Source of the DNA: a virus
Taxonomy: Duplodnaviria; Caudoviricetes
Length of the DNA stretch: 64,000 bases
Virus record (IMG/VR): IMGVR_UViG_3300022217_000228
Location: 9,347-73,346 of that record
Direction: 5' to 3' (one strand)
In this document: positions 1-64,000 of the stretch, one piece after another
Layout: each line of letters starts with the position of its first letter
How positions within the stretch are numbered: the stretch's first letter is position 1
Made by a program: the position numbers and the translations under genes
Notes under the pieces: generated by a model
Told to the model about the DNA's origin: nothing
The model's input: the letters and a program-made list of their open reading frames with translations, nothing else
Databases searched by the model: none

Positions 1-261
1 AATAGGCTACTTGTATGTATGGCTCTCGGTATACCAACAATTGTTTCAGATACTGCTGCTTATTCAAAAACAATGTGTCTTGTTAATATATATGGTTGGG
101 ATATAAAGATAAAAAAAGCAATTGATTTGATATCTGACTATGAAACAAGAAAATATTACTCTATAAGAATGAGTCAATTTGCTTGGGGAAGATATTCGCC
201 TGCAGAATCAGCAAGACAACTCGAACAAGTATTCAGGAGACTATATGATTCAAGTCTTTAA
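1..261 (+). CDS. C-terminal fragment of a probable glycosyltransferase (starts before the window)
   Basis: Open frame from window edge; 'MALGIPTIVSD' resembles the GT-B 'AxGxPxIxS' motif. Confidence 0.5.
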   Translation, partial: NRLLVCMALGIPTIVSDTAAYSKTMCLVNIYGWDIKIKKAIDLISDYETRKYYSIRMSQFAWGRYSPAESARQLEQVFRRLYDSSL

Positions 262-1339
262 ACCTAGTTTAAGAACAGCGAAAATAATGCCTGAAATAGA
301 AAAGGCATTGGAAAGCGGTTGGATTGGATTAGGGCCAAAAGTTGCTGAATTCGAGAAAGAAATAGAGAAATATATTGGTGGGGGAGTGTATTGTTGCGCT
401 TTGAATAGCTGCACCTCTGCTCTTCATTTGGCTGTGAAGGCACTCAATTTACCACCTAAATCTCGAATATTAACCACCCCTATTACCTTCATATCTACAA
501 ATCATGCGATTTTATATGAAGGACATGAGCCTGTTTTTTGTGACGTAGAACCTCGAACCGGCAATATAAATGCTGTAAGTGTTGATAAGGCCATCTCTTA
601 TTATAAGCCAGATGCGATTATGGTCGTTCACATTGGCGGTTATCCCTGTGATATGGAGGCTATAAACACTATCGCGGCAGGCGCACGTATTCCAATTATA
701 GAAGACTGCGCTCATGCATTTGGGGCGAGATATGAAGGCTGGGCGTTGGTAGGGAATAGCCAGAATACCTGCTGCTTTTCATTTCATGCTGTTAAGAATT
801 TGCCGGTCGGTGATGGCGGAGCAATTGTTTCCAAAGATAAAAACCTTATAGAATGGTGTAAAAAACAACGATGGCTCGGTATAGATAAAGATACTATTAG
901 CAGAAGCCATAATGGCTACTCGTGGGAATACGATGTTGAAGAGCTCGGGTATAAGTATCATTTATCTGATATTGCGGCGATAATAGGACTTGAACAAATA
1001 AAACATATCGAGGCTGATAATTTTCTAAGAGAAGCGTTTGCAAGTGAATATGAATTTAATATGCCTGATATGGGACCAGAATATTCAAATAAGCGCCTAA
1101 GTAGCTATCATTTCTATCCGATGTTTTTCGAAAAAAGGAATGAAGTGTATGAAAAATTGATAAAAGCTGAAATCTATCCCGGAATGCACTATAAGATGAA
1201 CAATAAATATAAAATTTATGAAGAATGCAAATGTATGGACTTGAGCGGTGCGGAAGAGTACGAACGAACGGAATTGACGTTGCCATTGCATTTGGATTTA
1301 AGGGTTGAGGATATAAGAAAGATTGTTGAAACCATATGA
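245..1339 (+). CDS. DegT/DnrJ/EryC1/StrS PLP-dependent sugar aminotransferase
   Basis: Motifs NSCTSALHLA, IEDCAHAFG, SFHAVKNLPVGDGG (PLP lysine). Start placed at MIQVFKP (245). Confidence 0.92.
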   Translation: MIQVFKPSLRTAKIMPEIEKALESGWIGLGPKVAEFEKEIEKYIGGGVYCCALNSCTSALHLAVKALNLPPKSRILTTPITFISTNHAILYEGHEPVFCDVEPRTGNINAVSVDKAISYYKPDAIMVVHIGGYPCDMEAINTIAAGARIPIIEDCAHAFGARYEGWALVGNSQNTCCFSFHAVKNLPVGDGGAIVSKDKNLIEWCKKQRWLGIDKDTISRSHNGYSWEYDVEELGYKYHLSDIAAIIGLEQIKHIEADNFLREAFASEYEFNMPDMGPEYSNKRLSSYHFYPMFFEKRNEVYEKLIKAEIYPGMHYKMNNKYKIYEECKCMDLSGAEEYERTELTLPLHLDLRVEDIRKIVETI

Positions 1340-2259
1340 AACTTTACATTGATTATAAAATAAACGATTCCGGCAAAGGAAAGTTTCTTGCAAGGCTTAT
1401 TCCATGTCTAGAGAATTTGGGAGTAAAGTGCTCGTTTGATGATAAAGAAGCCGATGTGGCATTAGGTGTGAGAAGATGGCGCAGCAAGCTGAAAATGCCG
1501 AAGGTGCTGCGAGTTGATGGTATTCATATGAGTAAGGATAAAACCACATATTATAAAAACAATCTTACCAAAAATTCAATTAAGAAATCAAATGCGGTTA
1601 TATGGCAATCGCGGTTTTGTAAGGATATTATCATACGGGCATTTAAACTTAAGCCGAAAAAAGATTTTGTGATATTTAATGGGGCAAATCCGGATGATTA
1701 TAATGTTAAATCTATAATTATAGATAATAAAAAACATGTTATAATGTCTGCACGTTGGAAAGACCGTCCGTGGAAAAGGCTAAAGGATTGTGTTAAGGTT
1801 GCAAAAGAAGTCAGGAAACATGAAGATATTATTTTTTTGATTGCTGGAAAGGTAAACAGTACAATCAACGAGAGTGGAATAAAGACATTGGGATATCTTA
1901 ACGAAGAAATATTAAGAAGATATCTTGTTGGCTCAGATGCCATGCTCAACCTTTCTTACTACGATTGGTGCCCTAATGCAATGGTAGAAGCGTTGTGTGC
2001 AGGGGTTCCTGTGGTATGCAATAACGCCAGCGGAGCAAAGGAGCTAATCGATCCCGAAAGCTGTGAGGTGGTAAACTGCGATTCTGAACGTAAATCAAAG
2101 ATAAGAAACCGGGATAAACCTCCTCATGTAGATCCGGTCACTGTTTCCGAAGCGCTTTTAAGGGTATTACACAGTGGCAAAAGAGCCAATGTTCCGCACC
2201 TTCATATTGAAACGATAGCACAGCAGTATAAAACCGCGTTTGAAAGTGTGTTGAAATGA
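1336..2259 (+). CDS. GT4-like glycosyltransferase
   Basis: 'VIFNGAN' and 'DWCPNAMVEALCAGVPVV' (E-x7 GT-B motif). Confidence 0.82.
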   Translation: MKLYIDYKINDSGKGKFLARLIPCLENLGVKCSFDDKEADVALGVRRWRSKLKMPKVLRVDGIHMSKDKTTYYKNNLTKNSIKKSNAVIWQSRFCKDIIIRAFKLKPKKDFVIFNGANPDDYNVKSIIIDNKKHVIMSARWKDRPWKRLKDCVKVAKEVRKHEDIIFLIAGKVNSTINESGIKTLGYLNEEILRRYLVGSDAMLNLSYYDWCPNAMVEALCAGVPVVCNNASGAKELIDPESCEVVNCDSERKSKIRNRDKPPHVDPVTVSEALLRVLHSGKRANVPHLHIETIAQQYKTAFESVLK

Positions 2260-2828
2260 GTAAAAAATTTTGGACTGATACGAAATTAAGCGATATTCAA
2301 AGTAACATAAAACATCGACAGGGAGTACGCGATTTTCAAACCTCCTATAGTCATTGCAGAACAACGATTATAAGAGATTACATCGAAAAATTAATATCTC
2401 AAGGCAAAATTAAGCCATCCTTTACACTTATAGATTTGTTCTGCGGAGATGCAATAATAATAAGGTTGCTGAAAGAACATTTTAAGAGAGCAACAGTAAT
2501 TGGTGTGGATATAAACGAGATAAGAGGGCATGAAGGAGCAATTGGCGCTGGTGTGGAAATAAAATATCAGTATGTTCATGATTATATAAAGGATAGAAAA
2601 GAACCAGTAGATATTGTTTTAATGATGAATACCTACAGGAATATCAAAGCTTCTGGAATGACAAAACAGGAATTTGGGAAAATAAATAAATGGCTGTTTA
2701 AATATGTAGCTCATCCAATAGTTACTACATCAGATATAAAAAAGGCAAAGAAATACGGTTTCAACCCTCTTATAATCGGTAAGGGTGAGGGATCTTCAAA
2801 GATGGTCGATTTGAAAGGACAGGGATGA
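2256..2828 (+). CDS. Class I SAM-dependent methyltransferase-like protein
   Basis: 'LIDLFCGDA' motif I-like and 'VIGVDINE' motif II-like. Confidence 0.55.
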   Translation: MSKKFWTDTKLSDIQSNIKHRQGVRDFQTSYSHCRTTIIRDYIEKLISQGKIKPSFTLIDLFCGDAIIIRLLKEHFKRATVIGVDINEIRGHEGAIGAGVEIKYQYVHDYIKDRKEPVDIVLMMNTYRNIKASGMTKQEFGKINKWLFKYVAHPIVTTSDIKKAKKYGFNPLIIGKGEGSSKMVDLKGQG

Positions 2829-3652
2829 AACTACAGCGTCTTGGAATAGATATAGTAAGCGGCTGCAATCTCAGATGCGTAGGGTGCCCTAATTCTACTC
2901 TTAAAAGGAAGATTGAGTTCACTACTCCAGATAATTTCAACCTCATTCTTTCCAATATAGATGTGAAACATATCGAGTATTTGAAGTTATATAATTTTGG
3001 GGAAACATTATTATATCCTAATTTAAGTGAGATTTTAGAAATTATTAAGAAACAGAGATGGGGTACAAAACACGTTGAAATTGCTACTAATGGGCAGATA
3101 ATCAATGAAAGAAATATTAGAGCGATTTTTTATCGTAATGTAATTACTAAACTTGGAGTAAGCTGTGATGGCGACTGTACACCAGAAGAATATGAAAGGT
3201 TAAGACCGTCAGCAAAGTGGAATCAACTTGAAGACTTCCTTGGTGTAACAAATGCTATTTATTGGCCTTTAAACACGATAACAAAGCGTGTCCTTAAAAT
3301 TATTTGTACCGGAAATAAAGAAAAATGGAAAAAATTCGCTAAACAATATGGTTATGGTATTGAATGGCGCAAATGGCGTAAAGCCCCTAACTCTGTTAAA
3401 TATGAGAAGGCCAAATTAAAGGTTCCTAATTACTCTTGCAAGCATGTAGAAAGTTCTCGGATACGTTGTTATGTTGATTGGAACGGTGATGTGGTACCTT
3501 GCTGTAATCATCCTAAAGCTACAGTATTTGGTAATTTAAAAGAACAAAAATTTTCTGAAATATATCACGGAAAGAAAAGAAAAGCATTTATAACATTATT
3601 AAATAAGGATAGAAAAAAGCATAGAATATGTGGAAGATGTGAAGTAAGATGA
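2825..3652 (+). CDS. Radical SAM protein with SPASM/twitch C-terminal domain
   Basis: CxxxCxxC (CNLRCVGC); C-terminal 'VDWNGDVVPCC...FGNLKEQKFSEI...CGRC'. Confidence 0.88.
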   Translation: MKLQRLGIDIVSGCNLRCVGCPNSTLKRKIEFTTPDNFNLILSNIDVKHIEYLKLYNFGETLLYPNLSEILEIIKKQRWGTKHVEIATNGQIINERNIRAIFYRNVITKLGVSCDGDCTPEEYERLRPSAKWNQLEDFLGVTNAIYWPLNTITKRVLKIICTGNKEKWKKFAKQYGYGIEWRKWRKAPNSVKYEKAKLKVPNYSCKHVESSRIRCYVDWNGDVVPCCNHPKATVFGNLKEQKFSEIYHGKKRKAFITLLNKDRKKHRICGRCEVR

Positions 3653-4125
3653 GTCAAGCAAAATTGTATATGGCAGATAAATATGTTGATAAATGTTACT
3701 ATGATAATAAAAAGAATAGGCTTTCTTCAGTAATGATGGAATTAGCAATGATCGGTCGTTTTAAAAGCCGTCATGCACCAAAAATAATAAAATATCTCAA
3801 CAATGGGTACCGCATGAAACGCTATGATTATGCTCTTGGAACAACCAAAAAGCTGACTCGTTCCTGTCCTAATTTTTTAGACGAAATTAACGAAATTGAA
3901 TGTGATTTAATAGATAATGGAATTAATCATCGAGATATCAACCCGGGTAATTTACTGTATTGCGAAGATGAAAGCTCCTTGGTATTGATAGATTTTTATT
4001 GGGCCATTCCATTGGAAAAGGATGCTCAAAGAATTGGAAAGTTAAACAAATATTATGGAAGAGATAAGAAAGCTTTTAAAAGATTGAGAAAAGAATATGG
4101 GAAAAGTAATAAGCCAGTTAGCTAA
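3649..4125 (+). CDS. Small kinase-like protein (APH/Kdo-kinase-like fold)
   Basis: 'INHRDINPGNLL' catalytic loop and 'LIDFYWA' DFG-like motif. Confidence 0.65.
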   Translation: MSQAKLYMADKYVDKCYYDNKKNRLSSVMMELAMIGRFKSRHAPKIIKYLNNGYRMKRYDYALGTTKKLTRSCPNFLDEINEIECDLIDNGINHRDINPGNLLYCEDESSLVLIDFYWAIPLEKDAQRIGKLNKYYGRDKKAFKRLRKEYGKSNKPVS

Positions 4126-5014
4126 AACCAAGATTGATAACTACAGCATATTTCCAGAACGACTTACTCTTGAGGAATGCGGGGAGTATCATTTCCATTA
4201 TCGGAGTATTCGCATCGCATTTACCAAGCATGAGTACAAGGATTTTATTAGTCTTACAAAGTATGATTCGAAAGACAAAAAGAAAATTTTTCTCAAAAAG
4301 GTTATGAGTTCAAATGGAGATGTGATAGACAAAAATCGTTTGGTAGTTGAGTTGAGTAAAAATACGTACATCAAACACAGGGACGACACAGCAAAAGAAG
4401 CGGACTTCTTTAAGGATAAAGCTTATATCCATGTTCATTATCGCAATATTAGATTAGAATTTCCTATCCATGAATTTATTCAAATAGCTCAAACCTTTGA
4501 TGAAGCACGAAAAGCATTACCACTAAAAACCGTCAACGACATGTTCTATGCTATTGACGATATCACATATGTTGTAATAAGAAACTTTGATAATTTGCCA
4601 AATTCAGTTAAGCTTGGACCGCACAGTGATTTGGATTTGCTATTTGCTTCAAGGCATGATGTAAATAAATTTATTCACATAACACATGCTGAAAAAACTT
4701 TCAAGGAAGAATATCGGGTACAGCACAAAGTAGCTATCGGAAAAGACTACATTCTCTGCGATTTACGGGTAATCGGTGACATGTATTTTCCGTTGCCTCT
4801 ATGCGTTGATATGATAAACATTCGGATTCGGCACAAATGTTTCTGGGTTCCATCAGAACCTACGCATTCAATAGCCTTGGCGTACCATGCACATATACAT
4901 AAAAAGCGCCTAACAAACGATTATCGCAAAAGAGTAAGGTATTCAAAATGTGATATACTGAATATGATTGAACCAACGAAACCTAAAGATAGATCTGTTG
5001 GATATAACCCATGA
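4097..5014 (+). CDS. Two-domain protein with C-terminal nucleotidyltransferase-like domain
   Basis: 'YVVIRNFDNLP...SDLDLLF' resembles the DxD nucleotidyltransferase signature. Confidence 0.45.
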   Translation: MGKVISQLAKTKIDNYSIFPERLTLEECGEYHFHYRSIRIAFTKHEYKDFISLTKYDSKDKKKIFLKKVMSSNGDVIDKNRLVVELSKNTYIKHRDDTAKEADFFKDKAYIHVHYRNIRLEFPIHEFIQIAQTFDEARKALPLKTVNDMFYAIDDITYVVIRNFDNLPNSVKLGPHSDLDLLFASRHDVNKFIHITHAEKTFKEEYRVQHKVAIGKDYILCDLRVIGDMYFPLPLCVDMINIRIRHKCFWVPSEPTHSIALAYHAHIHKKRLTNDYRKRVRYSKCDILNMIEPTKPKDRSVGYNP

Positions 5015-5538
5015 ATACATACGTTAAAAAAGAAATAGTACGATTAATAAAACAATACTATTCAAAGAACGAATTGAACGATACATCTTATAGGCTTCTC
5101 GATGTAGGATCTCTTGATATAAATGGAACCATTAAAAACAAAATACCGAAAGCATGGGAATATGTAGGAGCTGATATATTGCCTGGTAAGAATGTTGATG
5201 CTTTAATGCTTTATCCATTTAAACTTCCTTTTGATAATAACACGTTTGATTGCATTGTAAGTAGTTCGTGTCTTGAACATTGTACTAACCCATTAAAACT
5301 GGTACCAGAAATGGCGCGAGTTCTTAAGCCAAAAGGATATATGTTTATTGTAGCTCCATTTATATCTCCAAGACATGAGGTACAAGAGGATGGAACGATA
5401 CTGAAGGATTGCTGGAGATTCCTTCCGAATGGATTTGATTACCTTTTTGAAGCTGCCAATATAAAAAAATTGCATACATACAACCATAAACGAAAAGCCA
5501 ACAGAGTTTATTGCTGGGGAATAGGAAAAAAGGAATAA
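5011..5538 (+). CDS. Class I SAM-dependent methyltransferase
   Basis: 'LLDVGS', 'LPFDNNTFDCIVSSSCLEH', 'EMARVLKPKG'. Confidence 0.88.
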   Translation: MNTYVKKEIVRLIKQYYSKNELNDTSYRLLDVGSLDINGTIKNKIPKAWEYVGADILPGKNVDALMLYPFKLPFDNNTFDCIVSSSCLEHCTNPLKLVPEMARVLKPKGYMFIVAPFISPRHEVQEDGTILKDCWRFLPNGFDYLFEAANIKKLHTYNHKRKANRVYCWGIGKKE

Positions 5539-5545
5539 TAATATA

Positions 5546-6139
5546 ATGCTTGATAAGACTACATATGAGATACTATCATCAAAATGGGTTGGTAAAGTAT
5601 ACCAGAAATGGAAAAAACTTAAAAAGAGGCTTCCTATGATAGAACGAAATCTGGACTTCTTTAGAGGTACTAAAGTTCTTGAACTCGGTGCCAATGCTGG
5701 AATATATGCCTTTGTTCTATACCATTATGTAGAAAGCTACACAGGAATAGAATGCGATAAACATTATTACGATCAATCACTTCATACACTTAAAGGAAAG
5801 AAAAGAGTAACATTAATAAGAGATACGTTTGAAAATGTTGATATTGAATCACTGGATTTCAATCTGTTTCTTGCCAGCTACGTCCTTCATCATCTTAATA
5901 AAAAAGAAGTATATAAGCTCGGCAGAGTATTTGATATATGCAGTAAGGTTGCTATTAGTACAAGAAGCGGAGACCCTCTTAAATACGGACATGATGAGCT
6001 TGGTTTCGATCCTCTTCCTAAGTGGGAGAACAGCAGAATAAAAAAGATGCTCGATGAACGTGGGTATAAAAGTGAGTTGTCGTTAAAAAGCAAAATTGAT
6101 TACAATGGCATTTATTTTATATTAGCGGAGAAAGAATGA
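5546..6139 (+). CDS. Class I SAM-dependent methyltransferase
   Basis: 'KVLELGANAG', 'YTGIE', 'SYVLHH'; paralog of 43410-44474. Confidence 0.78.
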   Translation: MLDKTTYEILSSKWVGKVYQKWKKLKKRLPMIERNLDFFRGTKVLELGANAGIYAFVLYHYVESYTGIECDKHYYDQSLHTLKGKKRVTLIRDTFENVDIESLDFNLFLASYVLHHLNKKEVYKLGRVFDICSKVAISTRSGDPLKYGHDELGFDPLPKWENSRIKKMLDERGYKSELSLKSKIDYNGIYFILAEKE

Positions 6140-6729
6140 TAACCATTAAAGGCACTGCAAGAAAGATACCGAAGGGTGATTATAAGTGCCCTAACGATGG
6201 TATTCACCGGAAAAAGAAAAGCGGACGAATACGCGGGTTCTGGGCCGCTAAGATATCAAACGCCTATCTCTATTATGGGAACTGGTCATATTATTTAAAA
6301 AGTGATGAGCTTGGACTGAAAGTTTTTTATTCTTTTAAATTCAACGAGACTACAAAAACGGACAAAGAAGTTCAAGCTACAATCGATATGATGAATGATC
6401 TTCATGAATTTTGCCCAAAGATATACTATAAAGACACGGTAAAAACTGATATAAGGTTTAAGGAAAGACACTGTGTTGCAGAATCCCCAGCGATTAGCAT
6501 GCAGCATATACACTACCCTGAGAGGGTATGGCTTAAATTTGCCAAGGGTAAGCCATACGATTGGAATGCAGATAATCATCCCGCTCATTCAACACAGGGT
6601 TTTAGAGCTTTTAGGGCTTTACTCGAAGAATACACTAGAGATATTGAATACAACTTTGACAGTTTTTCTATCGGTAATATCGTTTGGTGTACGGTGGAGA
6701 AGCGTTGGTACTTGGTGGATGTGAGATGA
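6136..6729 (+). CDS. Hypothetical protein, possibly degenerate kinase fold
   Basis: Paralog of 43115-43726 (shared HIHY, PYD and YxxD segments); 'GLKVF' and 'GNIVW...YLVD' are weakly kinase-like. Confidence 0.4.
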   Translation: MITIKGTARKIPKGDYKCPNDGIHRKKKSGRIRGFWAAKISNAYLYYGNWSYYLKSDELGLKVFYSFKFNETTKTDKEVQATIDMMNDLHEFCPKIYYKDTVKTDIRFKERHCVAESPAISMQHIHYPERVWLKFAKGKPYDWNADNHPAHSTQGFRAFRALLEEYTRDIEYNFDSFSIGNIVWCTVEKRWYLVDVR

Positions 6730-7346
6730 TAGTCGGATTAATGGCACTCTGCAGATTCCCGTATTATGTAAGATGTTTAGATTCATTATGTGAGTTAGTT
6801 GATAAAGTATATCTAAGATTCGATGGGATTACCGGAGATTATCGATTATATGAAGCTGCTCCAGGAATATGTGGAAATAAATTCGGGTCAATGTTTATTG
6901 GCAATACTATCTGGAATGCCTATAACTGGCGTGAAGAACTTCTTCGTTCAATAGACGATGTTAAACCTGAACTCGTGTTATTTCCCGATGAGGATGAAAT
7001 TTTTGGATTAGGAATTGAAGATGATATCAGAAGGTTCATGAAAAGCGACAAGCAGCAGCTTGCCTTTAATTACCAGCATCCTGCACCAACTGTAGATGGG
7101 TGGGAGCATAAGAAGCCCTACCCATCAGCACCTCACATCAAAGCGTATAAATGGAAAGAAGGATTAACATACATACCATACAAGAAGCGTGCAAGTCTTA
7201 GTAATTATGGCAAACTCAATTTCAAATTAGCGAAGAGTAAAATACTTCATTATTGCTTCTATACACCTGAATTGAGAAAGAATAAACTATGGAGTTGCCC
7301 GGAAAAGAAAGAATGGGCTAGAAAAATTGCAAAGAAACAAAAATGA
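6726..7346 (+). CDS. GT2-like glycosyltransferase
   Basis: 'CLDSLCELVDKVYL' and 'VLFPDEDE' (DxD-like). ATG at 6726 overlaps the upstream TGA. Confidence 0.55.
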   Translation: MIVGLMALCRFPYYVRCLDSLCELVDKVYLRFDGITGDYRLYEAAPGICGNKFGSMFIGNTIWNAYNWREELLRSIDDVKPELVLFPDEDEIFGLGIEDDIRRFMKSDKQQLAFNYQHPAPTVDGWEHKKPYPSAPHIKAYKWKEGLTYIPYKKRASLSNYGKLNFKLAKSKILHYCFYTPELRKNKLWSCPEKKEWARKIAKKQK

Positions 7347-7825
7347 AACCACTCCTACTATCCCAGAGAATTTTTTGCCTATTAGACGATAAAGATTATA
7401 ATTGGCTTCACCACTGGAAATGGAGTATTGGTGGAACAAAAAACCGACGTTACGCACGTAGGAAGTTATCACATCCAAGTAATGGTAAAAAAGAATTTAT
7501 ATATCTCCATAAAATTATAGCTGGTGTTACCAATGATTTTACAATACGCTTCATAGATAATAATCCGCTCAATTTACAACGCGATAATATATGTATAAAA
7601 AACCTCGCAAATGAAGACGTGTCGTGGAGAGGATCAAGTGGTGTATCTAATTATATCGGTGTCAAATGGGATGCCTATTATGGATTGTGGAGAGCAGAGA
7701 TAAATGGATTGGTTGTAGGCTATTATGCAGAAGAAATGACGGCAATATTAGCATATAATACCAAAGCAAAAGAAATGTTGACTAATGAATTAAGATTGAA
7801 TGGCACAAATGAGTTTGCAACCTAG
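7343..7825 (+). CDS. HNH/AP2-type endonuclease-like protein (catalytic His possibly lost)
   Basis: 'LHKIIAG...RFIDNNPLNLQRDN' HNH-like; 'SNYIGVKW...WRAEI' AP2-like. Confidence 0.65.
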   Translation: MKPLLLSQRIFCLLDDKDYNWLHHWKWSIGGTKNRRYARRKLSHPSNGKKEFIYLHKIIAGVTNDFTIRFIDNNPLNLQRDNICIKNLANEDVSWRGSSGVSNYIGVKWDAYYGLWRAEINGLVVGYYAEEMTAILAYNTKAKEMLTNELRLNGTNEFAT

Positions 7826-9881
7826 ATATACCAACAAGTTAAAAGAGCTTCCCCCTGAAGCTTATGAGTATTACATGACTCACCCTGTGGAATTCGCACA
7901 GGAACAAATACTTGGGCTTTCACCTGATGATGTTAAGAAGGATCGGCTCTATCGGCGTTTAGAACCGCAAACCAAGTCTATTCTTTATAATATAGGGAAA
8001 CATGATTATGTGTCGGTGTTCTCAGGCCGGGGATGCACAAAAACCACATCGCTTGCCCTTGCAGCAATCTGGTGGATATGGACTCGCAATGACGCCAAGG
8101 TTATGGCAACTGGTCCTAAATTCGAACAATTAAAAATTACACTTTGGGCAGAGATAGCCAAGTGGCTTGATAAATCATATGTGAGTGATGAAGTGAAGCT
8201 AACAAGCGAACGCATATTCCATATCGATCCCAAGATGCATTCATTCGGTCAGATAATGACATCTAAGGAAAAAGATAACATGGCCGGTGTTCATGCCACT
8301 CACGTATTGTGGCTCATAGATGAAGCGTCGAATGTCGATCAGGATATTATCGACGCAATCTTTGGTGGTATGACAGACCCAGAGAGTAAGGTTGTGATGA
8401 CCGGTAATCCAACCAGAGCATCAGGTCCATTCTTTGATTCTCAAAACAAATTTAGAGACCAATGGAGGTGCCTGAGATTCAGCTCAGAAGATTCTGCGCT
8501 TAAGAATAAAGTGTGGTTTTCGAGGATGCTACGGTATCCAAAGGAGTCTGATATATTTAGAGTTTATGTATTGGGCTTACCACCACTTGGAAACCCAAAG
8601 GCCATTATATCACTTGCAGATTGCCACGCTGCTGTCAATCGTGAAACTCCTGCTGAAGACTATCTTGAAATGGGTGTGGATCCTGCAAGGGAAGGAAATG
8701 ATTTAACAGCCATAGCAATACGCAGAGGCATGAAACTTCTCGAAGTAAGGGTATATCCTAAGACTAAGGGCCCGGAAGTAATTGGATATACGCTTAAAAT
8801 GCTACGAGAATACCGTGCAAAGACAGGTATTAAAAGCAGGGTAAAGATAAAGATTGATGACCATGGGCTCGGCGGTCCGATCGGTGATGAGATGGCTTTG
8901 AATGAAATTGATAACATTGAAGTTATTCCATGCTTGTTTGGCGGTAAGGGTGACGATCGATATACAGATCCAGCATCAATAATGTGGTTCGGACTTGCTG
9001 ATATAATAAACGATGTAGAACTCTGTAACGATGAAGAACTCATTGAGGAGCTATCTACTCGTGAATGGAATCCTTCTTCCGGTGGAAGAATGCAGGTTGA
9101 GCCTAAAGCTAAATACAAAGAAAGGCTTGGAAGAAGCCCGGATAGGGCAGATGCAACAGTATTGTGTTATTACGGCGGAGCAAAGAAAGTCTTTGAACTT
9201 CCTGATATTATCGGTGAAAAAGAAAACGATTTTGAAATAGATTGGAATTACGAACACCTGACTGATGCATCGTATGGCGGTATATTCATGATAGATGTAC
9301 TACACTATGCAGCACTTGTATTTAATAAAGACTTGTCATTCAACGGATTAGCTGCAGTATATCAATACTACTCAGATAAGCTATGGATTTATGAAGAGTT
9401 TTACCAAGACAGGCCAGAGCCTGATGTTATAGCTCGTGTGGTTAGAGCACTTACTCATAAGGGGTTATACGATGATGACAGAGAAGTGCGAATAATTGGC
9501 AACGAACACATGTTCAGGCCAGATGGTGATCGTAGGCCGCTCTCAGACGTGCTTATACATGAGAAGCTATATATATCAGAACCATTGAGATACGATGAAT
9601 ATGGGGCAATAGCATTTGGCTCTAAGATGTTTTCTGAAAATAAAGTAACACTACATAGAAAACTCACGCGTGCACGTCCTGCAATAAGCCTTTGGTCTGT
9701 AAAAAAAGGAACGCCTGAAACCGATGAGAATGGATACTGTAAGGCATTTTTACTTATATTAAGTGAAGTGAGGAGAAGGGTAAAAGAACGAAAGACAAAG
9801 AGAACGCCTAAAGATTATTCTCCAGTACATGTGAAATCGAATGAGAGAGAAAAAAATATGAACTCTTGGTGTGGGAGATAA
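7800..9881 (+). CDS. terL: Terminase large subunit with C-terminal extension
   Basis: Walker A-like SGRGCTKTT, Walker B LIDEAS, 'TGNP' coupling motif, nuclease 'GVDPAREGND'. Confidence 0.9.
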   Translation: MAQMSLQPRYTNKLKELPPEAYEYYMTHPVEFAQEQILGLSPDDVKKDRLYRRLEPQTKSILYNIGKHDYVSVFSGRGCTKTTSLALAAIWWIWTRNDAKVMATGPKFEQLKITLWAEIAKWLDKSYVSDEVKLTSERIFHIDPKMHSFGQIMTSKEKDNMAGVHATHVLWLIDEASNVDQDIIDAIFGGMTDPESKVVMTGNPTRASGPFFDSQNKFRDQWRCLRFSSEDSALKNKVWFSRMLRYPKESDIFRVYVLGLPPLGNPKAIISLADCHAAVNRETPAEDYLEMGVDPAREGNDLTAIAIRRGMKLLEVRVYPKTKGPEVIGYTLKMLREYRAKTGIKSRVKIKIDDHGLGGPIGDEMALNEIDNIEVIPCLFGGKGDDRYTDPASIMWFGLADIINDVELCNDEELIEELSTREWNPSSGGRMQVEPKAKYKERLGRSPDRADATVLCYYGGAKKVFELPDIIGEKENDFEIDWNYEHLTDASYGGIFMIDVLHYAALVFNKDLSFNGLAAVYQYYSDKLWIYEEFYQDRPEPDVIARVVRALTHKGLYDDDREVRIIGNEHMFRPDGDRRPLSDVLIHEKLYISEPLRYDEYGAIAFGSKMFSENKVTLHRKLTRARPAISLWSVKKGTPETDENGYCKAFLLILSEVRRRVKERKTKRTPKDYSPVHVKSNEREKNMNSWCGR

Positions 9882-9920
9882 TATGTCTAAAATGCTCGAA
9901 ATAGATATCAAGGTAAAGTA

Positions 9921-10301
9921 ATGGAAAGATATAAAGTAGATAACAATTTCATCGAATACGAACAGGTGTACGTTGATTCGATATTCAATATTCCTATCGT
10001 AGACAAATCTGGTAACGTGCTTGCCCGTGCAATACTCACTCAGAATGTTAGACAAGATACCCCAGGAAAGTTCAGTGAGGTGGTTATTCTTACCGATATC
10101 ATTGTATACGATCCAAATGATAGAGGCAAAGGGCTCGGTGATAAAATCATGGGATTCATCACTTCATGCGGCAGATTTGAAAAGATAGTTACCGGTATAT
10201 CAACCAAAGCCGGGAGAGAACTTTGCCTAAAATGGGGATTTAAATACGATTTTATTAAAGAAAAGAAGTTTTTAATATGGGAAAAGAAAAATGATACTTA
10301 G
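9921..10301 (+). CDS. GNAT-family acetyltransferase-like protein
   Basis: Motif A 'DRGKGLGDKIM' and C-terminal 'LKWGF'. Confidence 0.6.
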   Translation: MERYKVDNNFIEYEQVYVDSIFNIPIVDKSGNVLARAILTQNVRQDTPGKFSEVVILTDIIVYDPNDRGKGLGDKIMGFITSCGRFEKIVTGISTKAGRELCLKWGFKYDFIKEKKFLIWEKKNDT

Positions 10302-10767
10302 TGGAAGAACCGATGAGCCTATAGATAGTTCTGGCAATATACCAAAATCTTTGGATGAATATATAAATAGTCCTGCTGCAATTAAATCAGCAAAAAAAGC
10401 TATTGAAATGTGCCTTTCCGATAAGGCTGTTGTAAGAGCTGTAGTTGTAGATAAGAATAACTTCAAAGTAAAAGTATCTAAAAAAATGTGTAACAAAACG
10501 ATATTCGTAGGCGATTGTCTTATTAGTATAGGTAAAGTAACATTTAATGAACAAAGAAGAATTGATAGTATAAAAAAAAATAATAAGGGTATAAAGAATA
10601 TTGCCTTCACTATGACAAATAGAAAACTGATTAAAAAGCTATCAGGAAAGGAAGTCGACAATAAAACTGTTGACAAGACTAACCAAGAAACAATAAAGCC
10701 ATGTAGCGAAACAAGCCAGAGTTGGGAAAGATATCGGGAAGCCAGGGTAGAATTTCAAGAAGATTGA
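10291..10767 (+). CDS. Hypothetical basic protein
   Basis: 158-aa ORF in a tightly packed operon; no motif recognised. Confidence 0.5.
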   Translation: MILSGRTDEPIDSSGNIPKSLDEYINSPAAIKSAKKAIEMCLSDKAVVRAVVVDKNNFKVKVSKKMCNKTIFVGDCLISIGKVTFNEQRRIDSIKKNNKGIKNIAFTMTNRKLIKKLSGKEVDNKTVDKTNQETIKPCSETSQSWERYREARVEFQED

Positions 10768-10779
10768 AAGGAGACTGTA

Positions 10780-10914
10780 ATGCCGTTAACAAAAAAAGGT
10801 TCTAAAGTTATGAAAAATATGCGTAAAACTTACGGTTCTACGAAAAAAGCTGAAGAGGTGTTCTATGCTTCAAAAAATAAGGGGAAGCTTAAAGGAGTGT
10901 GTGGGAAAAAATAA
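10780..10914 (+). CDS. 44-aa basic phage protein (MPLTKKGSKVMKNMRKTYG...FYASKNKG)
   Basis: Below the ORF-track cutoff; AAGGAG RBS upstream; resembles a small protein family I recall from phage morphogenesis regions. Confidence 0.6.
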   Translation: MPLTKKGSKVMKNMRKTYGSTKKAEEVFYASKNKGKLKGVCGKK

Positions 10915-10915
10915 T

Positions 10916-11902
10916 ATGGCTAAAGTATGCTTTTCTTCCGTATGCACTGCAGATAGTTATTCATACTATATCCCGCTCTTCATATACACAACGAAGAAGG
11001 CTTATCCTAATGCGACAGTAAAGGTATTCGTTAAAGGAAAACTCAAAAATGATATCAAAGAAGCACTTAAATTAATACCATACAAAGGATGGGAAGTATT
11101 AGAAAGTTGTTTTGCTTCATACCCGAATAAACCATTCATAACCAATTGCTTAAGATTTCTTATTGATGAGAGGTATTACAAAGGATATGACTATGTTTTC
11201 GTTAAAGACATAGATTTTCTTATCTTTCCGCACAAAGTCTCTCATTACAAATACTTTTCAAGACGTATTAAAAATCTTCCTTATTTCGGCGCAAAAGGTC
11301 CATACAGACGACCGAGAAGATACCACATAAATAGGGGGGGTTGGAAAGGGAATTTCACCAGAGTGGCTGGAGGTTCATTCTCATTCAAGAATCCTGCATG
11401 GTTTCGAAAAACAGGAAAAATACTCAAAGAATACAGACGTTATTTGAAGCACAATGAACACGATAAATATGATAGCCACCCTCCTGGATCATATCGAGAA
11501 TGCGATGAAGTAATGCTGTTCCGTATTATAAAGAAATCGGGACTTCCTACTCCTAGGAGAAAGAATAAAAACGTGTATGGCAAACGTGCACCTAAAACAT
11601 ACAGAGATATTCACTTAGGCGACTTTGGAAAAGCACGACATTCCTATAGAAGAATATCGAAAAGACTAACTCTTGAAAACGTGAAAAAGTACGCAATACT
11701 TGAGAAGGATCCAATATGGAGAAAGCTACGAAAGAAGATGAGAACAAGCGCAAGGGTGAGGGAAGCGATTCGTCGACTAAGGAAGTATACAAAACGCCGC
11801 TTGAATTTATCTTCCTTATCCGTGGGAGGAACTGCGCAACCACAATTGAAAAATGCATCCGTTCAATTAGAAGACAAACCTACAAGCACTGGCACGCAAT
11901 AA
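10916..11902 (+). CDS. Probable glycosyltransferase-like protein (N-terminal half of a frameshifted fusion?)
   Basis: Start MAKVCF at 10916; 'FVKDIDF' DxD-like; last ~35 aa overlap the next ORF and look like shadow translation. Confidence 0.5.
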   Translation: MAKVCFSSVCTADSYSYYIPLFIYTTKKAYPNATVKVFVKGKLKNDIKEALKLIPYKGWEVLESCFASYPNKPFITNCLRFLIDERYYKGYDYVFVKDIDFLIFPHKVSHYKYFSRRIKNLPYFGAKGPYRRPRRYHINRGGWKGNFTRVAGGSFSFKNPAWFRKTGKILKEYRRYLKHNEHDKYDSHPPGSYRECDEVMLFRIIKKSGLPTPRRKNKNVYGKRAPKTYRDIHLGDFGKARHSYRRISKRLTLENVKKYAILEKDPIWRKLRKKMRTSARVREAIRRLRKYTKRRLNLSSLSVGGTAQPQLKNASVQLEDKPTSTGTQ

Positions 11903-12513
11903 TAGTACTCGATGCTCCTACCGATAATTCTGAGCAAATCACAAAATCACTCATAGAAAACGATAGTCGATTTCATCTTACTGTTAACAAAAGGCAGCTT
12001 GGTGTCTGCGGAAATATGTATCATATAATAAGATACACGTCAAAAACATTTCTCCCGTATGATTCCAATGTTGGAGTAGTAGTCGATGCTGATGATTGGA
12101 TAAGCAAGGATGCTTTAAGGACGGTTGAAAAGGTCTTTAGAAAACATCCTGACGCGTTGATCACTCATGGCAGCTATAAAAAAATGTCACGAGGACGACG
12201 AACGAAAATAAGCAGGCCATATCCGAAGCACGGAAACATCAGAAAATTACCATGGCGCGGATCCCATATGAAGACAATTAAATGGAAAATTCTTAAAAAA
12301 GCTAGACCTTCGTGGTTTCAACACAAAGGGAAGTGGCTTGGTGCCGCAAGTGACTTAGCATTAATGTTTAATTGTGTTGAAATCAGTGGGTTAAATAAAA
12401 CAAAACATGTGTACAAAGTTATTTATTACTGGAATGACAATACCACTAAAAGGAAAAGAATGTTGGAAAAGAAATGTGAGAAGGTATTGAGAAATAAGGT
12501 TAAGAACACATAG
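11716..12513 (+). CDS. GT2-family glycosyltransferase domain
   Basis: 'RNCATTIEKCIRSIRRQTY', 'VLDAPTDNS', 'VVDADDW', 'SDLAL'. Confidence 0.82.
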   Translation: MEKATKEDENKRKGEGSDSSTKEVYKTPLEFIFLIRGRNCATTIEKCIRSIRRQTYKHWHAIIVLDAPTDNSEQITKSLIENDSRFHLTVNKRQLGVCGNMYHIIRYTSKTFLPYDSNVGVVVDADDWISKDALRTVEKVFRKHPDALITHGSYKKMSRGRRTKISRPYPKHGNIRKLPWRGSHMKTIKWKILKKARPSWFQHKGKWLGAASDLALMFNCVEISGLNKTKHVYKVIYYWNDNTTKRKRMLEKKCEKVLRNKVKNT

Positions 12514-12940
12514 AATAATATTTATGAATATCGGCAACAGTTTCTCTTATTTCTGTCCCTGAGAAGCCACAACTACGAGGCATGTGCTCGTGTTCTATAC
12601 CAAGTTTATCAAAATTTTTTAAAACCTCTTCATTCCCTGAAACATATATTGCATCATTAACATTAATATCAAAATCACTGAGTAATGATAAATATTCTTT
12701 TTTTGTTATTTTAGCAAAATGAATGTTGTTTACTATTGCAATCACTCTGCCCTTTGAATTATGCTCGAATATCCTTTCAACAATCGATTTGACTTCATCA
12801 GCAGTTAATGTTCTATCCTCATAATCAAGAATAACTACCACAACGCTGGAATATTTATCCAGTAATTTTAGTATTGTTAAGACGTGGCCAATATGGATTG
12901 GCGAGAACCTTCCAGAGAATATAGCTACTTTCCCGTTCAT
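12500..12940 (-). CDS. Cytidylyltransferase-family (HIGH) nucleotidyltransferase
   Basis: 'SGRFSPIHIGH' and C-terminal 'FSGTEIR'. Confidence 0.82.
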   Translation of the reverse strand: MNGKVAIFSGRFSPIHIGHVLTILKLLDKYSSVVVVILDYEDRTLTADEVKSIVERIFEHNSKGRVIAIVNNIHFAKITKKEYLSLLSDFDINVNDAIYVSGNEEVLKNFDKLGIEHEHMPRSCGFSGTEIRETVADIHKYYSMCS

Positions 12941-13056
12941 ATCGCCTTAATTATCTCTATAACCATATGAATAATCCACAATATAAGTGCTCCACCCCAA
13001 CCAAACATTGCTATTTTAACAGCTACCGGCTTATTTAGTATTGTTTTTGGACACAT
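12937..13056 (-). CDS. 39-aa single-TM protein
   Basis: MCPKTILNKPVAVKIAMFGWGGALILWIIHMVIEIIKAI; start and stop overlap both neighbours. Confidence 0.5.
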   Translation of the reverse strand: MCPKTILNKPVAVKIAMFGWGGALILWIIHMVIEIIKAI

Positions 13057-13226
13057 TATTTAACCCATATATCCTTTATAAAGTTTAATATCATAACTAC
13101 AAGAGAGCTAACGGCAAATGTTACAAACCACCACATTTTATCTTTAAGGCTTTTAATATCATTAGTTATATTTTTATGTCGTTCTTCGCACAATTCTTTG
13201 TTGAATTTACTTTCTTCATCTCCCAA
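13056..13226 (-). CDS. 56-aa coiled-coil plus TM protein (holin/XhlA-like)
   Basis: TTG start 3 nt after upstream stop; 'ELCEERHKNI...MWWFVTFAVSSLVVMIL'. Confidence 0.5.
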   Translation of the reverse strand: MGDEESKFNKELCEERHKNITNDIKSLKDKMWWFVTFAVSSLVVMILNFIKDIWVK

Positions 13227-13229
13227 AAT

Positions 13230-16200
13230 CTACTCACTCTCTTCTTTAGTTCCTTCAGATACCATCCTTTGATAAACCATTATAGCTGCATCTTTTTTAG
13301 GAACCCCCGAATCTTTCAATATGTTGAATATTTGATTGCTGCTTAAACCTGCTACCATAGCATCTTTTAAAGTATCGACATATTTATTTAGTATTTTCTG
13401 CCGTTGTATTTCTGAAAATACTCTTCCTTCAGAGATACCGTGACTCTTTAGAGTGTTGGTTACGCTTTTCAAATCTCCGGTTAAAAGAAATCTTTTGCGC
13501 AATTTGCTGACAATCTTATTTTCTCTGATTTTCTCTCGTTCAGATATTCGTTCGCCTTTATACTTAAGTCTCGCCGCTTCGGTTAAATCACGTCGGAGTT
13601 GAAATGATTTGTATTTAAGGGAGCGTGCAACATTTAATCGAGATACTCTGACGCCTGTGGATTGTGCAATAGCCTCTGTTTTTAAATCATACTTCTGTCC
13701 GTACTTGCCAGCACCTTCCTTAGTTGCTTGGTACATTCGTTTCGCCCCAGCTATTGCTCCAGGGGTAATAGCGTCGGCAAAATGAGCAGCAGCCTTTGTC
13801 ATCTTTCCTTCAAGGGCATCCTCAGTATTCCAAACTTGAGTACCGTCTTTCTTTTTGTTTCTGCTGATATCAAGTAGCTTCTGAGTCATTAAATCCTCAG
13901 AAAGGAATGGTGAGAACGCTTCAGAAAGTGATTGAATAGCCTTTTGGTCTACATCTTCTCCACGCATTGCAGCTATTACTACATTCTTCATATAAGAATG
14001 AGGATCGGTATAACCCAAATCAATATAATTCTGCTCCCCTTCTTTACCTTTTCCTGTATATATTATTTGAGAATTCTGAGACCATGGACCCATAAATGTC
14101 CTGTATGCTTCATCTTTCTTTCTGTTTGTTCCGGTAAGGTACCTAGCTCCTGCAGTAGCAGCACCTGTTATGGTAGCAGCAGTTAATATCCCTGCCAACC
14201 GCTTTGCACCAATAGCCTGCAATCCGGGAGTTTTTAATTCTGTCATTGCCAATTTAGTTGTATTTGCAGCCGTCCTTATTACTTCTGCAGGGAAGGATAC
14301 GAAAGAGCCAACGAATGGGAACTTCCTCAGCGATCGAACAAGTTCAGGTATCATTTCATAAGTTGGATACGTGTTTCTTACTATATTGGCCACATGTTCT
14401 TTGATTTCTTGTTCGGATGCTCCCGGCATTGCCTTCTTGTATCTCTTCAACTCGTTCTCATATGCAAATACCTTCCAAACGTCGTCTTCTGCACCATACA
14501 GCTTCTCTATGCCTTTAATCACTTTCTTTGCAGCTCTACGTTTCCCAGTGCCAATCATCATATCAATGTCACCTTGAGTAACATCTTTTACTATGTCTTT
14601 GATCTCACCGTATCGAGCACCAGTTCCTATTACCCCAAGCTCGGTTAGTTCACGCAGATACCTTTTCTGTTCTGCTGTTCCTTTATTTGCAAAATCCTTA
14701 AATGTTGATGCTATTGCCTTGGGTGCTTTTGTAACATCTACATGGCCATTCATAATGGCAAAACCAGTGTTTCCCGTGACATTTCTAAGGTGAGTCATTG
14801 GGGACAATATTGTCTTTGCATACTTTGCAGTGCTTGAAACGCCTATAAGCCCACGTAGCCACGCTGGATCTACGGTACTACTCATAGTTTTTTCAAAAGC
14901 TTCTTTAATTTCTTTGGTAGTATACAATCCACTCAAGGGCTTCATTGAAGGAGTTACTTCGCCACTTATTGGAACGCTGTAACTCTTTCCTTGTTGAACG
15001 ATCGGTTTCTCGTGAAAATATTTACCGAGCCCTTCGGCTTTAACATCATTAAGAAACTTGTGGTTGGCAATTAAAGACGCCATTTTAGAAACTGATTTAG
15101 CATAATTTACATCAGCATCTTTGTATTCTCCCCACAATGACCGTATCTCAGCAGGTATTTCTTTTCGGTGTTTTAAGACATCAAGTTTTTTGCTACCCAA
15201 TTTGCCTTTTGCAAGCATAGCTATAGGAGCATCTTCTTTGTATAACAATTCATCTATTCTTCCATTAACTTCAGCTTCAGATAAATCTGGGTGTTCATCT
15301 CTGATAAAAGCCTTTGCCCTATTCCTAACAGGTTCAGGAACTTTCTTTGCCCAATCAGGATCATCAAACACACGGTACGATCTGTGTGTGTAAAAACCCA
15401 TATTCTCGGATACTTTACCTTCTAAATCACCAGCAATAACTCCCTCATCTATAAGTTTTTGAGACAAGGCGTCAATATGATTGCGCATATTTTTAACTAC
15501 AGGCTGTAACTCAGGTTTTAGCTCTTCAATAGGCTTCTCGCCTTTTAATGCAGCATCGAGTTCGAAGGCTTCTTGACTGGATAACCTTGATTTACCATAA
15601 GCTTTTGTAGCCTTTGATTTGAATTCATTTACAGTGTGTTCGATTTCTTTTAACTCAGCATTTATCCAATGCTCTTTTTGCATCTTTCTACGGAATACTT
15701 CTTTAGGTAGGCCACCGCGAGTGGTGAGTTGTTGCTGCATTATTTTGCCAAGTTCATTTCTGGCATCTTTGGCAACACTTAAATTAACAGAACCGCGCTC
15801 ACCGATTCCCTCGGGAACCATTGCGGTTTCAAATTGTTCAGGACGATCTAAACGGTCTATTTCGTCAGTAATAGCTTTAGAAAATGGAGATGGTTTGGAA
15901 AGTGTAGATTTTAATTCTTGGAAGGTGTCGCTGTATTTTTGTTCAACTGGAGCGCCTCGTCCCACAGCTCCTTCGCCCGCTGGCGCACCTGTGGGTTCGG
16001 GCTTTGTATAAGGCGGTATAGCTTCTGGGCGTAGTTCTCCTGCTGCTGGGGCTCGGGCTGTGCCCACGGGCTGCGGTTGCGGTTCACTCGGTTGCTCATA
16101 CTCTTTAATATAACCCTCTTTGCCGGTTATGTCAACTGTTGTTTCTATATCTTCCTCTGTGGCTGGTGCTCTTACATGCCTAGTTTCTACCATTTCAGAA

Positions 16201-17576
16201 GGTAAAACTTCTCCTTCAAATACTTCTTTTGCTATATCTTTCCTAAACTCAGTCTTTTCAAATTCTGGTTTTTGTGGTTCAATAACTGGTTTTCTGCTCG
16301 GAGTTCTTGCCTTTTCCAAAGATTCCTTAATCAGTTGATTTAATTTATCGCTCCGTTCTTTCGGCATTTCAATCTGAATGTCTTTTATTTTACCTTGTCC
16401 AATAAGTTTTTTTAATTCATCTCTTTGTGCTGCTTGTTCAAGTTTGAATGTTTTTCCCGCGGCAACATCACGTATTGCAAATCCTGCAGCTGAGGCGAGG
16501 CTCACCACCTCGTTCTTCCACCACTCTTTTGACCCAACATCTTCTCCTCGAATTTTGCCTGCAGCAACATCATAAACAAGATCAGTTAATGGTTGTGCAA
16601 TAAGCTGTGCAACTCCTGGTGGAGCAAGTACTTCTGGAATAACACTTATCAAACCACCGCCGCTTTGCTGTGCAACATCCTTCATTGCCTCGCCAAGATC
16701 TTTTCTACCTATATTCTGTTCAGCAGATATTGCCCCTGTAGTAAGCACACGAGAAAGCGCAGTCTTTAATAACGGTGATTTTGCGATAGGGGCAATCTTA
16801 TTAAGTGCGGCGCCGACAAGACGACCGCCAACTATTGCCTGTGCAATTGTTCCCGTTATTTGTCCTGCAGCAAATCGTATAGGGGCAGCCTGCCTTACCT
16901 TTTCAAGTTCTTCCTTCGTCTCTTTCGGGAAAAAAGTAGGAATTGGAGTAGACTGCAATATTCCAAATGCAAGAGCATTTGCTTCGCGATCTTCTTTAAG
17001 CAATACTTCCATTTCTTTTCTAACATGAGCTTGTTCTACCCATGGCAATTGCTTCATTAACTCTATCCCACGTTCTTGTGGAATAGATTTAAGCTCAAGA
17101 GCTCTTGCACGCGGGTCATCGATAGTAATAAATCGCGATTCCATGGCAGCAACTTTTGGATCCAGACTAAGTTGTATAAGAGGAATCTCTGTTGGTGGTT
17201 GCTTGGCTGCAGGTTGTTTAGATATACCTTCTGGTTCTCCGAATTCTCGTGTTACACCGAAAGATATTTTCTCTTCCGGAGTTTCAAACTCACGCGAAAC
17301 ACCGGTAGATAAAGGCAATGCCCGCTGTTCTACCGGTGGTTCTTCAGGTTCTTCTTTTGCTGTAATGGATTCATAGAGCCCCTTTGCAGCTTCTACTCCA
17401 GCACCTATTCCTTCTTTCGCACGTTCTAATAGAGAAGGTTTTTCTTCTATTATACCTTTGCCATACTCTGGGTATTTTGTCAGGATTTTGGTAACAAGAG
17501 TTTCATCATCTACAGAAGCATAAGATGGATACTTCGCTTTGATTTTCTGAGCAAATTCACTTCTTGTATAATTCAC
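13230..17576 (-). CDS. Large internal virion/ejection-type protein (1448 aa)
   Basis: Size, helical A/K/E-rich composition and position at the end of a podovirus-like structural operon. Confidence 0.6.
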   Translation of the reverse strand: MNYTRSEFAQKIKAKYPSYASVDDETLVTKILTKYPEYGKGIIEEKPSLLERAKEGIGAGVEAAKGLYESITAKEEPEEPPVEQRALPLSTGVSREFETPEEKISFGVTREFGEPEGISKQPAAKQPPTEIPLIQLSLDPKVAAMESRFITIDDPRARALELKSIPQERGIELMKQLPWVEQAHVRKEMEVLLKEDREANALAFGILQSTPIPTFFPKETKEELEKVRQAAPIRFAAGQITGTIAQAIVGGRLVGAALNKIAPIAKSPLLKTALSRVLTTGAISAEQNIGRKDLGEAMKDVAQQSGGGLISVIPEVLAPPGVAQLIAQPLTDLVYDVAAGKIRGEDVGSKEWWKNEVVSLASAAGFAIRDVAAGKTFKLEQAAQRDELKKLIGQGKIKDIQIEMPKERSDKLNQLIKESLEKARTPSRKPVIEPQKPEFEKTEFRKDIAKEVFEGEVLPSEMVETRHVRAPATEEDIETTVDITGKEGYIKEYEQPSEPQPQPVGTARAPAAGELRPEAIPPYTKPEPTGAPAGEGAVGRGAPVEQKYSDTFQELKSTLSKPSPFSKAITDEIDRLDRPEQFETAMVPEGIGERGSVNLSVAKDARNELGKIMQQQLTTRGGLPKEVFRRKMQKEHWINAELKEIEHTVNEFKSKATKAYGKSRLSSQEAFELDAALKGEKPIEELKPELQPVVKNMRNHIDALSQKLIDEGVIAGDLEGKVSENMGFYTHRSYRVFDDPDWAKKVPEPVRNRAKAFIRDEHPDLSEAEVNGRIDELLYKEDAPIAMLAKGKLGSKKLDVLKHRKEIPAEIRSLWGEYKDADVNYAKSVSKMASLIANHKFLNDVKAEGLGKYFHEKPIVQQGKSYSVPISGEVTPSMKPLSGLYTTKEIKEAFEKTMSSTVDPAWLRGLIGVSSTAKYAKTILSPMTHLRNVTGNTGFAIMNGHVDVTKAPKAIASTFKDFANKGTAEQKRYLRELTELGVIGTGARYGEIKDIVKDVTQGDIDMMIGTGKRRAAKKVIKGIEKLYGAEDDVWKVFAYENELKRYKKAMPGASEQEIKEHVANIVRNTYPTYEMIPELVRSLRKFPFVGSFVSFPAEVIRTAANTTKLAMTELKTPGLQAIGAKRLAGILTAATITGAATAGARYLTGTNRKKDEAYRTFMGPWSQNSQIIYTGKGKEGEQNYIDLGYTDPHSYMKNVVIAAMRGEDVDQKAIQSLSEAFSPFLSEDLMTQKLLDISRNKKKDGTQVWNTEDALEGKMTKAAAHFADAITPGAIAGAKRMYQATKEGAGKYGQKYDLKTEAIAQSTGVRVSRLNVARSLKYKSFQLRRDLTEAARLKYKGERISEREKIRENKIVSKLRKRFLLTGDLKSVTNTLKSHGISEGRVFSEIQRQKILNKYVDTLKDAMVAGLSSNQIFNILKDSGVPKKDAAIMVYQRMVSEGTKEESE

Positions 17577-19033
17577 TAAAATAGCCCTAACGGATCTTCG
17601 GTTGGAGTCGCCGCCGGCTGTCCGGTTCCTTGTATTACTCCATAAACCTGATCCTGTAATTGCTGCATCTCACTTAAAACAGCCTGTATTTCCTCATCAG
17701 GTGGCTTTGGAGCACCTTTAGCTTGTGCAACAGCTCCTACTTCTTCAGGGAATGCATAGGCAAGAGCTATGCGCTTCTGCGGGTCTCTTAGAATAGCTCG
17801 TGCGGCATCAGCTATTCCACTTGTTTGCTTCATTACTTCGACACCATATTCACCTTCAATAACTTTATACAGATTTGGGAATTGCTGTTTAGCCATATTT
17901 TTAACTGCAGCTTGCAGCTCTTTACCTAATTTCCAATCTGGTGTTACTGTTGGTTGTCTTGGCGCCCTTTTTCTGGCATCTTCCTCTTTCATGCGCTTCT
18001 GCCATTCCGTAAGAGCGGTATCCCATGAACTCTGCTGCTGCTCTTCTTTATTTATTAACCGGTCTATCTCAGTATTCATTCTACCGAGAAATTCTGGATC
18101 ATCTGCAAGCTGCTGTGGTATATCAAGCTCCGTTGCAATTCGTTCTATCTCAAGCATCAAGTCAGTTTGCTTTCCACTTTCAATCTGACGTGGATCAAGG
18201 TTTTGTGTTTTTATAACCGTTTTAGTTAAATTGTCCAGCGTTCTCTTTTTAGTCCTTAGCCCCTCTACTGCATTTTGGCTCTCAATAATAGCAGTATGGA
18301 AACCAGACTCCTTGCTCACACCAGTCATTGTCCTAATATTTTTCTCACGCTGCTTATTTTCCTGCTCACGTTGCTCTTCATACATTTTTAGTGGCTGTTG
18401 AAATACCTGTTCAGTAGATTCAACCTGCTTACCGAGTGTTTCAGGAACCATTTCTTGTGCTGCCGGAGACAGTTGTGCGAATTCACGCTGGTATTCTTCA
18501 CCTCTGATAGGCCGTCGCTGTTCCTGCATCTCCATAGGAACTTCACCAGCTCGTTCTGGAGCAGCTTGTGCAGGAATCGGTGGGCCTTCCGCCTGTACCT
18601 GCCGTTGTTCAGTTATAGGCTGCTGCATTTTACCTGTAAATCCTGCAGCTTCACTCTTGGTTGCCAATCCTTCAAGATATTTATCAGCACGTTCAGCGCT
18701 ACCTAATAACAGCTTTATGTTCTGCTCTGGGCTTAATCCCTGCATAGGTTTTTTAATAAACCTTTTAGCCTGAACCATAGCTTTAAGAAAATTACCTTCA
18801 AGTGACGGATCACTATTTTTAACATCATCAGCAAACTGATAAAGTGATTGCCCATACAAATCATTGACTTCCTTATCAATGTTTTTTCTTTTAACTATCT
18901 CAGGTATTTTCTGTGCAAAATCAATAAGGTTTGAACTAATACCACTAGCAGTTCCACCAATAATATTAGCTTTCGCATATGCAGCCTGCATAGGGTCATA
19001 TCGGATAGGCATATTATCCCCGCAATCCGGCAA
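17576..19033 (-). CDS. Probable ejection/DNA-transfer protein
   Basis: Q/E-rich coiled-coil, between two other ejection-type genes. Confidence 0.45.
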   Translation of the reverse strand: MPDCGDNMPIRYDPMQAAYAKANIIGGTASGISSNLIDFAQKIPEIVKRKNIDKEVNDLYGQSLYQFADDVKNSDPSLEGNFLKAMVQAKRFIKKPMQGLSPEQNIKLLLGSAERADKYLEGLATKSEAAGFTGKMQQPITEQRQVQAEGPPIPAQAAPERAGEVPMEMQEQRRPIRGEEYQREFAQLSPAAQEMVPETLGKQVESTEQVFQQPLKMYEEQREQENKQREKNIRTMTGVSKESGFHTAIIESQNAVEGLRTKKRTLDNLTKTVIKTQNLDPRQIESGKQTDLMLEIERIATELDIPQQLADDPEFLGRMNTEIDRLINKEEQQQSSWDTALTEWQKRMKEEDARKRAPRQPTVTPDWKLGKELQAAVKNMAKQQFPNLYKVIEGEYGVEVMKQTSGIADAARAILRDPQKRIALAYAFPEEVGAVAQAKGAPKPPDEEIQAVLSEMQQLQDQVYGVIQGTGQPAATPTEDPLGLF

Positions 19034-19379
19034 GTCTGTTTATAAATAAATTTTCGAGTTGTGCGTTTTTGTTTACCACTTGAGTCAATCTGCTTACTTG
19101 ATCTCTGAATCTTGTGTGAGCTTCTTGTTCTTGATACATTCCAAGTTCTCGTTCTTTTAATTTTGTAGAAACATCGAATTGCCTTCTTCCTTCTCTAATC
19201 TTTCTCTTTTCAAGTTTTTCTTTGCTTATTCTAGCTCTTTTTGCCTCTTCAAACTCACCAAGATACATCTCTTTCGATTCTCGTCGTCCCTTTTCAATCT
19301 CACGACTTTGCATAGAACCACTAACCACTTCGGTTCCAACACCAATTAATCCGCTTATTATTGCTGCTGCAATAGACAT
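19014..19379 (-). CDS. Small virion protein (pilot/ejection-type)
   Basis: N-terminal 'AAAIISGLIGVG' followed by charged coiled coil. Confidence 0.45.
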   Translation of the reverse strand: MSIAAAIISGLIGVGTEVVSGSMQSREIEKGRRESKEMYLGEFEEAKRARISKEKLEKRKIREGRRQFDVSTKLKERELGMYQEQEAHTRFRDQVSRLTQVVNKNAQLENLFINRLAGLRG

Positions 19380-19395
19380 ATGTTACCTCTTCGTA

Positions 19396-22290
19396 TTAAG
19401 CAAGAACATAGTTCGTATACGATCCATCTTTATCTTTTAACTGTAATTGTATTGATCCAGGTGATTCTATTATTTTTACAAGTTGACCAGAGACTTTTTT
19501 AGTACCTTCATCACCAAACCCTATTACTTCTGCTCCCCCAAGTTCATATGTTTTAAATTCCATTAGCTTACCTACTGACTTTTCAAGTACTTCCTTAAAT
19601 TCTCCATCCAATTTTGTAGTTCGTTTTCCCCACATATCTAGATCATAATTTACATTGTTAAAAACAAATTCCTTACTAGGAAGCTCATAGTAATACTCTG
19701 AGTCTTTAACATCATCCGGATTGCTCTCATATGCAGCAGTGAGTTTTTCGTAATTATCTTTTGTAAGCAAGTCGGAGTATTCCTCAATTTCTATACTTTC
19801 TAGGGGGATCGTTGATGGCAATTCAGGGAGTAACTTCAGATACTCATCATATGACTTAGGCTTTCCTGCTTTAATCCAAGCGTCTAAAGTAACATCTTCA
19901 TCACCCGGAATAGTCCCATAAAATGCATCAAAGGACTCTGCTATACCTCTTTCACCAGCCCCTCCTTCTCCAACAACATTCCCGGCATTATCGATAGTGA
20001 TAGTGTCACCACTCATTATGTTTTTATACACATAGTTTTTCTGCTCATCAACTGAGTATCCCTTGTCGGCATTCTCACCAAGATATTTATTGGCATCAGC
20101 TATATTGTCGAAGGCTTGTACAAGGTTACCACTGGCATCAGTTACCTGATACGAAGGAGTAATATCAAATTCAAGCTCTCCGGTTAATCCTGCAGTAAGG
20201 GTATCTCTGATAAGCTGCTGAGTATCTTCATCAAATGATTGAAATGCCTTTGATTCTGTTATTGCATCCCATTCCTCATCAATAGCGTTTAACTTCAATC
20301 CTTCAAACATTTCTACTGCATTCTCTTCAGTTATACCAAGATCTTCAATAAGATTTAAACCTTCTGCAGACTTCTTAGCCTCATCCCATGTGCTAAATGT
20401 AGAGGCAAGTGTTGCTAAATCCGTCATACTCTGCGCATATCTATCTGCTCCAACATCCTGAATAAGCTGGTTCATATCAAATGATATTCCGGGGAACACC
20501 CCTTCAAGTACCCTTTCGGCTTCAGCAATATTCGTCGGATCCATAGTCTGCAACAACATATTCGCACCACCCAGTGTCTTCTGCCACTGTGATTCACCGT
20601 ATGGTGTGGCACCTAATATGTTCTGGAAATCATCAACAGATAAATCAAGTCCAAATGCGTCATTAATCTGATCAAGTGATCCTCCCCTACCAACCATGTT
20701 GGATATGGAATTAACCCGTTGATCGCCAAGCTCCCCTATCAACCTGCTAATAGTTGCCTGTTGCGCCTGTCCTTCATAAGTGTAATCACGCTTTATTCCC
20801 ATATATTGCTCTGCATTTAAATTCAATCCGGATGCTGTATTAGCTGCAATAAGATCGGAACCTTGGTTAACAGCGGTAACAAATGCCTGCAGTCTATTGG
20901 AATCAACACCCAATCTCGCCGCTTCATTTCCAATATCCATCCCCTTGAGTTGTCGAGCTTTGTATTCTCGGGCAATTTCATAGTCTTCTCTTGTAGCATC
21001 AGGATATTTCTGCTGCCATGATTCGAATGAGGTAGTCTGCGCATCATCTGCCATACGTGTAAACTGTTGATCACCGTATTTTTCTCTCTCGAATTCTAAT
21101 TGTTTTTCAGCCATCTCAAAACCAGCTTCTGCCCTTGCTTCTCCCGGTATTTGTCTGGCTGCGGTAAAAGCCCTTTCACCTTCCTGTTTCCTAAGATCAC
21201 TAATAAGCTGGCTTTCCTGTGAACCTATTTGTCTGCCTAATCGTGCCGATTCTGTAGCGGCTTCGCGTCCTTGAATGCCATACTGTGCCATTTCCTGAGT
21301 TAATGCGCCCTTTGCTGCTGCAGCTTCACCGGCAAATCGTTCTCGTTCACCTGCTCGAATAGCTGCTTCTCTCGGGCTTTCAACATCAGCGTAGCGTTCT
21401 AACCGCTGCAACCCACGTTCCCGATATGGCTCGTAAATGTTTTCATCCGGAGTTGTAGCTGGAGCCTCTGCAGGAGTTGGTGTCTCAACAGGAGCAACCT
21501 CTTGTGGCTGCTCTCCATAGCTAAATGCACCACGGCGTGTACCGCTCGTTGCTGGTTGGGCTGTTGCACCAGCCGGTTCCTGTGCTTCACCGTAACTAAA
21601 TGAACCCCTTCCACTTGTTGCCGTCTGAGCAGTGGGTGTTTGAACAGTGGGTTTTTGAACAGTGAGTGTTTGAGCAGGAGCTTGTGGAGCAATCTTAGGC
21701 GCCTCTCGCACAGGCATATCCGACCCAACTGGTTTAACAGTTACAGATGGCGGTGCGATTGTTCCCGGCGTCCTTGATATCGTCTGTTCCATTTGTGGTG
21801 CTATTGTTGTCGTTATAGGAGAACTTTTATTAGTAATTGCATCTATATTACTCTTTCTACTAAATCCTTCCTTGAATTCTTCGTTCGCGCTTTGATCTGA
21901 AGGAGTGTTCAGTTTCTCGCTAAATACTCTGTCTCTTGGGTGTGTAATGGTTCCATATTGGTATCCTCTCATTCCGGATTTCTGCTCAATATCTTGCAGG
22001 TTAGCTTGTCCACCCACTTGAGATGCAGGTGTAACACTGAACTCTCCATTCTGCTCGACATCTAAGCGCTCACCCTCATGCACGGTACGCGGACCTTGAT
22101 TGGTATTAAGAATACCTGTCGGTCGTTCAGGCTGCAATTGGTTATCATTGCCATAGCCGGTGGAAAAAGAATTTTGGCCGTTAACACCGATAACTCCCAA
22201 CTGATTCCAAAGCGAATTTATATTATCTCGCTGTTTGTCTTCTTCTGTTTTCTGGTTACGAGCCAGAAATGGATAGTTGCTTGTAGGCAT
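19396..22290 (-). CDS. Probable ejection/DNA-transfer protein (964 aa)
   Basis: P/T/A/Q-rich N-terminus, coiled-coil middle; structural operon position. Confidence 0.5.
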   Translation of the reverse strand: MPTSNYPFLARNQKTEEDKQRDNINSLWNQLGVIGVNGQNSFSTGYGNDNQLQPERPTGILNTNQGPRTVHEGERLDVEQNGEFSVTPASQVGGQANLQDIEQKSGMRGYQYGTITHPRDRVFSEKLNTPSDQSANEEFKEGFSRKSNIDAITNKSSPITTTIAPQMEQTISRTPGTIAPPSVTVKPVGSDMPVREAPKIAPQAPAQTLTVQKPTVQTPTAQTATSGRGSFSYGEAQEPAGATAQPATSGTRRGAFSYGEQPQEVAPVETPTPAEAPATTPDENIYEPYRERGLQRLERYADVESPREAAIRAGERERFAGEAAAAKGALTQEMAQYGIQGREAATESARLGRQIGSQESQLISDLRKQEGERAFTAARQIPGEARAEAGFEMAEKQLEFEREKYGDQQFTRMADDAQTTSFESWQQKYPDATREDYEIAREYKARQLKGMDIGNEAARLGVDSNRLQAFVTAVNQGSDLIAANTASGLNLNAEQYMGIKRDYTYEGQAQQATISRLIGELGDQRVNSISNMVGRGGSLDQINDAFGLDLSVDDFQNILGATPYGESQWQKTLGGANMLLQTMDPTNIAEAERVLEGVFPGISFDMNQLIQDVGADRYAQSMTDLATLASTFSTWDEAKKSAEGLNLIEDLGITEENAVEMFEGLKLNAIDEEWDAITESKAFQSFDEDTQQLIRDTLTAGLTGELEFDITPSYQVTDASGNLVQAFDNIADANKYLGENADKGYSVDEQKNYVYKNIMSGDTITIDNAGNVVGEGGAGERGIAESFDAFYGTIPGDEDVTLDAWIKAGKPKSYDEYLKLLPELPSTIPLESIEIEEYSDLLTKDNYEKLTAAYESNPDDVKDSEYYYELPSKEFVFNNVNYDLDMWGKRTTKLDGEFKEVLEKSVGKLMEFKTYELGGAEVIGFGDEGTKKVSGQLVKIIESPGSIQLQLKDKDGSYTNYVLA

Positions 22291-22306
22291 AAGTTACCTC
22301 ATTAAT

Positions 22307-22744
22307 TTATACACCCAAAAACCATAATCTTCTTGCTTGCGTATTATCACTATATATTCTGACATATGTATCTTCATGTGTTATACCTGCATCATATTCA
22401 CCGATAGTAATATGGTTACTTTCTTTTAATATTCCTTCAATATTATCACCACCATCGGTATTCCCGACACGAATTCCAGTATCAATAAATTTGGCAGCAA
22501 TTATATGCTCTTCTCGTGATGCCGGCATTCCATCGGGTCTACGCAACACGTTTGGATCATGAGTAAGAACCCAATCCAAATATGCACTACGTGGATAATT
22601 TGTAGGTTGACGCAAAAAGGTATCTGGCTGCTCAACACGTGTTGCTGGATCATTCCTGATCTCAATTATATCGCAATATGCTGGTGCATCTTCTCTGTCT
22701 GAATCCAACCACACGTTACTTATTGGATAGCATTTAGTACACAT
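22307..22744 (-). CDS. Hypothetical virion-associated protein
   Basis: 145-aa ORF with RBS in structural operon. Confidence 0.5.
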   Translation of the reverse strand: MCTKCYPISNVWLDSDREDAPAYCDIIEIRNDPATRVEQPDTFLRQPTNYPRSAYLDWVLTHDPNVLRRPDGMPASREEHIIAAKFIDTGIRVGNTDGGDNIEGILKESNHITIGEYDAGITHEDTYVRIYSDNTQARRLWFLGV

Positions 22745-22754
22745 AATAACCCCT

Positions 22755-22925
22755 CTATTTAGGAAACACCCATCTGTTTAATCTATCGATTTCTCTCTGC
22801 ATTTCTTTCTGTTTTGCAGAGGTTTGTTTTGCAAATTCAATAAGCTGCAGGATAGCATTAGGATCACTTGGATCAATAATATCCAATTGAATGTTTTGTA
22901 CTTGCAAGTCGTCTTTTGTGCTCAT
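22755..22925 (-). CDS. 56-aa hypothetical protein
   Basis: MSTKDDLQVQNIQLD...RWVFPK, read by hand; fills the gap in the operon. Confidence 0.5.
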   Translation of the reverse strand: MSTKDDLQVQNIQLDIIDPSDPNAILQLIEFAKQTSAKQKEMQREIDRLNRWVFPK

Positions 22926-22937
22926 ATATGTGTTACT

Positions 22938-23111
22938 TTATTGTTTTGTTCCACTATTCTTTACGGTTTTATCTTCCTTTAATTCCTCATTTTCTTTACT
23001 TAAATCAGCAATGTTTTTACATAAAAGAGAAAAAATATTATTTAATTCATCAAAACTTCGTCTTATTTTTAATTCCAACTGATCTAAACTTACATTATTT
23101 TCAGGATTCAT
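22938..23111 (-). CDS. 57-aa coiled-coil hypothetical protein
   Basis: MNPENNVSLDQLELK...; GAGG RBS upstream. Confidence 0.5.
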   Translation of the reverse strand: MNPENNVSLDQLELKIRRSFDELNNIFSLLCKNIADLSKENEELKEDKTVKNSGTKQ

Positions 23112-23126
23112 CTTTATACCTCTTTT

Positions 23127-23699
23127 TTAATATTGTGTTTTTATGATAATCAAATCTCTCGCGTGAACATAATTATTAAGCCCGGATGTGATATCACAAC
23201 TTTTCTCCCGTGCATATATAACAAAATTCGATTTTTCTCTCGATGATCTTATCGGAAATCTCCTATCAAGAAGGCACCCGTTTGGCTCTGAATCATTACG
23301 AGTGGATCCCCATGTCGAACCATTCTTTTTAAATGCGGATATAGTATAATCAGATCCGTTGTGACACCCAAGCATTAGAGTGCCGGAGTCAACGAATACA
23401 CCACCGGCGATCAAAATGCCATCATTACCAAATCCTTTATCTGCTGTAACAATGGTTTCTATCTCCCCGAGAGTGCCATCAGTTATTTTTACGTACTTAC
23501 ATTCTACACCGTTTTTATCGTTCATGTCATAAACGGTCATCAACAGCTCGTAATCCTCTGTAATATCCAATATAGACCAGTGTGCAATAGTTGATCCATC
23601 ACAAATCATCATCCCATCTGTTGATTTGTACAGCAATTTAGATGCGTGTGTCTGTATGATGATAGAACAAATGAGTAAAAGTATTTTAAGTAGCTTCAT
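23127..23699 (-). CDS. Putative secreted protein
   Basis: Signal-peptide-like N-terminus MKLLKILLLICSIIIQTHA. Confidence 0.5.
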   Translation of the reverse strand: MKLLKILLLICSIIIQTHASKLLYKSTDGMMICDGSTIAHWSILDITEDYELLMTVYDMNDKNGVECKYVKITDGTLGEIETIVTADKGFGNDGILIAGGVFVDSGTLMLGCHNGSDYTISAFKKNGSTWGSTRNDSEPNGCLLDRRFPIRSSREKSNFVIYAREKSCDITSGLNNYVHARDLIIIKTQY

Positions 23700-23712
23700 T
23701 TATTCCTTCTCT

Positions 23713-24018
23713 CTAAGTTGATGGATCTTCGTTAATTGCATCTATATACATTGCCTTTAATTCTGCCGCTATAAGATTATTCAATGTGCTGTAATTTAAT
23801 ACTGCGGTGTATATTTCATTGTTTGTCCATGGATCAACGCTTCCTGTGCCCAAAAAAATTAGTGGTCTTCTAATCGGGACACTTAACTCTCCATTTCCGG
23901 CATTTCCCTTGCAATGAATACGTGCTGCATGGTATAAATTGGTCTCGTGATTCTGCGCCGGTATATCAAAACGAATAGTAATATCTTTCAATTTAGTTGC
24001 CGTATAATCCTTTGGCAT
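23713..24018 (-). CDS. Hypothetical protein (possible tail fibre assembly/chaperone by position)
   Basis: Directly after the tail fibre gene; function from position only. Confidence 0.35.
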   Translation of the reverse strand: MPKDYTATKLKDITIRFDIPAQNHETNLYHAARIHCKGNAGNGELSVPIRRPLIFLGTGSVDPWTNNEIYTAVLNYSTLNNLIAAELKAMYIDAINEDPST

Positions 24019-27000
24019 TAAGTACCTCCAATATGTATTACTGATAAATTGACAGCATGCACTGTAATTGTCGGTGTCCCCGCATCTGTTGTTCTTATGG
24101 CAACTTCTATTGTTGAATTATCAGCCAAATCTAGTATCGCAGAAGATCCAACGTGCTCTTCTTCACTTGCAAACTTATTTTCCACATGGCATTGACCTGC
24201 TGCATCTGCCGCTCCGGATCCGTTTATTTCAATACCTATTTCAACATGATCATTCGCTGCATCGTTTTCAAAGCAGCACGAATAGCTTACAAAAAACATA
24301 CCTGGCTCTGTTACTGTTAACTCACCGCTTCCGTCATGTGTAACATTATGTAAATTTCCATCGTTCATATCAGCATCAGAAATATTATACCATGTGTTCT
24401 GCACTGCATTGACTTGGACCCATGCGATGTGATTGCCATAACACGACCCGAAAGGAAGGCCGGCACCACCGACGAACTTCATGTCTCCATCTGATTCTAT
24501 GTTGACATAATTCGTGGGGGCACCTGCCGAACTGTCGCCAATTCTCACCGATCCATCTGCAAACATATCAAGAAAAGTATCGGCTTGTGAATATATACCT
24601 ATCGCAGTATCTCTAAATGAAACCTTGGAATCAGTATCTAATAAGACAACACCTGCGCCGACAACCTTCGGATTAACAATTAAATTCGTTCCATTATAAT
24701 GGATTTTTATATCTTGACCAGCACCTAAAACGAGACCGTAAGAATCAGAATCGATTTGCACATCACCAAACAGGCGAGTAATTGTAGTTGATACGTTTCC
24801 TATAGCCGTTGTGTTGCTTCCTAAACCATCGGCACCATACCCTATTACAACTTCATTTGTTTCGCCGTCACCGGCTGGATATGTATAAGACCCTAGAAAT
24901 ACCGAATCTTCACCCGAAGTATTATTTCCTCCACCAACTAGATACCTACCAGCCTGATAACCTATGCCGACATTGTGATCAGTATCTACTATCGAATACA
25001 ATGCCCTACCACCTATGGCAATGTTTGCAGTGCCACTTTCTAATTCGCGCAAGGCAGTTATGCCTATTCCAAAGTTGAAACTACCATCATCGCAATCATA
25101 AAGAGCCGATCTACCTATTGCAACATTATACTCGCCGGTAGTGTTACTATATAAACCGGCATAACCGATTGCTATGTTTGAACTTCCAGTCGTATTTGTA
25201 ACCAGTGAGTCCCTACCGATTGCACAGCAGTAATTAGCTTCTGTTAAGTTAGATAGCGCCTGGGATCCAATAGCTAAGTTATTATAACCTTTAGTTACTG
25301 AAAGTAATGCCCTGTATCCTACACCTAAATTATAAGACGAATGAGAAGTCGCTGTTGCAGTGCTCCCAGTTGTAAAATTCCCAGCATCTTCTCCAAGAAA
25401 TAAATTTCTTCCATCAGGAATTGCACCGCCGCCAGTTGGGTGATGGAAATCGTGTAAAAACCTGTTACCGCCTTTGTAGATTACTCCTGTAACGGACGAT
25501 GTGGTACTTACAGTATATAACGAAAGATTAAGTGAAATCCCTGAATCCGGAACGTGAGTTAATGTCACATCCTGGTCGTCTCCTAAGTAGATTACAGAGG
25601 CATCAGCAAGATAAAGGTCGGAAAATTCTAGAGAAGCTGTCCCTAATGCTGCTCCATCGGAAGCACTTGGGGATATTGTATCGGTAAACTTTACAGTTTG
25701 ATCTGAATCTATCAGTACACTTACTGCACCACCAGAAAAAAGCCTGATAGTATCAGGCCATGTCGAGTCGGCGTCACCATACAACCAGATACTACCACCA
25801 CTATTATAATCATCTTTTGCATTTAGAATTAATGCTTCACGGTTTGCAACAACATAGTTCAATATCGTAGATTGACAGTTTCCCTCAAGTGTTATCACGG
25901 GGCTTGAAGACGTATCTGTAATATGAAGCAATGTGTCTGGACTTATCTCATTTATCCCAACCCCATCGATTGTAATCCTCGCCATTTCCGTTCCGTTAAG
26001 GGTAGTTGTATTGGCCGCAGCATGAAACCTGATATTTGTAAATGCATTCATAAATGTTGAACCACCACCGATAAACAAAGCACTCTGGGTAAGTTGTGAC
26101 GAACCAACAAACCACGTGAGAGGTTCCTCTGCATTCGTATAATGTGGACTTCCTGCTCGAAAGTATTTTGATGTTAAATTTGTTCTAGTGTTCAATTGGT
26201 CGTCGGCACCAACTATAAGCCCAATAGTGCCATCACAAACATCTAACTTACCAAGTGGAGTAGCTGTAGCTATCCCTACATCACCATTGTCGAACTGGAA
26301 TTCTCCAGCTCCAACCAGCTGAGAATCAAATACAAAGTTTGTTCCGTTATAACGTATTTCAGCGTCTTGTCCTGCGCCAAAAATAGCACCATATGCATCA
26401 GAATCTATCTGAATATCATAATTTGAATGGGCAGTACCAGCATTGTCAATATAAAATCTTGTAGCTGGTAGTGCGGTTGTATTTGCTGCCGTAGCAAGTA
26501 TAATCTGTGTTGCCGCATTTAAACCTTCGTTCCCACCGGTTCCTATTGTAATACTATTTGCCGCTACTGTACAATGACCCGCAATGATTCCCATTCCAGG
26601 CTCATCAGTATCATATTGAGGCATGCCTATGTGACTACGTTTAGTAACATTATCTGTTCGAGTAATAGCATTTTCATCAGCACCTATATAAAGAGTTTGC
26701 TCTCCATCAGAAACATCCAATGTGCCTAATGGGGTTGCTGTTGATACCGAAACATTATCAACGAATAGCGTGTTTGTGTTGTAATTATACGTAAAAGCTG
26801 CTTCTGCACCCATTGCTCCAGCAAGATTATATTGAACTTCCATGTCGGCACCTGCTACTGCGGCTACTCCAGGAGCTATCCATCCTAAATTACCTGCACC
26901 ATCAGTATAAATTATCTCGTTAACAGCACCATCAGCAGCGGGGAGTTGCCATAAGCTATTTACAATCATGCTTAACTGCTCATCCCAAGTAAGCAGTTGA

Positions 27001-27137
27001 TTGTCAGTAGGTTGAGTGATTGTGGCTTTGGAAGATGCAAGCCTGGCGGTTATTGTTTCCAGCTCGTTTATAGTAGCTTCAATATCTTTTACGGCCCTAA
27101 TCAAGTCTCGCATGTTATTTACAATTGATCTAATCAT
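24018..27137 (-). CDS. Tail fibre/receptor-binding protein
   Basis: G/A/T/S-rich, 'N(T/V/I)AIG' beta-roll repeats, internally duplicated modules. Confidence 0.75.
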   Translation of the reverse strand: MIRSIVNNMRDLIRAVKDIEATINELETITARLASSKATITQPTDNQLLTWDEQLSMIVNSLWQLPAADGAVNEIIYTDGAGNLGWIAPGVAAVAGADMEVQYNLAGAMGAEAAFTYNYNTNTLFVDNVSVSTATPLGTLDVSDGEQTLYIGADENAITRTDNVTKRSHIGMPQYDTDEPGMGIIAGHCTVAANSITIGTGGNEGLNAATQIILATAANTTALPATRFYIDNAGTAHSNYDIQIDSDAYGAIFGAGQDAEIRYNGTNFVFDSQLVGAGEFQFDNGDVGIATATPLGKLDVCDGTIGLIVGADDQLNTRTNLTSKYFRAGSPHYTNAEEPLTWFVGSSQLTQSALFIGGGSTFMNAFTNIRFHAAANTTTLNGTEMARITIDGVGINEISPDTLLHITDTSSSPVITLEGNCQSTILNYVVANREALILNAKDDYNSGGSIWLYGDADSTWPDTIRLFSGGAVSVLIDSDQTVKFTDTISPSASDGAALGTASLEFSDLYLADASVIYLGDDQDVTLTHVPDSGISLNLSLYTVSTTSSVTGVIYKGGNRFLHDFHHPTGGGAIPDGRNLFLGEDAGNFTTGSTATATSHSSYNLGVGYRALLSVTKGYNNLAIGSQALSNLTEANYCCAIGRDSLVTNTTGSSNIAIGYAGLYSNTTGEYNVAIGRSALYDCDDGSFNFGIGITALRELESGTANIAIGGRALYSIVDTDHNVGIGYQAGRYLVGGGNNTSGEDSVFLGSYTYPAGDGETNEVVIGYGADGLGSNTTAIGNVSTTITRLFGDVQIDSDSYGLVLGAGQDIKIHYNGTNLIVNPKVVGAGVVLLDTDSKVSFRDTAIGIYSQADTFLDMFADGSVRIGDSSAGAPTNYVNIESDGDMKFVGGAGLPFGSCYGNHIAWVQVNAVQNTWYNISDADMNDGNLHNVTHDGSGELTVTEPGMFFVSYSCCFENDAANDHVEIGIEINGSGAADAAGQCHVENKFASEEEHVGSSAILDLADNSTIEVAIRTTDAGTPTITVHAVNLSVIHIGGT

Positions 27138-27143
27138 AATAGT

Positions 27144-29417
27144 CTAATACATTGCGCACGTTGTATTGCCATGGTTTTCAATGACATCGGTATAAATAAA
27201 CCGTACTGCATTCGCTGTGAGCACTGAACCGATTACCCTCGGCTCAAATCCAATTACCTGCCCACCGAAGAAAACTATCGGACTTGCGTATGATAAATTC
27301 TGGCTCAAATATCGAGTGTTTGATATAGTGTCATTTTCATATACATCAATAACATCACTATGCCTTACAATTGTAATCATAGTCCAGTTGGTAAGCTGCG
27401 ACGTTAAAGGAACTATCCAATCATTCGTTCCATCATTCCATCGTAATTCCCATTCAGAATCAACCTGAACAAGTTGTATTGTCAAGATTGCATTACTCAT
27501 TATAGTACATGGGCTTACAGGCGATCGAACCCATAACACAATGCTTAATGTTCCTGCAGGTATGCTTTCGTTAATGCTCATGCTATCGGTTGTTCCGAAT
27601 GCAAGTGCAGACCTGTCATGTCCATCGGGCCCTTGTGCTACACCTGTGAAACTTCCGGTCGTTATCTGATTGCTTCCTTTATCCCACGGCATAGTATGAG
27701 AGCCGTCATCTATATTAACCAAGTCAACGCTTCTTCCAACCCAGATCAATGTAGTGCTAAGTAGTTCAACCCACGTTTTTTCACTCATCTGCTTTTCATC
27801 CGGAGCTGCTGCAGTATCTATTTCTTGATACCATTGTTCAACATCAACCAACCTCCATGGGGCACCGACCAATCTCAAACCGGATTGTATGCTCTCGTCC
27901 TCTATATGCCTGTCGGAAACTATCTGCGCCCTTCTTCGAAAATAACGCACCACTGCCCTGTCAACCGGGCTTGACTCGGTTCTGAAGTACATGCTTGCCA
28001 AGAATTCATTGGTAAATCCATGCGGACCATAACTCCCGGTATTACGCCTATCTTTAAACCATGGCTTTAAGTTTGCACTGGATTCTGAATGTCTTAACTT
28101 TGCTGTTGGACTATCTGAAGGAACGTTTTCACGGAAAAGAATATCTGATTCAATCTGAGTGCCGCCATAGTCTTCATTCTCTCCATCAACCCAATGATCT
28201 TCTCTTCCAAGCCAATAATGTTTGAATGAGTTACAGTCAGTTACGATAACGCGTTCTTCATCTTGAACAGTGAACAACTTACATGTTCCGACAAGACCTA
28301 TGGCATTTGGGTAGTCGTCTCCGTTGTATTCACTCCAACCAATACCCTGTTTCTTTTCCTGCGGTATTCCAAACCGATATATGCGAGTTGATTTTGTGAC
28401 GTTTCTACCACCGGAACTATAATCGTTTTCATAAACATATATCGTTACTGAAGACGTTGACGTGTCTCCGCCCGAATCGGTAACAGTCAACGTTACCTCA
28501 TATTCACCCGGCATATCATATGTATATGTTGGATTTTGATCTGTTGAAATATTTCCGTCCCCAAAGTCCCACTCCCAATTAGTTATATGGTAAGCGTTTA
28601 GGTTGGGTGTATTTGGGACATAACCGCTTGTATCTGTAAAATCCACTTCAAGAGGAAATGCACCATATTCGGGGGAATAAGTAAAACTAGCAGTCAGTAG
28701 CCTTAATGCAGCCCACAATGGCACATAACCATCAGGAGCACCAAGAGAAAAAAGATGGTACGTATTTTCATCAAAATCAGGCGCATCGTTATTTGAAAAT
28801 TCATATGTTATATCGGTAATATTCGTATAGCTACCATCTGTAAAATCAGCTTCGTTTGCCCTGTTTGTGTATATGTTATTTACAGATATAGCACTACCGT
28901 TTCTCAGAGCATTTTCTGATACTGATATAACTGTACTGTATTCCCCTCCTCTATCAAGAACAGCATATGCGCCTGATAGAAGATTGAATGTGCACCTTAC
29001 AGGAGGATAAACTCTGAAAGTAATGTAAGTATTAGAATTTAAATTAAAATAACAATGTTGGGCTCTGTTGATATAGATATAGTCGGCATCGCAAAATAGA
29101 ATACCGTCGAAAAGGTCGGCTCTCCTATAATCGATTCTGTTTGCTCTTATCCTCCATGGGGTATTTGCTATACCACCATCTGTATATTCATTTAAATACC
29201 ATGCTTGCGGATCATCAAGATCTATTTGATCATCCCATGAATACATGTAAAATATACGATCATTTAGTATTAGATTTACTGCACCATAATCGTGGCTACC
29301 TCTTAAAAAAACGTTGTCACCAGCAAGAACTGCAGCCTGCCAATCAGAATGTCCGTAAGGATTATCTCGTGTTCCTGCCCCGGAAGCTCTGTCTAAATCA
29401 ACAAATAAGTTTGCCAT
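27144..29417 (-). CDS. Tail-associated protein with PKD domain and LamG-like C-terminus
   Basis: 'WEWDFGDG...PTYTYDMPGEYEVTLTVTD' (PKD); 'SIVLWVRS...WTMITIVRH...VYEN' (LamG-like). Confidence 0.72.
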   Translation of the reverse strand: MANLFVDLDRASGAGTRDNPYGHSDWQAAVLAGDNVFLRGSHDYGAVNLILNDRIFYMYSWDDQIDLDDPQAWYLNEYTDGGIANTPWRIRANRIDYRRADLFDGILFCDADYIYINRAQHCYFNLNSNTYITFRVYPPVRCTFNLLSGAYAVLDRGGEYSTVISVSENALRNGSAISVNNIYTNRANEADFTDGSYTNITDITYEFSNNDAPDFDENTYHLFSLGAPDGYVPLWAALRLLTASFTYSPEYGAFPLEVDFTDTSGYVPNTPNLNAYHITNWEWDFGDGNISTDQNPTYTYDMPGEYEVTLTVTDSGGDTSTSSVTIYVYENDYSSGGRNVTKSTRIYRFGIPQEKKQGIGWSEYNGDDYPNAIGLVGTCKLFTVQDEERVIVTDCNSFKHYWLGREDHWVDGENEDYGGTQIESDILFRENVPSDSPTAKLRHSESSANLKPWFKDRRNTGSYGPHGFTNEFLASMYFRTESSPVDRAVVRYFRRRAQIVSDRHIEDESIQSGLRLVGAPWRLVDVEQWYQEIDTAAAPDEKQMSEKTWVELLSTTLIWVGRSVDLVNIDDGSHTMPWDKGSNQITTGSFTGVAQGPDGHDRSALAFGTTDSMSINESIPAGTLSIVLWVRSPVSPCTIMSNAILTIQLVQVDSEWELRWNDGTNDWIVPLTSQLTNWTMITIVRHSDVIDVYENDTISNTRYLSQNLSYASPIVFFGGQVIGFEPRVIGSVLTANAVRFIYTDVIENHGNTTCAMY

Positions 29418-29418
29418 A

Positions 29419-31956
29419 TTATTTCGCAGTCATCCAAAACACATGTCCCAATGTTCTCCCGTAAGCACTTGCACCAAGATTCCAGCACTCTTTGAAATCC
29501 TTTGCAATTATATCCTGCTCGGTGTCTCGATCGAAGGTAAGATCTTCGCCATACTTTTTATTTACCAACTGCCGTACACTCATATCCTGACAAACAAGTT
29601 CGAAAGTACCGTAATCAATTTCCTCAATACTTCCCCAGTCAACAGCACCGATATATTCATCGACTATATCAGCATGAAGCACTCCGTACCACTCACCAAA
29701 TTCAGGCAAGTCTTTGATATCCGGGTTATTAGTTGGGCCTCCCCATAAACTGTTGTTACACCATACGAGAAAGTAATTTGGGGCTTTTTTAATAAAATTA
29801 ATAGTTCCTTCAATCTTGTCCATTATCTGTCTTGTCTGTAAATAATACCCTGCATTATATTTTGCATCACTTGGCATATCACAGTAATGAATAAGAGAAT
29901 CGCCGCGGCGTGCAGTAATCATAAATCCCGGAACAATTCTAAGTATATTACAATTTGGCATTGCTTCTTTATACCGCATATTAAGAAGTCCTATGTGCTT
30001 TTCATCCATACGGTTACGCAGTGTTTTATCAGTGGTTATATCGGTTATTACTCTACATGTAGGATCGAGTGTTATTCCCTGTGTTTCCCTTGTTACGCTA
30101 TCATGAACTTGTACCCTGTTGCCTGAAAGCACTCTCACTATTATAGAGCTATAATCGGTTGACCAATATATTGTTTTTCTCTCGTCGCATTCAGTATTAG
30201 AGAACACATCATCATTAAGCTCAGTTTCTAAAGTAACAATGTTACCACTTTGGGACGCCCTCATTACTCTACCGCCGCCGATCGCACATGCTTGTAACGC
30301 TTTATTTCCACCTTCGTAATATTCACTACCTACCCTTACTTGTCTGATAGATATGTATTCTATTATTGTATAAACTTCTCCATCTTCAAACCTAAGAGGT
30401 GTCCCCTCGTCTGCCTTTTCAAAAGAACCTATTTCGGCAGTAACTATATTATTACTCATACTTGCATAAAAGGCACCAGCTACTCGATAGTCACCACACC
30501 ATGTTATTTTATTAGGAGGAAGCTCAACCTTATTATCAGTTGTTCGCGGATCCGCGCCGTTTTCACTTATATCAGTTGATCGCCAAAGGCTGTAGTGACT
30601 CCAATGCCATTCATAATTTCCCTGATCTCTCGGGATATACAGTATCCCTACTTGATTTGGGCTGGTTGGAGGCCAGTCATCATCAATCGTGGCACTATCT
30701 TCTTCAGTCCCTTTAATGATTGAAGAGACATCAGTTCCGCTCGTTCCTGCGCCAAGATAGCTTATTGTGGAGTTGCTTTCTTCGCCTGTTGTGAATACAA
30801 AATGATCATTATCCGTGTATTCAACCTGTATCCATGGGAATAGAGTATTTATAGACTTTTGAAGAGCAGTAGCTACTTCCGCCATATTCTGCACGTTTTC
30901 ACCAGTAGTACTCATATCAACTAGAAATTCTGCAGCATCATCATTATGGGTAAATTTAAACGATGCACCTGGAGCTGCTATTGTTCTGTAATATCCAGGA
31001 TCTCTATTAGTATCAGACAATCTCGCACATATTAATCGACAACCTGTCTGTGAAGCAGTATCATTATTTCCAATAGGCTTTTCAGTCCAATACGTTGTAT
31101 AATCTCTGTTTGGAGTGACTTCGAGATTAAGCCGCGTCGTACCACTTTGCTGTAGCAATGTTGCTCCAACAGTTGTTCTACTTCTTAAACCATACCCTCC
31201 AAGCCTACACATGGAATAAAGGTAATCATATCGTTTTTTATGGACTCTCCTACGAGTTCTTCCTTCGAGAAGGACATCAGGAATTGGGCCGTTTGCACGC
31301 CAAAGGATTCTAACATTATCGTAAAAACTTAATTTGAATATTCCATTCGAATTTCCTAACATGCTGTAATCGTCAACATCATCATAATCAGATATTACAT
31401 TGGAAGGCATTCTTCTTGAAACACATAGGCATTCATTCCAACGTGAATAAGAAATAGGACTTGTGTATATTCGTTTTCCCCATTGCCATATTTTCCTCTT
31501 CATTCTTTTATGGAAGCCGTTAGTATTTAATCGCCCATGAATATAACAACCAGATGTTGAATTTCTATTACCTGATAGAGATACTCTTACTTGATCACCG
31601 GAAAGATACTCAATTATTTCATCGTGATAATATCCATCATCGGTAGGCCATGCAATATGTCTACTGACAAATCCTTGAGTGAAAATGTCATCATTGCAAG
31701 TAACGATGTCATCAACTTTCTCCATCGTGTAAGTGTCTTCATCATTATTACAATCGTCCCTCCAGATGGGAGGTTGTAGTTCAGACCATAACCACGATGC
31801 AAGCCTTGGTTGTATCTCAGTATCGTAACAGTGAGCATTAACCAAGCCGGCAACAGATGTGTCGGGGATGTCTTCATGAGGAGCGTTTTTAACCAGCCCT
31901 CTACCAAAGTTATGCTGTTCCCAATTCTTCAGGTTGTCATCAGATTGCCTACTCAT
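29419..31956 (-). CDS. Probable tail nozzle/stabilisation protein
   Basis: 845 aa, beta-rich, follows the adaptor-like gene; position typical for podoviruses. Confidence 0.5.
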   Translation of the reverse strand: MSRQSDDNLKNWEQHNFGRGLVKNAPHEDIPDTSVAGLVNAHCYDTEIQPRLASWLWSELQPPIWRDDCNNDEDTYTMEKVDDIVTCNDDIFTQGFVSRHIAWPTDDGYYHDEIIEYLSGDQVRVSLSGNRNSTSGCYIHGRLNTNGFHKRMKRKIWQWGKRIYTSPISYSRWNECLCVSRRMPSNVISDYDDVDDYSMLGNSNGIFKLSFYDNVRILWRANGPIPDVLLEGRTRRRVHKKRYDYLYSMCRLGGYGLRSRTTVGATLLQQSGTTRLNLEVTPNRDYTTYWTEKPIGNNDTASQTGCRLICARLSDTNRDPGYYRTIAAPGASFKFTHNDDAAEFLVDMSTTGENVQNMAEVATALQKSINTLFPWIQVEYTDNDHFVFTTGEESNSTISYLGAGTSGTDVSSIIKGTEEDSATIDDDWPPTSPNQVGILYIPRDQGNYEWHWSHYSLWRSTDISENGADPRTTDNKVELPPNKITWCGDYRVAGAFYASMSNNIVTAEIGSFEKADEGTPLRFEDGEVYTIIEYISIRQVRVGSEYYEGGNKALQACAIGGGRVMRASQSGNIVTLETELNDDVFSNTECDERKTIYWSTDYSSIIVRVLSGNRVQVHDSVTRETQGITLDPTCRVITDITTDKTLRNRMDEKHIGLLNMRYKEAMPNCNILRIVPGFMITARRGDSLIHYCDMPSDAKYNAGYYLQTRQIMDKIEGTINFIKKAPNYFLVWCNNSLWGGPTNNPDIKDLPEFGEWYGVLHADIVDEYIGAVDWGSIEEIDYGTFELVCQDMSVRQLVNKKYGEDLTFDRDTEQDIIAKDFKECWNLGASAYGRTLGHVFWMTAK

Positions 31957-32639
31957 TAAAATGCCCTTTTAACACAAAATGACGATAGTCCCTGCTCTCC
32001 ATCGTCTAATTCAGTCCAATATTTAGGCTTTAGTACTGTTTCGATATATTTAGTAACGGCAAGTTGTTTCTTATGATCATTGATTGCATCAATAAGAGAC
32101 ATGGTAGCCTGCATGAGAAGCTGCTCTGCTGCAGGGCTCGGGCATTCATGCTGTACGCGTGGACTTGTTATTTCTGTTGGGAGCCTATAACTTATTCTTC
32201 GAAACAAGGATGACGTGCCCCCGGGATTAACACCCCTAAACATAAAAGTGGCCGGAGTGACACTTCCACTTCCGGCTACTCTTGCAGGCGTACTTTTTAT
32301 ATTAACGACACGAAGGTATTCCAGACCTTCAAAAATGAACTCCTCAGTTCTCCAGTCACTTGTCCATGCATTAGGCAACGCCTGATCACCGTCTATCACA
32401 ATATGTTTTACCTGCCAGACAGTAGTAGGACAAGTATATTGGAATTCATTGTTACGTGTTGTTACGTATGGAAAATCTCCCGTCGCTGAGTCATAGAGTA
32501 AATTCTGTTCTCTTTCCGCAGTATTAAGAAGCCGGTGCGCCTGATTGTACAGTGGCAGGATTCCTTTTTGACTTCCCTCCGGGTTCCATCCGTGGCACTC
32601 CAGCGCTATCCACGTCAGATGTTGATTCGTCGACGCCAT
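31956..32639 (-). CDS. Probable head-tail adaptor/tail tubular protein
   Basis: 227 aa; size and position after the capsid genes. Confidence 0.5.
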   Translation of the reverse strand: MASTNQHLTWIALECHGWNPEGSQKGILPLYNQAHRLLNTAEREQNLLYDSATGDFPYVTTRNNEFQYTCPTTVWQVKHIVIDGDQALPNAWTSDWRTEEFIFEGLEYLRVVNIKSTPARVAGSGSVTPATFMFRGVNPGGTSSLFRRISYRLPTEITSPRVQHECPSPAAEQLLMQATMSLIDAINDHKKQLAVTKYIETVLKPKYWTELDDGEQGLSSFCVKRAF

Positions 32640-33183
32640 CTATATCATCTCCCTTTTTTGGCCGCCCTCTTCTCCCAGGCGATTTTTGAGATACTTCCTG
32701 TTTTTCAATTTCTTCCAGCTTCTTTAAATCAGCAGCAATTCTGCGTTCGATTTCTTCTTTAGGACTAAGTTCTGTTTTAAACGGTTCATCTTTTATTTTT
32801 TCAATCTCTTCAGCTAATTTTGAATCAACAACAACGAGTTCACGATGTGTTGAAATGAAATGTCTGTTCCAGTTGTCAGGATCATCCCAGATATCGGCTT
32901 CGATTTCACCGGTAATAGATTGCCTAAAAAGCAGCGCACGTGCTCCTGGCCGTGCCTGCCATTCTGTTTTTCCAGTACTAACATCAGTCTTCTCATATGC
33001 TTCTACATCTCTAAGGCCATGAATTCTTATGTTAAAACAAACGCCTTCGCTATCAATTTGCGGTATTGCTCTGCCTTCATAACGAACCTTTATGAACTTT
33101 TCGCCTTTCCGCCTGAGATTTTCAATGTTTTTTAGGTGTTCTCTGTCCTGTTGAGATTTAAAAAAATCCGCTAACTGATTCAT
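32524..33183 (-). CDS. Hypothetical protein downstream of capsid gene
   Basis: Start MNQLADFF; basic 'RRGRPKK' tail; 116-bp overlap with the next gene. Confidence 0.5.
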   Translation of the reverse strand: MNQLADFFKSQQDREHLKNIENLRRKGEKFIKVRYEGRAIPQIDSEGVCFNIRIHGLRDVEAYEKTDVSTGKTEWQARPGARALLFRQSITGEIEADIWDDPDNWNRHFISTHRELVVVDSKLAEEIEKIKDEPFKTELSPKEEIERRIAADLKKLEEIEKQEVSQKSPGRRGRPKKGDDIDGVDESTSDVDSAGVPRMEPGGKSKRNPATVQSGAPAS

Positions 33184-33258
33184 GTTAATCCTTTCTTTTG
33201 GTGGATACAAAGACAGGGGTATTAACCCCCTGTCTTCACAATTCAATATTATGCAGTA

Positions 33259-34548
33259 CTATGCATTCTCTACACGGCCAAGCACAACCAGTACTGAGCC
33301 GAAATACTCACGCTGCGCACCGGTAGGATCAACAGGTGTGGTATCAAACTGTAGATGCTGATATCCACGATTACCTGCATAACCGACACCATTACGCACA
33401 TTGTAATCCCAATCCTGAGAAATCATATGCATCTTCTCAGGTTCCATCAGATACAATGAACCTGCACCATGAAGGATAGATGCATCACGTACCAATGGAT
33501 TCTCAAGTTGTCTCTGGTCGTTTGCAGTAGGCCACATATAACCAGCTTCCAGGCCAAAAGGCTCTGCAGTACCACTCGGGATAAGAGTAGCGAGTCTGTC
33601 GTCACGAACAATGTAAATTGTTGCACCGGCAGCGCTTTCCCATTTCCCTTGTATACCATACCAGTTCTGTACTTTATGATCTTTGATATCATCAACACGA
33701 GTATAACGACTTCCAAGCGTATCGATGAACCGAGGATTGGTAAATCGTGCCGCTTGAAGCTGTGATATCGTTAGAACAAAAGCCTGATTTCCTTCGATTG
33801 ATAACGGCCATAGCCGACGCAGAAATGCAAACCGAACAAGATCATCCATTACCCTACCGGAAAGCATTTGTGCTGCAGTCTGCGGAAATGTTCCGGTTCC
33901 ACCTGAAGCAGTATCCATTGCACTAACAATTCGATTGGTATACGTTGCCCAGTTGGGATGGAATTGCGGTTGATGGAAAATGTCTGTTGCGCCATTGGCA
34001 ACATAGCAATGACGGTTCCATTGGGCAGGACATACGTTTTGAGTCGAGCCTGCCATGAGATTCCAACCGTATGTTTCTATCAATCCCATGTGGATTTCAA
34101 GATCTTCCTCTGCCGCTGCATGAGGCGCCAAATCCTTAGCATGGGTTTCATAAAGCTTATAGAATTCTGCATCAAGCTTATGCTCACCATAACCAGGCTT
34201 GTCCTGAAATACGATACGATAGTTATTACGATACAGTGTACCATTTTTCACTATCGGTGGTATTTCAGTTCCCATTGCAACTGCATTACCGCGGAGAATA
34301 TTAGCATCGACTTCCATCTTAAGACCGACGCGTACATTATTTGCGCCGCCGATCTCTTCCGGAGCCAAGCGAACAATAACGTCGCTCGGCATGGATAGCT
34401 CCTGCCGTTTATAGATTATCCTTTCACCGGTAATATTTGCATATATCGACTTTGGAATAGCTCTCCTGCGGAGAGTATTGCTGAACTTCCTTACAACAAG
34501 ACTTCCGCCAGAAAGAGTATTCAAACTAGTATAATTTCTTACACCCAT
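33259..34548 (-). CDS. Major capsid protein (probable)
   Basis: 429 aa after scaffold-like gene; 'ILRGNAVAMGTE' resembles the N4/DUF4043-type capsid segment. Confidence 0.7.
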   Translation of the reverse strand: MGVRNYTSLNTLSGGSLVVRKFSNTLRRRAIPKSIYANITGERIIYKRQELSMPSDVIVRLAPEEIGGANNVRVGLKMEVDANILRGNAVAMGTEIPPIVKNGTLYRNNYRIVFQDKPGYGEHKLDAEFYKLYETHAKDLAPHAAAEEDLEIHMGLIETYGWNLMAGSTQNVCPAQWNRHCYVANGATDIFHQPQFHPNWATYTNRIVSAMDTASGGTGTFPQTAAQMLSGRVMDDLVRFAFLRRLWPLSIEGNQAFVLTISQLQAARFTNPRFIDTLGSRYTRVDDIKDHKVQNWYGIQGKWESAAGATIYIVRDDRLATLIPSGTAEPFGLEAGYMWPTANDQRQLENPLVRDASILHGAGSLYLMEPEKMHMISQDWDYNVRNGVGYAGNRGYQHLQFDTTPVDPTGAQREYFGSVLVVLGRVENA

Positions 34549-34607
34549 ATGTTACTCCTTTTCAAGTTAAGTTTTGTTGCGATTCTACTTCGCTCTACAC
34601 CTGAATA

Positions 34608-36191
34608 TCAGGCAACTTGCTTCCAATGATCTTCGACATCAGGAACAGGTAGTTTGAGTGTTTCACATGCTTTCTTAACGGCGTTAAACATATCCCATCC
34701 ACGTTTATCGCCATTACGTAACAACCGTTCCATTTTTTCTTCATCAACGGTCATACGCCCTTGTTTTTCACCAAGGATTTCAAGAGCCTGGTCTTCACTC
34801 ATATCCTGTCCTTCCGGTGGAGCACCAGTGGGAGAAAGGGTAGGAGATGATGTATCTCTCTTTTGAATAGATTCATTCAAACTCTGCTGCCCTTGTTTCT
34901 CAGCCTCAATGATTTTCATCTCATTTTCAAGCGTACTTAATCCACCTGAGTCTTTCATATTTTGAAAAGCTGCGCCAAAATCAGGAAAGGTTATTTTGTT
35001 GCCACGAAAATCTTTGACAGGAACTCGTCTTCCAGAGCGTGAATCAATTTGTTCTCCACGTTGTCTCCAGTATACATTCATTAGAATACCGTAGTTTCGA
35101 ATATCATTACCATTGATTCCGAAATCTGCAGGGTTAATACCTTCCTGCTCACATATTCTAGTAAGTTCGCTGTCATTGGCATTATAAGCACTTACAAGCT
35201 TGTTGACCTCATCAAAGTTCTCTGGGTTTCTTCCATACACCCTCCGTGCCATACTTATAATAGATGACTCAACATCATTACGATCGTCGGCATAAAGCGG
35301 CTTTGAAGTCTTCAGCTCTGGATGTTTAACCTGTAAGTCAGCTAATCCCCTTTCAGCAGCCTTTTGTTCATGTTCAGCTTTGCGTCTTGCCTCACCCACT
35401 TTGGTAGTTTCAGACACGCTCCTTATATTGTCTTCAAGGCTTTTGTACCTTTTTTCTGCATTTGTTCGATAGTTGGTAAACTCAGTTTTTACACTATCGA
35501 GTTCGCCCAACGTTTCTTCAAGTGCATTAACAGTGCCTGAAATTGCTTTCTGAAGAGGTTCAATTTCATCCCCTTCATAATTGTTAAGCTTAGATACTTG
35601 CTCATTAATAGTATCGAGTCGGCTACTAAGCTCAGAGCGTTTTTTAGTACTCATAGGTTTTGATTCTATGGTACTCTTAACTTCCTTTGAAGCAGCCCTC
35701 AATTCCTGAAGCTCTCTTTGGAGTTCTGGAACTGTTTTGGCTGTGTTTTCAAGTTCTGCTATACGCTCTTCATATACATGCAATTTTCCTTCAGCACTAT
35801 TCGCATAACGGCGTGCATGTGCCGTTTGCTTCAGTATTTCAGGAGCGCTTTTGTAATTACGTATCGATTCATCAAGATCACTTCGTTTTACCTTGCCGAG
35901 AGTTGAAAAATCAATGTAATCGTCCTCACTTTCTACCGTTTCAACAGACTGTTGTGGCTCTTTCTGTGTTACGGTTGGCTCTTCTGTTGGCTCATTGGGG
36001 AGAACTTCAGAAGCCGCTTCTTCAGAAATAGACGCATTGCGTATTTCTTCTTCTTTGAGTTCCTGCTCATGCTGCCACTCCTCGATATTAGCTGTACCCT
36101 TGGGGGGTTCATCAGGAAGTTCGGCTAAAGCAGTGTCTCGTTCTTCCTCGTTTTTAAAAACGAGTTCTTTTGCTTCATCTGGCATCTTCAA
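34608..36191 (-). CDS. Capsid scaffolding protein (probable)
   Basis: Acidic N-terminus and long coiled coil, between portal and capsid. Confidence 0.65.
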   Translation of the reverse strand: MKMPDEAKELVFKNEEERDTALAELPDEPPKGTANIEEWQHEQELKEEEIRNASISEEAASEVLPNEPTEEPTVTQKEPQQSVETVESEDDYIDFSTLGKVKRSDLDESIRNYKSAPEILKQTAHARRYANSAEGKLHVYEERIAELENTAKTVPELQRELQELRAASKEVKSTIESKPMSTKKRSELSSRLDTINEQVSKLNNYEGDEIEPLQKAISGTVNALEETLGELDSVKTEFTNYRTNAEKRYKSLEDNIRSVSETTKVGEARRKAEHEQKAAERGLADLQVKHPELKTSKPLYADDRNDVESSIISMARRVYGRNPENFDEVNKLVSAYNANDSELTRICEQEGINPADFGINGNDIRNYGILMNVYWRQRGEQIDSRSGRRVPVKDFRGNKITFPDFGAAFQNMKDSGGLSTLENEMKIIEAEKQGQQSLNESIQKRDTSSPTLSPTGAPPEGQDMSEDQALEILGEKQGRMTVDEEKMERLLRNGDKRGWDMFNAVKKACETLKLPVPDVEDHWKQVA

Positions 36192-36454
36192 TTGCCTTTC
36201 TTGGTTGCAGGTGGCTCCTCTTAAGTAGTTGGCTACTCATAAGGCTGCTTCCCTATTAACAATCATTTATATAAAACACGCCACTACTTCTTTTTTGGAG
36301 AAGGTAGCGGCATAAGAAAAATCAAATCTAAGGGTGGATCCGGTTCGCTGTCATACGTGTTCTCCTCACATCCGCCGAGAGTTTTATAACGATTATCCAG
36401 ATTTTCCTGAATAGGAGTAGGTTCGATTTTTAATTTTTCCATAATGGCACCCTT

Positions 36455-38611
36455 CTATCCCGGTATTGCAGGAGATTCATTTCCAAGTCTGTTTATATTC
36501 TGAACTCGCTGTTCTCTTTCCGTAGGCATTGATTGTTCTTGTGCAGGTCCGACGCTCATTGCTGCAGGTGTTGCTTGTTCTGGAATACTTGGCTGTTGTG
36601 CCCCTCCCTGCATTTTGGCCTGCATATTCTGCATCATTCCTTGAAGCTGCATCTGCATCGATTTCGCTTCCATTCCCTGTGCTTTTAATCCCTCGATTTG
36701 GGTGAACAGCGACAGTATATCACGCATTTCTTTAAGTGTTCGCATGCGCTCAATCTTCAACTGCTCTTCCGGTGTTCTTTCTATGGTACTGAGAAGATCG
36801 TATGTGAGCATCTGGATTTCCTCTTTAAACAATTCCGGATGAGCAGATAGCATCTTGGTTGTATCGAATAGTTCAAGCCTTTTCTCCATGCGTTTTGTCG
36901 GAGAAGATTTTGAAAGCCGAACAACAACTCTTGCGCGTGGAAGATCGCTTATTGAGTTTATATAAACCTTTTCCCTGCCTCCATTTTGATTCGTTCTAAA
37001 TGCAGGAACATTGAATTCAACCTCTCCGCTACCGCCGGCCATAGGGATTTTACGATACAAATCTTTGTACGAGATTTGAGCTTGGTTGTACCATGCTTCT
37101 GCCTTATCCATAAGGAATTGCTGCCAAGCACCGTATAGGCGTAGTGTTCCGAGCTTTGTGATTTCATGGCGCAATTCAAGAAGAATGCCAGATTGATCCC
37201 TTTCGGCAGCCCCTTCGAGTGCAGGAGTAACAGGCGTTACTCTATCAAGCAGGTCGATTATTTCATTAACCTGTCTAAAAATGTGCTCCGGAACTTGTCC
37301 AACTGGAAATAATGCAGCTACATTATCAGGAGGGCCATCAACGGCATGAACGTAATCAGGACGGGTTTTATTCTGCATTATTTTTTGAACACCCTGTTTG
37401 CCGCCAACTTTGTTTTGATCAACAAAGGTTGCTCCTGAAGCGGCAGCAGCAATAACGTCATCCATCTTTGATTGTCGATAATTAAGTGTTCTGTTTAAAT
37501 CGAGGCCGTATTCGAATACGCCTTTTCTTATACCAAACATTTTGTTGGAAGAGAATTCGAATAGACCTATCATCCCAGGTTGTGTAGGATGTTTTCCTCT
37601 GACGAAAACCAAATCAGGTGCAATTCCGGTTAGATCAGGTGATATAATACCATAATAAAGAATATTGTCTTCATACGGAAATTCTCTTATATCTGACCAG
37701 GTTATACCCGTTTTTTCCTTAAAATCACGTACTTGATCTTCCGTTACTTTTAATGGAAATGCAAACCACTCGCCAGTTTGCATTTTTGCATGTAGGCGAG
37801 TGGTTCTTAGCTTTTCAAGCCAACGGTATTCGGTAACGAGATAGCGTGATCCACTTTTTGTCGGCAGGTTTTCCCATGCCCGTACATCATCGCCTTCATT
37901 GGCGTAATCATAGCCTATCGCAAAATCACGTTCGGCGAGTTTTCTTACACTATCATCGCGGCAATCAAGCTCTTCTATCATCATTTCCGGAGTGAGGTAT
38001 CCGTCTATCATGGCCTTACGCCAGTTTCGTATCTCGTTGTCCTGCCAAAAAGGATCCGAAAGAACGGTTCCATCCGTGCAGTGCTTGAAACTTATTGCAC
38101 CTGTTCGTCTGATATCATAATCAAGACACATCATTTGTACACCGGAATGTAGTAACCCCGACATATTTGACTGATTATCTGCTGTTTCATACTTGTACTG
38201 ATCTTTATCGGCGAAATACCAATGCTTTATAGAGTCTATGAGCGTGTTTTCGTCTATATCCAATGCTTTAAAATCGAAATCGAAGCGTTCTGACATCAAT
38301 GAGCCACTTAGGGTTTCCATTTTTTGTTTTAATATATTTATACTTGTTGGGTGACGATCGGCGTTTAGTAGTTGGTTGCGTTCTGTTTCAGGCCACATTC
38401 CTCCGTTAATATCCATGAATGCCTGCATTGCATCATAATATCGTTCTCTTGAATCTTGATGACATGCAAGCCAGCGTGTGTGGAGATCTTCGACATGCCG
38501 AACGAATTCCCCATCAGATGAGCGCATCCGCATGGAGGTTTTAGTGTTTATGTTAGCTTTTTCTATCGGGAATTCTATGTCGGAAGTGAGATGTAGTGGA
38601 TACTTGTTCAT
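36455..38611 (-). CDS. Portal protein (P22-like size)
   Basis: 718 aa helical protein; 'GGMW...RHPTSINILKQK' N-terminus; Q/M-rich C-terminal barrel; first large gene of head module. Confidence 0.8.
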   Translation of the reverse strand: MNKYPLHLTSDIEFPIEKANINTKTSMRMRSSDGEFVRHVEDLHTRWLACHQDSRERYYDAMQAFMDINGGMWPETERNQLLNADRHPTSINILKQKMETLSGSLMSERFDFDFKALDIDENTLIDSIKHWYFADKDQYKYETADNQSNMSGLLHSGVQMMCLDYDIRRTGAISFKHCTDGTVLSDPFWQDNEIRNWRKAMIDGYLTPEMMIEELDCRDDSVRKLAERDFAIGYDYANEGDDVRAWENLPTKSGSRYLVTEYRWLEKLRTTRLHAKMQTGEWFAFPLKVTEDQVRDFKEKTGITWSDIREFPYEDNILYYGIISPDLTGIAPDLVFVRGKHPTQPGMIGLFEFSSNKMFGIRKGVFEYGLDLNRTLNYRQSKMDDVIAAAASGATFVDQNKVGGKQGVQKIMQNKTRPDYVHAVDGPPDNVAALFPVGQVPEHIFRQVNEIIDLLDRVTPVTPALEGAAERDQSGILLELRHEITKLGTLRLYGAWQQFLMDKAEAWYNQAQISYKDLYRKIPMAGGSGEVEFNVPAFRTNQNGGREKVYINSISDLPRARVVVRLSKSSPTKRMEKRLELFDTTKMLSAHPELFKEEIQMLTYDLLSTIERTPEEQLKIERMRTLKEMRDILSLFTQIEGLKAQGMEAKSMQMQLQGMMQNMQAKMQGGAQQPSIPEQATPAAMSVGPAQEQSMPTEREQRVQNINRLGNESPAIPG

Positions 38612-38886
38612 GTCATATCTTCCATTATATATTCTACTGATTTATTTTCATCCATTAATCGTACAGATCTTACGCCTTCTGAAACAACGGCGACACTATC
38701 AAAATTAAAGTGTTGTGTTATTGGCAATAATTTAGCAGTTATACCACCATTTTTATTTATATCAACCTGTACCCATCTGTTGCATTTTCTGTCACCACAA
38801 TGCACCCAAAACCTCTTTTGGTGTGGATCATATGCTATAAGTATCTTGGGATATTGGTGGTTCGGACAATTAATTCGCACTTTCAT
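38608..38886 (-). CDS. Small Cys/His zinc-ribbon protein
   Basis: CPNH...HCGDRKC; overlaps the portal start. Confidence 0.5.
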   Translation of the reverse strand: MKVRINCPNHQYPKILIAYDPHQKRFWVHCGDRKCNRWVQVDINKNGGITAKLLPITQHFNFDSVAVVSEGVRSVRLMDENKSVEYIMEDMT

Positions 38887-38982
38887 CTACTATAATAATA
38901 GTACTTAAGCGCAAAAATAAATAGTGACGCTACTCCACAGGTAGCATGATTTTAAAAACTAACTATGTAAACGGTAGGAAAA

Positions 38983-39648
38983 CTAGGTGCCGGAAACAAT
39001 TCTCCAGGTGCGTTGATTATCCCATTTTTGGATAATGCAAGCTACCTGTTTTCTGCTGCTTCCGCCTTGGGGGATTGGCCAACATGGGTATTCCCAATCC
39101 AATACGTGGCCGAATTTTTCGGGGATTTGCACTTTAATCTTTTTGAAGTCTACCCACATTAATTTATTAACGTAATCAGACGGGATGCCGAGGGCTATCG
39201 CTTCGGTTTCATCGTTATATCCCCATCTGTTTGAATCGAATTTTGATTCTCTTACCCATCTGCCGCTTTTGGACCACCACCAGAATCCTTGAAAATTGAA
39301 ACCTATCCAGTGACAGAACTTTGCTCTCTTTGCCCCGCGCCTTAGTGTAAACCATGTGGCCATATCAGTATCTTTTCTTCTCGCTACTTTCTCGCGGGAG
39401 AAAAACATGTTCTTTTCCCTGAGGTATTCTATATAATCATCAAGTTGTTTCTTGGTGATACCATCAGCATGGATGCACATATCGATGTCGTTGTCATGGC
39501 CTATAAAATCGTTTTCGCGTATGATACCGAGAAGAAGGCCGAAATTAACGAAGAGTTTATCTTTTATACCAGCTTTTTCTGCGCATTCGTAGCATATGGA
39601 CAGATCCTCTGTAGCGTACAATTTTCTCTGATAATCAAAAAAAGCCAT
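38983..39648 (-). CDS. LicD-family phosphotransferase
   Basis: 'FGLLLGIIRENDFIGHDNDIDM' matches the LicD GTLLGAxR...DxDxD motif. Confidence 0.85.
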   Translation of the reverse strand: MAFFDYQRKLYATEDLSICYECAEKAGIKDKLFVNFGLLLGIIRENDFIGHDNDIDMCIHADGITKKQLDDYIEYLREKNMFFSREKVARRKDTDMATWFTLRRGAKRAKFCHWIGFNFQGFWWWSKSGRWVRESKFDSNRWGYNDETEAIALGIPSDYVNKLMWVDFKKIKVQIPEKFGHVLDWEYPCWPIPQGGSSRKQVACIIQKWDNQRTWRIVSGT

Positions 39649-39658
39649 TAATGTCCTT

Positions 39659-39791
39659 TTTCACAACGGTCCGCGAATATGTGCAGTGCTGGAGCCATCC
39701 GGCTTATTTACGCGCCTTTGGGCTGGTGCCGAAACCCGCATAATCCAACTTAGTAGCACAACCAGCATTGCATATATTCGCTGTTGTATGT
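39659..39791 (-). repeat. Solo attC-like site T
   Basis: (+) TTTCACAAC-GGTCC-GCGAATATGTGCAGTGCTGG ... CCAGCATTGCATATATTCGC-T-GTTGTATGT; same geometry as the array sites. Confidence 0.8.
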
Positions 39792-39916
39792 TGAAGGAGA
39801 TTTCCTCCATAGTGTAAAAGCGATATGTTAATTATTTTTCCCGGACGGAACGGCCTTATCCGATGTTCCGTATATTTGATAATTAACTCTCGGATGCGAT
39901 ATCGCATTACAACCAT
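39704..39916 (-). CDS. Solo cassette ORF (70 aa) reading into attC T
   Basis: AAGGAG RBS after GTTGTATGC cassette start; ends HTTANICNAG...KARK inside the hairpin. Confidence 0.5.
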   Translation of the reverse strand: MVVMRYRIRELIIKYTEHRIRPFRPGKIINISLLHYGGNLLQHTTANICNAGCATKLDYAGFGTSPKARK

Positions 39917-39940
39917 AAAAGAAATCTCCTTTTGCATACA

Positions 39941-39969
39941 ACTATATTAGTGTGAAATATATTATTCAA
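39941..39969 (-). promoter_or_regulatory. sigma70-like promoter TTGAAT-N17-TATAGT; -10 overlaps the G^TT cassette junction
   Basis: -35 at 39964-39969, -10 at 39941-39946, 17-nt spacer. Confidence 0.6.
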
Positions 39970-40001
39970 GTAATGCACTACATAATTAGAACAATGTCAT
40001 T

Positions 40002-40703
40002 CTATTTCAAGCCTTTACAAGTCTTAATTTTTTTCACCCACGGAGTCATACTCTGTCCTTTATAATACTCCCTGAACCGCCACGATGGCGAATACCAGGT
40101 GTCAAGCAGGTGTCCGATTGCAAAAGGGAGTCTCATGGTTAATCCCGATTCAGATCCGAATACTGGCATTTTCCAGGTACCTAACTCAGTTAGCATGAGT
40201 TCGCGTCCAGGCTTACCAATCTTTCTTTCCTTCTCTATTACTTCCTGAGATGGGAGAAGCCATTCTTTCTTCACCCCTTTGAACACATATTCCGGTGGAA
40301 CCTTCTGTCCGGTTTTCTTTGTATCATATGTGTGATACAGCAACTCTCCTACTGGGACCCAGAAGTACACGTCTATAGTTGGGGTGCCTTTTAGGAAATC
40401 CTCACCGGGTTTAAGGTGCACGTTAAAACACTTGCCGTTAATGTCATTAACACACATCTTTTTGGCCTTGTATCCATGGCCTGTGAATGAGTTGATAAGC
40501 TTGTTTTCATCACAAGCGCCATAAATGACACCGATATCAATATCATAATTGAGGGAGAAAGTTTTATCACAAATGTATTCGAGCATTCCGCCAAAGCAAT
40601 GGCACCACCATACTTTATGGCCCATATTATCTTCCATCATATCCATTATGTTTGTAACACTATCAAGAACCATTTTGGCGAGTTCAACTTTTTCATCAAC
40701 CAT
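40002..40703 (-). CDS. LicD-like nucleotidyltransferase-fold protein
   Basis: 'FGGMLEYI...YDIDIGV', 'IDVYFW'. Confidence 0.6.
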   Translation of the reverse strand: MVDEKVELAKMVLDSVTNIMDMMEDNMGHKVWWCHCFGGMLEYICDKTFSLNYDIDIGVIYGACDENKLINSFTGHGYKAKKMCVNDINGKCFNVHLKPGEDFLKGTPTIDVYFWVPVGELLYHTYDTKKTGQKVPPEYVFKGVKKEWLLPSQEVIEKERKIGKPGRELMLTELGTWKMPVFGSESGLTMRLPFAIGHLLDTWYSPSWRFREYYKGQSMTPWVKKIKTCKGLK

Positions 40704-40983
40704 ATAGGCTCCTCATTTTTCTATCCATATACGGCAATTCATTTTTTAATTGATAGACAAGCCAATCTCTTATACTCATAGGTAACTCAAATTTACTATG
40801 CTTGAACAACTTTTTCTCGCCATCTTCAAATGTTAAAACATATTCAATAGATGGTTCATATATTGAGTCTGATATTGATACTTTTTTTAATTTGTGCTCA
40901 GTAATATTCAATCTATTAATTGATATAATAGTTGCCTTAAACTGCATATCTGAATATCTTAAATCAAAAGGAAGTTTAGCCAT
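40696..40983 (-). CDS. Hypothetical protein
   Basis: 95-aa ORF overlapping both neighbours. Confidence 0.45.
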   Translation of the reverse strand: MAKLPFDLRYSDMQFKATIISINRLNITEHKLKKVSISDSIYEPSIEYVLTFEDGEKKLFKHSKFELPMSIRDWLVYQLKNELPYMDRKMRSLYG

Positions 40984-41908
40984 AAATTATCAACTCCCGG
41001 AGATGTTTTGCCGCTACTGGAATTGATAACTCGTTATCATAAGTTTCTCTGAGTTTTAATCGTTTATATGCAAGATCAGATTTTTTAATCGCTACAGCTA
41101 CAGTATGCCAGAATGATTTTGAATCCACTGTTCGAACCGGATACTTCTCTTTCCAAAATTGACAAGAATCTAAGGCGATAACCGGAATGCCGCAGGCCAG
41201 TGACTCTGGAATTATTCGTGGGCATGAATCTTCGCTTGTGTATGGGGCAATAATCACCTTGCATTTAGATATCGCTCGTGGCATTCGATCGTGCTGTATG
41301 TATTTTACCGAGAAGTTTGAAGGAGATCGGCAGGCGTGTCCCATTTGGAGAATTTTCAAGCCTTTCGGAGCAGTTTTATGCACCCATGAGACACGCTTCC
41401 GCTTATCCTTCGGCCATATTGCGGAAAATCCTACATCGTATTTTTTTTCGACAGTACGTGGAAAAAACTGTGGAGTTGCAGGTTTAATGAATAATTTCCC
41501 ATTCAATCCGCGCTTTCTGCATTTTCTAACCTGTTCTTCGCTGTCACAGAGGATCAGATTGTATTTAATACCGTCCTTTGGGATACATCCGTGGTTGGCA
41601 CCGTAGTAGACTTTCTTAGCTCGTGGATATTTTTTTAGTAAAGGAACGTATTCTTTGAATCCTCCACGAGCAATAACTATATCAGGACAATCAGCTTTAT
41701 ATCCTTTAAAAGATTTAGTTCCAGATTCAACAAAATTAGAACGATAATAAACTCTCCTATCATCATTACTATATAAAACCCTACCATAATCTTCTTCACT
41801 GACCACTCCGGCAAACAGATGGGTCCACATGTCCGTGCACTCATCGAGTGAGTTCCAGGCACATTCTTTATGCCGTTCCATGCGGCCTCTAAGAAATAGC
41901 CAATTCAT
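40976..41908 (-). CDS. GT-B glycosyltransferase
   Basis: 'DSCPRIIPESLACGIPVIA'. Confidence 0.75.
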   Translation of the reverse strand: MNWLFLRGRMERHKECAWNSLDECTDMWTHLFAGVVSEEDYGRVLYSNDDRRVYYRSNFVESGTKSFKGYKADCPDIVIARGGFKEYVPLLKKYPRAKKVYYGANHGCIPKDGIKYNLILCDSEEQVRKCRKRGLNGKLFIKPATPQFFPRTVEKKYDVGFSAIWPKDKRKRVSWVHKTAPKGLKILQMGHACRSPSNFSVKYIQHDRMPRAISKCKVIIAPYTSEDSCPRIIPESLACGIPVIALDSCQFWKEKYPVRTVDSKSFWHTVAVAIKKSDLAYKRLKLRETYDNELSIPVAAKHLRELIIYG

Positions 41909-42834
41909 AAAACTCTTTCGAAAAATGTTAGATACTGCCGTGCTATGTTATCTATATACAAATCTTTGGCAAATATATTGTCATGTTTCCAAGTTAGTAC
42001 ACTTTTCATGGCATTGATAAGCTCTTCTTGGTTTATTTTTGGTGGTTTGTCGAGATTGATTGGTTTGTATTTGAAAGGCTTATCCTTTAGCACTTTACCG
42101 TATCGCAGTATCTCTTTCGTTCCACCTTGATCGGTGCAGATTACCGGTAGCCCGGCTATTTGGGCCTCTACAACGCTATTCGGCGATGCATCCACGTATG
42201 TTAAATGGATCATAGCGTTGCATTTACAGTAAAAATTAGCTATAGTATCATCATCACATAGTCCACAGAATATTACATTGTGTGATAAATATTTTTTCCA
42301 TATACCTTGACTATCTCCTAATATATAGATATAACTATTTGCTATATTTGCATCATTGAATGCTTTAACAATTTGCTTAAGCCTTTTTTGTTTCAACCAA
42401 ACACGAGTACTTGCCATAAAATTTATTCTATCATCGTCATCATGGGAAGGTATATTATACTCTCTCGGATCAGCCCCATTAAAAATAATCGTTTCCGGCT
42501 TATCTGGATGGCACACGAGCTTGTGGTAGATTTTCTTCGAATACTTTGATTGGTAGATTATGGCATCTGCCTTCTTGATACTCTGGGCCTTTTCGTGGTT
42601 GATTTTGCGGTAGTTCATTTGAGTTGAGATACAGGCCGGACCAACGCGGAGAACTTGTTTTCTTGCCTTGTTGGAATAATGGCAGCGGCCCACATTTAAG
42701 GCAATATCAGCCTTGGCTTTTGGATCCTCAGTAATATTAACACCCATCTCTTTCCAAGCTCTAACAAGGCGGTTTGCGAACTTTGATTTTCCCGTTTTCC
42801 CACGTAGGTAATGGCTATTTATTTGGATTCGCAT
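41905..42834 (-). CDS. GT4-like glycosyltransferase
   Basis: 'IIFNGAD', 'DASPNSVVEAQIAGLPVI'; paralog of 1336-2259. Confidence 0.82.
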   Translation of the reverse strand: MRIQINSHYLRGKTGKSKFANRLVRAWKEMGVNITEDPKAKADIALNVGRCHYSNKARKQVLRVGPACISTQMNYRKINHEKAQSIKKADAIIYQSKYSKKIYHKLVCHPDKPETIIFNGADPREYNIPSHDDDDRINFMASTRVWLKQKRLKQIVKAFNDANIANSYIYILGDSQGIWKKYLSHNVIFCGLCDDDTIANFYCKCNAMIHLTYVDASPNSVVEAQIAGLPVICTDQGGTKEILRYGKVLKDKPFKYKPINLDKPPKINQEELINAMKSVLTWKHDNIFAKDLYIDNIARQYLTFFERVL

Positions 42835-43046
42835 AATACCGGAACCTTACCATCGTTCCATAAATAATAATATTTATCACCAATTTTTATAGGCTTTAAC
42901 CGATTTTTCTCGGCCCATCTTATTAGTGCATCTAGCTCTTCATTGCTTAATTTAACGTCTGGTTCATGTTTTATTTTCATTAGATAATATCCAACCAAAC
43001 AAATAAAAAGGGCAGGGGTGAGAAGCTCGAAAAGAAACCGCCCCAT
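42819..43046 (-). CDS. Small N-terminal TM protein
   Basis: Hydrophobic N-terminus LLTPALFICLVGYYLM. Confidence 0.4.
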   Translation of the reverse strand: MGRFLFELLTPALFICLVGYYLMKIKHEPDVKLSNEELDALIRWAEKNRLKPIKIGDKYYYLWNDGKVPVLCESK

Positions 43047-43114
43047 TTAACGGATAGACCGACCCTATTTTTAATCATAATGAGTTTTCGAGCCTCATCT
43101 ATAATATATCGTCA

Positions 43115-43726
43115 TTAATCATCGATGTCAATATAATAATACCGCCTTCTCTTGGTGTCATATGTAATATCGCCCATCTTCAGCGAACCGGTAGTTTTCA
43201 ACCCTGCAGCTTTCATCTTTCTTTTTACCTTGGCTACAAATCTCAAATACCCCTCTGGATTATGTTCTGGATGCTCTTTCTGATCAAGGCAATTGAAATC
43301 ATATGGATAGCCCCTGAGATAATCATTCCATGCTTTTTCATGGTAGTGTATATGGCGGGTTTTTACCCCATATGCTTTGGCTCGATGTCTCGTATTTTTA
43401 TACAGAATATTAATCTGTACTGTTATTATCTTCTCCGCCGGTGGAGATAGGCCTAGTGCGTGAAGTTTGTTTTGCTTTCGAAACATTCTTCTTACGTACC
43501 GGAGCTTTTGCGCTTTTTTCCATGCCAGGCTGTAGTAAACTTGGATCCCGACGTTTTCGCTTTTTCTTTTGTAAATCTTCACTCTTCCCTTCAACAGGAG
43601 TTCTTTCCCGAGCAGAAGTCCGTGGCATCCTTTTAGACGACCTTCTTTGTCTGTTTGATGTACCCGATCTGCTGGTGGTTTTAGTTTTACCCTCGGTATC
43701 TGTTTCGCCACCCCTCGTATCTCCAT
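43115..43726 (-). CDS. Hypothetical protein, paralog of 6136-6729
   Basis: Shared segments HIHY, YPYD, 'MGDI...YYIDID'. Confidence 0.45.
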   Translation of the reverse strand: MEIRGVAKQIPRVKLKPPADRVHQTDKEGRLKGCHGLLLGKELLLKGRVKIYKRKSENVGIQVYYSLAWKKAQKLRYVRRMFRKQNKLHALGLSPPAEKIITVQINILYKNTRHRAKAYGVKTRHIHYHEKAWNDYLRGYPYDFNCLDQKEHPEHNPEGYLRFVAKVKRKMKAAGLKTTGSLKMGDITYDTKRRRYYYIDIDD

Positions 43727-44474
43727 CGGCTTCTTCCTTTTCTTTTGTATGCATAGTTATGTTATCGATTGTATTTTTTGCATCTTCTAATACGGGTTGG
43801 GGTATTAGTGGTTTTTCTTCAGCTCCTTTAGTCTGATTTACAAGCATTTGTTTTCCACTTTCAACACGCTTTTCCCCAATAATAAAGTGAAATTTTTCAT
43901 TTGGTCCCCATTCAAGTTTAACATAAAATCCATTCCTTGCCAGGAACTTAGCTACATTCTTCGGGTGCCAAAAACCGTAACTATTATGCGTCCGTCGTCC
44001 CTTTTTATTTCTCTTAGCATAACGACTCTGAACGACAACTACATCCAGCTTCGGCAGAATCTCTTTCTCGAACATCTGCACTTCTTTGTCGCTGAAGTGG
44101 TAGAGGACGTATGAGAGGTACGCGGCATTGACACTTATTTTGAAGTCACCGCGTTCGGCACGTTTCATATATGTTTTGATACTCATGTTCAGGAAAGCCG
44201 TGTTCTTTGATTCAATCTGCTTTTGAGTTTCAAGCGCTTGGTTCCAATATCCTATTTCAGCTTCCACGCCGGTATAGTTCTTTGCTACTTGTGCAATATG
44301 ATACGCAGCGAGTCCGGCATTACAACCTACTTCGAGAACGTTTTTATCCTTAAAGACATCAATGTGTTTCAGCAGCATCGGGAATCGGACTTTGTACCGA
44401 TCAAACTTTTGATACGTACTGCTGTGTTTTCCCCAGTTTTTCGTCAGTTCTTTGTATTGGTCTTTGGTTAGCAT
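43410..44474 (-). CDS. Class I SAM-dependent methyltransferase with long overlapping tail
   Basis: 'NVLEVGCNAG', 'YTGVE', 'SYVLYH'; last ~105 aa overlap the next gene. Confidence 0.75.
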   Translation of the reverse strand: MLTKDQYKELTKNWGKHSSTYQKFDRYKVRFPMLLKHIDVFKDKNVLEVGCNAGLAAYHIAQVAKNYTGVEAEIGYWNQALETQKQIESKNTAFLNMSIKTYMKRAERGDFKISVNAAYLSYVLYHFSDKEVQMFEKEILPKLDVVVVQSRYAKRNKKGRRTHNSYGFWHPKNVAKFLARNGFYVKLEWGPNEKFHFIIGEKRVESGKQMLVNQTKGAEEKPLIPQPVLEDAKNTIDNITMHTKEKEEADGDTRGGETDTEGKTKTTSRSGTSNRQRRSSKRMPRTSARERTPVEGKSEDLQKKKRKRRDPSLLQPGMEKSAKAPVRKKNVSKAKQTSRTRPISTGGEDNNSTD

Positions 44475-44532
44475 ACTTTCTCCTTTTTTATCAGTATATA
44501 TTAAACATTTTTCTGTGACATCATTTTGGCGT

Positions 44533-45495
44533 TCACTTCACCACCTCAATCAATTTCTTCATACACTGTTCTCTGCTACCTATTTTACTTAATATAAGCT
44601 CTTTGTGGGCTTCGTTCAAGGAATTATCGGCTTCTTCAATTGCTTCAACTGCGCTATCTACGTCGAGTGCTTTGTATTTCAATGCTGTTACGCCATCTAT
44701 GCAGTGATCGCTGCAGCCGGCAAGAGAAGCATCCGGATAAACTATTGCACAACCACAAAGAGCAGCTTCTATAGGAACATTATGTAGTCCTTCTTTTGTA
44801 CTCGTGCACACCCATGTTCCAACTAAGTTGTACATTCGAATTAAATCGCTGTACTGTGCGTTTTTCACAAACCAATCAAATCTCTTCTTCGTGAACACTT
44901 TTATTTTATGATTAAGATCGACTCCGTAACCATAGTATTTGTACTTTTTCCCAAGTTTTTTTATTACTTCCATGGCGAATTCGAAGTGTTTGCGTTTTTT
45001 GCTGGAAACGAGGAATCCAATGCTTTTTGGTTCGTGGAGTTTGAGATCGCGCCATTTTTTCAGATCCACACCTTGGTACACTACATCTACCGGTTCAATA
45101 CCATGGCGCATAAACCACGTATATAGATCCTCGCTATTTACTATTACTTTAATCTTTGCAGCTTTTTTTAGAATTTTTCTTTTTGGCATGCTGTGGTTCT
45201 CAACTAATCTGCAGTACCAATAGGCCTTAGCTTTTTTCGGCATTGTTTTTAGCATAGGGTCAATGTCGCTTACTGAGCATGCTATGCATACATCGGTATC
45301 AGAAGGAATGTGTCTTAATGGTTTTTTATGTTTAATCCACGTACATTTATCTGAATGAGTAACTATATGTGTTTTATGCCCCAGCTTAGTAAGAGTTTTA
45401 CATGACATTATTATGGTTTTAGAACCACCTGTTTTATTAAGACCGCCATAATAGTGATGTTGACATGCAAATATTATTTTCATACTTTTATCCAA
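44533..45495 (-). CDS. GT4-like glycosyltransferase
   Basis: 'GGSKTI', 'EGLHNVPIEAALCGC'. Confidence 0.82.
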   Translation of the reverse strand: MDKSMKIIFACQHHYYGGLNKTGGSKTIIMSCKTLTKLGHKTHIVTHSDKCTWIKHKKPLRHIPSDTDVCIACSVSDIDPMLKTMPKKAKAYWYCRLVENHSMPKRKILKKAAKIKVIVNSEDLYTWFMRHGIEPVDVVYQGVDLKKWRDLKLHEPKSIGFLVSSKKRKHFEFAMEVIKKLGKKYKYYGYGVDLNHKIKVFTKKRFDWFVKNAQYSDLIRMYNLVGTWVCTSTKEGLHNVPIEAALCGCAIVYPDASLAGCSDHCIDGVTALKYKALDVDSAVEAIEEADNSLNEAHKELILSKIGSREQCMKKLIEVVK

Positions 45496-45917
45496 GCTAT
45501 TTTTTTAGCTTTTTCCAGAGTGATAGACTTTCCTCTTCTGAATTCTATTGTCGGATATTTAAACATGATGCAGTCTTGTTTGTGCACCCATAAAACGAAA
45601 GACCAGTGATTGCAAGCGTGCCACGATAAAAAATTTTTGACTTGATCGTCTGATAACCTACTGTGAAAAAGTTTATCACTATCGCATAATTTTACTTCGA
45701 TGAATGCCGGAAGCCAAAAACCATCTTGCGGGATAGAGCAGATGAAATCACACGGTGTCCCCCCGGTGTGAACAACTCTATTGTACTTTTTAATGAACAC
45801 CTTTTTTGTTTCCAGCTTATGCACATTTTCGAAGCTGTTTTCTTTGAAAAACCAGCGCGCCCGATCTTCTCCGAATTTACCGAGTTTCTGAGGGTTGACT
45901 AGTTGCATTTTCATCAA
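45480..45917 (-). CDS. PD-(D/E)xK nuclease, Holliday-junction resolvase (RecU/RusA)-like
   Basis: 'GKFGE...CDFI...FIEVK'. Confidence 0.6.
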   Translation of the reverse strand: MMKMQLVNPQKLGKFGEDRARWFFKENSFENVHKLETKKVFIKKYNRVVHTGGTPCDFICSIPQDGFWLPAFIEVKLCDSDKLFHSRLSDDQVKNFLSWHACNHWSFVLWVHKQDCIMFKYPTIEFRRGKSITLEKAKKIAWIKV

Positions 45918-46269
45918 ATAAATCGATCGTTGTATTGTTGTTATTTGAATTTCTATTATTCATATGTTTTAACAGATCAAGTCTTAGGTGGCAACGTTGA
46001 CACAGAGCTATTAAATTTTGTTTAGTACTATTCATTTTATTTCCATCAATATGATGCACAGTAAGAACTATTTTAGTTTCTTTAAAATCGACACCACATT
46101 CGTCTAATGTTTCTGTATATTCCCATGGATGCGAATAATCACTATTAAACCTGCCGACAATAATACCGTTTGGAGCAAAGCACAGCTCACACTTATTACC
46201 AGCATCTTTGATTACCTGTTTTGATAGCCATTTCCAATTTTCTGGATATTCTTTGTAATCTATTGGCAT
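45877..46269 (-). CDS. HNH endonuclease
   Basis: CELC ... 'LTVHHIDGNKMN...NLIALCQRCH'. Confidence 0.8.
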   Translation of the reverse strand: MPIDYKEYPENWKWLSKQVIKDAGNKCELCFAPNGIIVGRFNSDYSHPWEYTETLDECGVDFKETKIVLTVHHIDGNKMNSTKQNLIALCQRCHLRLDLLKHMNNRNSNNNNTTIDLFDENATSQPSETR

Positions 46270-46308
46270 CTTATTTCATCCACCACGTTAAGGTTAATAT
46301 TATTGCAT

Positions 46309-46539
46309 TCATGCCGGTGTGGATTCGTTGTCATATTTTGTCAATTCAACTACTATAGGCTCACTATTGAGATATCTTCTTAATTGGCTGGCACACCGAA
46401 AACAAATGTGTATATTGTCGGTACAACCATAACCACCGATAGTGAAATCATATAAATTGCTAAAATGTAGGCCATACAGCTTTGTTGGTTCGATGTCCTC
46501 ATTGCAGATGTTACACCTATACAGTTTTTTCATTGCCAT
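46309..46539 (-). CDS. Small zinc-finger protein
   Basis: CNIC ... HICFRC. Confidence 0.5.
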   Translation of the reverse strand: MAMKKLYRCNICNEDIEPTKLYGLHFSNLYDFTIGGYGCTDNIHICFRCASQLRRYLNSEPIVVELTKYDNESTPA

Positions 46540-46643
46540 TGATTACTCCTATTTAAATACTCCCGGAGACTTTCACCGCCGGGCCGGTGTCCCACTTTTG
46601 TTTTTATAACCTCGTTCAAAGTGTGGCTTAATGTCGAGGTGTA

Positions 46644-47624
46644 TTATGACAAAATCATTTCTGCTTCGACATAGGAAGCACGCAACTCAGAAACATGATT
46701 AGTCGTCATTTTCTTTTTTAATTCAGGAGTTATTTCTTTTCCGAGTTTTTTTAAATCGTCCAGAGATTCGCACAATACAATTCTCCCTTTGTATTTTTTA
46801 AGAATTGTGGTAGATTCAGACTCTTTTAGTGCGTCTTCTTTGGTTATTTGTTCGGCGTCTATTGCTGCTGTTTCATCTTCTGATTTCATGGCAGCCTGCT
46901 TACCGCCAAGAAGAGGAAGAAGTGGCTTGATAAGGTTGTCATAATTAGGCGAAATTATTGTACGACCTGATAGTATCCCGGTGCGATCCTTCTCAGCAAA
47001 TGCTGTGATTGATGCCAAACCACCCTTTTTGTCTTTAGTTGACTCCATGTGCATTAGAATGTGTGGCTCGTATGGTGTTTCACCTTCTGCCTTCATTTTA
47101 GTGCCAATGTTTTTTAATTCGCCTGTTTCTTCATCTTCTTCGAAGTCGTTGCCCTGTCGACCGCATATAATCACATGCATTGGAGAAGAAAGAAGGTAAT
47201 TGATTAATTCTTTATAGGGTTTTTTGATTTTTCCCCAAGCATGAAAAGGAATCGTACCTGCTGATGTAATTTTTCCTTTGTATGCCTGTTTTGACGCTTC
47301 CCAGATGTGAGTTATAGAGTCTATGATTATTATTCCATACTCATTTGGATTAAGTCCTTTTACGTCGCTAATTACTTCTGTAATGGAGCGGGTATAATTA
47401 GCATCAAAATCAAAGGCTCTCGGGTGTACTTTTCTTTCCTCCACATCCTTGCAGTAAAAATCTGTTCCACGCTCAGTATCAACAAATGCTATTCGTTTTC
47501 CGGTAAACGCTGCTAATCCTTCGGCACATAGGAGCGCCGTAAATGTTTTCCCGCTTCCTGATTTCCCATAAAAACCGATTTTTAATGCTGCTTGCTCTGC
47601 CTTTGCTTTTCTAAATCCAGCCAT
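46644..47624 (-). CDS. AAA ATPase, Sak4/AAA_24-like recombination protein
   Basis: Walker A GKSGSGKT, 'FVDTERG', Walker B 'IIIDSITH'; start MAGFRKAK. Confidence 0.8.
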   Translation of the reverse strand: MAGFRKAKAEQAALKIGFYGKSGSGKTFTALLCAEGLAAFTGKRIAFVDTERGTDFYCKDVEERKVHPRAFDFDANYTRSITEVISDVKGLNPNEYGIIIIDSITHIWEASKQAYKGKITSAGTIPFHAWGKIKKPYKELINYLLSSPMHVIICGRQGNDFEEDEETGELKNIGTKMKAEGETPYEPHILMHMESTKDKKGGLASITAFAEKDRTGILSGRTIISPNYDNLIKPLLPLLGGKQAAMKSEDETAAIDAEQITKEDALKESESTTILKKYKGRIVLCESLDDLKKLGKEITPELKKKMTTNHVSELRASYVEAEMILS

Positions 47625-47637
47625 AATTAAATCCCTT

Positions 47638-47772
47638 TCACCTATTGCATAATTGTAAATGGACAAATCTTTCTTTAATCTCACAAAACGATTTTACCCA
47701 CTGCTTATCAGATTTTCTTTTAACCACGATTCCACAGTGTACACACCTGTATTTTCTGATTCGTATTTTCAT
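47638..47772 (-). CDS. 44-aa ORF inside site Z (MKIRIRKYRCVHCG...)
   Basis: ATGA-coupled to upstream cassette ORF; CxxC. Confidence 0.45.
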   Translation of the reverse strand: MKIRIRKYRCVHCGIVVKRKSDKQWVKSFCEIKERFVHLQLCNR

Positions 47773-47787
47773 TGCTGTGTTATAGGC
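47640..47787 (-). repeat. Degenerate terminal attC-like site Z
   Basis: R''-like GCCTATAAC at 47779-47787 matches its cassette start (GTTGTAGGC), but stem and R' are eroded. Confidence 0.4.
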
Positions 47788-47957
47788 TGTTGGCAAGATT
47801 CCTCATTTCTTAAAATGCGAGGACAATCACCCTCTTCACAACGATGTGTTTCGTTAATTCTCGACAAACAAACATAGCCCAAATTACCCCCATGACAGCG
47901 TTCACGCGCATTACAAAACCATTTGAATTTATCGAAATCTTCATTTAATAGAAGCAT
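47769..47957 (-). CDS. Cassette ORF, Cys-rich 62 aa
   Basis: Ends QQPITQQ across R''. Confidence 0.55.
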   Translation of the reverse strand: MLLLNEDFDKFKWFCNARERCHGGNLGYVCLSRINETHRCEEGDCPRILRNEESCQQPITQQ

Positions 47958-47986
47958 TTTACTCCAATCGTTTTGAATTGCCTATT

Positions 47987-48123
47987 GCCTACAACGTTTG
48001 CGAAATGTGCGCCGTTAAAACCTATAGCCACAATGAGGACACGATTCAACGGTATCCACCTTGATTAACTTACGACAACCAGGGCACGGCTCTTTTAATG
48101 GCGCACTTTCTGCTGTTGATGGT
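47987..48123 (-). repeat. attC-like site A
   Basis: (+) GCCTACAAC...AAATGTGCGCCGTTAAAA / TTTTAATGGCGCACTTT...GTTGATGGT. Confidence 0.8.
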
Positions 48124-48299
48124 TGTGCTACGGGTTCCACAGTGTAATCAGCGCTCGACAGGAAATTTTCCAACCCTCGTAATTCTGCCTGTGCTGCCCG
48201 TTCACAACCGAGTTTAACTTCATTACCTGCTAATTGTTCAACAGCTATACTACTGGAAATAACCTTTAATCTGGACTCGATATATTCTGATAGTTTCAT
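48015..48299 (-). CDS. Cassette ORF with attC-encoded zinc ribbon
   Basis: ...STAESAPLKEPCPGC...CPHCGYRF. Confidence 0.6.
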   Translation of the reverse strand: MKLSEYIESRLKVISSSIAVEQLAGNEVKLGCERAAQAELRGLENFLSSADYTVEPVAQPSTAESAPLKEPCPGCRKLIKVDTVESCPHCGYRF

Positions 48300-48334
48300 A
48301 ATTGCGTTTATCCAATCTATTTAAGAGTAGCATT

Positions 48335-48511
48335 TCCACCAACGGACTAGGCATCCGCCCGAAGTTGCCGTTCTAAAAATTCGTGATACATTTCTGCCAT
48401 AAAAACAACATCATCTTTAATGCCACCTGCTCCAATTTCCCACAAATATTCAATAAATGATTCCTTATTGTCTTCCCATAACGGCAATTTTGGGCTGCCT
48501 GGGTTGGTGGA
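48335..48511 (-). repeat. attC-like site B
   Basis: (+) TCCACCAAC...GGCATCCGCCCGAAGTTGCCG / CGGCAATTTTGGGCTGCC...GTTGGTGGA. Confidence 0.85.
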
Positions 48512-48628
48512 TGCGTTTTCGACCTTAGTTAAAGCTTCTTTTATGCGATACCACGAATCAATAACTTTTTCTGGGTGACAAATATATTTAAAACTTGAGT
48601 CTATCGTTTTTATGTCATCAGTAAGCAT
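48347..48628 (-). CDS. Cassette ORF translating the whole of attC B
   Basis: STNPGSPKLP...RQLRADA; stop 4 nt before the crossover G. Confidence 0.6.
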   Translation of the reverse strand: MLTDDIKTIDSSFKYICHPEKVIDSWYRIKEALTKVENASTNPGSPKLPLWEDNKESFIEYLWEIGAGGIKDDVVFMAEMYHEFLERQLRADA

Positions 48629-48653
48629 AAAAGACTCCAATCAACTGAACGTT

Positions 48654-48731
48654 TCCACCAACGTCTTGGCATACCAGAAGTGCGTCAGCATTTGGGAGAG
48701 GCTTCCGAACCTGCTATTGTTTGTTATAGGC
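48654..48731 (-). repeat. attC-like site C (weak stem)
   Basis: (+) TCCACCAAC...GCATACCAGAAGT / GCTTCCGAACCTGC...GTTATAGGC. Confidence 0.65.
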
Positions 48732-48737
48732 TGTTTG

Positions 48738-49271
48738 TCAACCATCCTTATTATCCTTTTTGGAGGCGGTCTTAGCATTAGCACAAAAATCTAACCATCC
48801 TTCCTTATTACCTGTTTTCAAAAATGGCTCTGCTGCGGCTAATACCTGAAGCGCGTTCGTGTAATATGTAAGACCTTCTCCGTGACTGCCCCAAAGGTTA
48901 GTAATTCCAAGGCAGGAAGCTAACGCCGATATCGTTGCCCCATGAGCAGACTGTAGAACATCAGAGCCGTTTTTGAATATCCAATCGAGGTTAGATTTTT
49001 GTGTAGCTTCTTCTTTCTCCTCATTTCCCCATTGCTGCAATAGATCCATACGATCCGATTGAATTAATTCTAATTGTTGCTCGTAATACCATGACGATTC
49101 GCCTCTACCTTTTATATGAATGGTATATTGTTGCGATTCGCGTTTACCGCCTCCATATTGGTCTTTATATGACCCAATTACAATAGCGTAACAGTCTGAT
49201 TCAAAATGTGACATCGTGGGACCGAGGTCTTTTATTACGTGAACAAAGTCTCCTTTGTGATATTTTTGCAT
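48738..49271 (-). CDS. Cassette ORF, 177 aa hypothetical
   Basis: GGAGG RBS; N-terminal 'KYHKGDFVHV' resembles SH3-like phage proteins. Confidence 0.65.
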   Translation of the reverse strand: MQKYHKGDFVHVIKDLGPTMSHFESDCYAIVIGSYKDQYGGGKRESQQYTIHIKGRGESSWYYEQQLELIQSDRMDLLQQWGNEEKEEATQKSNLDWIFKNGSDVLQSAHGATISALASCLGITNLWGSHGEGLTYYTNALQVLAAAEPFLKTGNKEGWLDFCANAKTASKKDNKDG

Positions 49272-49312
49272 TAGTAGCCTCCAAAACTACAATATAAAAC
49301 GGTTGATAAATT

Positions 49313-49451
49313 GCCTATAACGGTTTGCGAAATGGCCGAAGTAGTGCACCCGCCGAAGCTCCCGTTGAGCTTGCACTGTTTATGTCGGGTTAGTGCGCGG
49401 CCCACGTCGGAAGTATCGAGTGCACTATTTTGACCTTTCGCTGTTATTGGC
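49313..49451 (-). repeat. attC-like site D
   Basis: (+) GCCTATAAC...GCGAAATGGCCGAAGTAGTGCAC / GTGCACTATTTTGACCTTTCGC-T-GTTATTGGC. Confidence 0.88.
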
Positions 49452-49653
49452 ATGTTGTTGCCGATTCTATAGCCAACTTTTTTCGCTGGCGTTTATATTT
49501 AATACCTTTCCAACTTGAACAAAATCCATCGCTACTAGTACGAGTATCCTGTAAATCACAGATACCAGGATTGGCGAATTTATCGTTTACCCATTTAGTA
49601 TACCAAGTACAAGAACCGCATCGTTTTTTATGTATCAAAGCGAAAAACTCCAA
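49444..49653 (-). CDS. Cassette ORF, 69 aa Cys-rich
   Basis: CGSCTWY...GICD...FCSSWK; stop TAA lies inside the R'' box. Confidence 0.6.
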   Translation of the reverse strand: MEFFALIHKKRCGSCTWYTKWVNDKFANPGICDLQDTRTSSDGFCSSWKGIKYKRQRKKLAIESATTCQ

Positions 49654-49672
49654 TTCTCAAGAGGCAATAATT

Positions 49673-49753
49673 GCCCATAACGTTCGATGCTACCAGACGT
49701 TTTAATGTTCCGAAGGACAAGCGTCAGCGCCGCTGGTAGCATTTGTTGGCTGC
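49673..49753 (-). repeat. attC-like site E
   Basis: (+) GCCCATAAC-GTTCG-ATGCTACCAG / CTGGTAGCAT-TT-GTTGGCTGC. Confidence 0.82.
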
Positions 49754-49941
49754 TGTGCAGCGTGTTCCGCCATTGCTGCGGCGCATCTATCGGAAAATCG
49801 ATTAAGCGCCGACAATACTCCAGGTTCCAAACAGATACGATCTGTAGGGTTTTCATGATCATTTGCATGTAACCAGATAGCGTATCCATCAAAAAGACCA
49901 TAGACACCATCTCCGAGATAATCTTTCATTACAAATTCCAT
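49702..49941 (-). CDS. Cassette ORF, 79 aa (MEFVMKDYLGDGVY...)
   Basis: Reads into attC E; also in frame with an upstream GTG ORF spanning attC F. Confidence 0.6.
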   Translation of the reverse strand: MEFVMKDYLGDGVYGLFDGYAIWLHANDHENPTDRICLEPGVLSALNRFSDRCAAAMAEHAAQQPTNATSGADACPSEH

Positions 49942-49975
49942 TGCGCCGCCTTTCTGTAAATTTAAGAGCTGCATT

Positions 49976-50078
49976 GAACACAACGTTTCCAGGTTTGGTG
50001 AAGTGCCGCGTGTTTTTGCGGCATTTGCCGAAGGCCGAAGTGAGCTTGCGAACGGAGCACCAAACCTGTGTTGTAAGC
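49976..50078 (-). repeat. attC-like site F
   Basis: (+) GAACACAAC-GTTTC-CAGGTTTGGTG / CACCAAACCTG-T-GTTGTAAGC. Confidence 0.85.
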
Positions 50079-50105
50079 TGTAAACCTGCCCCTGCCTTTT
50101 GCCTT

Positions 50106-50294
50106 TCACGCCGCCGCCTTCTTTTTGTTCTTTTTAAAATATTCCTTCAGTATCACGGATACTGTCTTGTTTCCCGATCTCTCATCCTCTTTCGCCTTTT
50201 TATCTATCATCGTCCAAAGGTTTGATTCAAGATAGATGCTTCGTGACGTCATTTGACTTGTTTTCATATTTTCATCTATTTTGGTGTAAGACAT
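50106..50294 (-). CDS. Ribbon-helix-helix (Arc-like) DNA-binding protein
   Basis: 'SRSIYLESNLWTMIDKKAKEDERSGNKTVSVILKEY'. Confidence 0.6.
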   Translation of the reverse strand: MSYTKIDENMKTSQMTSRSIYLESNLWTMIDKKAKEDERSGNKTVSVILKEYFKKNKKKAAA

Positions 50295-50661
50295 TATGAA
50301 ATATATAAGACTTCCTCTTGCCTTTGTCCTCACTATAAATATTGCTGCTATCACACTTTATTGGAATAGCAATCCAAAGATCATTGTTTTTGTCGGGTTT
50401 ATTATACTTATCCTGCAAAGTTGTATCGAAATGTTGAAATGTCTTACTATTGATATTGACAATTGGCTCAAGTTTAAACTGTATAGAATTGACATCAAGC
50501 TGCTTAGATATCCTTCCAAAAAGGAGAAATACGATGCAAAAGAGAAGAACTATCGTAATAAGGCTAACAGGAGAGTAGTATTCGCTGAACCTGTCTTGAT
50601 AATACTGCAAGTCACGGTTTGTCTCGGTACCTTGTTTATTCTCTTTTGGGGAGCTATTCAT
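50272..50661 (-). CDS. Single-TM membrane protein
   Basis: AGAGG RBS; TM segment LITIVLLFCIVFLLFG. Confidence 0.45.
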   Translation of the reverse strand: MNSSPKENKQGTETNRDLQYYQDRFSEYYSPVSLITIVLLFCIVFLLFGRISKQLDVNSIQFKLEPIVNINSKTFQHFDTTLQDKYNKPDKNNDLWIAIPIKCDSSNIYSEDKGKRKSYIFHNVLHQNR

Positions 50662-50851
50662 TTTTCCTCTATTTTTTAACCTCATCATGCACTATTAAAT
50701 AATGTTAAAAATGATTATTCTTTTCAGTATGAAAACGTTGCTTCCTGGCTATCCGAGAATTATTAATAGCCATTGTTATCATTCATTTTATATTCCTTTT
50801 TATTCTAACTTGTCTTTCGGCGGCGTCTTCCTGTCTTCGGGCAGGTTTTTT

Positions 50852-50984
50852 GCTTACAACGGGTTGCCGCACTCGCCAGCAGTACCCCACCGGAATAGTT
50901 TGCATTACCGGCAGCCTCGCACTTCTCGAACGTAGCGATCTCGTCCCAGAGCTTGAGGTATTGCTGGCTGCGGCTGTTGTACGA
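50852..50984 (-). repeat. attC-like site G
   Basis: (+) GCTTACAAC...CCGCACTCGCCAGCAGTACC / GGTATTGCTGGCTGCGG...GTTGTACGA. Confidence 0.82.
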
Positions 50985-51119
50985 TGTAAAGTGAGCTTCC
51001 TTAGTGTAAGCACAATCCAGCTTCGGAAGAAGTCTAATTTCACTTTTTGAAAAGTGCTACGACTTGAAAGTCCACTGTTTGGTTTAATTGTGCTTATTAA
51101 CATGAAAGCTCACTTTATT

Positions 51120-51264
51120 TTGTACAACGGCTTCAGGCACCCGCCTGCCGTGGCCGATAGAAATCGTCTGCATCTCGAATACAATGATTTGCACCTAAAA
51201 GGCAACACTGCCCCTTTTTATTATCACAATCGTCAGGACATGGCAGGCTGCCTGGGTTAGAAGC
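51120..51264 (-). repeat. attC-like site H
   Basis: (+) TTGTACAAC...GGCACCCGCCTGCCGTG / CATGGCAGGCTGCC...GTTAGAAGC. Confidence 0.82.
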
Positions 51265-51456
51265 TGTGGGCTGGGTTCCGCTGCCTTTTGAAATTTTACG
51301 AAGTAACGTACCACCAAACATTAACGGATAAACACCTACAGCTTGCCCGGCATATAAAAAACTACACTTCCCAGGCTCCTTCAACTCTATTACAACCACA
51401 TCACCGACTTTAGAGTATCCGTTACCAGCTTCTCTATATCCCGGTATATTAATCAT
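51133..51456 (-). CDS. Cassette ORF translating the whole of attC H
   Basis: GGAGG RBS; ...ASNPGSLPCPDDCD...PRQAGA. Confidence 0.6.
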   Translation of the reverse strand: MINIPGYREAGNGYSKVGDVVVIELKEPGKCSFLYAGQAVGVYPLMFGGTLLRKISKGSGTQPTASNPGSLPCPDDCDNKKGQCCLLGANHCIRDADDFYRPRQAGA

Positions 51457-51492
51457 AGTAAAATTTCCTCCAATAAATTTAAGAGTCGCATT

Positions 51493-51650
51493 GCTTCTAA
51501 CGTTTGCGAAACGTGCGCCGTTACTTGAAACACGGTTTATTAGCATAACAATGTAGATTTTTATTTTTAATAGTACATTCATCATAATAACAACACGGCC
51601 TTGCGCTCCATTCTTCGTATTCTAATGGCGCACTTTCTGCTGTTGGATGC
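51493..51650 (-). repeat. attC-like site I
   Basis: (+) GCTTCTAAC...GCGAAACGTGCGCCGTTA / TAATGGCGCACTTTCTGC-T-GTTGGATGC. Confidence 0.85.
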
Positions 51651-51820
51651 TGTTGCTCGGCGCTCCCCTTGCCCTGCCGGGCTTCACCGCAGTACAATTC
51701 CATAACATCAGATACGTATAAATATCCACGCTTATCCCCATGAAAAGCTACCTTCACACTATTTAAACATGCATCGTTTAACTTATTATCGATTAAAAAC
51801 TTCTGTTCCTTAGATCCCAT
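51521..51820 (-). CDS. Cassette ORF reading through attC I
   Basis: ...HPTAESAPL...CCYYDEC...PCFK. Confidence 0.6.
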   Translation of the reverse strand: MGSKEQKFLIDNKLNDACLNSVKVAFHGDKRGYLYVSDVMELYCGEARQGKGSAEQQHPTAESAPLEYEEWSARPCCYYDECTIKNKNLHCYANKPCFK

Positions 51821-51865
51821 AAAAACTACCTTTTACCCGGCCTTTAACATGGCCGCCGAGCAATT

Positions 51866-51948
51866 GCCACCAACGGGTTGCAAAACGTATTTAGTGCGGT
51901 ACGCTCTCATACTGCCTCACCGCGTTGAATACTTTTGCTGTTATGGGC
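51866..51948 (-). repeat. attC-like site J
   Basis: (+) GCCACCAAC...GCAAAACGTATTTAGTGCGG / CCGCGTTGAATACTTTTGC-T-GTTATGGGC. Confidence 0.85.
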
Positions 51949-52622
51949 TGTAGCGCCCGATTCCTTATTTAAAACCGCAATGAGCTGTTCTCCGAGAAAC
52001 TGCGTGTAAGCCGGCGGTATAGCTTGCGTTAACTCTTTCCTCGTCATCCAATCTATGCCCATTGCGTTTCTCCACTCAATGACACTTCCCTTTGAGACAT
52101 CACGCATGACTGTCCCCCATGTTTTCCAACGACCTGCACCACCGGCAACAGAATAATAACCCTCTCCGATACGGCGACCGCGGTGTGATGGATGAGGAGG
52201 AATAAAAAAAAATGACTACAATCAAAATGGCGATGTCTGAAAACTTTTAAACCGAACATTAAACCACATAGCGTTATTGACTTATCAAGCGGAGCGCCTG
52301 GCACGTTTTCAACTACATATGGTATTCCAATTTTTTTTAATTCCGCAAGTGTCGGCGTAAGGTAATCAATATATTTTTTACCTCTGTTACGATGGACATT
52401 GGAAGCAATTGACCATTTCTGACATGGGGGAGAGGCATGTACTACATCGAATTCGTGATGATGATCCCGGAGATATTCCAGTGCATCAGATTGGATAAAC
52501 TCAAATGGATACCGTTTTTGAAAAACAGTATCGACACCTACGATCTGAGTAAAGCCGGCCCTGAAATAACCCTTCGCTGCTCCACCTCCACCACAGTACA
52601 AATCTAAAAGTTTCCAGCTCAT
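51907..52622 (-). pseudogene. C5 DNA cytosine methyltransferase-like cassette gene, frameshifted at a T9 tract
   Basis: 'LLDLYCGGGG', 'HASPPCQ', 'YVVENV', 'RHRHF'; C-terminal 'MGIDWMTRKELTQAIPP' continues in another frame after 52204-52212. Confidence 0.8.
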
Positions 52623-52652
52623 TGCCTATTTATTCTCCAAGAGGGCGGTATT

Positions 52653-52779
52653 GCCTATAACGTCTGATAAACGGGTGAAGTGTCTACCGGGTTTTTCGGC
52701 ACACACCGAGAGGGCTGCCACCTTTGACCTCATAGTATTCATTTGTAGAATCACATTTCACCCTTTATTTGTTGTGTAT
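52653..52779 (-). repeat. attC-like site K
   Basis: (+) GCCTATAAC-GTCTG-ATAAACGGGTGAA / TTCACCCTTTAT-TT-GTTGTGTAT. Confidence 0.8.
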
Positions 52780-52891
52780 TGGTTTTGCGCTTCCGCCATT
52801 TGGCAAAAACGACACACCAACACCATAACATATTTTTAGAATACTCAGTTGCTTCTTTACAGCCTATACACGGACACTTATCTTTTGCCAT
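52751..52891 (-). CDS. Cassette ORF, 46 aa Cys-rich
   Basis: GGGGA RBS; MAKDKCPCIGC...TNTQQIKGEM. Confidence 0.5.
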   Translation of the reverse strand: MAKDKCPCIGCKEATEYSKNMLWCWCVVFAKWRKRKTNTQQIKGEM

Positions 52892-52913
52892 ACAATCCCC
52901 AAAAGCAAAACTT

Positions 52914-53099
52914 GTACACAACGGTTTAGCAAGGCAGAAGTTTGCGACTACAATATGGGCAAAACTGCATACCGTCAATTGACAAAATTGATTGTACCAA
53001 TTCACCACAAGATGTATGAAAAAATCCACCATGCTCATTTTCCTTAATTTCCCACTCGCAAATTTCCGGAGGCGAAAGCTGCCTTGCTTTGTTAGCGGA
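52914..53099 (-). repeat. attC-like site L
   Basis: (+) GTACACAAC-GGTTT-AGCAAGGCAG / CTGCCTTGCT-TT-GTTAGCGGA. Confidence 0.82.
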
Positions 53100-53270
53100 A
53101 TGTAATGCGAGTTCATTAGCTTTTAAGGCGGCAACTATTTCCCGGTGAAAACCACCAAAAAGAGTTCTAAAATATTCACCCTTACCGTCTATCGATAAAT
53201 CAGATATTGCAGTGTTCAAGTAAGCTCCGAGCCTACCATTCCCTGGATCGCACATATTTGATATATCCAC
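52926..53270 (-). CDS. Cassette ORF with attC-loop-encoded Cys domain
   Basis: ...SANKARQLSPPEICEW...TSCG...FCPYCSRKLLPC. Confidence 0.6.
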   Translation of the reverse strand: MDISNMCDPGNGRLGAYLNTAISDLSIDGKGEYFRTLFGGFHREIVAALKANELALHSANKARQLSPPEICEWEIKENEHGGFFHTSCGELVQSILSIDGMQFCPYCSRKLLPC

Positions 53271-53307
53271 TTATTGCCGCCTTTATAATAAATCTAAGAG
53301 CATTATT

Positions 53308-53391
53308 TCCGCTAACGGATTGGCAAAGAGCCGAAGTGCGGTACACTCTCATATTTACTTACCCGCATTTTGGCTTTTGCCTGTTAGCGGT
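53308..53391 (-). repeat. attC-like site M
   Basis: (+) TCCGCTAAC-GGATT-GGCAAAGAGCCGAAGTGCGG / CCGCATTTTGGCTTTTGCC-T-GTTAGCGGT. Confidence 0.88.
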
Positions 53392-53406
53392 TGTTTTGAC
53401 CGCATC

Positions 53407-53724
53407 CTAATTATCCTTTCGGCGAACGGCGGTTACACACTCTCGATACTTAACCATCCAATCGCCACAGTCTTCATGTGCCCACGGATCATCTTTATAC
53501 TGTTCGTACAAGATGGAATCATGTTTCTTTAAATCATCTATAGTTGCATTATAGGCAAGAGGACAATCCCATGAATTACAGCATCCTGGCTCCTGCTTGT
53601 TCTTGAATTTAGACGCACAACCATAACCGCCGTTTGGTATATTATCACCTGTACAAAATAATCCGCATTCTCCAGATAAATTATCAATGTCTATTAAAAC
53701 TGGTACTATGTTTCTATATGCCAT
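53407..53724 (-). CDS. Cassette ORF, Cys-rich hypothetical
   Basis: GGAG RBS; 'GECG...GYGC...GCCNSWDCPLA'. Confidence 0.6.
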   Translation of the reverse strand: MAYRNIVPVLIDIDNLSGECGLFCTGDNIPNGGYGCASKFKNKQEPGCCNSWDCPLAYNATIDDLKKHDSILYEQYKDDPWAHEDCGDWMVKYRECVTAVRRKDN

Positions 53725-53767
53725 ATTTTCTCCAGTGAGCCGAACTACAATCTCAGCGGTCAAAATT

Positions 53768-53932
53768 GCCGCTAACGGTTTAGGTTAAAAGAAGTGCCGC
53801 CATAAAGCAGCGTTACATTCTATACCACCACGCGAAAGGCAAAAGCTGCATCCAGCTACCGGACATTCGGAACATGAGGGCGGCATTTGCGGAGCCGTAG
53901 CGTTAGCGGAGCTTTTAACCTTTGTTGTGTGG
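53768..53932 (-). repeat. attC-like site N
   Basis: (+) GCCGCTAAC-GGTTT-AGGTTAAAAG / CTTTTAACCT-TT-GTTGTGTGG. Confidence 0.8.
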
Positions 53933-54156
53933 GCGCTTCGCCGGACTGGTTTTGTTGACTCCACATTATCCAGTGATTCTATGAAAGCTGCTACTTGACG
54001 CAAGCAATCGGGACGCCACCAAGTTAGATCGTCGCTTATTAGACACCACCTTTTCTTTCGGCTTACCCACTCTTTATGTATACGGCCGATTGCAACTGTA
54101 CGATAACCAAAAACTGTAAACCCTTTATCGTCCGCTTCTATTTTTAGAGCTTTCAT
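53785..54156 (-). CDS. Cassette ORF reading through attC N
   Basis: ...SAHTTKVKSS...CSECPVAGCSFC. Confidence 0.6.
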   Translation of the reverse strand: MKALKIEADDKGFTVFGYRTVAIGRIHKEWVSRKKRWCLISDDLTWWRPDCLRQVAAFIESLDNVESTKPVRRSAHTTKVKSSANATAPQMPPSCSECPVAGCSFCLSRGGIECNAALWRHFF

Positions 54157-54187
54157 AAATCACCTTTAATATGGTTCAACAAAACTT

Positions 54188-54334
54188 GCGCACAACGTCT
54201 CAGGCACCCGCCCGAAGTTGCCGACACAGTTCATCGTAAAACTGCTGAGTTACCCACCTATGACGATCCTCTGCACCAGTAGCCTCAAACATCTCATCGT
54301 GTGTCGGCAATTTTGGGCTGCCTGTGTTGGTGGA
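54188..54334 (-). repeat. attC-like site O
   Basis: (+) GCGCACAAC...CAGGCACCCGCCCGAAGTTGCCGACAC / GTGTCGGCAATTTTGGGCTGCCTG-T-GTTGGTGGA. Confidence 0.88.
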
Positions 54335-54451
54335 AGTAAATTTTTCCTCCACCAGTTTTTTTATGCGGCCCCAAGCCTCCATCGGCCACAATTTGCCATA
54401 GCTAATGACCGCCTCTTCAACATCGGTAATATCCCCTTTGGTTATAAGCAT
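54200..54451 (-). CDS. Cassette ORF translating the whole of attC O
   Basis: STNTGSPKLP...RQLRAGA; same attC-derived peptides as 48347-48628. Confidence 0.6.
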   Translation of the reverse strand: MLITKGDITDVEEAVISYGKLWPMEAWGRIKKLVEEKFTSTNTGSPKLPTHDEMFEATGAEDRHRWVTQQFYDELCRQLRAGA

Positions 54452-54480
54452 ATACTACAATCTCCAGAGAAAAATTTATT

Positions 54481-54647
54481 TCCACCAACGGATTGGCGAT
54501 AACAGAAGTTACGCCGGTTGATAATTACTAAGACAATCTACCGAATTAATTTTCCACATACAATTAAGACCACCAACGCATCGTGAACAATTAGGCGTAA
54601 TTTCCCCTTCGGGCAAGGCTTCCGCCGTGTTATCGCCTGTTGTAAGC
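54481..54647 (-). repeat. attC-like site P
   Basis: (+) TCCACCAAC-GGATT-GGCGATAACA / TGTTATCGCC-T-GTTGTAAGC. Confidence 0.82.
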
Positions 54648-54844
54648 TGTGCTGACGCTTCCCCTTGTTCTGAGTTTGGCACCTCACGGGCAGGGCAATT
54701 ACTCGGTGGTAACATTGACGGGGCAATATCACATGTTTTTCCAGTACACCGTAACTCATCGGATCTTAACCCGCATTCGTCGGTATCACAACACCACCAT
54801 GGGCACTGCCCTACCGTAGAAAAGAAAACTATCGTATACTTCAT
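54509..54844 (-). CDS. Cassette ORF, Cys-rich, reading through attC P
   Basis: AGGAG RBS; QCPWWCC...PSNCP; tail CSRCVGGLNC. Confidence 0.6.
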   Translation of the reverse strand: MKYTIVFFSTVGQCPWWCCDTDECGLRSDELRCTGKTCDIAPSMLPPSNCPAREVPNSEQGEASAQLTTGDNTAEALPEGEITPNCSRCVGGLNCMWKINSVDCLSNYQPA

Positions 54845-54878
54845 TTGACAAACTCCTATGTTCTCAAAAGGAGGCATT

Positions 54879-54959
54879 GATTACAACGTGCTTGCGTTAA
54901 GTAAAGTTGCCTTAGCAATTTGGGAGAACGGAGCGAACTACTTAACGCATGTTGTAAGC
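54879..54959 (-). repeat. attC-like site Q
   Basis: (+) GATTACAAC-GTGCT-TGCGTTAAGTA / TACTTAACGCA-T-GTTGTAAGC. Confidence 0.88.
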
Positions 54960-54991
54960 AGTTCTCTACCGCTCCCCTAATTCAGCGAGGC

Positions 54992-55132
54992 TCACCCCCG
55001 CCAGATACTGCAATCCCATCTCGTTTTATATACTTGTTCGATGGTATCTTCTACTTCCAGTTCGTATATATCTTCGTACCCGCAACGAGGGCACTTTGTA
55101 AATCTTCGTTTCCGCTTTATAGTTTCTTTCAT
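54992..55132 (-). CDS. Cassette ORF, 46-aa zinc ribbon
   Basis: GAGG RBS; MKETIKRKRRFTKCPRCG...; read by hand. Confidence 0.5.
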   Translation of the reverse strand: MKETIKRKRRFTKCPRCGYEDIYELEVEDTIEQVYKTRWDCSIWRG

Positions 55133-55168
55133 TTCAGCCTCGCCTTATAATATGGCCGGTAGATAATT

Positions 55169-55248
55169 GATTACAACGTTAGCGCACAGCCGATGCAGTA
55201 CGCTTACCTGCCTTGCCCGACTGTTTCGGCTTGCGACGTGTTGTTGGC
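55169..55248 (-). repeat. attC-like site R
   Basis: (+) GATTACAAC-GTTAG-CGCACAGCCGA / TCGGCTTGCG...GTTGTTGGC. Confidence 0.78.
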
Positions 55249-55494
55249 TGTAAAAAGTGTTGATACCGCAGATTTCAAGCGGGTTGCTGACTTGCGCTCA
55301 CTTAACCATATGTTAAATACAAGCACATCGACTTCTTGGGTTGTCCACCGCTCCTTACAATCAACACACATCTTACGCCTCCTTATGCTATCAAAGCCCA
55401 TTATTTTAGACTTTCGCGAATCCATAACATAAATTTTAGTACCATCACAATTAGGACATTGTGTTGATGAAGATCCGTCAATAACATTCTTCAA
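55204..55494 (-). CDS. First cassette ORF: NrdR-N-terminal-like zinc ribbon
   Basis: CPNC...VMDSR...SIRRRKMCVDCKERWTTQE mirrors the NrdR pattern CPxC...VxDSR...IRRRRxCxxCxxRFTTxE. Confidence 0.7.
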   Translation of the reverse strand: MKNVIDGSSSTQCPNCDGTKIYVMDSRKSKIMGFDSIRRRKMCVDCKERWTTQEVDVLVFNIWLSERKSATRLKSAVSTLFTANNTSQAETVGQGR

Positions 55495-55533
55495 AGCAAG
55501 CCGCCTTTAATATGTTTTTCAACACTTTTTATT

Positions 55534-55563
55534 GCCTACAACTAGACGTTATGTGAAATATAC
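55534..55563 (-). other. attI-like site (or collapsed attC) at the head of the array
   Basis: (-) TATATTTCACATAAC-GTCTA-GTTGTAGGC: inverted core boxes with a 5-nt spacer and no hairpin. Confidence 0.55.
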
Positions 55564-55809
55564 ATCTCTATTTTTAATGTATTTAGGCGTAAATTGATCT
55601 AGATACTTATCGTCAAAGATTCGTTTTCCGTTCTTATCTTTAAGTGTTTTTAATTTTTCGATCCCGGCTATCAATAGAAATCTACCAGCAGAATGTTTCG
55701 ATCCCTGGTGCCCATCAACAACAGGGTACACCCTTTGAGATTGAAGGTAGCACAATTTTCGGAATTTTTCACTGCACGTTACATGTAATCCTTGTTTATG
55801 ATTATTCAT
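55549..55809 (-). CDS. 86-aa hypothetical protein, probably leaderless
   Basis: ATG lies 7 nt after the -10 box; stop TAA lies inside the attI-like box. Confidence 0.6.
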   Translation of the reverse strand: MNNHKQGLHVTCSEKFRKLCYLQSQRVYPVVDGHQGSKHSAGRFLLIAGIEKLKTLKDKNGKRIFDDKYLDQFTPKYIKNRDVYFT

Positions 55810-55810
55810 A

Positions 55811-55845
55811 TGTATAATTATACACCTAAAAAGTTAAAAAGTCAA
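55811..55845 (-). promoter_or_regulatory. Strong sigma70-like promoter TTGACT-N17-TATAAT with 14-bp palindrome over the -10
   Basis: -35 at 55840-55845, -10 at 55817-55822; palindrome TGTATAATTATACA at 55811-55824. Confidence 0.8.
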
Positions 55846-55938
55846 TAGTTATTTTAATCCAATCGTAATTTCCAGTATTTATAATGCGTACTACCAAGCT
55901 AATTTAGCTCTGTATATTATACTCAGTCATTTTCAAAT

Positions 55939-56166
55939 TTAACCGTAGCCGGAGCCGGAGCCGTAGCCGGAGCCGGAGCCGGAGCCGTCGCCGTCGCCGT
56001 AGCCGTAGCCGTCGCCGTCGCCGGAGCCGTAGCCGTAGCCGTAGCCGTAGCCGTCGCCGTCGCCGGAGCCGTCGCCGTAGCCGTCGCCGTAGCCGGAGCC
56101 GTCGCCGGAGCCGTAGCCGGAGCCGTCGCCGGAGCCGTAGCCGTATTTAATATTAATTTTGTTCAT
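55939..56166 (-). CDS. Gly/Ser/Tyr/Asp low-complexity protein (GYGSGDG repeats)
   Basis: Tandem CCGTAG/CCGGAG/CCGTCG hexamers at about 55943-56143. Confidence 0.7.
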   Translation of the reverse strand: MNKINIKYGYGSGDGSGYGSGDGSGYGDGYGDGSGDGDGYGYGYGYGSGDGDGYGYGDGDGSGSGSGYGSGSGYG

Positions 56167-56557
56167 TTGGTTTCAACTCCATAATAGTTTTAAACGCTTC
56201 ATCAGTACAAATTGTCATTGAATAATCCTCAATTATCACTTTGTCGTCGACTGTTCCTGATACTCTAGAATCTGATGATATACCAGATACTGCAACCCCT
56301 TCATACCATGACAATGAGTTATCTTTTGGTTTGTGATACCATATGCGCCGACAGTTTGATAATTCTACACCGGTATTATCGGCGATAACGACAATTCCGG
56401 CGTTAATACCTTCATTGCGACTTCTAACAATAACCTTTTTGCCGATCATACGAGTTGCTACAGATTCCTCACCGGTGAAATTAACTACTTCTTTTTTCAC
56501 AGAATCCTCACGAACGTATTTAACATCATTTACCATAAGTGTTGTTGGTTCTGACAT
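56153..56557 (-). CDS. Phage protein of the type that typically precedes Gly-rich repeat ORFs
   Basis: 'IGKKVIVRS...AG...ELSNCRRIWY...VAVSG'. Confidence 0.6.
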   Translation of the reverse strand: MSEPTTLMVNDVKYVREDSVKKEVVNFTGEESVATRMIGKKVIVRSRNEGINAGIVVIADNTGVELSNCRRIWYHKPKDNSLSWYEGVAVSGISSDSRVSGTVDDKVIIEDYSMTICTDEAFKTIMELKPNEQN

Positions 56558-56642
56558 TATAGATCCTTTCTGTTAGATATAGATTATTTATTTTCAAATT
56601 TCGCTTGCATAATTTTGTATCTATGATATTTTTTTAAAATTT

Positions 56643-57188
56643 TCATCTGAAGCTTTTCCAATTCATTTCAATTATTCCACCTGTTTCTGCTATGCGATCG
56701 CTAATTGATGGACCAATGGATTTTTCAAAACCTTCTGGTTTGTCGTTTGAAATTATTAGTGTTGGCCTTACTGCATCATACCGGCAATCTATTATGTGAT
56801 CGATAGTGCGGTTTTCGAATTGTGATTCTGAGCGAACTTCGTAAGCATCTATAACGAGGAAATACTTTTTAATAAACTCTTTGACCGCATTCTGCTCTGA
56901 ATCTCCTGGCATTTTCATTGCTTCCCGGATTCTTAAAAAAACATCGAAAGCCTTACGATACATCACAGAGCGATCTAAATTTAATGCTACATGTCCTATA
57001 AGTGATGCTCCGATTTGTGTTTTACCGCTTCCACGTGTTCCAAGAATGGCAAATATTGATCCATTTTCAATTAATCCTTTTATCTTTTCATACACTTTTG
57101 ACCATTCAGTATGCTTGTTATCATTAACAGGTTTGAAGTTTTTATGCCGTATCGGCAATCCACTATTTTCGTAATCTTCTCTACTCAT
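56643..57188 (-). CDS. DnaC/IstB-like AAA+ helicase loader
   Basis: Walker A GTRGSGKT; 'FLVID'; 'IDCRYDAVRPTLIISN'; 'ISDRI'. Confidence 0.85.
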   Translation of the reverse strand: MSREDYENSGLPIRHKNFKPVNDNKHTEWSKVYEKIKGLIENGSIFAILGTRGSGKTQIGASLIGHVALNLDRSVMYRKAFDVFLRIREAMKMPGDSEQNAVKEFIKKYFLVIDAYEVRSESQFENRTIDHIIDCRYDAVRPTLIISNDKPEGFEKSIGPSISDRIAETGGIIEMNWKSFR

Positions 57189-57928
57189 TATTCATCAACT
57201 TTTATTATTGGAATTTTTCGAGTCTCTTTGTATTCATTTTGTGATTTTTGGTTGCGATAATCTGATTGTTTATTATCTTTATTATCTTCTTTAAACCACA
57301 CATGCTGCAATTTTTGTTTCCAGTTTTTAATTGGCTTACCTTTGGAATCGTGCCAATCCGCTTCTTTGTATCCGGTATAGGTTCTCTGTGCTATATTTTT
57401 ATGGTTATTTTCTTCACAGTATTTTTCAAATACTTCAAATGATGGAGGAATAAATTCTGTTTTTCCTTTTCTCCCCACACCCTTCTTTTTCTTTTCTTCT
57501 TCGTTCTTTGTATCTTGTATCTTATTGACCTCAACTTGAGGTCTAATTGAGGTCAAAGAGACCTCAAAACCATAACATGTTGATTCGTCGTAAGGTATGT
57601 TTTTTCTAAACGTACCCCATACTGATTTATGAAAGCGATTATTCAAGTTAAGTTTACCACAATATTGAAAGGAAATAAACCCTGTAAGAAACCATCTTCC
57701 ATTATCGAGAGTTTTAATTCTTTCTTTACCGGTATTTATTTTTTTTAAGAATTCCATTCGATGAATTCTTCTTCCAGTAGAGTTTTCAAACATCTTAAAA
57801 TTAGGTCTCCAAAATCCTGCATGATCACATCTGTCTTTTATATAAAACCAGAATAACATTTCAGAGTCTGATAGTTCTAAAAACCAATCCTCTAGCCAAA
57901 TTTCAGTATCGTGATCACGTTTTGACAT
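57188..57928 (-). CDS. Phage replication initiator
   Basis: N-terminal 'DTEIWLEDWF...LFWFYIKDRCDHAG', flexible linker, C-terminal 'YKEADWHDSKGKPIKNWK'; upstream of loader. Confidence 0.8.
   Translation of the reverse strand: MSKRDHDTEIWLEDWFLELSDSEMLFWFYIKDRCDHAGFWRPNFKMFENSTGRRIHRMEFLKKINTGKERIKTLDNGRWFLTGFISFQYCGKLNLNNRFHKSVWGTFRKNIPYDESTCYGFEVSLTSIRPQVEVNKIQDTKNEEEKKKKGVGRKGKTEFIPPSFEVFEKYCEENNHKNIAQRTYTGYKEADWHDSKGKPIKNWKQKLQHVWFKEDNKDNKQSDYRNQKSQNEYKETRKIPIIKVDE
57481..57567. other. Probable iteron-type replication origin inside the initiator gene
   Basis: Four GACCTCAA/TTGAGGTC 8-mers (57527, 57536, 57547, 57560) next to a pyrimidine-rich tract. Confidence 0.6.
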
Positions 57929-58069
57929 TAATGGCCATTAAAAAGCCCTGCTCTGGCTAGAATCGGGAAAAAACAACCAAGACTTACGACCGGAATTGTT
58001 CCAGTACAGGGCAATTATTTTCTATTTTTTATGGAAATTTCCCGTTTCATACTACTAACAATATACCGT

Positions 58070-58318
58070 TCAATCACTGTTGTTGCAAGTGTTTTCTTCT
58101 TTATCTACCGCTAAAGTTGGCCACTGTGTTTCTTTGAATTTGCCGTTATTGGGTTTATCGTTGGTTTCGATTTTCACGACAACGAATTCCTGATCCGGGC
58201 ATCCATCGACGGCATTACAGAAATATCTGTCGAATGGTTTGAAGTATTCTCTGTTTAAGCATGCGGCGAGGGTGCCTTTAGTGAGTGTGCAGATGTTTGC
58301 TGATATAGTGTCTTTCAT
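58070..58318 (-). CDS. Hypothetical protein
   Basis: GGAG RBS; 82 aa. Confidence 0.5.
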   Translation of the reverse strand: MKDTISANICTLTKGTLAACLNREYFKPFDRYFCNAVDGCPDQEFVVVKIETNDKPNNGKFKETQWPTLAVDKEENTCNNSD

Positions 58319-58326
58319 GGTTGCTC

Positions 58327-58539
58327 CTACACGAATTCTGGTGAAAGTTTTCCGAATAAAAAACTTGATTTAGATTTTGATAAACAGTTAATGCAATCGA
58401 CATCAGGCTCGACTATCATTCCAGCTCGATCGAGATTGAGGCATAGGGATGATGGCGGGATGGCTTCGTTTTTTTTATCCTGGAATGTGGTGCCGTCATG
58501 AAGCCATTGGCATATTCTGCGACGTGGTTTTCTTTTCAT
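58327..58539 (-). CDS. Hypothetical Cys-containing protein
   Basis: AAGGA RBS; 70 aa. Confidence 0.5.
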   Translation of the reverse strand: MKRKPRRRICQWLHDGTTFQDKKNEAIPPSSLCLNLDRAGMIVEPDVDCINCLSKSKSSFLFGKLSPEFV

Positions 58540-58826
58540 AATGTGTCCTTTAAGGTGTGAGTGGCATTACTGAGAATCCCAGTAGGTATCCCAAGTATAA
58601 CAATACGACAACAACAGACAGCAGGATAGCGCATAGAAATAAAAAATTGTATTTCATTTTCTCCTCTGTGCTGGATACAAGTGTTTGGTTTTAAGTATTA
58701 TCATCGACGTCTTATTATTTAATAGCCGAAGCAGCTTTATACATACACCAATTACCATTACTGTTTCGAAGATTAGGAGAAGCGCTGTTATTATAACAGC
58801 TATTTGGATTGATTGTGTATCCATAG

Positions 58827-59120
58827 TCACACTACTTCTTTAATTTCGATGGGATCCTCAGTGGTAGTGCTATGGATTTTATGCTCCAATGTGGGATAGT
58901 CATAATCTCGTGTACTGATCGAGATGTTTGCATTGCCATCAATCACAGGGATTGAGGTGGCTATTCTTTTTGTTATTAACTCCACAACATCTTTGTTTGT
59001 CTCATTCACGTTTGGAACTTTGCCGGACGCTCTTAATATTATATACACGGTTTCGCAGTGGCGCTTAATGAATGTGTCGACAGCTTCTTTCGGGAAAATC
59101 CCAGCTGATGTGATAATCAT
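58827..59120 (-). CDS. Hypothetical protein
   Basis: GGAGG RBS; ATGA overlap. Confidence 0.5.
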   Translation of the reverse strand: MIITSAGIFPKEAVDTFIKRHCETVYIILRASGKVPNVNETNKDVVELITKRIATSIPVIDGNANISISTRDYDYPTLEHKIHSTTTEDPIEIKEVV

Positions 59121-59326
59121 TGTGCCCTCCTTTTGAGTGTTATTTTTTCCATTCGGATCATCGTTGTGCTGTTATTGCTCTTATTATACCACAGGAAGCC
59201 TCCTACAGCGCTTGTATGCCACGATCGCTTCCTACCTGGCATAGAGATACCCTGGAAGCTACCCTCTCTCTCAGCGGCCTTAACGAGCGTATAAATGAGA
59301 TTTAGATTATACGGTGGTTTTTTCAT
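59117..59326 (-). CDS. Hypothetical protein
   Basis: 69 aa in packed operon. Confidence 0.45.
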   Translation of the reverse strand: MKKPPYNLNLIYTLVKAAEREGSFQGISMPGRKRSWHTSAVGGFLWYNKSNNSTTMIRMEKITLKRRAQ

Positions 59327-59477
59327 ATGGATGCCCTATAGCCTTTTCGAGTGTTTCGATTCTTTGTATGAGATTGCACACTGATCCTATAAGAACTTCG
59401 ATGTTTTTTTCCATCGCTTTTATTTTTGTGGTTAGCAGTGTGATGCTATCTTGTTCGGTGTCTCTATCTCTGTTCAT
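59307..59477 (-). CDS. 56-aa coiled-coil protein
   Basis: GGAGG RBS before MNRDRD. Confidence 0.5.
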   Translation of the reverse strand: MNRDRDTEQDSITLLTTKIKAMEKNIEVLIGSVCNLIQRIETLEKAIGHPYEKTTV

Positions 59478-59803
59478 AGTGTCCTCCAGTGTAACCGGTG
59501 CCCCGCCAAGGAGGGCCGGGGCTTTACGGTGACCATCCGGACCGGTTAGTATAATGGCAAGAGGGCAATGGTTGCCAATATTACAGTACACCAACATTGT
59601 GGTAGATTACTGCAGCCCTCTTTCCGGTTGATTATCGTGTATTAACTATATTTGAGCCCTATTAAAACCTAACCGATTAAGCTCGTATATTATTCTATGA
59701 GTCATGTCGCTCTGTTCCTTTTTGTAATATTTTTTCCCTAAAAGGCATTTTTTAAGCCCTTGCTCAAATATCTTCCGAATACATGGACGCATTTTCTCTA
59801 TGT

Positions 59804-60022
59804 TCACGTCAACGTCGCCTTTAGCGTTTGCCGACCATCCTCCATGTCCCATTTTTCGAAAATTATCTGTACATGCCGCTCGAACCTGTCGGGCGGATTC
59901 TGGAATCCTCCCACGATCCGCGACAACCGCACACCGTCAATACCTAATTCAACCGCAAGATCAACCATACGGCGATCTCTCTCGATGCAACCAATTTTGA
60001 TCCACATCATTCGCTCCGGCAT
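59804..60022 (-). CDS. Cro-like HTH protein
   Basis: 'MVDLAVELGIDGVRLSRIVGG...P'; first gene after a promoter. Confidence 0.7.
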   Translation of the reverse strand: MPERMMWIKIGCIERDRRMVDLAVELGIDGVRLSRIVGGFQNPPDRFERHVQIIFEKWDMEDGRQTLKATLT

Positions 60023-60130
60023 AGTACCTCCTAAAAAAGCATTTTTATTTCACATATCTTACATCACTATGAAAAGTATCTGTCTATAAGGGTCCAACGG
60101 ATCCTCCTTGTGTGGTTGTGGTCACTTAAT

Positions 60131-60159
60131 AGTATACCACAATAACCAGGGAATATCAA
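60131..60159 (-). promoter_or_regulatory. sigma70-like promoter TTGATA-N17-TATACT
   Basis: -35 at 60154-60159, -10 at 60131-60136. Confidence 0.7.
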
Positions 60160-60251
60160 TAGGTTTGTCAGACAAAGTGTATTCTAGTTTGAATACGGTT
60201 AATGAATTTTGTGGTTGTAATTGTCTGACGTTGGTGATATATTTTTATTAT

Positions 60252-60404
60252 ATGAAGAAGGGTGAAGTGAGGGTAGTGCGTGAGTATGGGTTACGGCGTG
60301 AGGTTCGTCGGACGATACGTCTTACTACGGATGAGGCTTCTAGGTGGGATAAGCTTGGAGTGAGGAAGGTTCGGCGGTTATTGTTTAAGCGCAGGATATC
60401 GTAA
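60252..60404 (+). CDS. 50-aa basic protein, divergent small regulator (RHH-like)
   Basis: 'RRTIRLTTDEASRWDKLG'; the only + strand gene in the right half, followed by a terminator. Confidence 0.45.
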   Translation: MKKGEVRVVREYGLRREVRRTIRLTTDEASRWDKLGVRKVRRLLFKRRIS

Positions 60405-60460
60405 TTTGTTATATTAGTGGTGCCCTTTGGGGTGTTAATGTGTGTATTGATGATGTGAGG

Positions 60461-60490
60461 ATGGGTGTGTTTTTGCACACCCATTTTTTA
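60461..60490 (+). terminator. Intrinsic terminator
   Basis: 9-bp stem ATGGGTGTG/CACACCCAT followed by a T-run. Confidence 0.7.
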
Positions 60491-61027
60491 TTATCCTTTG
60501 AACCAGGTGCCGTCCCATTTATAGAGATCGAACACGAGTTTATTGCTGGCGACTCCTATACAGTAGCAGTGTTTTGATAATCGGGTGTTCCTGAGGTATA
60601 CGGCGCCGGTGTTGATTTCACCGATTGCTGAGGCTTCTAAGACTATACAGGAGTTCCATCCTGGTGTTATACCGGATGTGTGGTATTCGATATTTGGAGG
60701 AGCTGTGGTTGGTCCGTTTTCTGGGATACCGATTTCGATTGGATACGGGATATTATATACACCGTGTGGTATCAGGGTTCCTTGTTTTCCGGTATCGATA
60801 TAGATGCTGCATTGTTGTGATGTGACGAATTTAACTACAACGCCGGCGTCTTCGTTGAATCCGATATCGCGGATGCTGTGTAGTACGGCAAATAGTTTAT
60901 CGGTTTCTGTTTGCAGTCTTTTGTGTTCGACTGTTTTTCGGTAGTTGGTGGTTGCCCAGCTTGCTATGATAGCGAGGATTAATACCGCTACCATCAGTTC
61001 CAGGAATGAAAAGCCCCGGTTATTCAT
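60491..61027 (-). CDS. Type IV pilin-like (FimT/GspH-type) prepilin
   Basis: Class III signal peptide MNNRG|FSFLELMVAVLILAIIASW (Gly -1, Phe +1, Glu +5); AAGGAGG RBS. Confidence 0.85.
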   Translation of the reverse strand: MNNRGFSFLELMVAVLILAIIASWATTNYRKTVEHKRLQTETDKLFAVLHSIRDIGFNEDAGVVVKFVTSQQCSIYIDTGKQGTLIPHGVYNIPYPIEIGIPENGPTTAPPNIEYHTSGITPGWNSCIVLEASAIGEINTGAVYLRNTRLSKHCYCIGVASNKLVFDLYKWDGTWFKG

Positions 61028-61055
61028 GAGTCCTCCTTGGTTGGTGTTTACATAG

Positions 61056-61084
61056 ATTGTACACTGATGTGGATTGGATTTCAA
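61056..61084 (-). promoter_or_regulatory. sigma70-like promoter TTGAAA-N17-TACAAT dedicated to the pilin gene
   Basis: -35 at 61079-61084, -10 at 61056-61061. Confidence 0.7.
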
Positions 61085-61088
61085 GCAT

Positions 61089-61114
61089 AAAAAAAGCCCG
61101 GTTGGATCCGGGCT
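61089..61114 (-). terminator. Intrinsic terminator upstream of the pilin promoter
   Basis: GCCCGG/CCGGGC stem followed by a T-run on the - strand. Confidence 0.7.
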
Positions 61115-61150
61115 GTTGTGGTAGTACTCCACAGGATGGCGATTAAATTA

Positions 61151-61378
61151 TCAAGAACTGAAAAACATTTTGTTACCACAATACGCTTTCCACACATAAT
61201 ATTTTTTGCTTTCATCTTTTTCATGCTTATCATATCTTACAATAGATTCGACAAAGCACACACAACTGTTTTTGCACTTTTCTTTTATTAATGGACAAAA
61301 TGTGGTTGAGGTGAAATCGCTGTCGAAATCGTTTAATTTCTTTTCAGCCTCTTCATATGTTTTAAATTTATTTTCCAT
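61151..61378 (-). CDS. Small Cys-rich phage protein
   Basis: 'FCPLIKEKCKNSCVCF'. Confidence 0.55.
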   Translation of the reverse strand: MENKFKTYEEAEKKLNDFDSDFTSTTFCPLIKEKCKNSCVCFVESIVRYDKHEKDESKKYYVWKAYCGNKMFFSS

Positions 61379-61529
61379 TTTTCTCCTCCATTCGTTTTTT
61401 AAATCGGTTTATTCGTCTTATTTCGACGAGTTTTTTGTAGTGTTCAGGTGAACGTTTTTTGCTCTCTCCTTTACCGGATTTACCGCCTTTTCGTCCGATG
61501 TCGGACAGGTATTTGGTGACTTTGTCCAT
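61368..61529 (-). CDS. 53-aa basic protein with KGG motif
   Basis: 'YLSDIGRKGGKSGKG'; AAGGAG RBS; read by hand. Confidence 0.5.
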   Translation of the reverse strand: MDKVTKYLSDIGRKGGKSGKGESKKRSPEHYKKLVEIRRINRFKKRMEEKNGK

Positions 61530-61538
61530 AGTTGCTCC

Positions 61539-61733
61539 TTAGTTAGTATGAGATTTCAGCCATTTGTCTCGACTTGACCGTGCATCATCTAATGATTTTG
61601 CAACGCACGAGAATAACTTGCCATCAATATGACGATAATCGTATTGTACAAAATCTCGTCCGTTAAAATTAAACTCTTCGTGGTTTTCCTGGCCTTTTGG
61701 GCACTGTGAACAGCCTTTTTTGTCAGATTTCAT
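61539..61733 (-). CDS. DUF3873-like small protein
   Basis: 'GQENHEEF...QYDYRHIDGKLFSCVAKSLDDAR...RDKWL'. Confidence 0.6.
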   Translation of the reverse strand: MKSDKKGCSQCPKGQENHEEFNFNGRDFVQYDYRHIDGKLFSCVAKSLDDARSSRDKWLKSHTN

Positions 61734-61825
61734 GGTTGTTCCTCGGTTGGTGGTTGGTTATTGATCTATCTCATCAGTGCCGGTTGATCGTGCCGACAGA
61801 CCGGGATTGCTCCCGGTTTCGAACA

Positions 61826-62053
61826 TTAGCTTGTAGGGGATTCAAGTTTGTTATTTTCAGGATTATATACCCTATGAGTATTTCCATGTGTTCTTTCACC
61901 AACCTTCCGTGGTGCTATCACATCGTACTTCCCATCCTCACGCTTAGTAACGCGGAAGCTTCTAAGAGTCTGCCCAAAAAACCTCATTGTTCTTCTGCAG
62001 AAAAAGTAAGGTGCTGTTTTTTCTGTTGCTGATTTGATTTGGTAGATATTCAT
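61826..62053 (-). CDS. Early-region hypothetical protein
   Basis: 'YFFCRRTMRFFG'; GGAGG leader. Confidence 0.6.
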   Translation of the reverse strand: MNIYQIKSATEKTAPYFFCRRTMRFFGQTLRSFRVTKREDGKYDVIAPRKVGERTHGNTHRVYNPENNKLESPTS

Positions 62054-62094
62054 AACTCCTCCTTTGAGTGGTTTGATTTTGTGATTAGATTCGG

Positions 62095-62431
62095 TTAGTC
62101 AAAATAGTTGTATTCGACCGATAATATTACTTGCCCTTGGTTGTAATCGACTTCAGCACCTTCTACTAGCCAATTTGGATTATAGATACAAATGTTTTTA
62201 GTGTTATCACTGTTCTTTTTCCGTGCCCTGAGATATTGCTGCATATCACTGACTAAGTGTCCGTCTTTGTGCATTCTTTTTTTGATAAGATCATATCCTT
62301 GTTTATTAAGGATGTTTTTTACATGATATAGAAGTGCAGATTCTCCGGCAGCATTTACGACACCATAGAAATTTTTATCACCTTTTTCTTTTGTGACGAT
62401 ACATGCATTACCTTTTAATTGTACCTTCATG
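62095..62431 (-). CDS. Early-region hypothetical protein
   Basis: Start MKVQLKG after GAGGAGG leader; 'YHVKNILNKQGYDLIKKRMHKDGHL'. Confidence 0.6.
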
Positions 62432-62499
62432 TGTCCTCCTCGGTTGGTGGTTGTGTTTCCTGGACTGGGCATTAGAAATTATAGCCCAAGTCCTCCCCG

Positions 62500-62907
62500 T
62501 CATATGTTGATTTTTTTTATAAGCTTAAAAACAGGGCGAGCTATTTTATAATGCACTCCTTGATTGGCCCCAGGAAGGTTATTACCCCAGTTCCAATATT
62601 CGGCATATTTTAATTTAAATGTAGGTTCTAAATCATCAGGTTTAACGCTTTCAAATGGACCACCTGAAATACTGACGCGTCCGTTTTCGCTGAGAAATGC
62701 GCTACCAAGGTGACAACAGATATGGAATTCACCTTCTTTCCATATCCCCATTCCTTCTATTCTCCCATATTTGCCCGAAGTGTGAGGATATTCTGTATCG
62801 GTGAATTCAATTATGTCGCCGGGCTTTGGTGTGGACATACGTGTATGTGCCTGTTGCTCTGGAGTAGTTTTTACTCCCCATTTTCCTATTGATTCAACTA
62901 TATTCAT
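62500..62907 (-). CDS. Early-region hypothetical protein
   Basis: GGAGG leader; 135 aa. Confidence 0.6.
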   Translation of the reverse strand: MNIVESIGKWGVKTTPEQQAHTRMSTPKPGDIIEFTDTEYPHTSGKYGRIEGMGIWKEGEFHICCHLGSAFLSENGRVSISGGPFESVKPDDLEPTFKLKYAEYWNWGNNLPGANQGVHYKIARPVFKLIKKINI

Positions 62908-62934
62908 AACTCCTCCTTTGAGTGGTTAATGTGT

Positions 62935-63570
62935 TTAGTATTTAATTTCTTTGTTCCATTGCTGTATTGCCCGTGTTACTGCTCTCTCACTGAAACCGAG
63001 AGATAATAACTCGTCTTTTAATGCAGCAATTTCGTCTTGTGCTGTTGATAATAACTCTTCTTCTCCGGAATCGCTCTCTATTCCCCATAAACCACCAGAG
63101 TGGATTCTTTGAATTGTACCGTTTTCGGTAACGATTTCGGCAGTTGCAATTATTCCAATGAAACACCAGTGATCATTATTATGTGCTTCCATGCGCTCAA
63201 AATCCTGCATGGCATATTTTTTATATTCTGGTGTTCCCGGTTTTTCTCCACCAGCATAAGGTTTGAAATATCTGTAATGGCTTCCATTAAATGATGGGTG
63301 TTCCATATCGCCTGAATCTATTATTTTCTTTCTTCGTATTCTGTATCTCTGTATCATATCAGGATCGGCATTGTTATCACGAAAATCTGATATCCAATCG
63401 TTGAGCGTGTCGACCAATTCTTGTCGTTGCTCAATTTTACGTACATATTCTCCAGTTTGCACGACAACATTCCAAGTATCAGAACTCTCCGTGTACTCTC
63501 CTAAGAAAGAGAAGTCCGGGCATTCGTCGACTTCGGACTGGACTGTGATTGATTTGATTTTGTTTTTCAT
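62935..63570 (-). CDS. Early-region hypothetical protein
   Basis: 'W(C)FIGIIA...SGGLWGIESDS'. Confidence 0.6.
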   Translation of the reverse strand: MKNKIKSITVQSEVDECPDFSFLGEYTESSDTWNVVVQTGEYVRKIEQRQELVDTLNDWISDFRDNNADPDMIQRYRIRRKKIIDSGDMEHPSFNGSHYRYFKPYAGGEKPGTPEYKKYAMQDFERMEAHNNDHWCFIGIIATAEIVTENGTIQRIHSGGLWGIESDSGEEELLSTAQDEIAALKDELLSLGFSERAVTRAIQQWNKEIKY

Positions 63571-63635
63571 GCTGTTCTCCTTGCCGACTTTTACGACCTG
63601 GCCCCGGTCTTTTGTGGTTGGTTTGATTTTGTGAT

Positions 63636-63953
63636 TTATTTAACCCTTACGGAAACATAATATTGATTTGGTTCGCAACTTTGATCAGAACAATCGCTGC
63701 ATGATTCGCAGTGATCACACCCATCCGCTTCATTTTCTTTGCTCATATCATTTTTGATATTTTCAACATTCCAATCAGTAATAGCCAATTGCTCAAGAGC
63801 ATCATCTAAAGCCTCATTAGCTGATGTTCCCATGCCTGTTGCCACATCATCATAATCGGTACACGCTATGCCACATCCCTGAAAATATTGTGGGTTGTCT
63901 ACTCCGTGATCGACTATTTCATAGTCGCTGATTATTTTGTTTGTTGAATCCAT
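63636..63953 (-). CDS. Early-region acidic hypothetical protein
   Basis: 'DHGVDNPQYFQGCG...GMG...EALDDALEQL'. Confidence 0.6.
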   Translation of the reverse strand: MDSTNKIISDYEIVDHGVDNPQYFQGCGIACTDYDDVATGMGTSANEALDDALEQLAITDWNVENIKNDMSKENEADGCDHCESCSDCSDQSCEPNQYYVSVRVK

Positions 63954-64000
63954 GTGATCCTCCTTGGTGGTTGGTTTGATTTGCTTACAAAATAATCAGC

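What the first reader, a model, noticed from the sequence alone, without database searches (positions are those of the whole stretch)
39659..39969. Solo cassette inserted exactly at a promoter -10 box, outside the main array
Seen: a full unit (GTTGTATGC start, RBS, 70-aa ORF, attC hairpin whose R'' CATACAAC matches the start). Its final GTT runs straight into the licD RBS (GTTGTGAAAAGGACATTAATG). The insertion point is TATAG^TT, the -10 of a TTGAAT-N17-TATAGT promoter. The upstream flank TATATTTCACA-N8-GTTGTA repeats the head of the main array (TATATTTCACA-N9-GTTGTA). Inference: independent evidence that an integrase acted on this phage genome at a second attI-like site, placing a cassette first in the licD-portal-capsid transcript.
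Basis: partly seen in the sequence, partly recalled or inferred. Interest (0 to 1): 0.8.

Follow-up and report, generated by a model that had tools for sequence, protein, structure and literature searches.

The report
Lone integron-like cassette in a phage
A 275-base unit wedged between two phage genes is built like the roughly 18 hairpin-bounded gene cassettes elsewhere in this genome and carries the same recombination scar. This suggests that integron-style gene capture acted at several places in a phage that encodes no integrase of its own.

Summary
The unit is real. All features are on the minus strand, between the stop of a 233-aa gene (40002) and the ATG of a LicD-like gene (39648).

- **What is there:** a head motif TATATTTCACA-N8-G|TTG, then a 275-nt unit (39941-39667). 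The unit has an RBS, a 70-aa ORF with no homologue, and a 129-nt imperfect hairpin (39789-39661).
- **Same family as the array:** the hairpin follows the grammar of the sites in the 47995-55542 array: nnnnAAC, 1 nt, L stem ... L stem, 5 nt, GTTnnnn. A covariance model built from five array sites, without the solo site, finds it full length (E 0.007 in the window).
- **Recombination scar:** its inverse core matches its own 5' start (5/6 variable positions) rather than the adjacent core (2/6). The whole array shows the same offset (permutation p<5e-5).
- **Head motif:** it occurs exactly three times in the 73-kb genome, each time just before a first crossover.
- **Relatives:** the gene junction is empty (1-15 nt) or holds unrelated small ORFs. 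None has this unit or the head.
- **No recombinase:** no tyrosine or serine recombinase, HUH transposase or reverse transcriptase is encoded.

Verdict: a solo cassette of an integrase-less, integron-like system. Phage attC clusters are a known kind (Qi 2023), but the site geometry here is non-canonical. The promoter claim and the pre-existing-target claim remain unproven.

The parts
40002..40703 (-). Upstream core gene p233 (233 aa, no Pfam/PHROG match). Its stop codon at 40004-40002 marks the left edge of the variable slot.
   Evidence: It is 66-68% identical in relatives L003/L004. In L010, L011 and L017 its stop lies 1-15 nt from the licD ATG.
39941..39969 (-). Sigma-70-like consensus match TTGAAT-17-TATAGT. 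Its last T is the first base after the crossover G.
   Evidence: 9/12 matches, and the region has no excess of such matches over shuffles. Function not shown.
39943..39961 (-). Head motif TATATTTCACACTAATATA, followed by the crossover G at 39942 (G|TTG). It is one of three exact copies of TATATTTCACA in the genome, each 8-9 nt before a first crossover. It is a candidate attI-like entry site or array promoter/operator.
   Evidence: The other copies are at window 55562 (-) and genome 4583 (+). No further copy appears even with 2 mismatches in this genome. There are 0 exact hits of the longer H1/H2 form in viral contigs or genome contigs.
39667..39941 (-). The 275-nt solo unit, from the TT after the left crossover G (39942) to the right crossover G (39667).
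   Evidence: Boundaries come from the G|TT logic. Homology to relative L004 resumes at AAAAAGGACATT, 6 nt after the right G.
39783..39942 (-). Hairpin 1, with 44-nt imperfect inverted arms (39942-39899 and 39826-39783). The 5' arm holds the RBS and ATG. It looks like an inverted duplication of the unit's 5' end. The perfect palindrome ATGCGATATCGCAT lies inside it at 39907-39894.
   Evidence: (I1, the longest inverted repeat in the window).
39704..39916 (-). 70-aa ORF (77 aa from ATG 39937) preceded by AAGGAG (39931-39926). It reads through the inverse core as ..ACA ACA G.. and stops 36 nt before the right crossover.
   Evidence: no family; no homologue among 5.8 billion proteins apart from itself; same frame and stop placement as most array ORFs.
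39659..39791 (-). attC-like folded site. R'' ATACAAC 39789-39783; spacer A 39782; L'' 39781-39762; variable loop; L' 39692-39673; 5-nt bulge GGACC 39672-39668; R' G|TTGTGA 39667-39661.
   Evidence: CM R1, built without this site, gives 22.3 bits, full length, E 0.0066 (window) and 0.024 (240 kb). nhmmer half-profiles. Geometry 1/5 with 6/6 L-box pairs. The fold equals the array sites.
38983..39660 (-). LicD-like gene (221 aa) with its leader AAAAAGGACATTA directly after R'. It is followed by a 92-aa ORF and the P22-like portal gene (36455-38611).

Best explanation
The 275-nt stretch 39941-39667 (minus strand) is a single gene cassette of the integron-like system that also built the roughly 18-unit array at 47995-55542 and a two-unit array in the left arm of this 73-kb phage genome.

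Each unit starts with TT after a crossover G. It carries its own RBS and a small ORF. It ends in an imperfect hairpin with conserved AAC and GTT triplets: an R box, a 1-nt/5-nt unpaired spacer, an L box and a variable loop.

Inferred mechanism:
- The hairpin folds in single-stranded DNA and is cut and exchanged at G|TT by a structure-specific recombinase of the integron-integrase type.
- The phage encodes no such enzyme, so it is presumably supplied in trans by the host.
- A circular unit is thereby inserted behind a hairpin-less head motif (TATATTTCACAyAAy..TAG|TTG) that acts as the entry site.

The result is a cassette placed directly upstream of licD, portal and capsid genes. It is transcribed by read-through and/or from a possible promoter overlapping the head. 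Its own RBS and ATG are buried in a roughly 20-bp helix of hairpin 1.

Shown: family membership, conserved covarying structure, the offset complementarity, the three heads, and variability of the slot in relatives. Inferred: the enzyme, the circular intermediate, the direction of the event, and expression.
For: 1. Structure: the 129-nt site has the same architecture as the array sites. That is AAC + 1 nt + stem ... stem + 5 nt + GTT, with 6/6 L-box pairs.
2. Independent recognition: a covariance model from five array sites finds it full length with exact ends, E 0.0066 in the window and 0.024 in 240 kb. It is the third-best non-training hit. All 6 non-training hits with E<0.6 are on the gene strand, inside the array or at this unit; the matches above that are weak and include opposite-strand readings of two training sites.
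3. Covariation on 13 aligned hits: 89% of cells paired against 67% in shuffles (0/500). All six L-box pairs change on both sides. Slid controls give 25-42%.
4. Recombination signature: the complement of R'' matches the unit's own start at 5/6 variable positions, against 2/6 for the adjacent R'. Over 18 units the means are 4.8 and 3.0. As run, own start is better in 12, tied in 5 and worse in 1; that one rests on a 1-nt coordinate slip at 52922 and would probably score in favour once corrected (not re-run). Permutation p<5e-5.
5. The head motif TATATTTCACA occurs exactly three times in the genome, each 8-9 nt before a first crossover.
6. The ORF crosses R'' in the modal frame and stops inside the site, like the array ORFs.
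7. Relatives: the p233-licD junction is empty in L010, L011 and L017. It holds unrelated ORFs in L003, L004, L009, L015 and L018. Contigs with an identical licD protein differ in slot content.
8. The hairpins fold equally well or slightly better on the non-coding strand. This fits a DNA-level rather than an mRNA-level structure.
9. Precedent: attC clusters without an integrase exist in virulent phages and recombine with IntI1 (PMC9892861).
Against: - No tyrosine recombinase, integron integrase, serine recombinase, Y1 HUH transposase or reverse transcriptase is found in the genome, which is 96% complete. Pfam scans of 30 further ORFs show only HNH, DUF559, Sak4-like and IstB-like proteins.
- The site departs from canonical attC. 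R' is GTTGTGA rather than GTTRRRY. The unpaired spacer is 1 nt against 5 nt instead of 5-6 nt on each arm. The extra unpaired bases sit on the L'-R' arm, not near L'' (against PMC5027507).
- The exact predicted empty site was not found, and all empty relatives also lack the head region.
- The two left-arm units do not obey the offset rule well.
- The 44-nt inverted repeat of hairpin 1 goes far beyond what cassette logic predicts. The 8-nt start/R'' match is therefore not fully independent evidence.
- No homologue of the unit, the site family or the head exists in any collection searched.
Confidence: 0.6

Rival explanations
1. The unit belongs to the repeat family but was not inserted by a site-specific enzyme at a pre-existing entry site. 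Instead, a block of about 330 nt (AT-rich leader, head motif, unit and hairpin) was copied or moved into the p233-licD junction. The route would be homologous or illegitimate recombination between the repeated 30-50-nt hairpin arms, as phage mosaicism usually arises.
For: - In every relative with an empty junction, the head/leader stretch 40001-39943 is missing too. The difference from them is therefore the whole 353-nt gap, not just the 275-nt unit.
- The same slot holds unrelated ORFs without such hairpins in other relatives, so ordinary insertion and replacement happens here.
- The L'-R' arm of the unit is 89% identical over 28 nt to the first left-arm site, giving a substrate for homologous exchange.
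- No recombinase gene is present.
Against: - Homologous exchange between repeats does not predict that each inverse core matches its own unit's start rather than the neighbouring core.
- The right end of non-homology to L004 falls within 6 nt of G|TT.
- The head motif is exact in three places and always at the same distance from a first crossover.
Confidence: 0.2
2. The hairpins and the head motif are expression signals, not recombination sites. The head is a phage-specific promoter or operator at the start of three transcription units. The hairpins are inter-cistronic terminators, RNase processing sites or translational regulators. Here they would regulate licD-portal expression, and the 70-aa ORF is incidental.
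For: - The three heads each precede a block of co-oriented genes.
- Hairpin 1 buries the RBS and ATG.
- One head overlaps a sigma-70-like match.
- Hairpins lie between cistrons, and attC sites are themselves thought to act as weak terminators (PMC9892861).
Against: - There is no Rfam match.
- The element is absent from all relatives, so it is not a conserved regulator of this operon.
- Both strands fold equally, so there is no G-U asymmetry favouring the mRNA.
- No T-run follows hairpin 2.
- A signal that must fold would keep R'' complementary to the adjacent R', yet the adjacent match is poor and the offset match is good.
- The other two heads lack a comparable -35 by eye.
Confidence: 0.12
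3. Hairpin 1 is a small palindromic selfish element (MITE-like, or the relic of an inverted duplication) that landed next to an unrelated hairpin. The resemblance to a cassette is partly coincidental.
For: The 44-nt terminal inverted arms at 75% complementarity are the longest in the window. No other unit shows more than about 10 nt of start/R'' complementarity.
Against: - There is no second copy in this genome or elsewhere.
- There is no target-site duplication at the arms.
- No transposase is encoded.
- The arm ends coincide exactly with the G|TT start and the inverse core of a site that a model recognises independently.
Confidence: 0.05

Closest known systems
Integron gene cassette with attC site (canonical, bacterial; Nivina et al. 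2016, PMC5027507)
   Same: - Promoter-less small ORF followed by an imperfect hairpin with R and L boxes.
- Invariant AAC and GTT triplets, a variable terminal loop, and a length of 129 nt (within 57-141).
- Crossover placed at G|TT.
- Inverse core complementary to the unit's own first bases (hybrid R').
- Sites within one array resemble each other, as in sedentary chromosomal integrons.
   Different: - R' is GTTGTGA, with T at position 5, rather than GTTRRRY.
- The unpaired central spacer is 1 nt against 5 nt rather than 5-6 nt on each arm.
- The extra unpaired bases are on the L'-R' arm, whereas canonical extrahelical bases sit near L''.
- The ORF reads through most of the site.
- No integrase or canonical attI is nearby.
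- Recombination is untested.
Clusters of attC sites lacking an integrase (CALIN) in temperate and virulent phages (Qi et al. 2023, PMC9892861); single-attC CALIN (Neron et al. 2022, PMC9024848)
   Same: attC-type sites and cassettes are carried by a phage with no integron integrase. Co-oriented units sit among phage genes, and one array cassette encodes a DNA methylase fragment. Single sites outside arrays are accepted as possible true positives.
   Different: - The published cases have at least two sites each (the paper's minimum) and were detected by the canonical attC model. Whether that model detects these sites could not be tested here.
- This genome has about 18 + 2 + 1 units at three loci, each behind the same head motif, plus a clear offset-complementarity record.
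Cassette insertion at non-classical genomic attG sites (Loot et al. 2024, Nat Microbiol 9:228, as cited in PMC12901181)
   Same: A lone cassette lies outside any array, inserted at a GTT-containing site where an upstream promoter could express it.
   Different: Here the target is not arbitrary: it shares an exact 11-nt motif with the heads of the two arrays. This suggests a dedicated entry site. No IntI is known for this system.
Promoter-early stem-loop (PeSL) modules that flank small early genes in T4-type phages (Arbiol et al. 2010; from my own knowledge, not checked here)
   Same: Repeated stem-loop-containing intergenic modules bound small accessory genes in a hyperplastic region of a phage and are thought to mediate shuffling.
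   Different: PeSL shuffling works by homologous recombination between conserved sequences. It predicts neither AAC/GTT-bounded hairpins of free sequence nor offset core complementarity.

Membership tests
This genome's own hairpin-bounded cassette family (array 47995-55542) | Site recognised by a sequence-plus-structure model built from array sites only | tested here: met
   CM R1 from 5 array sites finds 39659-39791 (-) full length, 22.3 bits, E 0.0066 (window, filters off) and 0.024 (240 kb). nhmmer half-profiles give E 0.15 and 1.1 in the right order and strand.
This genome's own hairpin-bounded cassette family (array 47995-55542) | Geometry AAC + 1(-2) nt + L stem ... L stem + 5(-4) nt + GTT | tested here: met
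   The solo site has spacers of 1 and 5 nt and 6/6 L-box pairs. 16 of 18 sites share this geometry.
This genome's own hairpin-bounded cassette family (array 47995-55542) | Inverse core complementary to the unit's own 5' start rather than to the adjacent core | tested here: met
   Solo 5/6 against 2/6; array mean 4.8 against 3.0; permutation p<5e-5.
This genome's own hairpin-bounded cassette family (array 47995-55542) | First unit preceded by head motif TATATTTCACA + 8-9 nt + G|TTG | tested here: met
   There are three exact copies in the genome, at the heads of the main array, the left-arm array and this unit.
Canonical integron attC site | Conserved 5'-AAC-3' and 5'-GTT-3' triplets in paired R'' and R' | tested here: met
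   These columns are invariant in all sites.
Canonical integron attC site | R and L boxes that pair, with structure conserved and sequence free | tested here: met
   89% of cells paired against 67% in shuffles. All 6 L-box pairs have compensatory changes.
Canonical integron attC site | Consensus R' GTTRRRY and R'' RYYYAAC | tested here: not met
   The solo R' is GTTGTGA and R'' is ATACAAC, with T/A at the fifth position. Most array sites are GTTRKnn. Definition from PMC5027507.
Canonical integron attC site | Unpaired central spacer of about 5-6 nt on each arm | tested here: not met
   1 nt on the R''-L'' arm and 5 nt on the L'-R' arm. Definition from PMC5027507.
Canonical integron attC site | Two or three extrahelical bases near L'' | tested here: inconclusive
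   The solo L stem has an internal mismatch but no clear bulged base. In several array sites a single bulged base lies on the L' arm. This was judged by eye on MFE folds.
Canonical integron attC site | Recombined as folded single strand by an integron integrase | not testable with these tools
   Needs an attC x attI conjugation assay, as in PMC9892861.
Complete integron | intI (tyrosine recombinase with the IntI-specific insertion) adjacent to attI and the array | tested here: not met
   PF00589 and TIGR02249 give no match at E<=1 in the 73-kb genome, while the same searches matched in all 14 control genomes (PF00589 above its cut-off; TIGR02249 only below its).
Phage CALIN as published (Qi et al. 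2023) | At least two attC sites called by IntegronFinder/HattCI, with no integrase | not testable with these tools
   The IntegronFinder attC model is not available here. Absence of an integrase was tested and met.
Known structured RNA family (Rfam) | Match to a curated covariance model | tested here: not met
   No match reaches the gathering score in the window, and only chance-level hits appear in 38500-41000.
Intrinsic terminator | GC-rich stem followed by a T-run on the gene strand | tested here: not met
   Hairpin 2 is followed by GTTGTGAAAAAGG. No gene-strand terminator is called in 39650-39970.

The most novel reading that the evidence does not exclude
This phage lineage runs a cassette-capture system of its own that is only analogous to integrons. 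Its folded-DNA sites have a mirrored asymmetry (1-nt/5-nt spacer, extra bases on the L'-R' arm). It has at least three dedicated hairpin-less entry sites sharing an exact 11-nt motif. Its recombinase belongs to no recognised family (or is a host enzyme with a new specificity). The system would let a virulent phage place accessory genes both in its early region and directly ahead of its structural operon.
Probability: 0.25. Interest if true: 0.88.

Novelty: new variant of a known kind. Interest (0 to 1): 0.66.

Why it matters
Integron-type cassette capture is regarded as a bacterial device. Only a few small attC clusters have been reported in phages.

This genome shows three separate loci, each behind the same head motif, and a junction-by-junction record of crossover at G|TT, including this lone unit next to the portal operon. 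That makes two claims testable:
- A phage genome can be a repeated target of cassette recombination.
- Phages could use or ferry cassettes.

The non-canonical site geometry and the missing integrase raise a concrete question: which enzyme acts here, a host IntI or something new? The solo unit is the smallest, cleanest substrate for that test. It has one head, one 275-nt unit and one hairpin, and the empty and circular junctions are predictable.

Tried and rejected
- **Rfam.** Evalue mode on 38500-41000 and gathering mode on the whole window gave nothing real. ARAGORN found no tRNA or tmRNA.
- **Base composition.** There is no anomaly across the unit.
- **BLASTN against 50,697 phage records.** Region 38900-40800 gave no match.
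- **Exact-pattern scans.** A 26-nt piece of hairpin 1 gave 0 hits in viral contigs. The 20-specified-base head pattern gave 0 hits in viral contigs and in genome contigs.
- **ORF70.** It has no Pfam or PHROG match and no homologue among 5.8 billion proteins.
- **licD in viral contigs and metagenome contigs.** Only distant relatives turned up.
- **Generic scans for AAC...GTT pairs or short L stems.** These were no better than shuffles and were abandoned in favour of anchored analysis.
- **MAFFT alignments of whole sites.** These mis-registered the 3' arms. Only a five-site alignment was clean enough for a model.
- **Relatives of the Sak4-like gene next to the array.** They carry no such sites. 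The best CM hit, L028:7026-7105, is not a site on inspection.
- **The 84-nt slot of L012-L014.** It first looked like a 59-nt attC (ATACAAC..GTTGTAT). It folds as a plain symmetric hairpin followed by a T-rich run, lacks the 1/5 geometry and gets no CM hit, so I read it as a terminator-like hairpin.
- **The 7-bp inverted repeat TTTCACA/TGTGAAA around the predicted empty site.** The other two heads do not share it, so I do not count it as evidence.
- **Strand-specific RNA structure.** Rejected because both strands fold equally.

Full report
**Setting.** The window is bases 9347-73346 of a 73,346-bp IMG/VR virus record estimated 96% complete. Genes around the finding lie on the minus strand. In order they are two glycosyltransferases, a 95-aa ORF, a 233-aa protein of no family (p233, 40703-40002), a 353-nt gap, a LicD-like protein (39648-38983), a 92-aa ORF and a P22-type portal (38611-36455).

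**Observation.** Read on the minus strand, the gap contains the following.
- A 59-nt AT-rich leader after the p233 stop, holding TTGAAT-17-TATAGT (39969-39941) and TATATTTCACA (39961-39951).
- GTTGTATGC at 39942, AAGGAG at 39931, and an ATG at 39916 opening a 70-aa frame that stops at 39704.
- CATACAAC at 39790-39783.
- GTTGTGAAAAAGGACATTAATG from 39667, whose ATG starts licD.

The region is strongly structured. Folded as 326 nt it gives -110.5 kcal/mol, z = -7.1 against shuffles. It forms two adjacent long hairpins. The first (39942-39783) is built on the longest inverted repeat in the whole 64-kb window, with 44-nt arms (I1). Nothing in Rfam matches.

**The second hairpin belongs to a family.** Fifteen to nineteen junctions between small minus-strand ORFs at 47995-55542 share a 3' motif ending in CGTT followed by rkrGGcAAT. 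Searching upstream of each for the partner of the arm preceding GTT shows one grammar at all of them:
- a 7-9-nt box ending in AAC;
- one unpaired base, sometimes two;
- a stem of free sequence, a variable loop, and the return stem;
- five unpaired bases, sometimes four;
- GTT plus a variable box.

The solo site reads ATACAAC, A, a 20-nt arm, loop, a 20-nt arm, GGACC, GTTGTGA. That is the modal 1/5 geometry with 6/6 pairs at the base of the L stem.

I tested membership without circularity in two ways.
- nhmmer profiles of the 5' and 3' halves of 14 array sites recover the solo halves (E 0.15 and 1.1 over three genomes) in the right order and strand.
- A covariance model from five cleanly aligned array sites (A3, 13 base pairs) finds 39659-39791 full length with the ends I had defined. 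It scores 22.3 bits, E 0.024 in 240 kb and 0.0066 in the window with filters off.

All 6 non-training hits with E below 0.6 lie on the gene strand, inside the array or at this unit; above that come weak matches, including the opposite strand of two training sites. On the model-fitted alignment of 13 hits, 89% of cells pair against 67% in shuffles (0/500). Every L-box pair shows compensatory change, and sliding the partner drops pairing to 25-42%. That alignment leans towards the structure, but the anchored count gives the same picture.

**Recombination signature.** A cassette that circularises and re-enters by crossover at G|TT should carry an inverse core that matches its own first bases, not the bases after the GTT of its own hairpin. 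I compared the six variable positions.
- The solo unit scores 5/6 against its own start (GTTGTATGC) and 2/6 against the adjacent GTTGTGAAA.
- No other start in the genome fits its inverse core better.
- Over 18 units the means are 4.8 and 3.0.
- As run, own start was better in 12, tied in 5 and worse in 1. That one case rests on a 1-nt coordinate slip of mine at 52922 and would probably score in favour once corrected; I did not re-run it.
- No permutation of starts among 20,000 reaches the observed sum.

A hairpin that merely has to fold would keep the adjacent boxes complementary, so this argues against a purely structural or regulatory role.

One caveat is specific to the solo unit. Its start/inverse-core match is part of a 44-nt inverted repeat, far longer than the roughly 10 nt or less seen elsewhere. 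It is therefore not wholly independent evidence, and hairpin 1 remains unexplained. It looks like an inverted duplication of the unit's 5' end, including RBS and start codon.

**Head motif.** TATATTTCACA occurs exactly three times in the genome, and there are no additional copies even with two mismatches. The copies are at genome 4583 (+), window 55562 (-) and window 39961 (-). Each is followed after 8-9 nt by TAG|TTG and then by the first unit of an array: the two-unit left-arm array, the main array and this unit. Whether the motif is an entry site, a promoter/operator or both cannot be decided. Only the solo head has a decent -35, and promoter-like matches in the region are not enriched. The longer H1/H2 form has no exact match in IMG/VR or in 185,579 species genomes.

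**Relatives.** Two IMG/VR phages with 71% identical portals (L003, L004) and a dozen contigs carrying licD homologues at 61-78% identity were fetched. The state of the p233-licD junction varies among them.
- It is empty in L010 (3 nt), L011 (15 nt) and L017 (1 nt).
- It holds an 84-nt terminator-like hairpin in L012-L014.
- It holds two or three unrelated small ORFs in L003, L004, L015/16 and L018, and a small membrane ORF in L009.
- A contig with a licD protein identical to L012's carries two reverse ORFs there.

The junction is therefore a hot spot, and the hairpin is not a conserved cis-element.

However, none of these relatives carries the head or the site family. In the empty ones the p233 stop abuts the licD ATG. 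The comparison thus shows a 353-nt difference, not the predicted clean empty site. Homology to L004 resumes at AAAAAGGACATT, 6 nt after the right-hand G|TT, which fits the right boundary.

The whole early region of this phage (window 45480-62472, including the array) has no counterpart in the two full-length relatives. Relatives of its Sak4-like gene lack such sites.

**Enzyme.** Profile searches of the six-frame genome find no tyrosine recombinase (PF00589), integron integrase (TIGR02249), serine recombinase (PF00239), Y1 HUH transposase (PF01797) or reverse transcriptase (PF00078). The same searches matched in control genomes: all 14 for PF00589 and TIGR02249 (the latter only below its cut-off), 13 for PF00239, 10 for PF01797 and 4 for PF00078. 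Pfam scans of 30 further ORFs give HNH and DUF559 nucleases, a Sak4-like annealing protein, an IstB/DnaC-like loader and methyltransferases, but no recombinase. The system is thus of the integrase-less type, and the acting enzyme is inferred to be a host IntI or unknown.

**Comparison with the known.** Phage-borne attC clusters without an integrase have been described, and five of six tested sites recombined with IntI1 (PMC9892861). Single sites are accepted as possible true positives (PMC9024848). Lone cassette insertion at non-classical genomic sites is known in bacteria (Loot 2024, cited in PMC12901181).

Against the canonical attC definition (PMC5027507):
- The solo site meets the AAC/GTT triplets, the R and L boxes, the variable loop and the length.
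- It does not meet GTTRRRY, or the 5-6-nt spacer on both arms.
- Its surplus unpaired bases are on the arm opposite to the canonical extrahelical bases.

The non-coding strand folds as well or slightly better (solo -54.0 against -47.1 kcal/mol with RNA parameters, -27.8 against -26.1 with DNA parameters). This is compatible with a bottom-strand substrate but not diagnostic. I therefore file it as working like an integron cassette, without claiming canonical membership.

**The ORF.** The 70-aa frame has no homologue. Its RBS and ATG are buried in a helix of about 20 bp. It does cross the inverse core in the frame used by half of the array ORFs (..ACA ACA G..) and stops inside the site as they do. 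Whether it is translated is open.

**Verdict.**
- **Well supported:** this is a solo member of an integron-like cassette family, with the recombination scar, behind a shared head motif, in a slot that is empty in relatives.
- **Not shown:** that an integrase did it, that the target was a pre-existing promoter, and that the site is a canonical attC.

The first-stage notes on this genome describe the main array, the offset complementarity, the left-arm array and the shared head motif. I had derived these points independently and re-tested them afterwards. The notes supplied two extra junction positions, which the models then confirmed.

Noticed in passing
window 47995-55542 (-), and genome 4583-5272 (+) = L027:4583-5272: The main array has about 18 hairpin-bounded units, and a two-unit array sits in the left arm behind the same head motif. 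The two left-arm units obey the offset-complementarity rule poorly (about 5/8), so they may be older or degenerate.
   Followed up: partly
window 39783-39942 (-): Hairpin 1 looks like an inverted duplication of the unit's 5' end (crossover box, RBS, start codon). It has a perfect 14-nt palindrome ATGCGATATCGCAT at 39907-39894 and an inner 7-bp AAC/GTT mini-hairpin (ACGGAAC..GTTCCGT). No other unit has more than about 10 nt of such complementarity. Unexplained.
   Followed up: partly
L003, L004, L009-L018 (p233-licD junction); also licD-portal interval in L015/L016: Both intervals flanking licD are insertion hot spots across this phage group. The states range from empty, to a terminator-like hairpin, to 1-4 unrelated small ORFs in either orientation. 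Contigs with identical licD proteins differ in content.
   Followed up: yes
window 45480-62472: The whole early/replication region (HNH, Sak4-like, array, DUF6948, IstB/DnaC-like and others) has no homologue in the two full-length relatives, which share the structural and glycosylation genes at 50-88% identity. This is a wholesale module replacement.
   Followed up: partly
window 52053-52622 (-): One array unit encodes a 189-aa protein matching only the N-terminal 87 positions of the C-5 cytosine DNA methylase profile (PF00145). It may be a truncated or split methylase carried as a cassette.
   Followed up: no
window 55916-56175: A tandem array with a 12/18-nt period (GCCGKA-type units on the plus strand) lies inside the 75-aa minus-strand ORF 55939-56166. 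It would encode a Gly/Tyr/Ser/Asp-rich repeat peptide just upstream of the main array head.
   Followed up: no
window 60491-61132 (-): A 213-aa ORF carries a prokaryotic N-terminal methylation (type IV pilin-like) motif, which is unusual in a phage early region.
   Followed up: no
L011:1722-1753: A head-like string (TATATTTCAAT + 7 nt + GTTG, 2 mismatches) lies just downstream of licD in a relative that lacks the site family. It may be chance.
   Followed up: no
L009:290-350: In the closest licD relative (78% identity, a 1.2-kb contig) the ATG is preceded by ..TTTCACCGTTGTTATAGGAGG.. and TTACAAC lies 50 nt upstream. This is reminiscent of the family, but the model does not recognise it.
   Followed up: partly

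Follow-up and report, generated by a model that had tools for sequence, protein, structure and literature searches.

A probable orphan array of integron-like gene cassettes in a phage genome

Introduction

Gene capture and reordering is classically the work of integrons, found on bacterial chromosomes, plasmids and transposons and thought to depend on the recombinase IntI. About 8 kb of the complete phage genome described here (circular assembly, 73 kb in total) is a row of 19 small cassettes on the minus strand (positions 55563 to 47779 of the window, the 64,000-nt stretch of DNA that was analysed). A sequence-only reading of this DNA had recognised the architecture of an integron attC array, or CALIN, and knew of no such array residing in a phage. 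Clusters of attC sites in phage genomes are, however, published for TJE1, PH101, P12002L and others, being mostly of the canonical type with 2 to 4 sites, and 16 attC sites were found in a Vibrio prophage carrying a piece of a host integron (Qi et al. 2023, PMC9892861). No paper on the phage cassette system described below was found in the literature. We suggest that the region is an orphan array, without recombinase, of an integron-like phage cassette system, a reading to which we assign a probability of roughly 0.7.

Results

Eighteen imperfect hairpins with AAC and C-GTT boxes and one hairpin-less head site delimit 19 single-gene units (Table 1), each with one co-oriented ORF and a ribosome-binding site; unit c12 (876 nt) holds two ORFs, one of them RHH-like. 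Translation runs through the unit's own hairpin in about 10 of the 19 ORFs. The cargo is phage-type, with an NrdR-like zinc ribbon (c0), a C5 DNA methyltransferase (c8), the RHH-like protein (c12) and a UPF0547 zinc ribbon (c17), matching the zinc ribbons, DNA methyltransferase and RHH protein named in the sequence-only reading. Apart from the TTGACT-17-TATAAT sequence upstream of the array, the coding strand has no strong promoter-like site. Promoter-like and terminator-like sites show no excess over chance, and no T runs are found 3' of the hairpin stems. One strong promoter reads the entire array, and the ORF and promoter scans agree with the earlier picture of about 19 co-oriented, mostly promoterless units. 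The 86-aa ORF between promoter and array head was considered as a recombinase remnant, and this was rejected.

The motif CGTT-R-NNNN-[CA]A[AT]N has 18 matches between positions 55178 and 47996 of the minus strand, with a single AGTT version at 55543, the array head. The remaining 56 kb of this strand contain seven matches, one of which (39668) closes a solo cassette. The base before GTT, described earlier as an invariant C, is C in 18 of 18 array sites and A only at the head site. The sites measure 74 to 182 nt from AAC box to GTT box, a range similar, though not identical, to the 78 to 186 bp given before, and the asymmetric spacing reported for the 18 hairpins is confirmed: on the coding strand, AAC is followed by 1 to 2 nt and the stem, and the returning stem by 4 to 5 nt (C included) and GTT. 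Extra bases are almost confined to the coding-strand 3' arm (29 versus 6), and a 4-nt bulge lies opposite no unpaired base. The R stem has at least 15 bp with a fixed 2x2 internal loop, and protein tails are encoded in loops that reach about 130 nt.

Folded as bottom-strand DNA, 10 of 12 tested sites are matched in stability by no more than 5 of 200 shuffles (z -2.3 to -5.5), followed by site c8 (z -2.1, 8 of 200 shuffles) and the weak site c15 (z 0.2). A strict structural scan of both strands of the 73-kb genome yields 14 matches compared with 0.86 +/- 0.92 in shuffled sequences, all located in the main array, the solo cassette (39942-39668) or a satellite array of two cassettes outside the window, and none outside these cassette loci. 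The Rfam search gave no match for the hairpins. A count of covariation in the basal stem is partly circular because the sites were selected by folding.

Table 1. Features of the cassette array and of the solo cassette, in window coordinates
Feature	Position	Strand	Remarks
Near-consensus sigma-70 promoter, TTGACT-17-TATAAT	55817..55845	-	upstream of array; 11/12 consensus matches
86-aa ORF	55549..55809	-	between promoter and array head; stop codon within head motif
Array-head (putative attI-like) site	55531..55563	-	no hairpin; TATATTTCACATAAC-GTCT-A-GTTGTAGGCAAT
attC-like site c0	55171..55246	-	cargo NrdR-like zinc ribbon, 96 aa
attC-like site c1	54881..54957	-	46-aa zinc-ribbon-like ORF
attC-like site c2	54483..54645	-	122-aa Cys-rich ORF continues through site
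attC-like site c3, family B	54190..54332	-	arms 97-100% identical to L063, L107, L127, L157 sites
attC-like site c4	53770..53930	-	
attC-like site c5	53310..53389	-	non-coding; fold z -5.5
attC-like site c6	52916..53097	-	
attC-like site c7	52655..52777	-	
attC-like site c8	51868..51946	-	cargo C5 DNA methyltransferase, split at T run
attC-like site c9, family A	51495..51648	-	arms same as c17
attC-like site c10, family B-like	51122..51262	-	Cys-rich tail encoded in loop
attC-like site c11	50854..50982	-	
attC-like site c12	49978..50076	-	closes 876-nt two-ORF unit
attC-like site c13	49675..49751	-	
attC-like site c14	49315..49449	-	
attC-like site c15	48656..48729	-	weak fold; cargo 177-aa protein, >100 metagenomic homologues
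attC-like site c16, family B	48337..48509	-	cassette paralogous to c3
attC-like site c17, family A	47989..48121	-	UPF0547 zinc ribbon encoded in loop
Lone AAC box CCTATAAC	47779..47786	-	pairs with start of last cassette c18; hairpin-less array end
Solo cassette	39661..39965	-	outside array; head motif, A-GTTGTATG start, 70-aa ORF, attC-like site

One head motif precedes all three cassette loci, namely the main array, the solo cassette and the satellite array, and the base before GTT is A at heads and C at internal sites. What the sequence-only reading had called an eroded site is instead this conserved hairpin-less head, with no decayed hairpin. Similar hairpin-less heads follow the recombinase genes on three related contigs (L164, L166 and L107).

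The AAC box of a cassette is complementary to the cassette's own 5' start and not to the adjacent GTT box (permutation P<1e-5, with 0 of 100,000 permutations reaching the observed sum). In the 12 nt next to the box, the count of paired positions is 8.5 for the own start and 4.7 for the adjacent box, and over 9 nt the own start scores higher in 14 cassettes, ties in 4 and scores lower in none. The AAC box of the solo cassette (CATACAAC) likewise matches its own start, and the homologous cassette on contig L005 carries compensating changes, having GTTGTGGG / CCCACAAC versus GTTATAGG / CCTATAAC here. This own-end pairing is the trace that circular cassettes would leave on insertion at GTT, and the pairing of the inverse core with the own 5' start in the permutation test is the pattern expected of a crossover at G^TT.

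Transition mismatches in the stems read as G.T when the bottom strand folds and as A.C when the coding strand does, by 20:6 in this array, and the same preference for G.T wobbles on the non-coding strand is 48:5 in a further 34 sites, all from other phages (p 7e-10). The invariant A after AAC, opposite the invariant C before GTT, follows the same G.T-on-bottom-strand pattern. Folding both strands, as proposed in the earlier reading, gave a divided answer: the bottom-strand folds mostly beat shuffles and the wobble asymmetry favours bottom-strand pairing, whereas overall fold energies show no bias between strands.

This circularly assembled genome has no gene for a tyrosine, serine or HUH recombinase, and the profiles TIGR02249, PF00589 and PF01797 (HUH Y1 transposase) have no match in it. 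The earlier proposal that the phage uses cassette recombination, with which the own-end pairing, the three head-motif loci and homology breaks at GTT agree, thus requires an enzyme in trans. On related contigs (L107, L127/L164 and L166), a Xer-like recombinase gene lies directly upstream of, and co-oriented with, the array. The alignments of these recombinases to TIGR02249 fall into two parts, leaving out profile positions of about 176 to 236, and score 114 and 149 bits, below the cut-off of 265; the IntI-specific insertion is absent, and the two types are only 29% identical to each other. Contigs P0120 and P0126 have the same gene layout as the recombinase-bearing array contigs. Most complete array-bearing genomes have no tyrosine recombinase.

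Arrays built from this site family are present on at least 10 further contigs of uncultivated phages, among them genomes of 168 and 213 kb, with hairpin arms identical between this phage and some of these contigs and 97-100% identical between unrelated cassettes. The array adjoins recombination genes, AAA_24/Sak4-like here and RecT on relatives. When 185,579 species genomes were scanned with a family-B arm, the only hits were two short MAG contigs, of which one carries the Xer-like gene, and no chromosomal integron was among them; a blastn search of the hairpins against 50,697 phage records gave no match. Contigs L127 and L166, whose recombinases are 88% identical, have no cassettes in common, their homology ending at the head-site GTT. 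The neighbours of the c15 gene differ between L004 and L005, and L008 and L009 carry the gene but no sites. Breakpoints among related phages, suggested earlier as a check, hence fall at GTT for L127 and L166, whereas the c15 homology with L004 stops right after AAC. At the level of assembled contigs, no cassette circle, deletion or reordering was observed directly. A sharp GC jump at the recombinase/array border on L107 and L166 could indicate foreign cassettes, and the single contig L107 may be a chimeric assembly.

Two junctions lie on the AAC side and are not explained by a G^TT crossover, namely the c15/L004 end and the end of the array at the lone AAC box.

Discussion

Each unit consists of a GTT-leader, a ribosome-binding site, an ORF and an AAC box, followed by an imperfect hairpin with C as its last base. 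It would once have been a circle, in which the AAC box would pair with the GTT start of the same cassette into a stem of at least 15 bp below the hairpin. The non-coding strand would fold, and a tyrosine recombinase would probably cut it at AA^C, corresponding to G^TT on the coding strand, joining the circle, in the manner of IntI in integrons, either to a head site (TATATTTCACATAAC-N4-A-GTT) or to a further cassette site. The enzyme for this on related contigs would be the small Xer-like recombinase whose gene immediately precedes the head site. This phage may have lost its recombinase or never had one, and any present-day shuffling would therefore need an enzyme from the host or a co-infecting phage. 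We hold it slightly better than an even bet that an integron analogue of their own operates in tailed phages with genomes between about 50 kb and jumbo size, in which a small Xer-type tyrosine recombinase without the IntI domain captures and reshuffles single-gene cassettes at a dedicated head site via mirrored sites folded from the bottom strand, drawing on a pool common to unrelated phages, with orphan arrays, such as the one here with three entry sites, being serviced in trans.

Several features recall integrons and CALINs: co-oriented single-gene cassettes, mostly with no promoter of their own, follow one promoter, imperfect hairpins are closed by AAC and GTT boxes, the bases of the GTT box past the presumed crossover go with the next cassette, the wobble asymmetry points to the bottom strand, a putative hairpin-less entry site stands at the head, and on related contigs a tyrosine recombinase lies beside the array. 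The region might accordingly be a true CALIN, whose divergent attC sites are recombined by a host IntI and whose cassettes are exchanged with a chromosomal integron of the host. The boxes, bulged bases, bottom-strand bias and own-end complementarity fit this explanation, as does the finding that IntI1 recombined 5 of 6 phage-borne attCs (Qi et al. 2023, PMC9892861). We nevertheless regard it as unlikely. Compared with the attC geometry of the aadA7 bottom strand (Qi 2023 Table S3, PMC9892861), the bulges are on the bottom-strand 5' arm beside the cut box instead of the 3' arm, with spacers of 1 and 5 nt in place of 5 and 6. Every array-adjacent recombinase lacks the IntI insertion, whereas IntI has an extra domain, and these genes are co-oriented with the cassettes, whereas intI is divergent from them with Pc in or near it. 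The arm scan met only the two short MAG contigs and no chromosomal integron. The long R stem with its fixed 2x2 internal loop, the loops coding for protein tails and the phage residence with phage-type cargo also differ from integrons. The published phage clusters resemble the array in having hairpin sites between phage genes, no integrase and DNA methyltransferases among the cargo, but the TJE1 site has the canonical attC design and the P12002L sites, unlike those here, read AAC-6-stem...stem-3-GTT on the coding strand, and the published account includes neither a recombinase dedicated to these clusters nor a head site or a phage-wide family (Qi et al. 2023, PMC9892861). The attC/CALIN architecture seen in the sequence-only reading thus holds for the cassette array without recombinase and its own-end pairing, whereas bulges and spacers are mirrored and the relatives' enzyme is Xer-like. 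Since the geometry is unlike attC and the relatives' enzymes have no IntI helix reading extrahelical bases, single-strand recombination is an analogy here.

Homologous recombination between conserved repeats is another explanation, in which the hairpins would be punctuation giving microhomology to phage recombination proteins, with no site-specific enzyme. The model has been proposed for the PeSL (promoter-early stem-loop) cassettes of T4-type phages, where small ORFans in plastic regions are bracketed by conserved stem-loop repeats, as here, and modular shuffling through these repeats is proposed (PMC2839356, PMC4122927). The neighbouring recombination genes, the near-identical arms of unrelated cassettes, the junctions at both AAC and GTT and the lack of a tyrosine recombinase in most complete array-bearing genomes would suit such a process. 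It is improbable in our view, leaving unexplained the covariation of AAC box and own start, the bottom-strand wobble bias, the hairpin-less head motif at three loci and the recurrent upstream recombinase. Moreover, PeSLs are promoter and terminator motifs on which homologous recombination acts, an early promoter and a terminator stem-loop flanking each cassette. The cassettes here do not carry such motifs individually, and AAC/GTT boxes, own-end pairing and a tyrosine recombinase linked on relatives set the present system apart. The hairpins could also act at the RNA level only, for example by terminating or attenuating transcription, by providing sites for RNase III or other processing, or by coupling translation along a long polycistronic early transcript; 19 co-oriented genes served by one promoter, with hairpins at gene ends and leaders that pair with the ORF end and could gate ribosome-binding sites, are consistent with this. 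Mismatches that read A.C in the transcribed sense but G.T on the opposite strand, the stems without T runs or Rfam match, and the solo and satellite cassettes at a common head motif, linked recombinases and GTT breakpoints, which it does not explain, make this the least likely alternative, and a very unlikely one.

The orphan-array reading places integron logic in a complete phage genome and many uncultivated phages, with a different site design and, on relatives, a different enzyme. If active, the system would explain how phages assemble and exchange small early-region ORFans, likely host-takeover and anti-defence genes, and would be a second, independent system for folded single-strand recombination by tyrosine recombinases, offering compact new recombinase/site pairs testable as tools. 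If the integron-analogue reading is true, single-strand cassette recombination evolved, or persisted, outside the IntI lineage.

Xer recombination offers further comparisons. XerCD acts on the folded single-stranded attP of CTX-phi, and the pdif modules of Acinetobacter plasmids are genes bracketed by inverted Xer sites. Both depend on host dimer-resolution enzymes and 28-bp dif-like sites and, unlike the system here, have no hairpin-bounded single-gene cassette arrays with a dedicated head site. The 28-bp Xer/dif site used by XerC/XerD (two 11-bp arms, 6-bp centre) is only loosely resembled here, the head reading ...ATAAC-N4-5-GTT... and the two unpaired spacers summing to 5 to 7 nt.

Genome and Array Layout

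The 19 single-gene cassettes (c0 to c18) form, judging from their sequences, an orphan array of a variant integron-like system. The enzyme of this system, on the contigs that encode one, is Xer-like, and its activity in the phage is putative. The 73,346-bp IMG/VR virus record, of which the window covers bases 9347 to 73346, has a CheckV completeness of 96% and encodes the portal, large terminase, and tail spike of a tailed phage. The genome is essentially complete, since a separate Logan contig (73,066 nt), assembled from the sole run in which the sequence occurs, shows a circular permutation against the record. The contigs of this sole available run, a sediment metagenome, were compared with positions 47000 to 56500 and reveal neither variants nor joints within it, a comparison of contigs only and so neutral on mobility.

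The genes of the array region lie on the minus strand, and every one of the 19 units contains a single co-oriented ORF that has a Shine-Dalgarno sequence. A sigma-70 promoter with 11 of 12 matches is located upstream, and the other promoter-like sites and the terminator-like sites in the array are no more frequent than expected by chance, which bears out the sequence-only reading of co-oriented, mostly promoterless genes below one strong promoter. No T runs follow the hairpin stems on the 3' side. Just upstream of the array promoter, a stretch at 55973-56115 has a contig depth of about 1276, compared to 19 elsewhere, and the Logan contig ends meet there; it may be a repeat common to many other sequences or represent the genome ends.

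Features of the array and of the further cassette loci (window positions unless stated otherwise)
Feature	Coordinates	Strand	Description
Array promoter	55845-55817	-	sigma-70 promoter
Main head site	55531-55563	-	putative attI-like array entry, no hairpin
Array	55563-47779	-	c0 to c18
c0			NrdR-like zinc ribbon
c8	51907-52622	-	C5 DNA methyltransferase, split at T run
c12			RHH-like protein
c17			UPF0547 zinc ribbon
Array end	47786-47779	-	lone AAC box
Solo cassette	39661-39965 (cassette 39942-39668)	-	outside array; after head-motif copy, just before next gene's start
Two-cassette satellite array	genome 4585-5275 (cassettes 4603-5266)	+	outside window, ~4.1 kb before its start; same head motif

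Hairpin Sites

An imperfect hairpin precedes each cassette boundary, and the sites span 74 to 182 nt from the 7-nt box ending in AAC to the 7-nt box beginning with GTT. The motif CGTT-R-NNNN-[CA]A[AT]N has 18 matches within 55178-47996 on the minus strand, with a single AGTT version at 55543, compared to seven matches in the remaining 56 kb of that strand. The sites were surveyed by scripted scans. The strict definition required AAC plus 0 to 3 nt, 6 bp of stem free of mismatches, a 0- to 3-nt bulge, pairing at four of the next five positions, 3 to 6 unpaired nucleotides ending in C, and GTT. On both strands of the whole genome it yields 14 matches, all 14 inside cassette loci, versus 0.86 +/- 0.92 in block-shuffled genomes, so the hairpin-divided array with AAC and GTT boxes is real. 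A loose hairpin scan (7-nt arm, one mismatch) was uninformative, with about 2 matches per kb everywhere.

When folded as bottom-strand DNA, 10 of the 12 sites tested were matched in stability by at most 5 of 200 shuffles; for the c8 site, 8 of 200 shuffles were as stable, and the c15 site folded no better than its shuffles. The Rfam search gave no match, and RNAalifold found no consensus for 27 aligned short sites because their stems are out of register.

Pairing of Cassette Ends and Proposed Crossover Side

For each cassette, the bases just 5' of the AAC box were compared with the cassette's own start (the bases after its opening GTT), with the adjacent GTT box, and with every other start. 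Within a 12-nt stretch, the own start accounts for 8.5 paired positions, against 4.7 for the adjacent box and 4.4 for other starts, and none of 100,000 permutations reached the observed own-start sum. Over 9 nt, the own start pairs better than the adjacent box in 14 cassettes, equally in 4, and worse in 0. The pairing extends over at least 15 nt and includes a fixed 2x2 internal loop, in which GC-AA-T in the start lies opposite A-CA-GC before the AAC box. A c15 homologue on another phage contig (L005; 63% protein identity) carries compensating changes in both boxes. The own-end pairing is the pattern that would be expected of a former circular cassette, its ends joined in one stem below the hairpin and opened at GTT.

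By itself, the own-end pairing does not discriminate a cut at GTT from a cut at AAC, and four observations favor the GTT side. The paralogous cassettes c3 and c16 have both the ORF and the downstream hairpin in common, as does the pair L127_70 / L157_76 of other contigs. The base preceding GTT is C in all hairpin sites and A in three of three head sites, limiting to the hairpin sites the invariant C proposed from the sequence alone. Finally, the array-bearing contigs L127 and L166, whose recombinases are 88% identical, lose DNA homology at the head-site GTT and have no cassette in common. Two junctions do not fit a cut at GTT: the homology of c15 to contig L004 (86% DNA identity) stops directly after AAC, and the array itself ends in a lone AAC box. 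The homologous ORFs that could be matched to upstream versus downstream hairpins are too few to decide the crossover side.

Head Sites and Further Cassette Loci

The array starts at a site that the sequence-only reading had called eroded and that reads TATATTTCACATAAC-GTCT-A/GTTGTAGGCAAT. The solo cassette and the satellite array are each preceded by the head motif TATATTTCACA...AA-N2-4-A/GTT, and the genome therefore has three putative entry points of one kind, which are hard to explain without site-specific insertion. The organization of the main head recurs on L005 (6730-7075), where a consensus-like promoter and a small ORF (80 aa) are followed by the head motif GTATTTCGCACTACGCAT-A/GTT and then by cassettes. 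The small ORFs before the heads of L005 (80 aa) and of the window (86 aa) have no apparent relationship. The solo-cassette head overlaps a promoter-like TTGAAT-17-TATAGT sequence. The satellite array lies in the packaging and glycosylation region, on the strand opposite to the main array, and its second hairpin resembles that of c2.

Probable Folded Strand and Site Design

The two arms of each site were aligned for counting bulges and mismatches. On the coding strand, the 3' arm has 29 extra bases versus 6 in the other arm; the corresponding counts for 34 sites from other phages are 34 and 11. Transition mismatches are mostly A.C on the coding strand, equivalent to G.T on the other strand (20 versus 6 of the reverse type), with the same bias in the 34 other-phage sites (48 versus 5; p 7e-10; 28 sites versus 1). 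The invariant A after AAC, opposite the invariant C before GTT, is likewise an A.C on the coding strand. So selection probably keeps the non-coding strand paired, a finding that speaks against a structure formed in the mRNA and resembles the bottom-strand rule known from integrons. This strand preference is confined to mismatch types; whole-site fold energies show no strand bias.

The predicted bottom-strand fold has an R stem of 8 pairs that is separated by a 4-nt bulge from 6 bp; a second bulge, of 1 or 3 nt, and a long stem follow, and every unpaired feature is on the 5' arm. The bottom strand of the aadA7 attC has two extrahelical bases on the 3' arm and spacers of 6 and 5 nt (Qi et al. 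2023, PMC9892861), so the design here is mirrored rather than canonical. The sites of Polaribacter phage P12002L, a published phage attC cluster, differ again in layout. The earlier suggestion of an integron attC array is thus upheld for cassette-array function, by the own-end pairing and the threefold head motif, but not for membership among classical integrons or canonical attC sites, given the mirrored design and, on related contigs, an Xer-like enzyme without the IntI-specific segment.

Clusters of attC sites in phage genomes are not new, since IntegronFinder applied to 10,705 phage genomes gave 3 integrons, 1 lone integrase, and 17 attC clusters, mostly of 2 to 4 sites, and IntI1 recombined five of six phage attCs (Qi et al. 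2023, PMC9892861). Our full-text literature search found no description of a phage cassette system that has sites of this design together with a head site and an Xer-like recombinase.

Recombinases on Related Contigs

Searched in six frames over its full length, the genome yielded no tyrosine recombinase (TIGR02249; PF00589 with E values up to 1), serine recombinase, or HUH Y1 transposase, and tblastn with an array-linked recombinase gave no trace in the whole genome. The 86-aa ORF before the head was rejected as a recombinase remnant. Complete array-bearing genomes mostly do not carry a tyrosine recombinase either. On L107, L127/L164 (a MAG contig), and L166 (93.5 kb), the array is directly preceded by a gene of 284 to 298 aa that has the same orientation and is followed by a head site; the contigs of the homologues P0120 and P0126 have the same layout, as judged from gene order. 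These recombinases score best to XerA-type models, yet below cut-off, and align with the IntI model as two separate stretches, the IntI-specific segment being absent. The L164 type groups with a clade of homologues (identity of at least 50%), has DPANN XerA-like proteins as next relatives, and is only 29% identical to the L107 type. The tyrosine recombinase of L003 was rejected as array linked, being of a generic type, 1.7 kb past the array, and 20% identical to that of L107.

The GC content jumps from about 25 to 35% to 41 to 54% exactly at the border between the recombinase plus head site and the array (L107:10226-11152, L166:5142-6030), and both arrays are 15 to 25 GC points above the phage backbone. 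This is as expected for cassettes from a foreign pool, with a chimeric assembly being possible for the single contig L107.

Distribution of the Site Family

DNA patterns derived from the sites were used to find further arrays and revealed the family on L003 (6 sites), L063, L100, L107, L109, and L037, and in two genomes with terminal repeats, L015 (213 kb, at least 20 sites) and L040 (168 kb). The c15 protein homologues led to L004 and L005-L007. Unrelated cassettes from different phages have hairpin arms that are 97 to 100% identical, whereas their loops differ. Megablast and blastn searches against 50,697 phage records returned a methyltransferase fragment only, and the relatives reached through the AAA_24 gene (L001 and L002; 60 to 70% identity) have no array at the corresponding position. 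Scanning a genome collection with the arm of family B, the arm type of c3 and c16, gave 42 matches, 40 of them by chance; the two MAGs with real matches hold no further arrays.

Cassette Cargo

No family match was obtained for most of the cassette proteins. A stretch of about 10 T near 52205 divides the c8 methyltransferase into frames of 189 and 66 aa, which could be a frameshifted pseudogene, a homopolymer assembly error, or a slippery switch. For the c15 protein (177 aa), metagenomic homologues number more than 100; some occur in arrays with other neighbors (L004 and L005), and some are tightly packed ordinary genes without sites (L008 and L009).

About 10 ORFs are translated through their own hairpin, with Cys-rich tails encoded in several of the loops. 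In c3, c16, c9, c17, c10, and others (48015-54451, minus strand), the arms encode the conserved peptides NTGSPKLP ... RQLRAGA-stop and TAESAPL ..., the intervening loops encode variable, often Cys-rich tails, and the stop codons fall in the 3' spacer, 2 to 19 nt before GTT. The same DNA is therefore both a putative recombination site and coding sequence.

The c12 unit (876 nt) contains an AT-rich segment at 50270-50860 that is open on both strands, with 138 aa on the minus and 127 aa on the plus strand, both membrane-like in appearance. The plus strand has a promoter-like site at 50253-50282 and a terminator-like hairpin at 50830-50845, and this cassette may carry an inverted, self-expressed gene.

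Follow-up and report, generated by a model that had tools for sequence, protein, structure and literature searches.

The window analysed here comprises 64,000 nucleotides (positions 9,347 to 73,346) of IMG/VR record IMGVR_UViG_3300022217_000228, a phage genome of ~73 kb that is 96% complete by CheckV and whose ends are not closed. Between positions 47779 and 55542 of the window, 19 boxes of GTTRRRY type alternate with 19 boxes of RYYYAAC type. The first group (G-boxes) lie at 47779, 48115, 48503, 48723, 49443, 49745, 50070, 50976, 51256, 51642, 51940, 52771, 53091, 53383, 53924, 54326, 54639, 54951 and 55240, and the second (A-boxes) at 47987, 48335, 48654, 49313, 49673, 49976, 50852, 51120, 51493, 51866, 52653, 52914, 53308, 53768, 54188, 54481, 54879, 55169 and 55534. 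AAC and GTT are invariant, a G follows AAC in 18 of the 19 sites and a T precedes GTT in 17. The region is in all likelihood an array of 19 gene cassettes (47779..55542, minus strand) resembling that of an integron, each cassette bounded by G|TTRRRYNN-AA at the high-coordinate end and by the next crossover at the other. Searches of GenBank phages with the array (megablast) and with the portal protein (tblastn) gave no match, and TerL is only ~35% identical to the terminases of Firmicute phages.

Hairpins of the array

The array contains 18 imperfect hairpins of 78–186 nt, bounded by RYYYAAC and GTTRRRY in the manner of attC sites and given here on the plus strand. Their common geometry is AAC-G, a 3–4-nt bulge, 6 bp, a 1–3-nt bulge and a long stem. 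The clearest example is H13 (53308..53391, 84 nt), with a 9-bp R box, a 4-nt bulge, 6 bp, a 1-nt bulge and a 13-bp stem; the AAC arm of H4 (49313..49451, 139 nt) similarly shows a 4-nt bulge, 6 bp and a 1-nt bulge. H1 (47987..48123, 137 nt) and H9 (51493..51650, 158 nt) are paralogues, and the loop and arms of H1 code for the C-terminus of the ORF at 48015-48299. H2 (48335..48511, 177 nt) shares its arms with H15 (54188..54334, 147 nt) and with copies in contigs L003 and L005, to which we were led by using the 20-mer CGGCAATTTTGGGCTGCCTG of H15 as a query. H3 (48654..48731, 78 nt) folds weakly and was missed by the hairpin scan. The remaining hairpins are H5 (49673..49753, 81 nt), H6 (49976..50078, 103 nt), H7 (50852..50984, 133 nt), H8 (51120..51264, 145 nt), H10 (51866..51948, 83 nt), H11 (52653..52779, 127 nt), H12 (52914..53099, 186 nt), H14 (53768..53932, 165 nt), H16 (54481..54647, 167 nt), H17 (54879..54959, 81 nt) and H18 (55169..55248, 80 nt). 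At the tail of the array (47719..47787, plus strand) the last site is degenerate, with a G-box at 47779, a possible AAC at 47725-47727 and a fold that is not significant (z 0.53). A search of Rfam gave no match, nor did a 22-mer from the H1/H9 arm match any viral contig.

Pooling these hairpins with those of related contigs (see below) gives a set of 69, in which the hairpins from outside the window come from a detector tuned to this geometry and favouring the strand antisense to the ORFs. That strand folds better in 63 of the 69 (by a mean of 3.1 kcal/mol, p = 8.6e-11), a bottom-strand preference as judged by folding energy only, and it carries 199 G.T pairs as against 95. On it, the arm with the inferred cleaved AAC holds the bulges (unpaired nt, 334 versus 133; 62 of 69 hairpins). 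This is the reverse of a canonical attC site, whose extrahelical bases sit on the bottom strand in the arm facing the AAC triplet; for IntI1, bulges on the AAC arm disfavour that strand (Nivina 2016, PMC5027507). The 6-bp spacing between bulges is retained, and the central spacer is unpaired on one side only rather than on both.

Complementary cassette ends

When the two boxes flanking each gene body are compared (n = 19), they match at 9/9 positions in six cases, 8/9 in nine, 7/9 in three and 6/9 in one, giving a sum of 153 and a mean of 8.05/9. The two boxes within a hairpin match at a mean of 5.89/9 (range 3-9), equal to random pairing (all-against-all mean 5.92). In 1,000,000 permutations of the partners the mean sum was 112.4 (sd 5.25) and the maximum 143, so that the observed 153 was never reached (z = 7.7), and the best possible assignment of boxes scores 154. 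A first-pass annotation of this DNA had tallied the body-flanking matches by hand (mean about 8.1), had put the within-hairpin boxes at about 5.9/9 with a range of 3-9, and had named the permutation of pairings beforehand as the check that could refute it. Its counts proved identical to ours, its four quoted box pairs were all exact and its proposal came through the permutation at 0/10^6. The effect was understated, however, since the complementarity extends to ~21 nt. At positions 12-21 past the box, own partners match at 7.05/10 compared with 3.0/10 otherwise (z = 10.5; 0/200,000 permutations as high), and the two stretches are separated by a conserved two-base mismatch at positions 10-11, unpaired throughout, where the A side has TT in all 19 cassettes and the G side has TG in 14.

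That annotation had also proposed rebuilding the circular cassettes in silico. Doing so lowers the mean dG from -21.2 kcal/mol in the array form to -24.8 kcal/mol with a cassette's own box, a gain of 3.6 kcal/mol (Wilcoxon p = 2.5e-4), and for 12 of 18 cassettes the own box ranks first among the 19. The pattern is the product expected when circular cassettes cross over at the G|TT of their hairpin sites, read as AA|C on the opposite strand, as had been suggested. Plain terminators, which had been argued against, are excluded because the hairpins fold better on the strand antisense to the genes and the boxes within a hairpin pair at the random level. The array thus bears a genuine site-specific recombination signature, that of an integron-like phage cassette system and not of a classical integron, given that the IntI insert is absent from the recombinase of related arrays and that the sites have a different geometry. 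Such a junction signature, which duplication or homologous exchange would not produce, provides direct sequence evidence that the accessory genes of this phage have been assembled via site-specific cassette recombination.

The polarity originally assigned, with cassettes read on the minus strand and starting at the higher coordinate, is correct. It is fixed by the minus-strand ORFs, by a solo cassette whose hairpin lies downstream of its ORF, by attI-like junctions on the recombinase-proximal side of the arrays in contigs L022, L005, L020 and L021, and by a duplicated cassette in L022 in which the homology begins exactly at G|TT. Folding is neutral as to the side of the crossover, models with the A-box and with the G-box in the rebuilt circles both gaining ~3.5 kcal/mol. 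Box-to-interior linkage (G-box 4.6/6 versus A-box 3.0/6, from few, non-independent pairs) is only suggestive as a pointer to that side. Two sites of L021 have a 135-nt interior that is identical apart from one indel, yet they differ in both flanking boxes and in both bodies, which is not explained by a single crossover point. The 'fairly recent mobility' read from the matches was not borne out, for complementarity cannot date events; the conserved mismatch and outer stem within it indicate that selection on the excised form probably maintains it. Neither a circular junction nor an empty site was seen; L001 and L002, the Sak4 relatives, lack an array and synteny and offer no empty site for comparison.

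Array heads and the recombinase of related arrays

The main array is headed on the minus strand by an attI-like site (55543..55575) reading TATATTTCACATAACGTCTA|GTT. It resembles the TTCAYCATAACTTA|GTT that follows the recombinase gene in L005, L020, L021 and L022; the conserved consensus of these relatives, TTCAYCATAAC-TTA|GTT, is found directly after the recombinase stop codon. Within the window, the head motif with 0-1 mismatch occurs only at two array heads. One of these belongs to the solo cassette outside the main array (39659..39975, minus strand), which comprises a hairpin at 39659-39791, a body, a start box at 39937-39945 and an attI-like head at 39946-39975 (minus strand), and whose own ends match at 8/9. 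All three arrays of this phage, with 19, 1 and 2 cassettes, are headed by variants of this attI-like site, a putative insertion site. An 86-aa ORF at the array head was considered as a recombinase remnant and rejected.

The signature was found again in the arrays of five contigs, L003, L005, L020, L021 and L022, most of them clearly phage (permutation p <1e-5 to 0.017). In four of the five, a XerA-like tyrosine recombinase of 273-288 aa is encoded immediately upstream of the array, and the order recombinase, TTCAYCATAACTTA|GTT, array holds in 4/4 homologue loci with DNA (L005, L020, L021, L022). The L005 recombinase, the only one aligned, matches the integron integrase VchIntIA (structure 2a3v) in two blocks, residues 11-184 and 210-272 aligning to 6-182 and 244-306 of the integrase, so that ~36 aa are missing; these are the insert that defines integron integrases. 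The same protein aligns to XerA without a break. The recombinase beside the related arrays scores 149 bits on TIGR02249 (cut-off 265), its best NCBIfam model is XerA_Arch (202 bits, cut-off 220) and its best solved structures are XerA 4a8e and 5hxy. The next relatives of its clade are recombinases of DPANN archaea at ~40% identity, with no close relative among cultured phages. A tyrosine recombinase with the additional IntI domain was found neither beside the present array nor, in the L005 alignment, beside a related one.

The phage record itself contains no PF00589 match and no homologue of the L005 recombinase, and Pfam scans of its larger non-structural ORFs revealed no other recombinase and no transposase. 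Three attI-like heads without a recombinase gene imply that this phage would need a recombinase provided in trans, or has lost its own.

Proposed mechanism and alternatives

On the minus (coding) strand, a cassette would begin right after the crossover G with TTRRRYNN-AA and ~10 nt, would carry one small ORF, and would end with ~10 nt, CA-NNRYYYAAC and an imperfect hairpin closing with C-G. In the excised circle, its first ~21 nt and the ~21 nt before the hairpin would be the two arms of one stem. Insertion via one crossover at G|TT, with units added one by one in integron fashion, would split this stem, so that the two ends of a cassette still match, while the boxes of one array hairpin would each derive from a different cassette and agree only by chance. 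The G|TT crossover would correspond to AA|C on the plus strand, the bottom and better-folding one, and the acting enzyme may be a short XerA-like tyrosine recombinase without the IntI-specific insert. Single-strand cleavage at AA|C, a circular intermediate and the identity of the enzyme acting here are inferred.

On balance we lean towards the view that phages possess a cassette-capture system of their own, parallel to integrons, in which such a recombinase acts on folded single strands. The R arm would be made by the cassette's own ends (9-bp box, fixed T.T/T.G interruption, ~10-bp outer stem) and the central region would be a bulge of 5-6 nt confined to the cleaved strand, equal in length to the AAC-to-arm spacer of the double-stranded attI-like site. 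Exchange may happen at both AAC and GTT, in which case gene bodies and hairpin interiors would assort independently. Together, the array and its recombinase-bearing relatives point to a second route to an integron-like platform, with another enzyme and another site geometry, which bears on the evolution of integron integrases from Xer recombinases. Such a system also bears on the trade of small host-takeover or counter-defence genes among phages, and the array yields testable rules for structure-specific recombination sites able to sit within coding sequence.

The array might instead be a classical integron fragment (CALIN) from a bacterial host, its cassettes built and moved by canonical IntI. 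In favour, the array shows three features of integrons: its R''/R' consensus, its AACG...TGTT ends and its own-end complementarity. CALINs, for which at least two attC sites suffice, are known in virulent phages, where they were interpreted as bacterial integron components, and IntI1 recombines 5/6 tested phage attCs (Qi et al. 2023, PMC9892861). Like those, the present array has attC-type sites and a methyltransferase-like cassette, and the CALIN layout (at least two attC-type sites, no integron integrase nearby) fits this phage. Unlike them, it belongs to a set of 19, 1 and 2 cassettes at three heads, and its relatives carry a dedicated phage-borne recombinase of another type. We consider this reading unlikely, as the homologous arrays adjoin the insert-less XerA-like recombinase within phage contigs, the side of the stem that carries the bulges is the opposite of the canonical one, the spacer at the centre bulges on one side only, the relatives of cassette gene C4 are ordinary, non-cassette phage genes and three heads with a conserved motif occur in one phage.

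Two further readings dispense with cassette insertion at G|TT. In one, the ORFs would be tandem insertions of miniature transposons, each ending in inverted repeats of ~21 nt, and the hairpins no more than target or spacer DNA. Every body does have its own inverted repeat, and the identical L021 interior between unrelated bodies with different boxes suggests that a body and its boxes can act as a unit. The repeats are cassette-specific rather than family-specific, though, which fits recognition of structure and not of a transposase-bound sequence; the only conserved letters are GTT/AAC and the AA/TG dinucleotide, target-site duplications were not seen, Pfam scans of the larger non-structural ORFs of the phage record found no transposase, and arrays probably grow from one fixed site adjoining a tyrosine recombinase gene. 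This makes transposition very improbable. Least probable of all is that the complementarity serves long-range pairing in mRNA, such as 5'-3' stems of RNase III type or terminators for each cistron, and is no scar. A stem of 9 + 10 bp with a 2 x 2 internal loop would suit RNase III in size, and in the window alone the stem mismatches have no strand bias (12 G.T versus 10 A.C). In the other loci, however, that bias is 16 versus 4, the strand antisense to the mRNA is the one on which hairpin interiors fold better, and the fixed mismatch is T.T and T.G on the antisense strand but A.A and A.C in RNA. Moreover, the structure is linked to a recombinase gene and an attI-like site, and no T-runs follow the hairpins.

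A cassette-capture system of the kind favoured here would share much with integrons, including sedentary chromosomal ones: cassettes of one ORF each that all point the same way, imperfect hairpins between RYYYAAC and GTTRRRY as sites, a G|TT crossover that leaves the cassette start complementary to its own R'', a bottom strand that folds better, and a putative insertion site adjoining the recombinase gene with an AAC-N3-GTT layout. It differs in its associated recombinase, which is without the ~36-aa IntI insert, closer to archaeal XerA and, in related arrays, co-oriented with the cassettes; in the outer stem of ~10 bp that continues past the R box after a fixed T.T/T.G interruption; in ORFs translated through the hairpin; and in having a phage as the host replicon.

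In the CTX phage, XerCD uses a hairpin in attP(+) that mimics a core site, irregularities in its central region limit the reaction to a single strand exchange, and the whole phage genome is integrated at dif by host enzymes. A Xer-type tyrosine recombinase on a hairpin substrate would be common to both systems, but the one described here would reassort numerous small cassettes at a site carried by the phage. T4-type phages carry small accessory ORFs in hyperplastic regions flanked by repeated structured elements (PeSL) and thought to be shuffled as cassettes, a process proposed to depend on homology of near-identical promoter and stem-loop repeats. The present array likewise has small accessory phage ORFs between repeated structured elements. 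Unlike PeSL, its hairpins are heterogeneous in length and sequence, sharing only AAC/GTT, other short motifs and their shape, and its junction signature needs a fixed crossover point.

Complementary ends of the main-array cassettes

In the main array (47779-55542), a set of 19 cassettes read on the minus strand, 19 GTT-type boxes (G-boxes, GTTRRRY) and 19 AAC-type boxes (A-boxes, RYYYAAC) were located and their match counts recomputed. The first-pass annotation had claimed that the two boxes flanking each cassette body are complementary over nine nucleotides, and its tally was reproduced exactly (9/9 in six cases, 8/9 in nine, 7/9 in three and 6/9 in one; mean 8.05), as was the low match that it gave for the two boxes of the same hairpin (5.89/9, range 3-9; all possible pairs, 5.92). 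When the box pairings were permuted, the observed sum of 153 was attained in none of 1,000,000 permutations (permutation mean 112.4, z 7.7), and the best possible assignment of boxes reaches 154.

The effect exceeds that first reported. Outward from GTT, positions 12-21 match as well, at 7.05/10 for own ends versus 3.0/10 (z 10.5), so that the ends of each cassette give a stem of ~21 bp. This has a fixed interruption (T.T plus T.G on the plus strand): positions 10-11 are unpaired throughout, with TT ahead of 19/19 A-boxes and TG behind 14/19 G-boxes. Circular cassettes were rebuilt by linking each hairpin interior, with its G-box, to the A-box at the same cassette's far end and, as had been anticipated, they fold better, with a mean ΔG of -24.8 kcal/mol as against -21.2 kcal/mol in the array form (p 2.5e-4). 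For 12 of the 18 rebuilt, the cassette's own A-box gave the best folding of all 19. The pairing includes a mismatch that is conserved, and cassettes differ from one another in a compensatory way; it is therefore probably maintained by selection on the excised form and does not serve to date mobility as recent.

The cassette ORFs are encoded on the minus strand and in many cases read through the hairpin, ending just short of the A-box. In the solo cassette (39659-39945) the hairpin is on the low-coordinate side of the ORF, with a bare start box at 39937-39945. At related loci on other contigs the recombinase gene is followed by ...CATAACTTA|GTT, a leader and the ORF of the first cassette, with no hairpin between, and a duplicated cassette (84% identity) in one such contig, L022, starts exactly at G|TT. 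On the basis of these four lines of evidence, the minus strand is assigned as top and the plus strand as bottom, and the crossover is placed at AA|C in the A-box of the plus strand. The polarity proposed in the first-pass annotation was the same.

Hairpin shape and strand preference

Read on the plus strand, nearly all the hairpins show RYYYAAC and G, then two bulges (the first of 3-4 nt, the second of 1-3 nt) separated by 6 bp, then a long stem with loop and T-GTTRRRY, the AAC arm carrying all of the bulges. Six loci gave 69 hairpins, those outside the window being called with a detector biased towards this geometry. In 63 of the 69 the more stable strand is the one antisense to the ORF, by a mean difference of 3.1 kcal/mol, and that strand has 199 G.T pairs versus 95. 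Within the window, detection on the plus strand recovered 17/18 sites, as against only about five for the minus strand. In the bottom strand of canonical attC sites the extrahelical bases are found opposite the AAC triplet, the first and last 6 bp apart (Nivina 2016, PMC5027507). Here, the C-G and the 3-4-nt bulge together would make a central region of 5-6 nt on the cleaved strand only, apparently equal to the spacing (5-6 nt) that separates AA| from the left arm of the attI-like site in double-stranded form.

Related arrays, array heads and recombinase type

A second phage array (L003) was found with a 26-nt pattern from an arm of main-array hairpin H15 that contains a 20-mer, and the 20-mer alone identified L005, a 9.3-kb MAG contig encoding a 288-aa tyrosine recombinase directly upstream of at least 13 such cassettes on the same strand. 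The recombinase belongs to a clade of metagenomic homologues (48-88% identity, 273-312 aa), and the four for which DNA could be retrieved (L005, L020, L021, L022) all have one layout, in which the recombinase gene is followed by TTCAYCATAACTTA|GTT and next by the array. The L020, L021 and L022 loci are set among phage genes (terminase, portal, DNA ligase, GIY-YIG endonuclease), and two more homologue contigs, viewed through neighbouring genes only, have phage-type neighbours such as RecT, RecU and holin. End complementarity and the TG/AA interruption are repeated in 5/5 extra arrays (L003, L005, L020, L021, L022). The same 20-mer and three similar hairpins are present at 6959-7966 of L009, a contig of 168 kb that binning assigns to a Thermoplasmatales archaeon.

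The L005 recombinase gives a single unbroken alignment with archaeal XerA (4a8e). Against the integron integrase VchIntIA (2a3v), residues 11-184 and 210-272 align to 6-182 and 244-306, about 36 residues of the IntI-specific insert being missing, and the protein scores below the cut-offs of the XerA and IntI NCBIfam models alike. By the defining criterion of the IntI-specific insert, as read from its sequence, it is not an integron integrase. The clade's nearest non-phage relatives are DPANN archaeal XerA-like proteins. A literature search found no description of an Xer-type recombinase with such arrays; in phages, 17 CALINs (attC clusters without an integrase) have been reported, with IntI1 active on 5/6 phage attCs (Qi 2023, PMC9892861).

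All three array heads of this phage, the attI-like sites at which the main array, the solo cassette and a satellite array begin, bear TATATTTCACAYWAW...TA|GTT, and within the window this motif, at 0-1 mismatch, occurs only at array heads. The satellite has two cassettes and an attI-like head of its own, and is found on the opposite strand ahead of the window, in L004, which is positions 1-9400 of the whole record, G000 (4603-5274, given also as 4582-5274, in G000 coordinates). At about 5/9 the matches between its own-end boxes are weak, and one of its hairpins is 74% identical to an L022 site over 185 nt. Searches of G000 with PF00589 and the L005 protein detected no tyrosine recombinase. An 86-aa ORF at the array head, considered as a possible recombinase remnant, is unrelated to the recombinase.

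Hairpin interiors, cargo and genomic setting

Two L021 sites (10927-11069 and 11693-11836) have a common 135-nt interior, identical except for one indel, from ...CCAAC to GTTG.... They differ in both variable halves of their boxes and in both adjoining bodies, and each of these bodies has a perfect own-end match. The pair hints that a hairpin interior can assort separately from a gene body; it may reflect gene conversion of one interior by the other, an exchange that occasionally uses AAC in addition to GTT, or a cassette-creating process. The arms of hairpins H2 and H15 recur in L003 and L005 with ORFs that are unrelated, and their translation gives STNTGSPKLP and RQLRAGA, conserved peptides that sit on otherwise unrelated proteins. 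Translation through hairpin arms is seen in ORFs at 48347-48640 and 54200-54451 of the window and at L003 6905-7222; elsewhere, hairpin loops code for ends that are Cys-rich or of zinc-ribbon type (UPF0547, NrdR-type matches).

Three other phage contigs have homologues of cassette gene C4, at 48-59% amino-acid identity, as ordinary genes that are not part of a cassette, and the cargo is thus of phage type. Several cassettes (48311-48344, 49952-49985, 51469-51502, 53284-53317) have a common leader after the start box, AATGC.ACTCTTAAAT...ATTGGAG on the minus strand, possibly serving as a promoter or as a ribosome-binding module; an analogous leader is seen in L005 cassettes. Cassette C11 (51907-52622, minus strand) encodes a fragment of a C5 cytosine methyltransferase covering profile positions 2-87 of 324 only, beside which are an A9 run (52205-52213) and a 66-aa ORF that overlaps; a frameshift in the gene, or its truncation, is possible.

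The window covers positions 9347-73346 of the source genome, an IMG/VR virus record (73,346 bp, 96% complete according to CheckV, ends not closed). The genome is that of a phage, by its large terminase (7800-9881), portal (36455-38611), virion proteins and Sak4-like annealing protein (46644-47684); it also carries glycosylation genes. The array, a run of small minus-strand ORFs with imperfect hairpins between them, is flanked by the Sak4-like gene and replication genes. Between array head and replication genes lies a minus-strand 75-aa ORF (55939-56166) that consists almost entirely of 6-nt repeats (plus strand, GCCGTA/GCCGGA/GCCGTC) and encodes repeats of Gly-Tyr/Gly-Ser/Gly-Asp. Another minus-strand ORF (60491-61132) has a type IV pilin-like N-terminal methylation motif.
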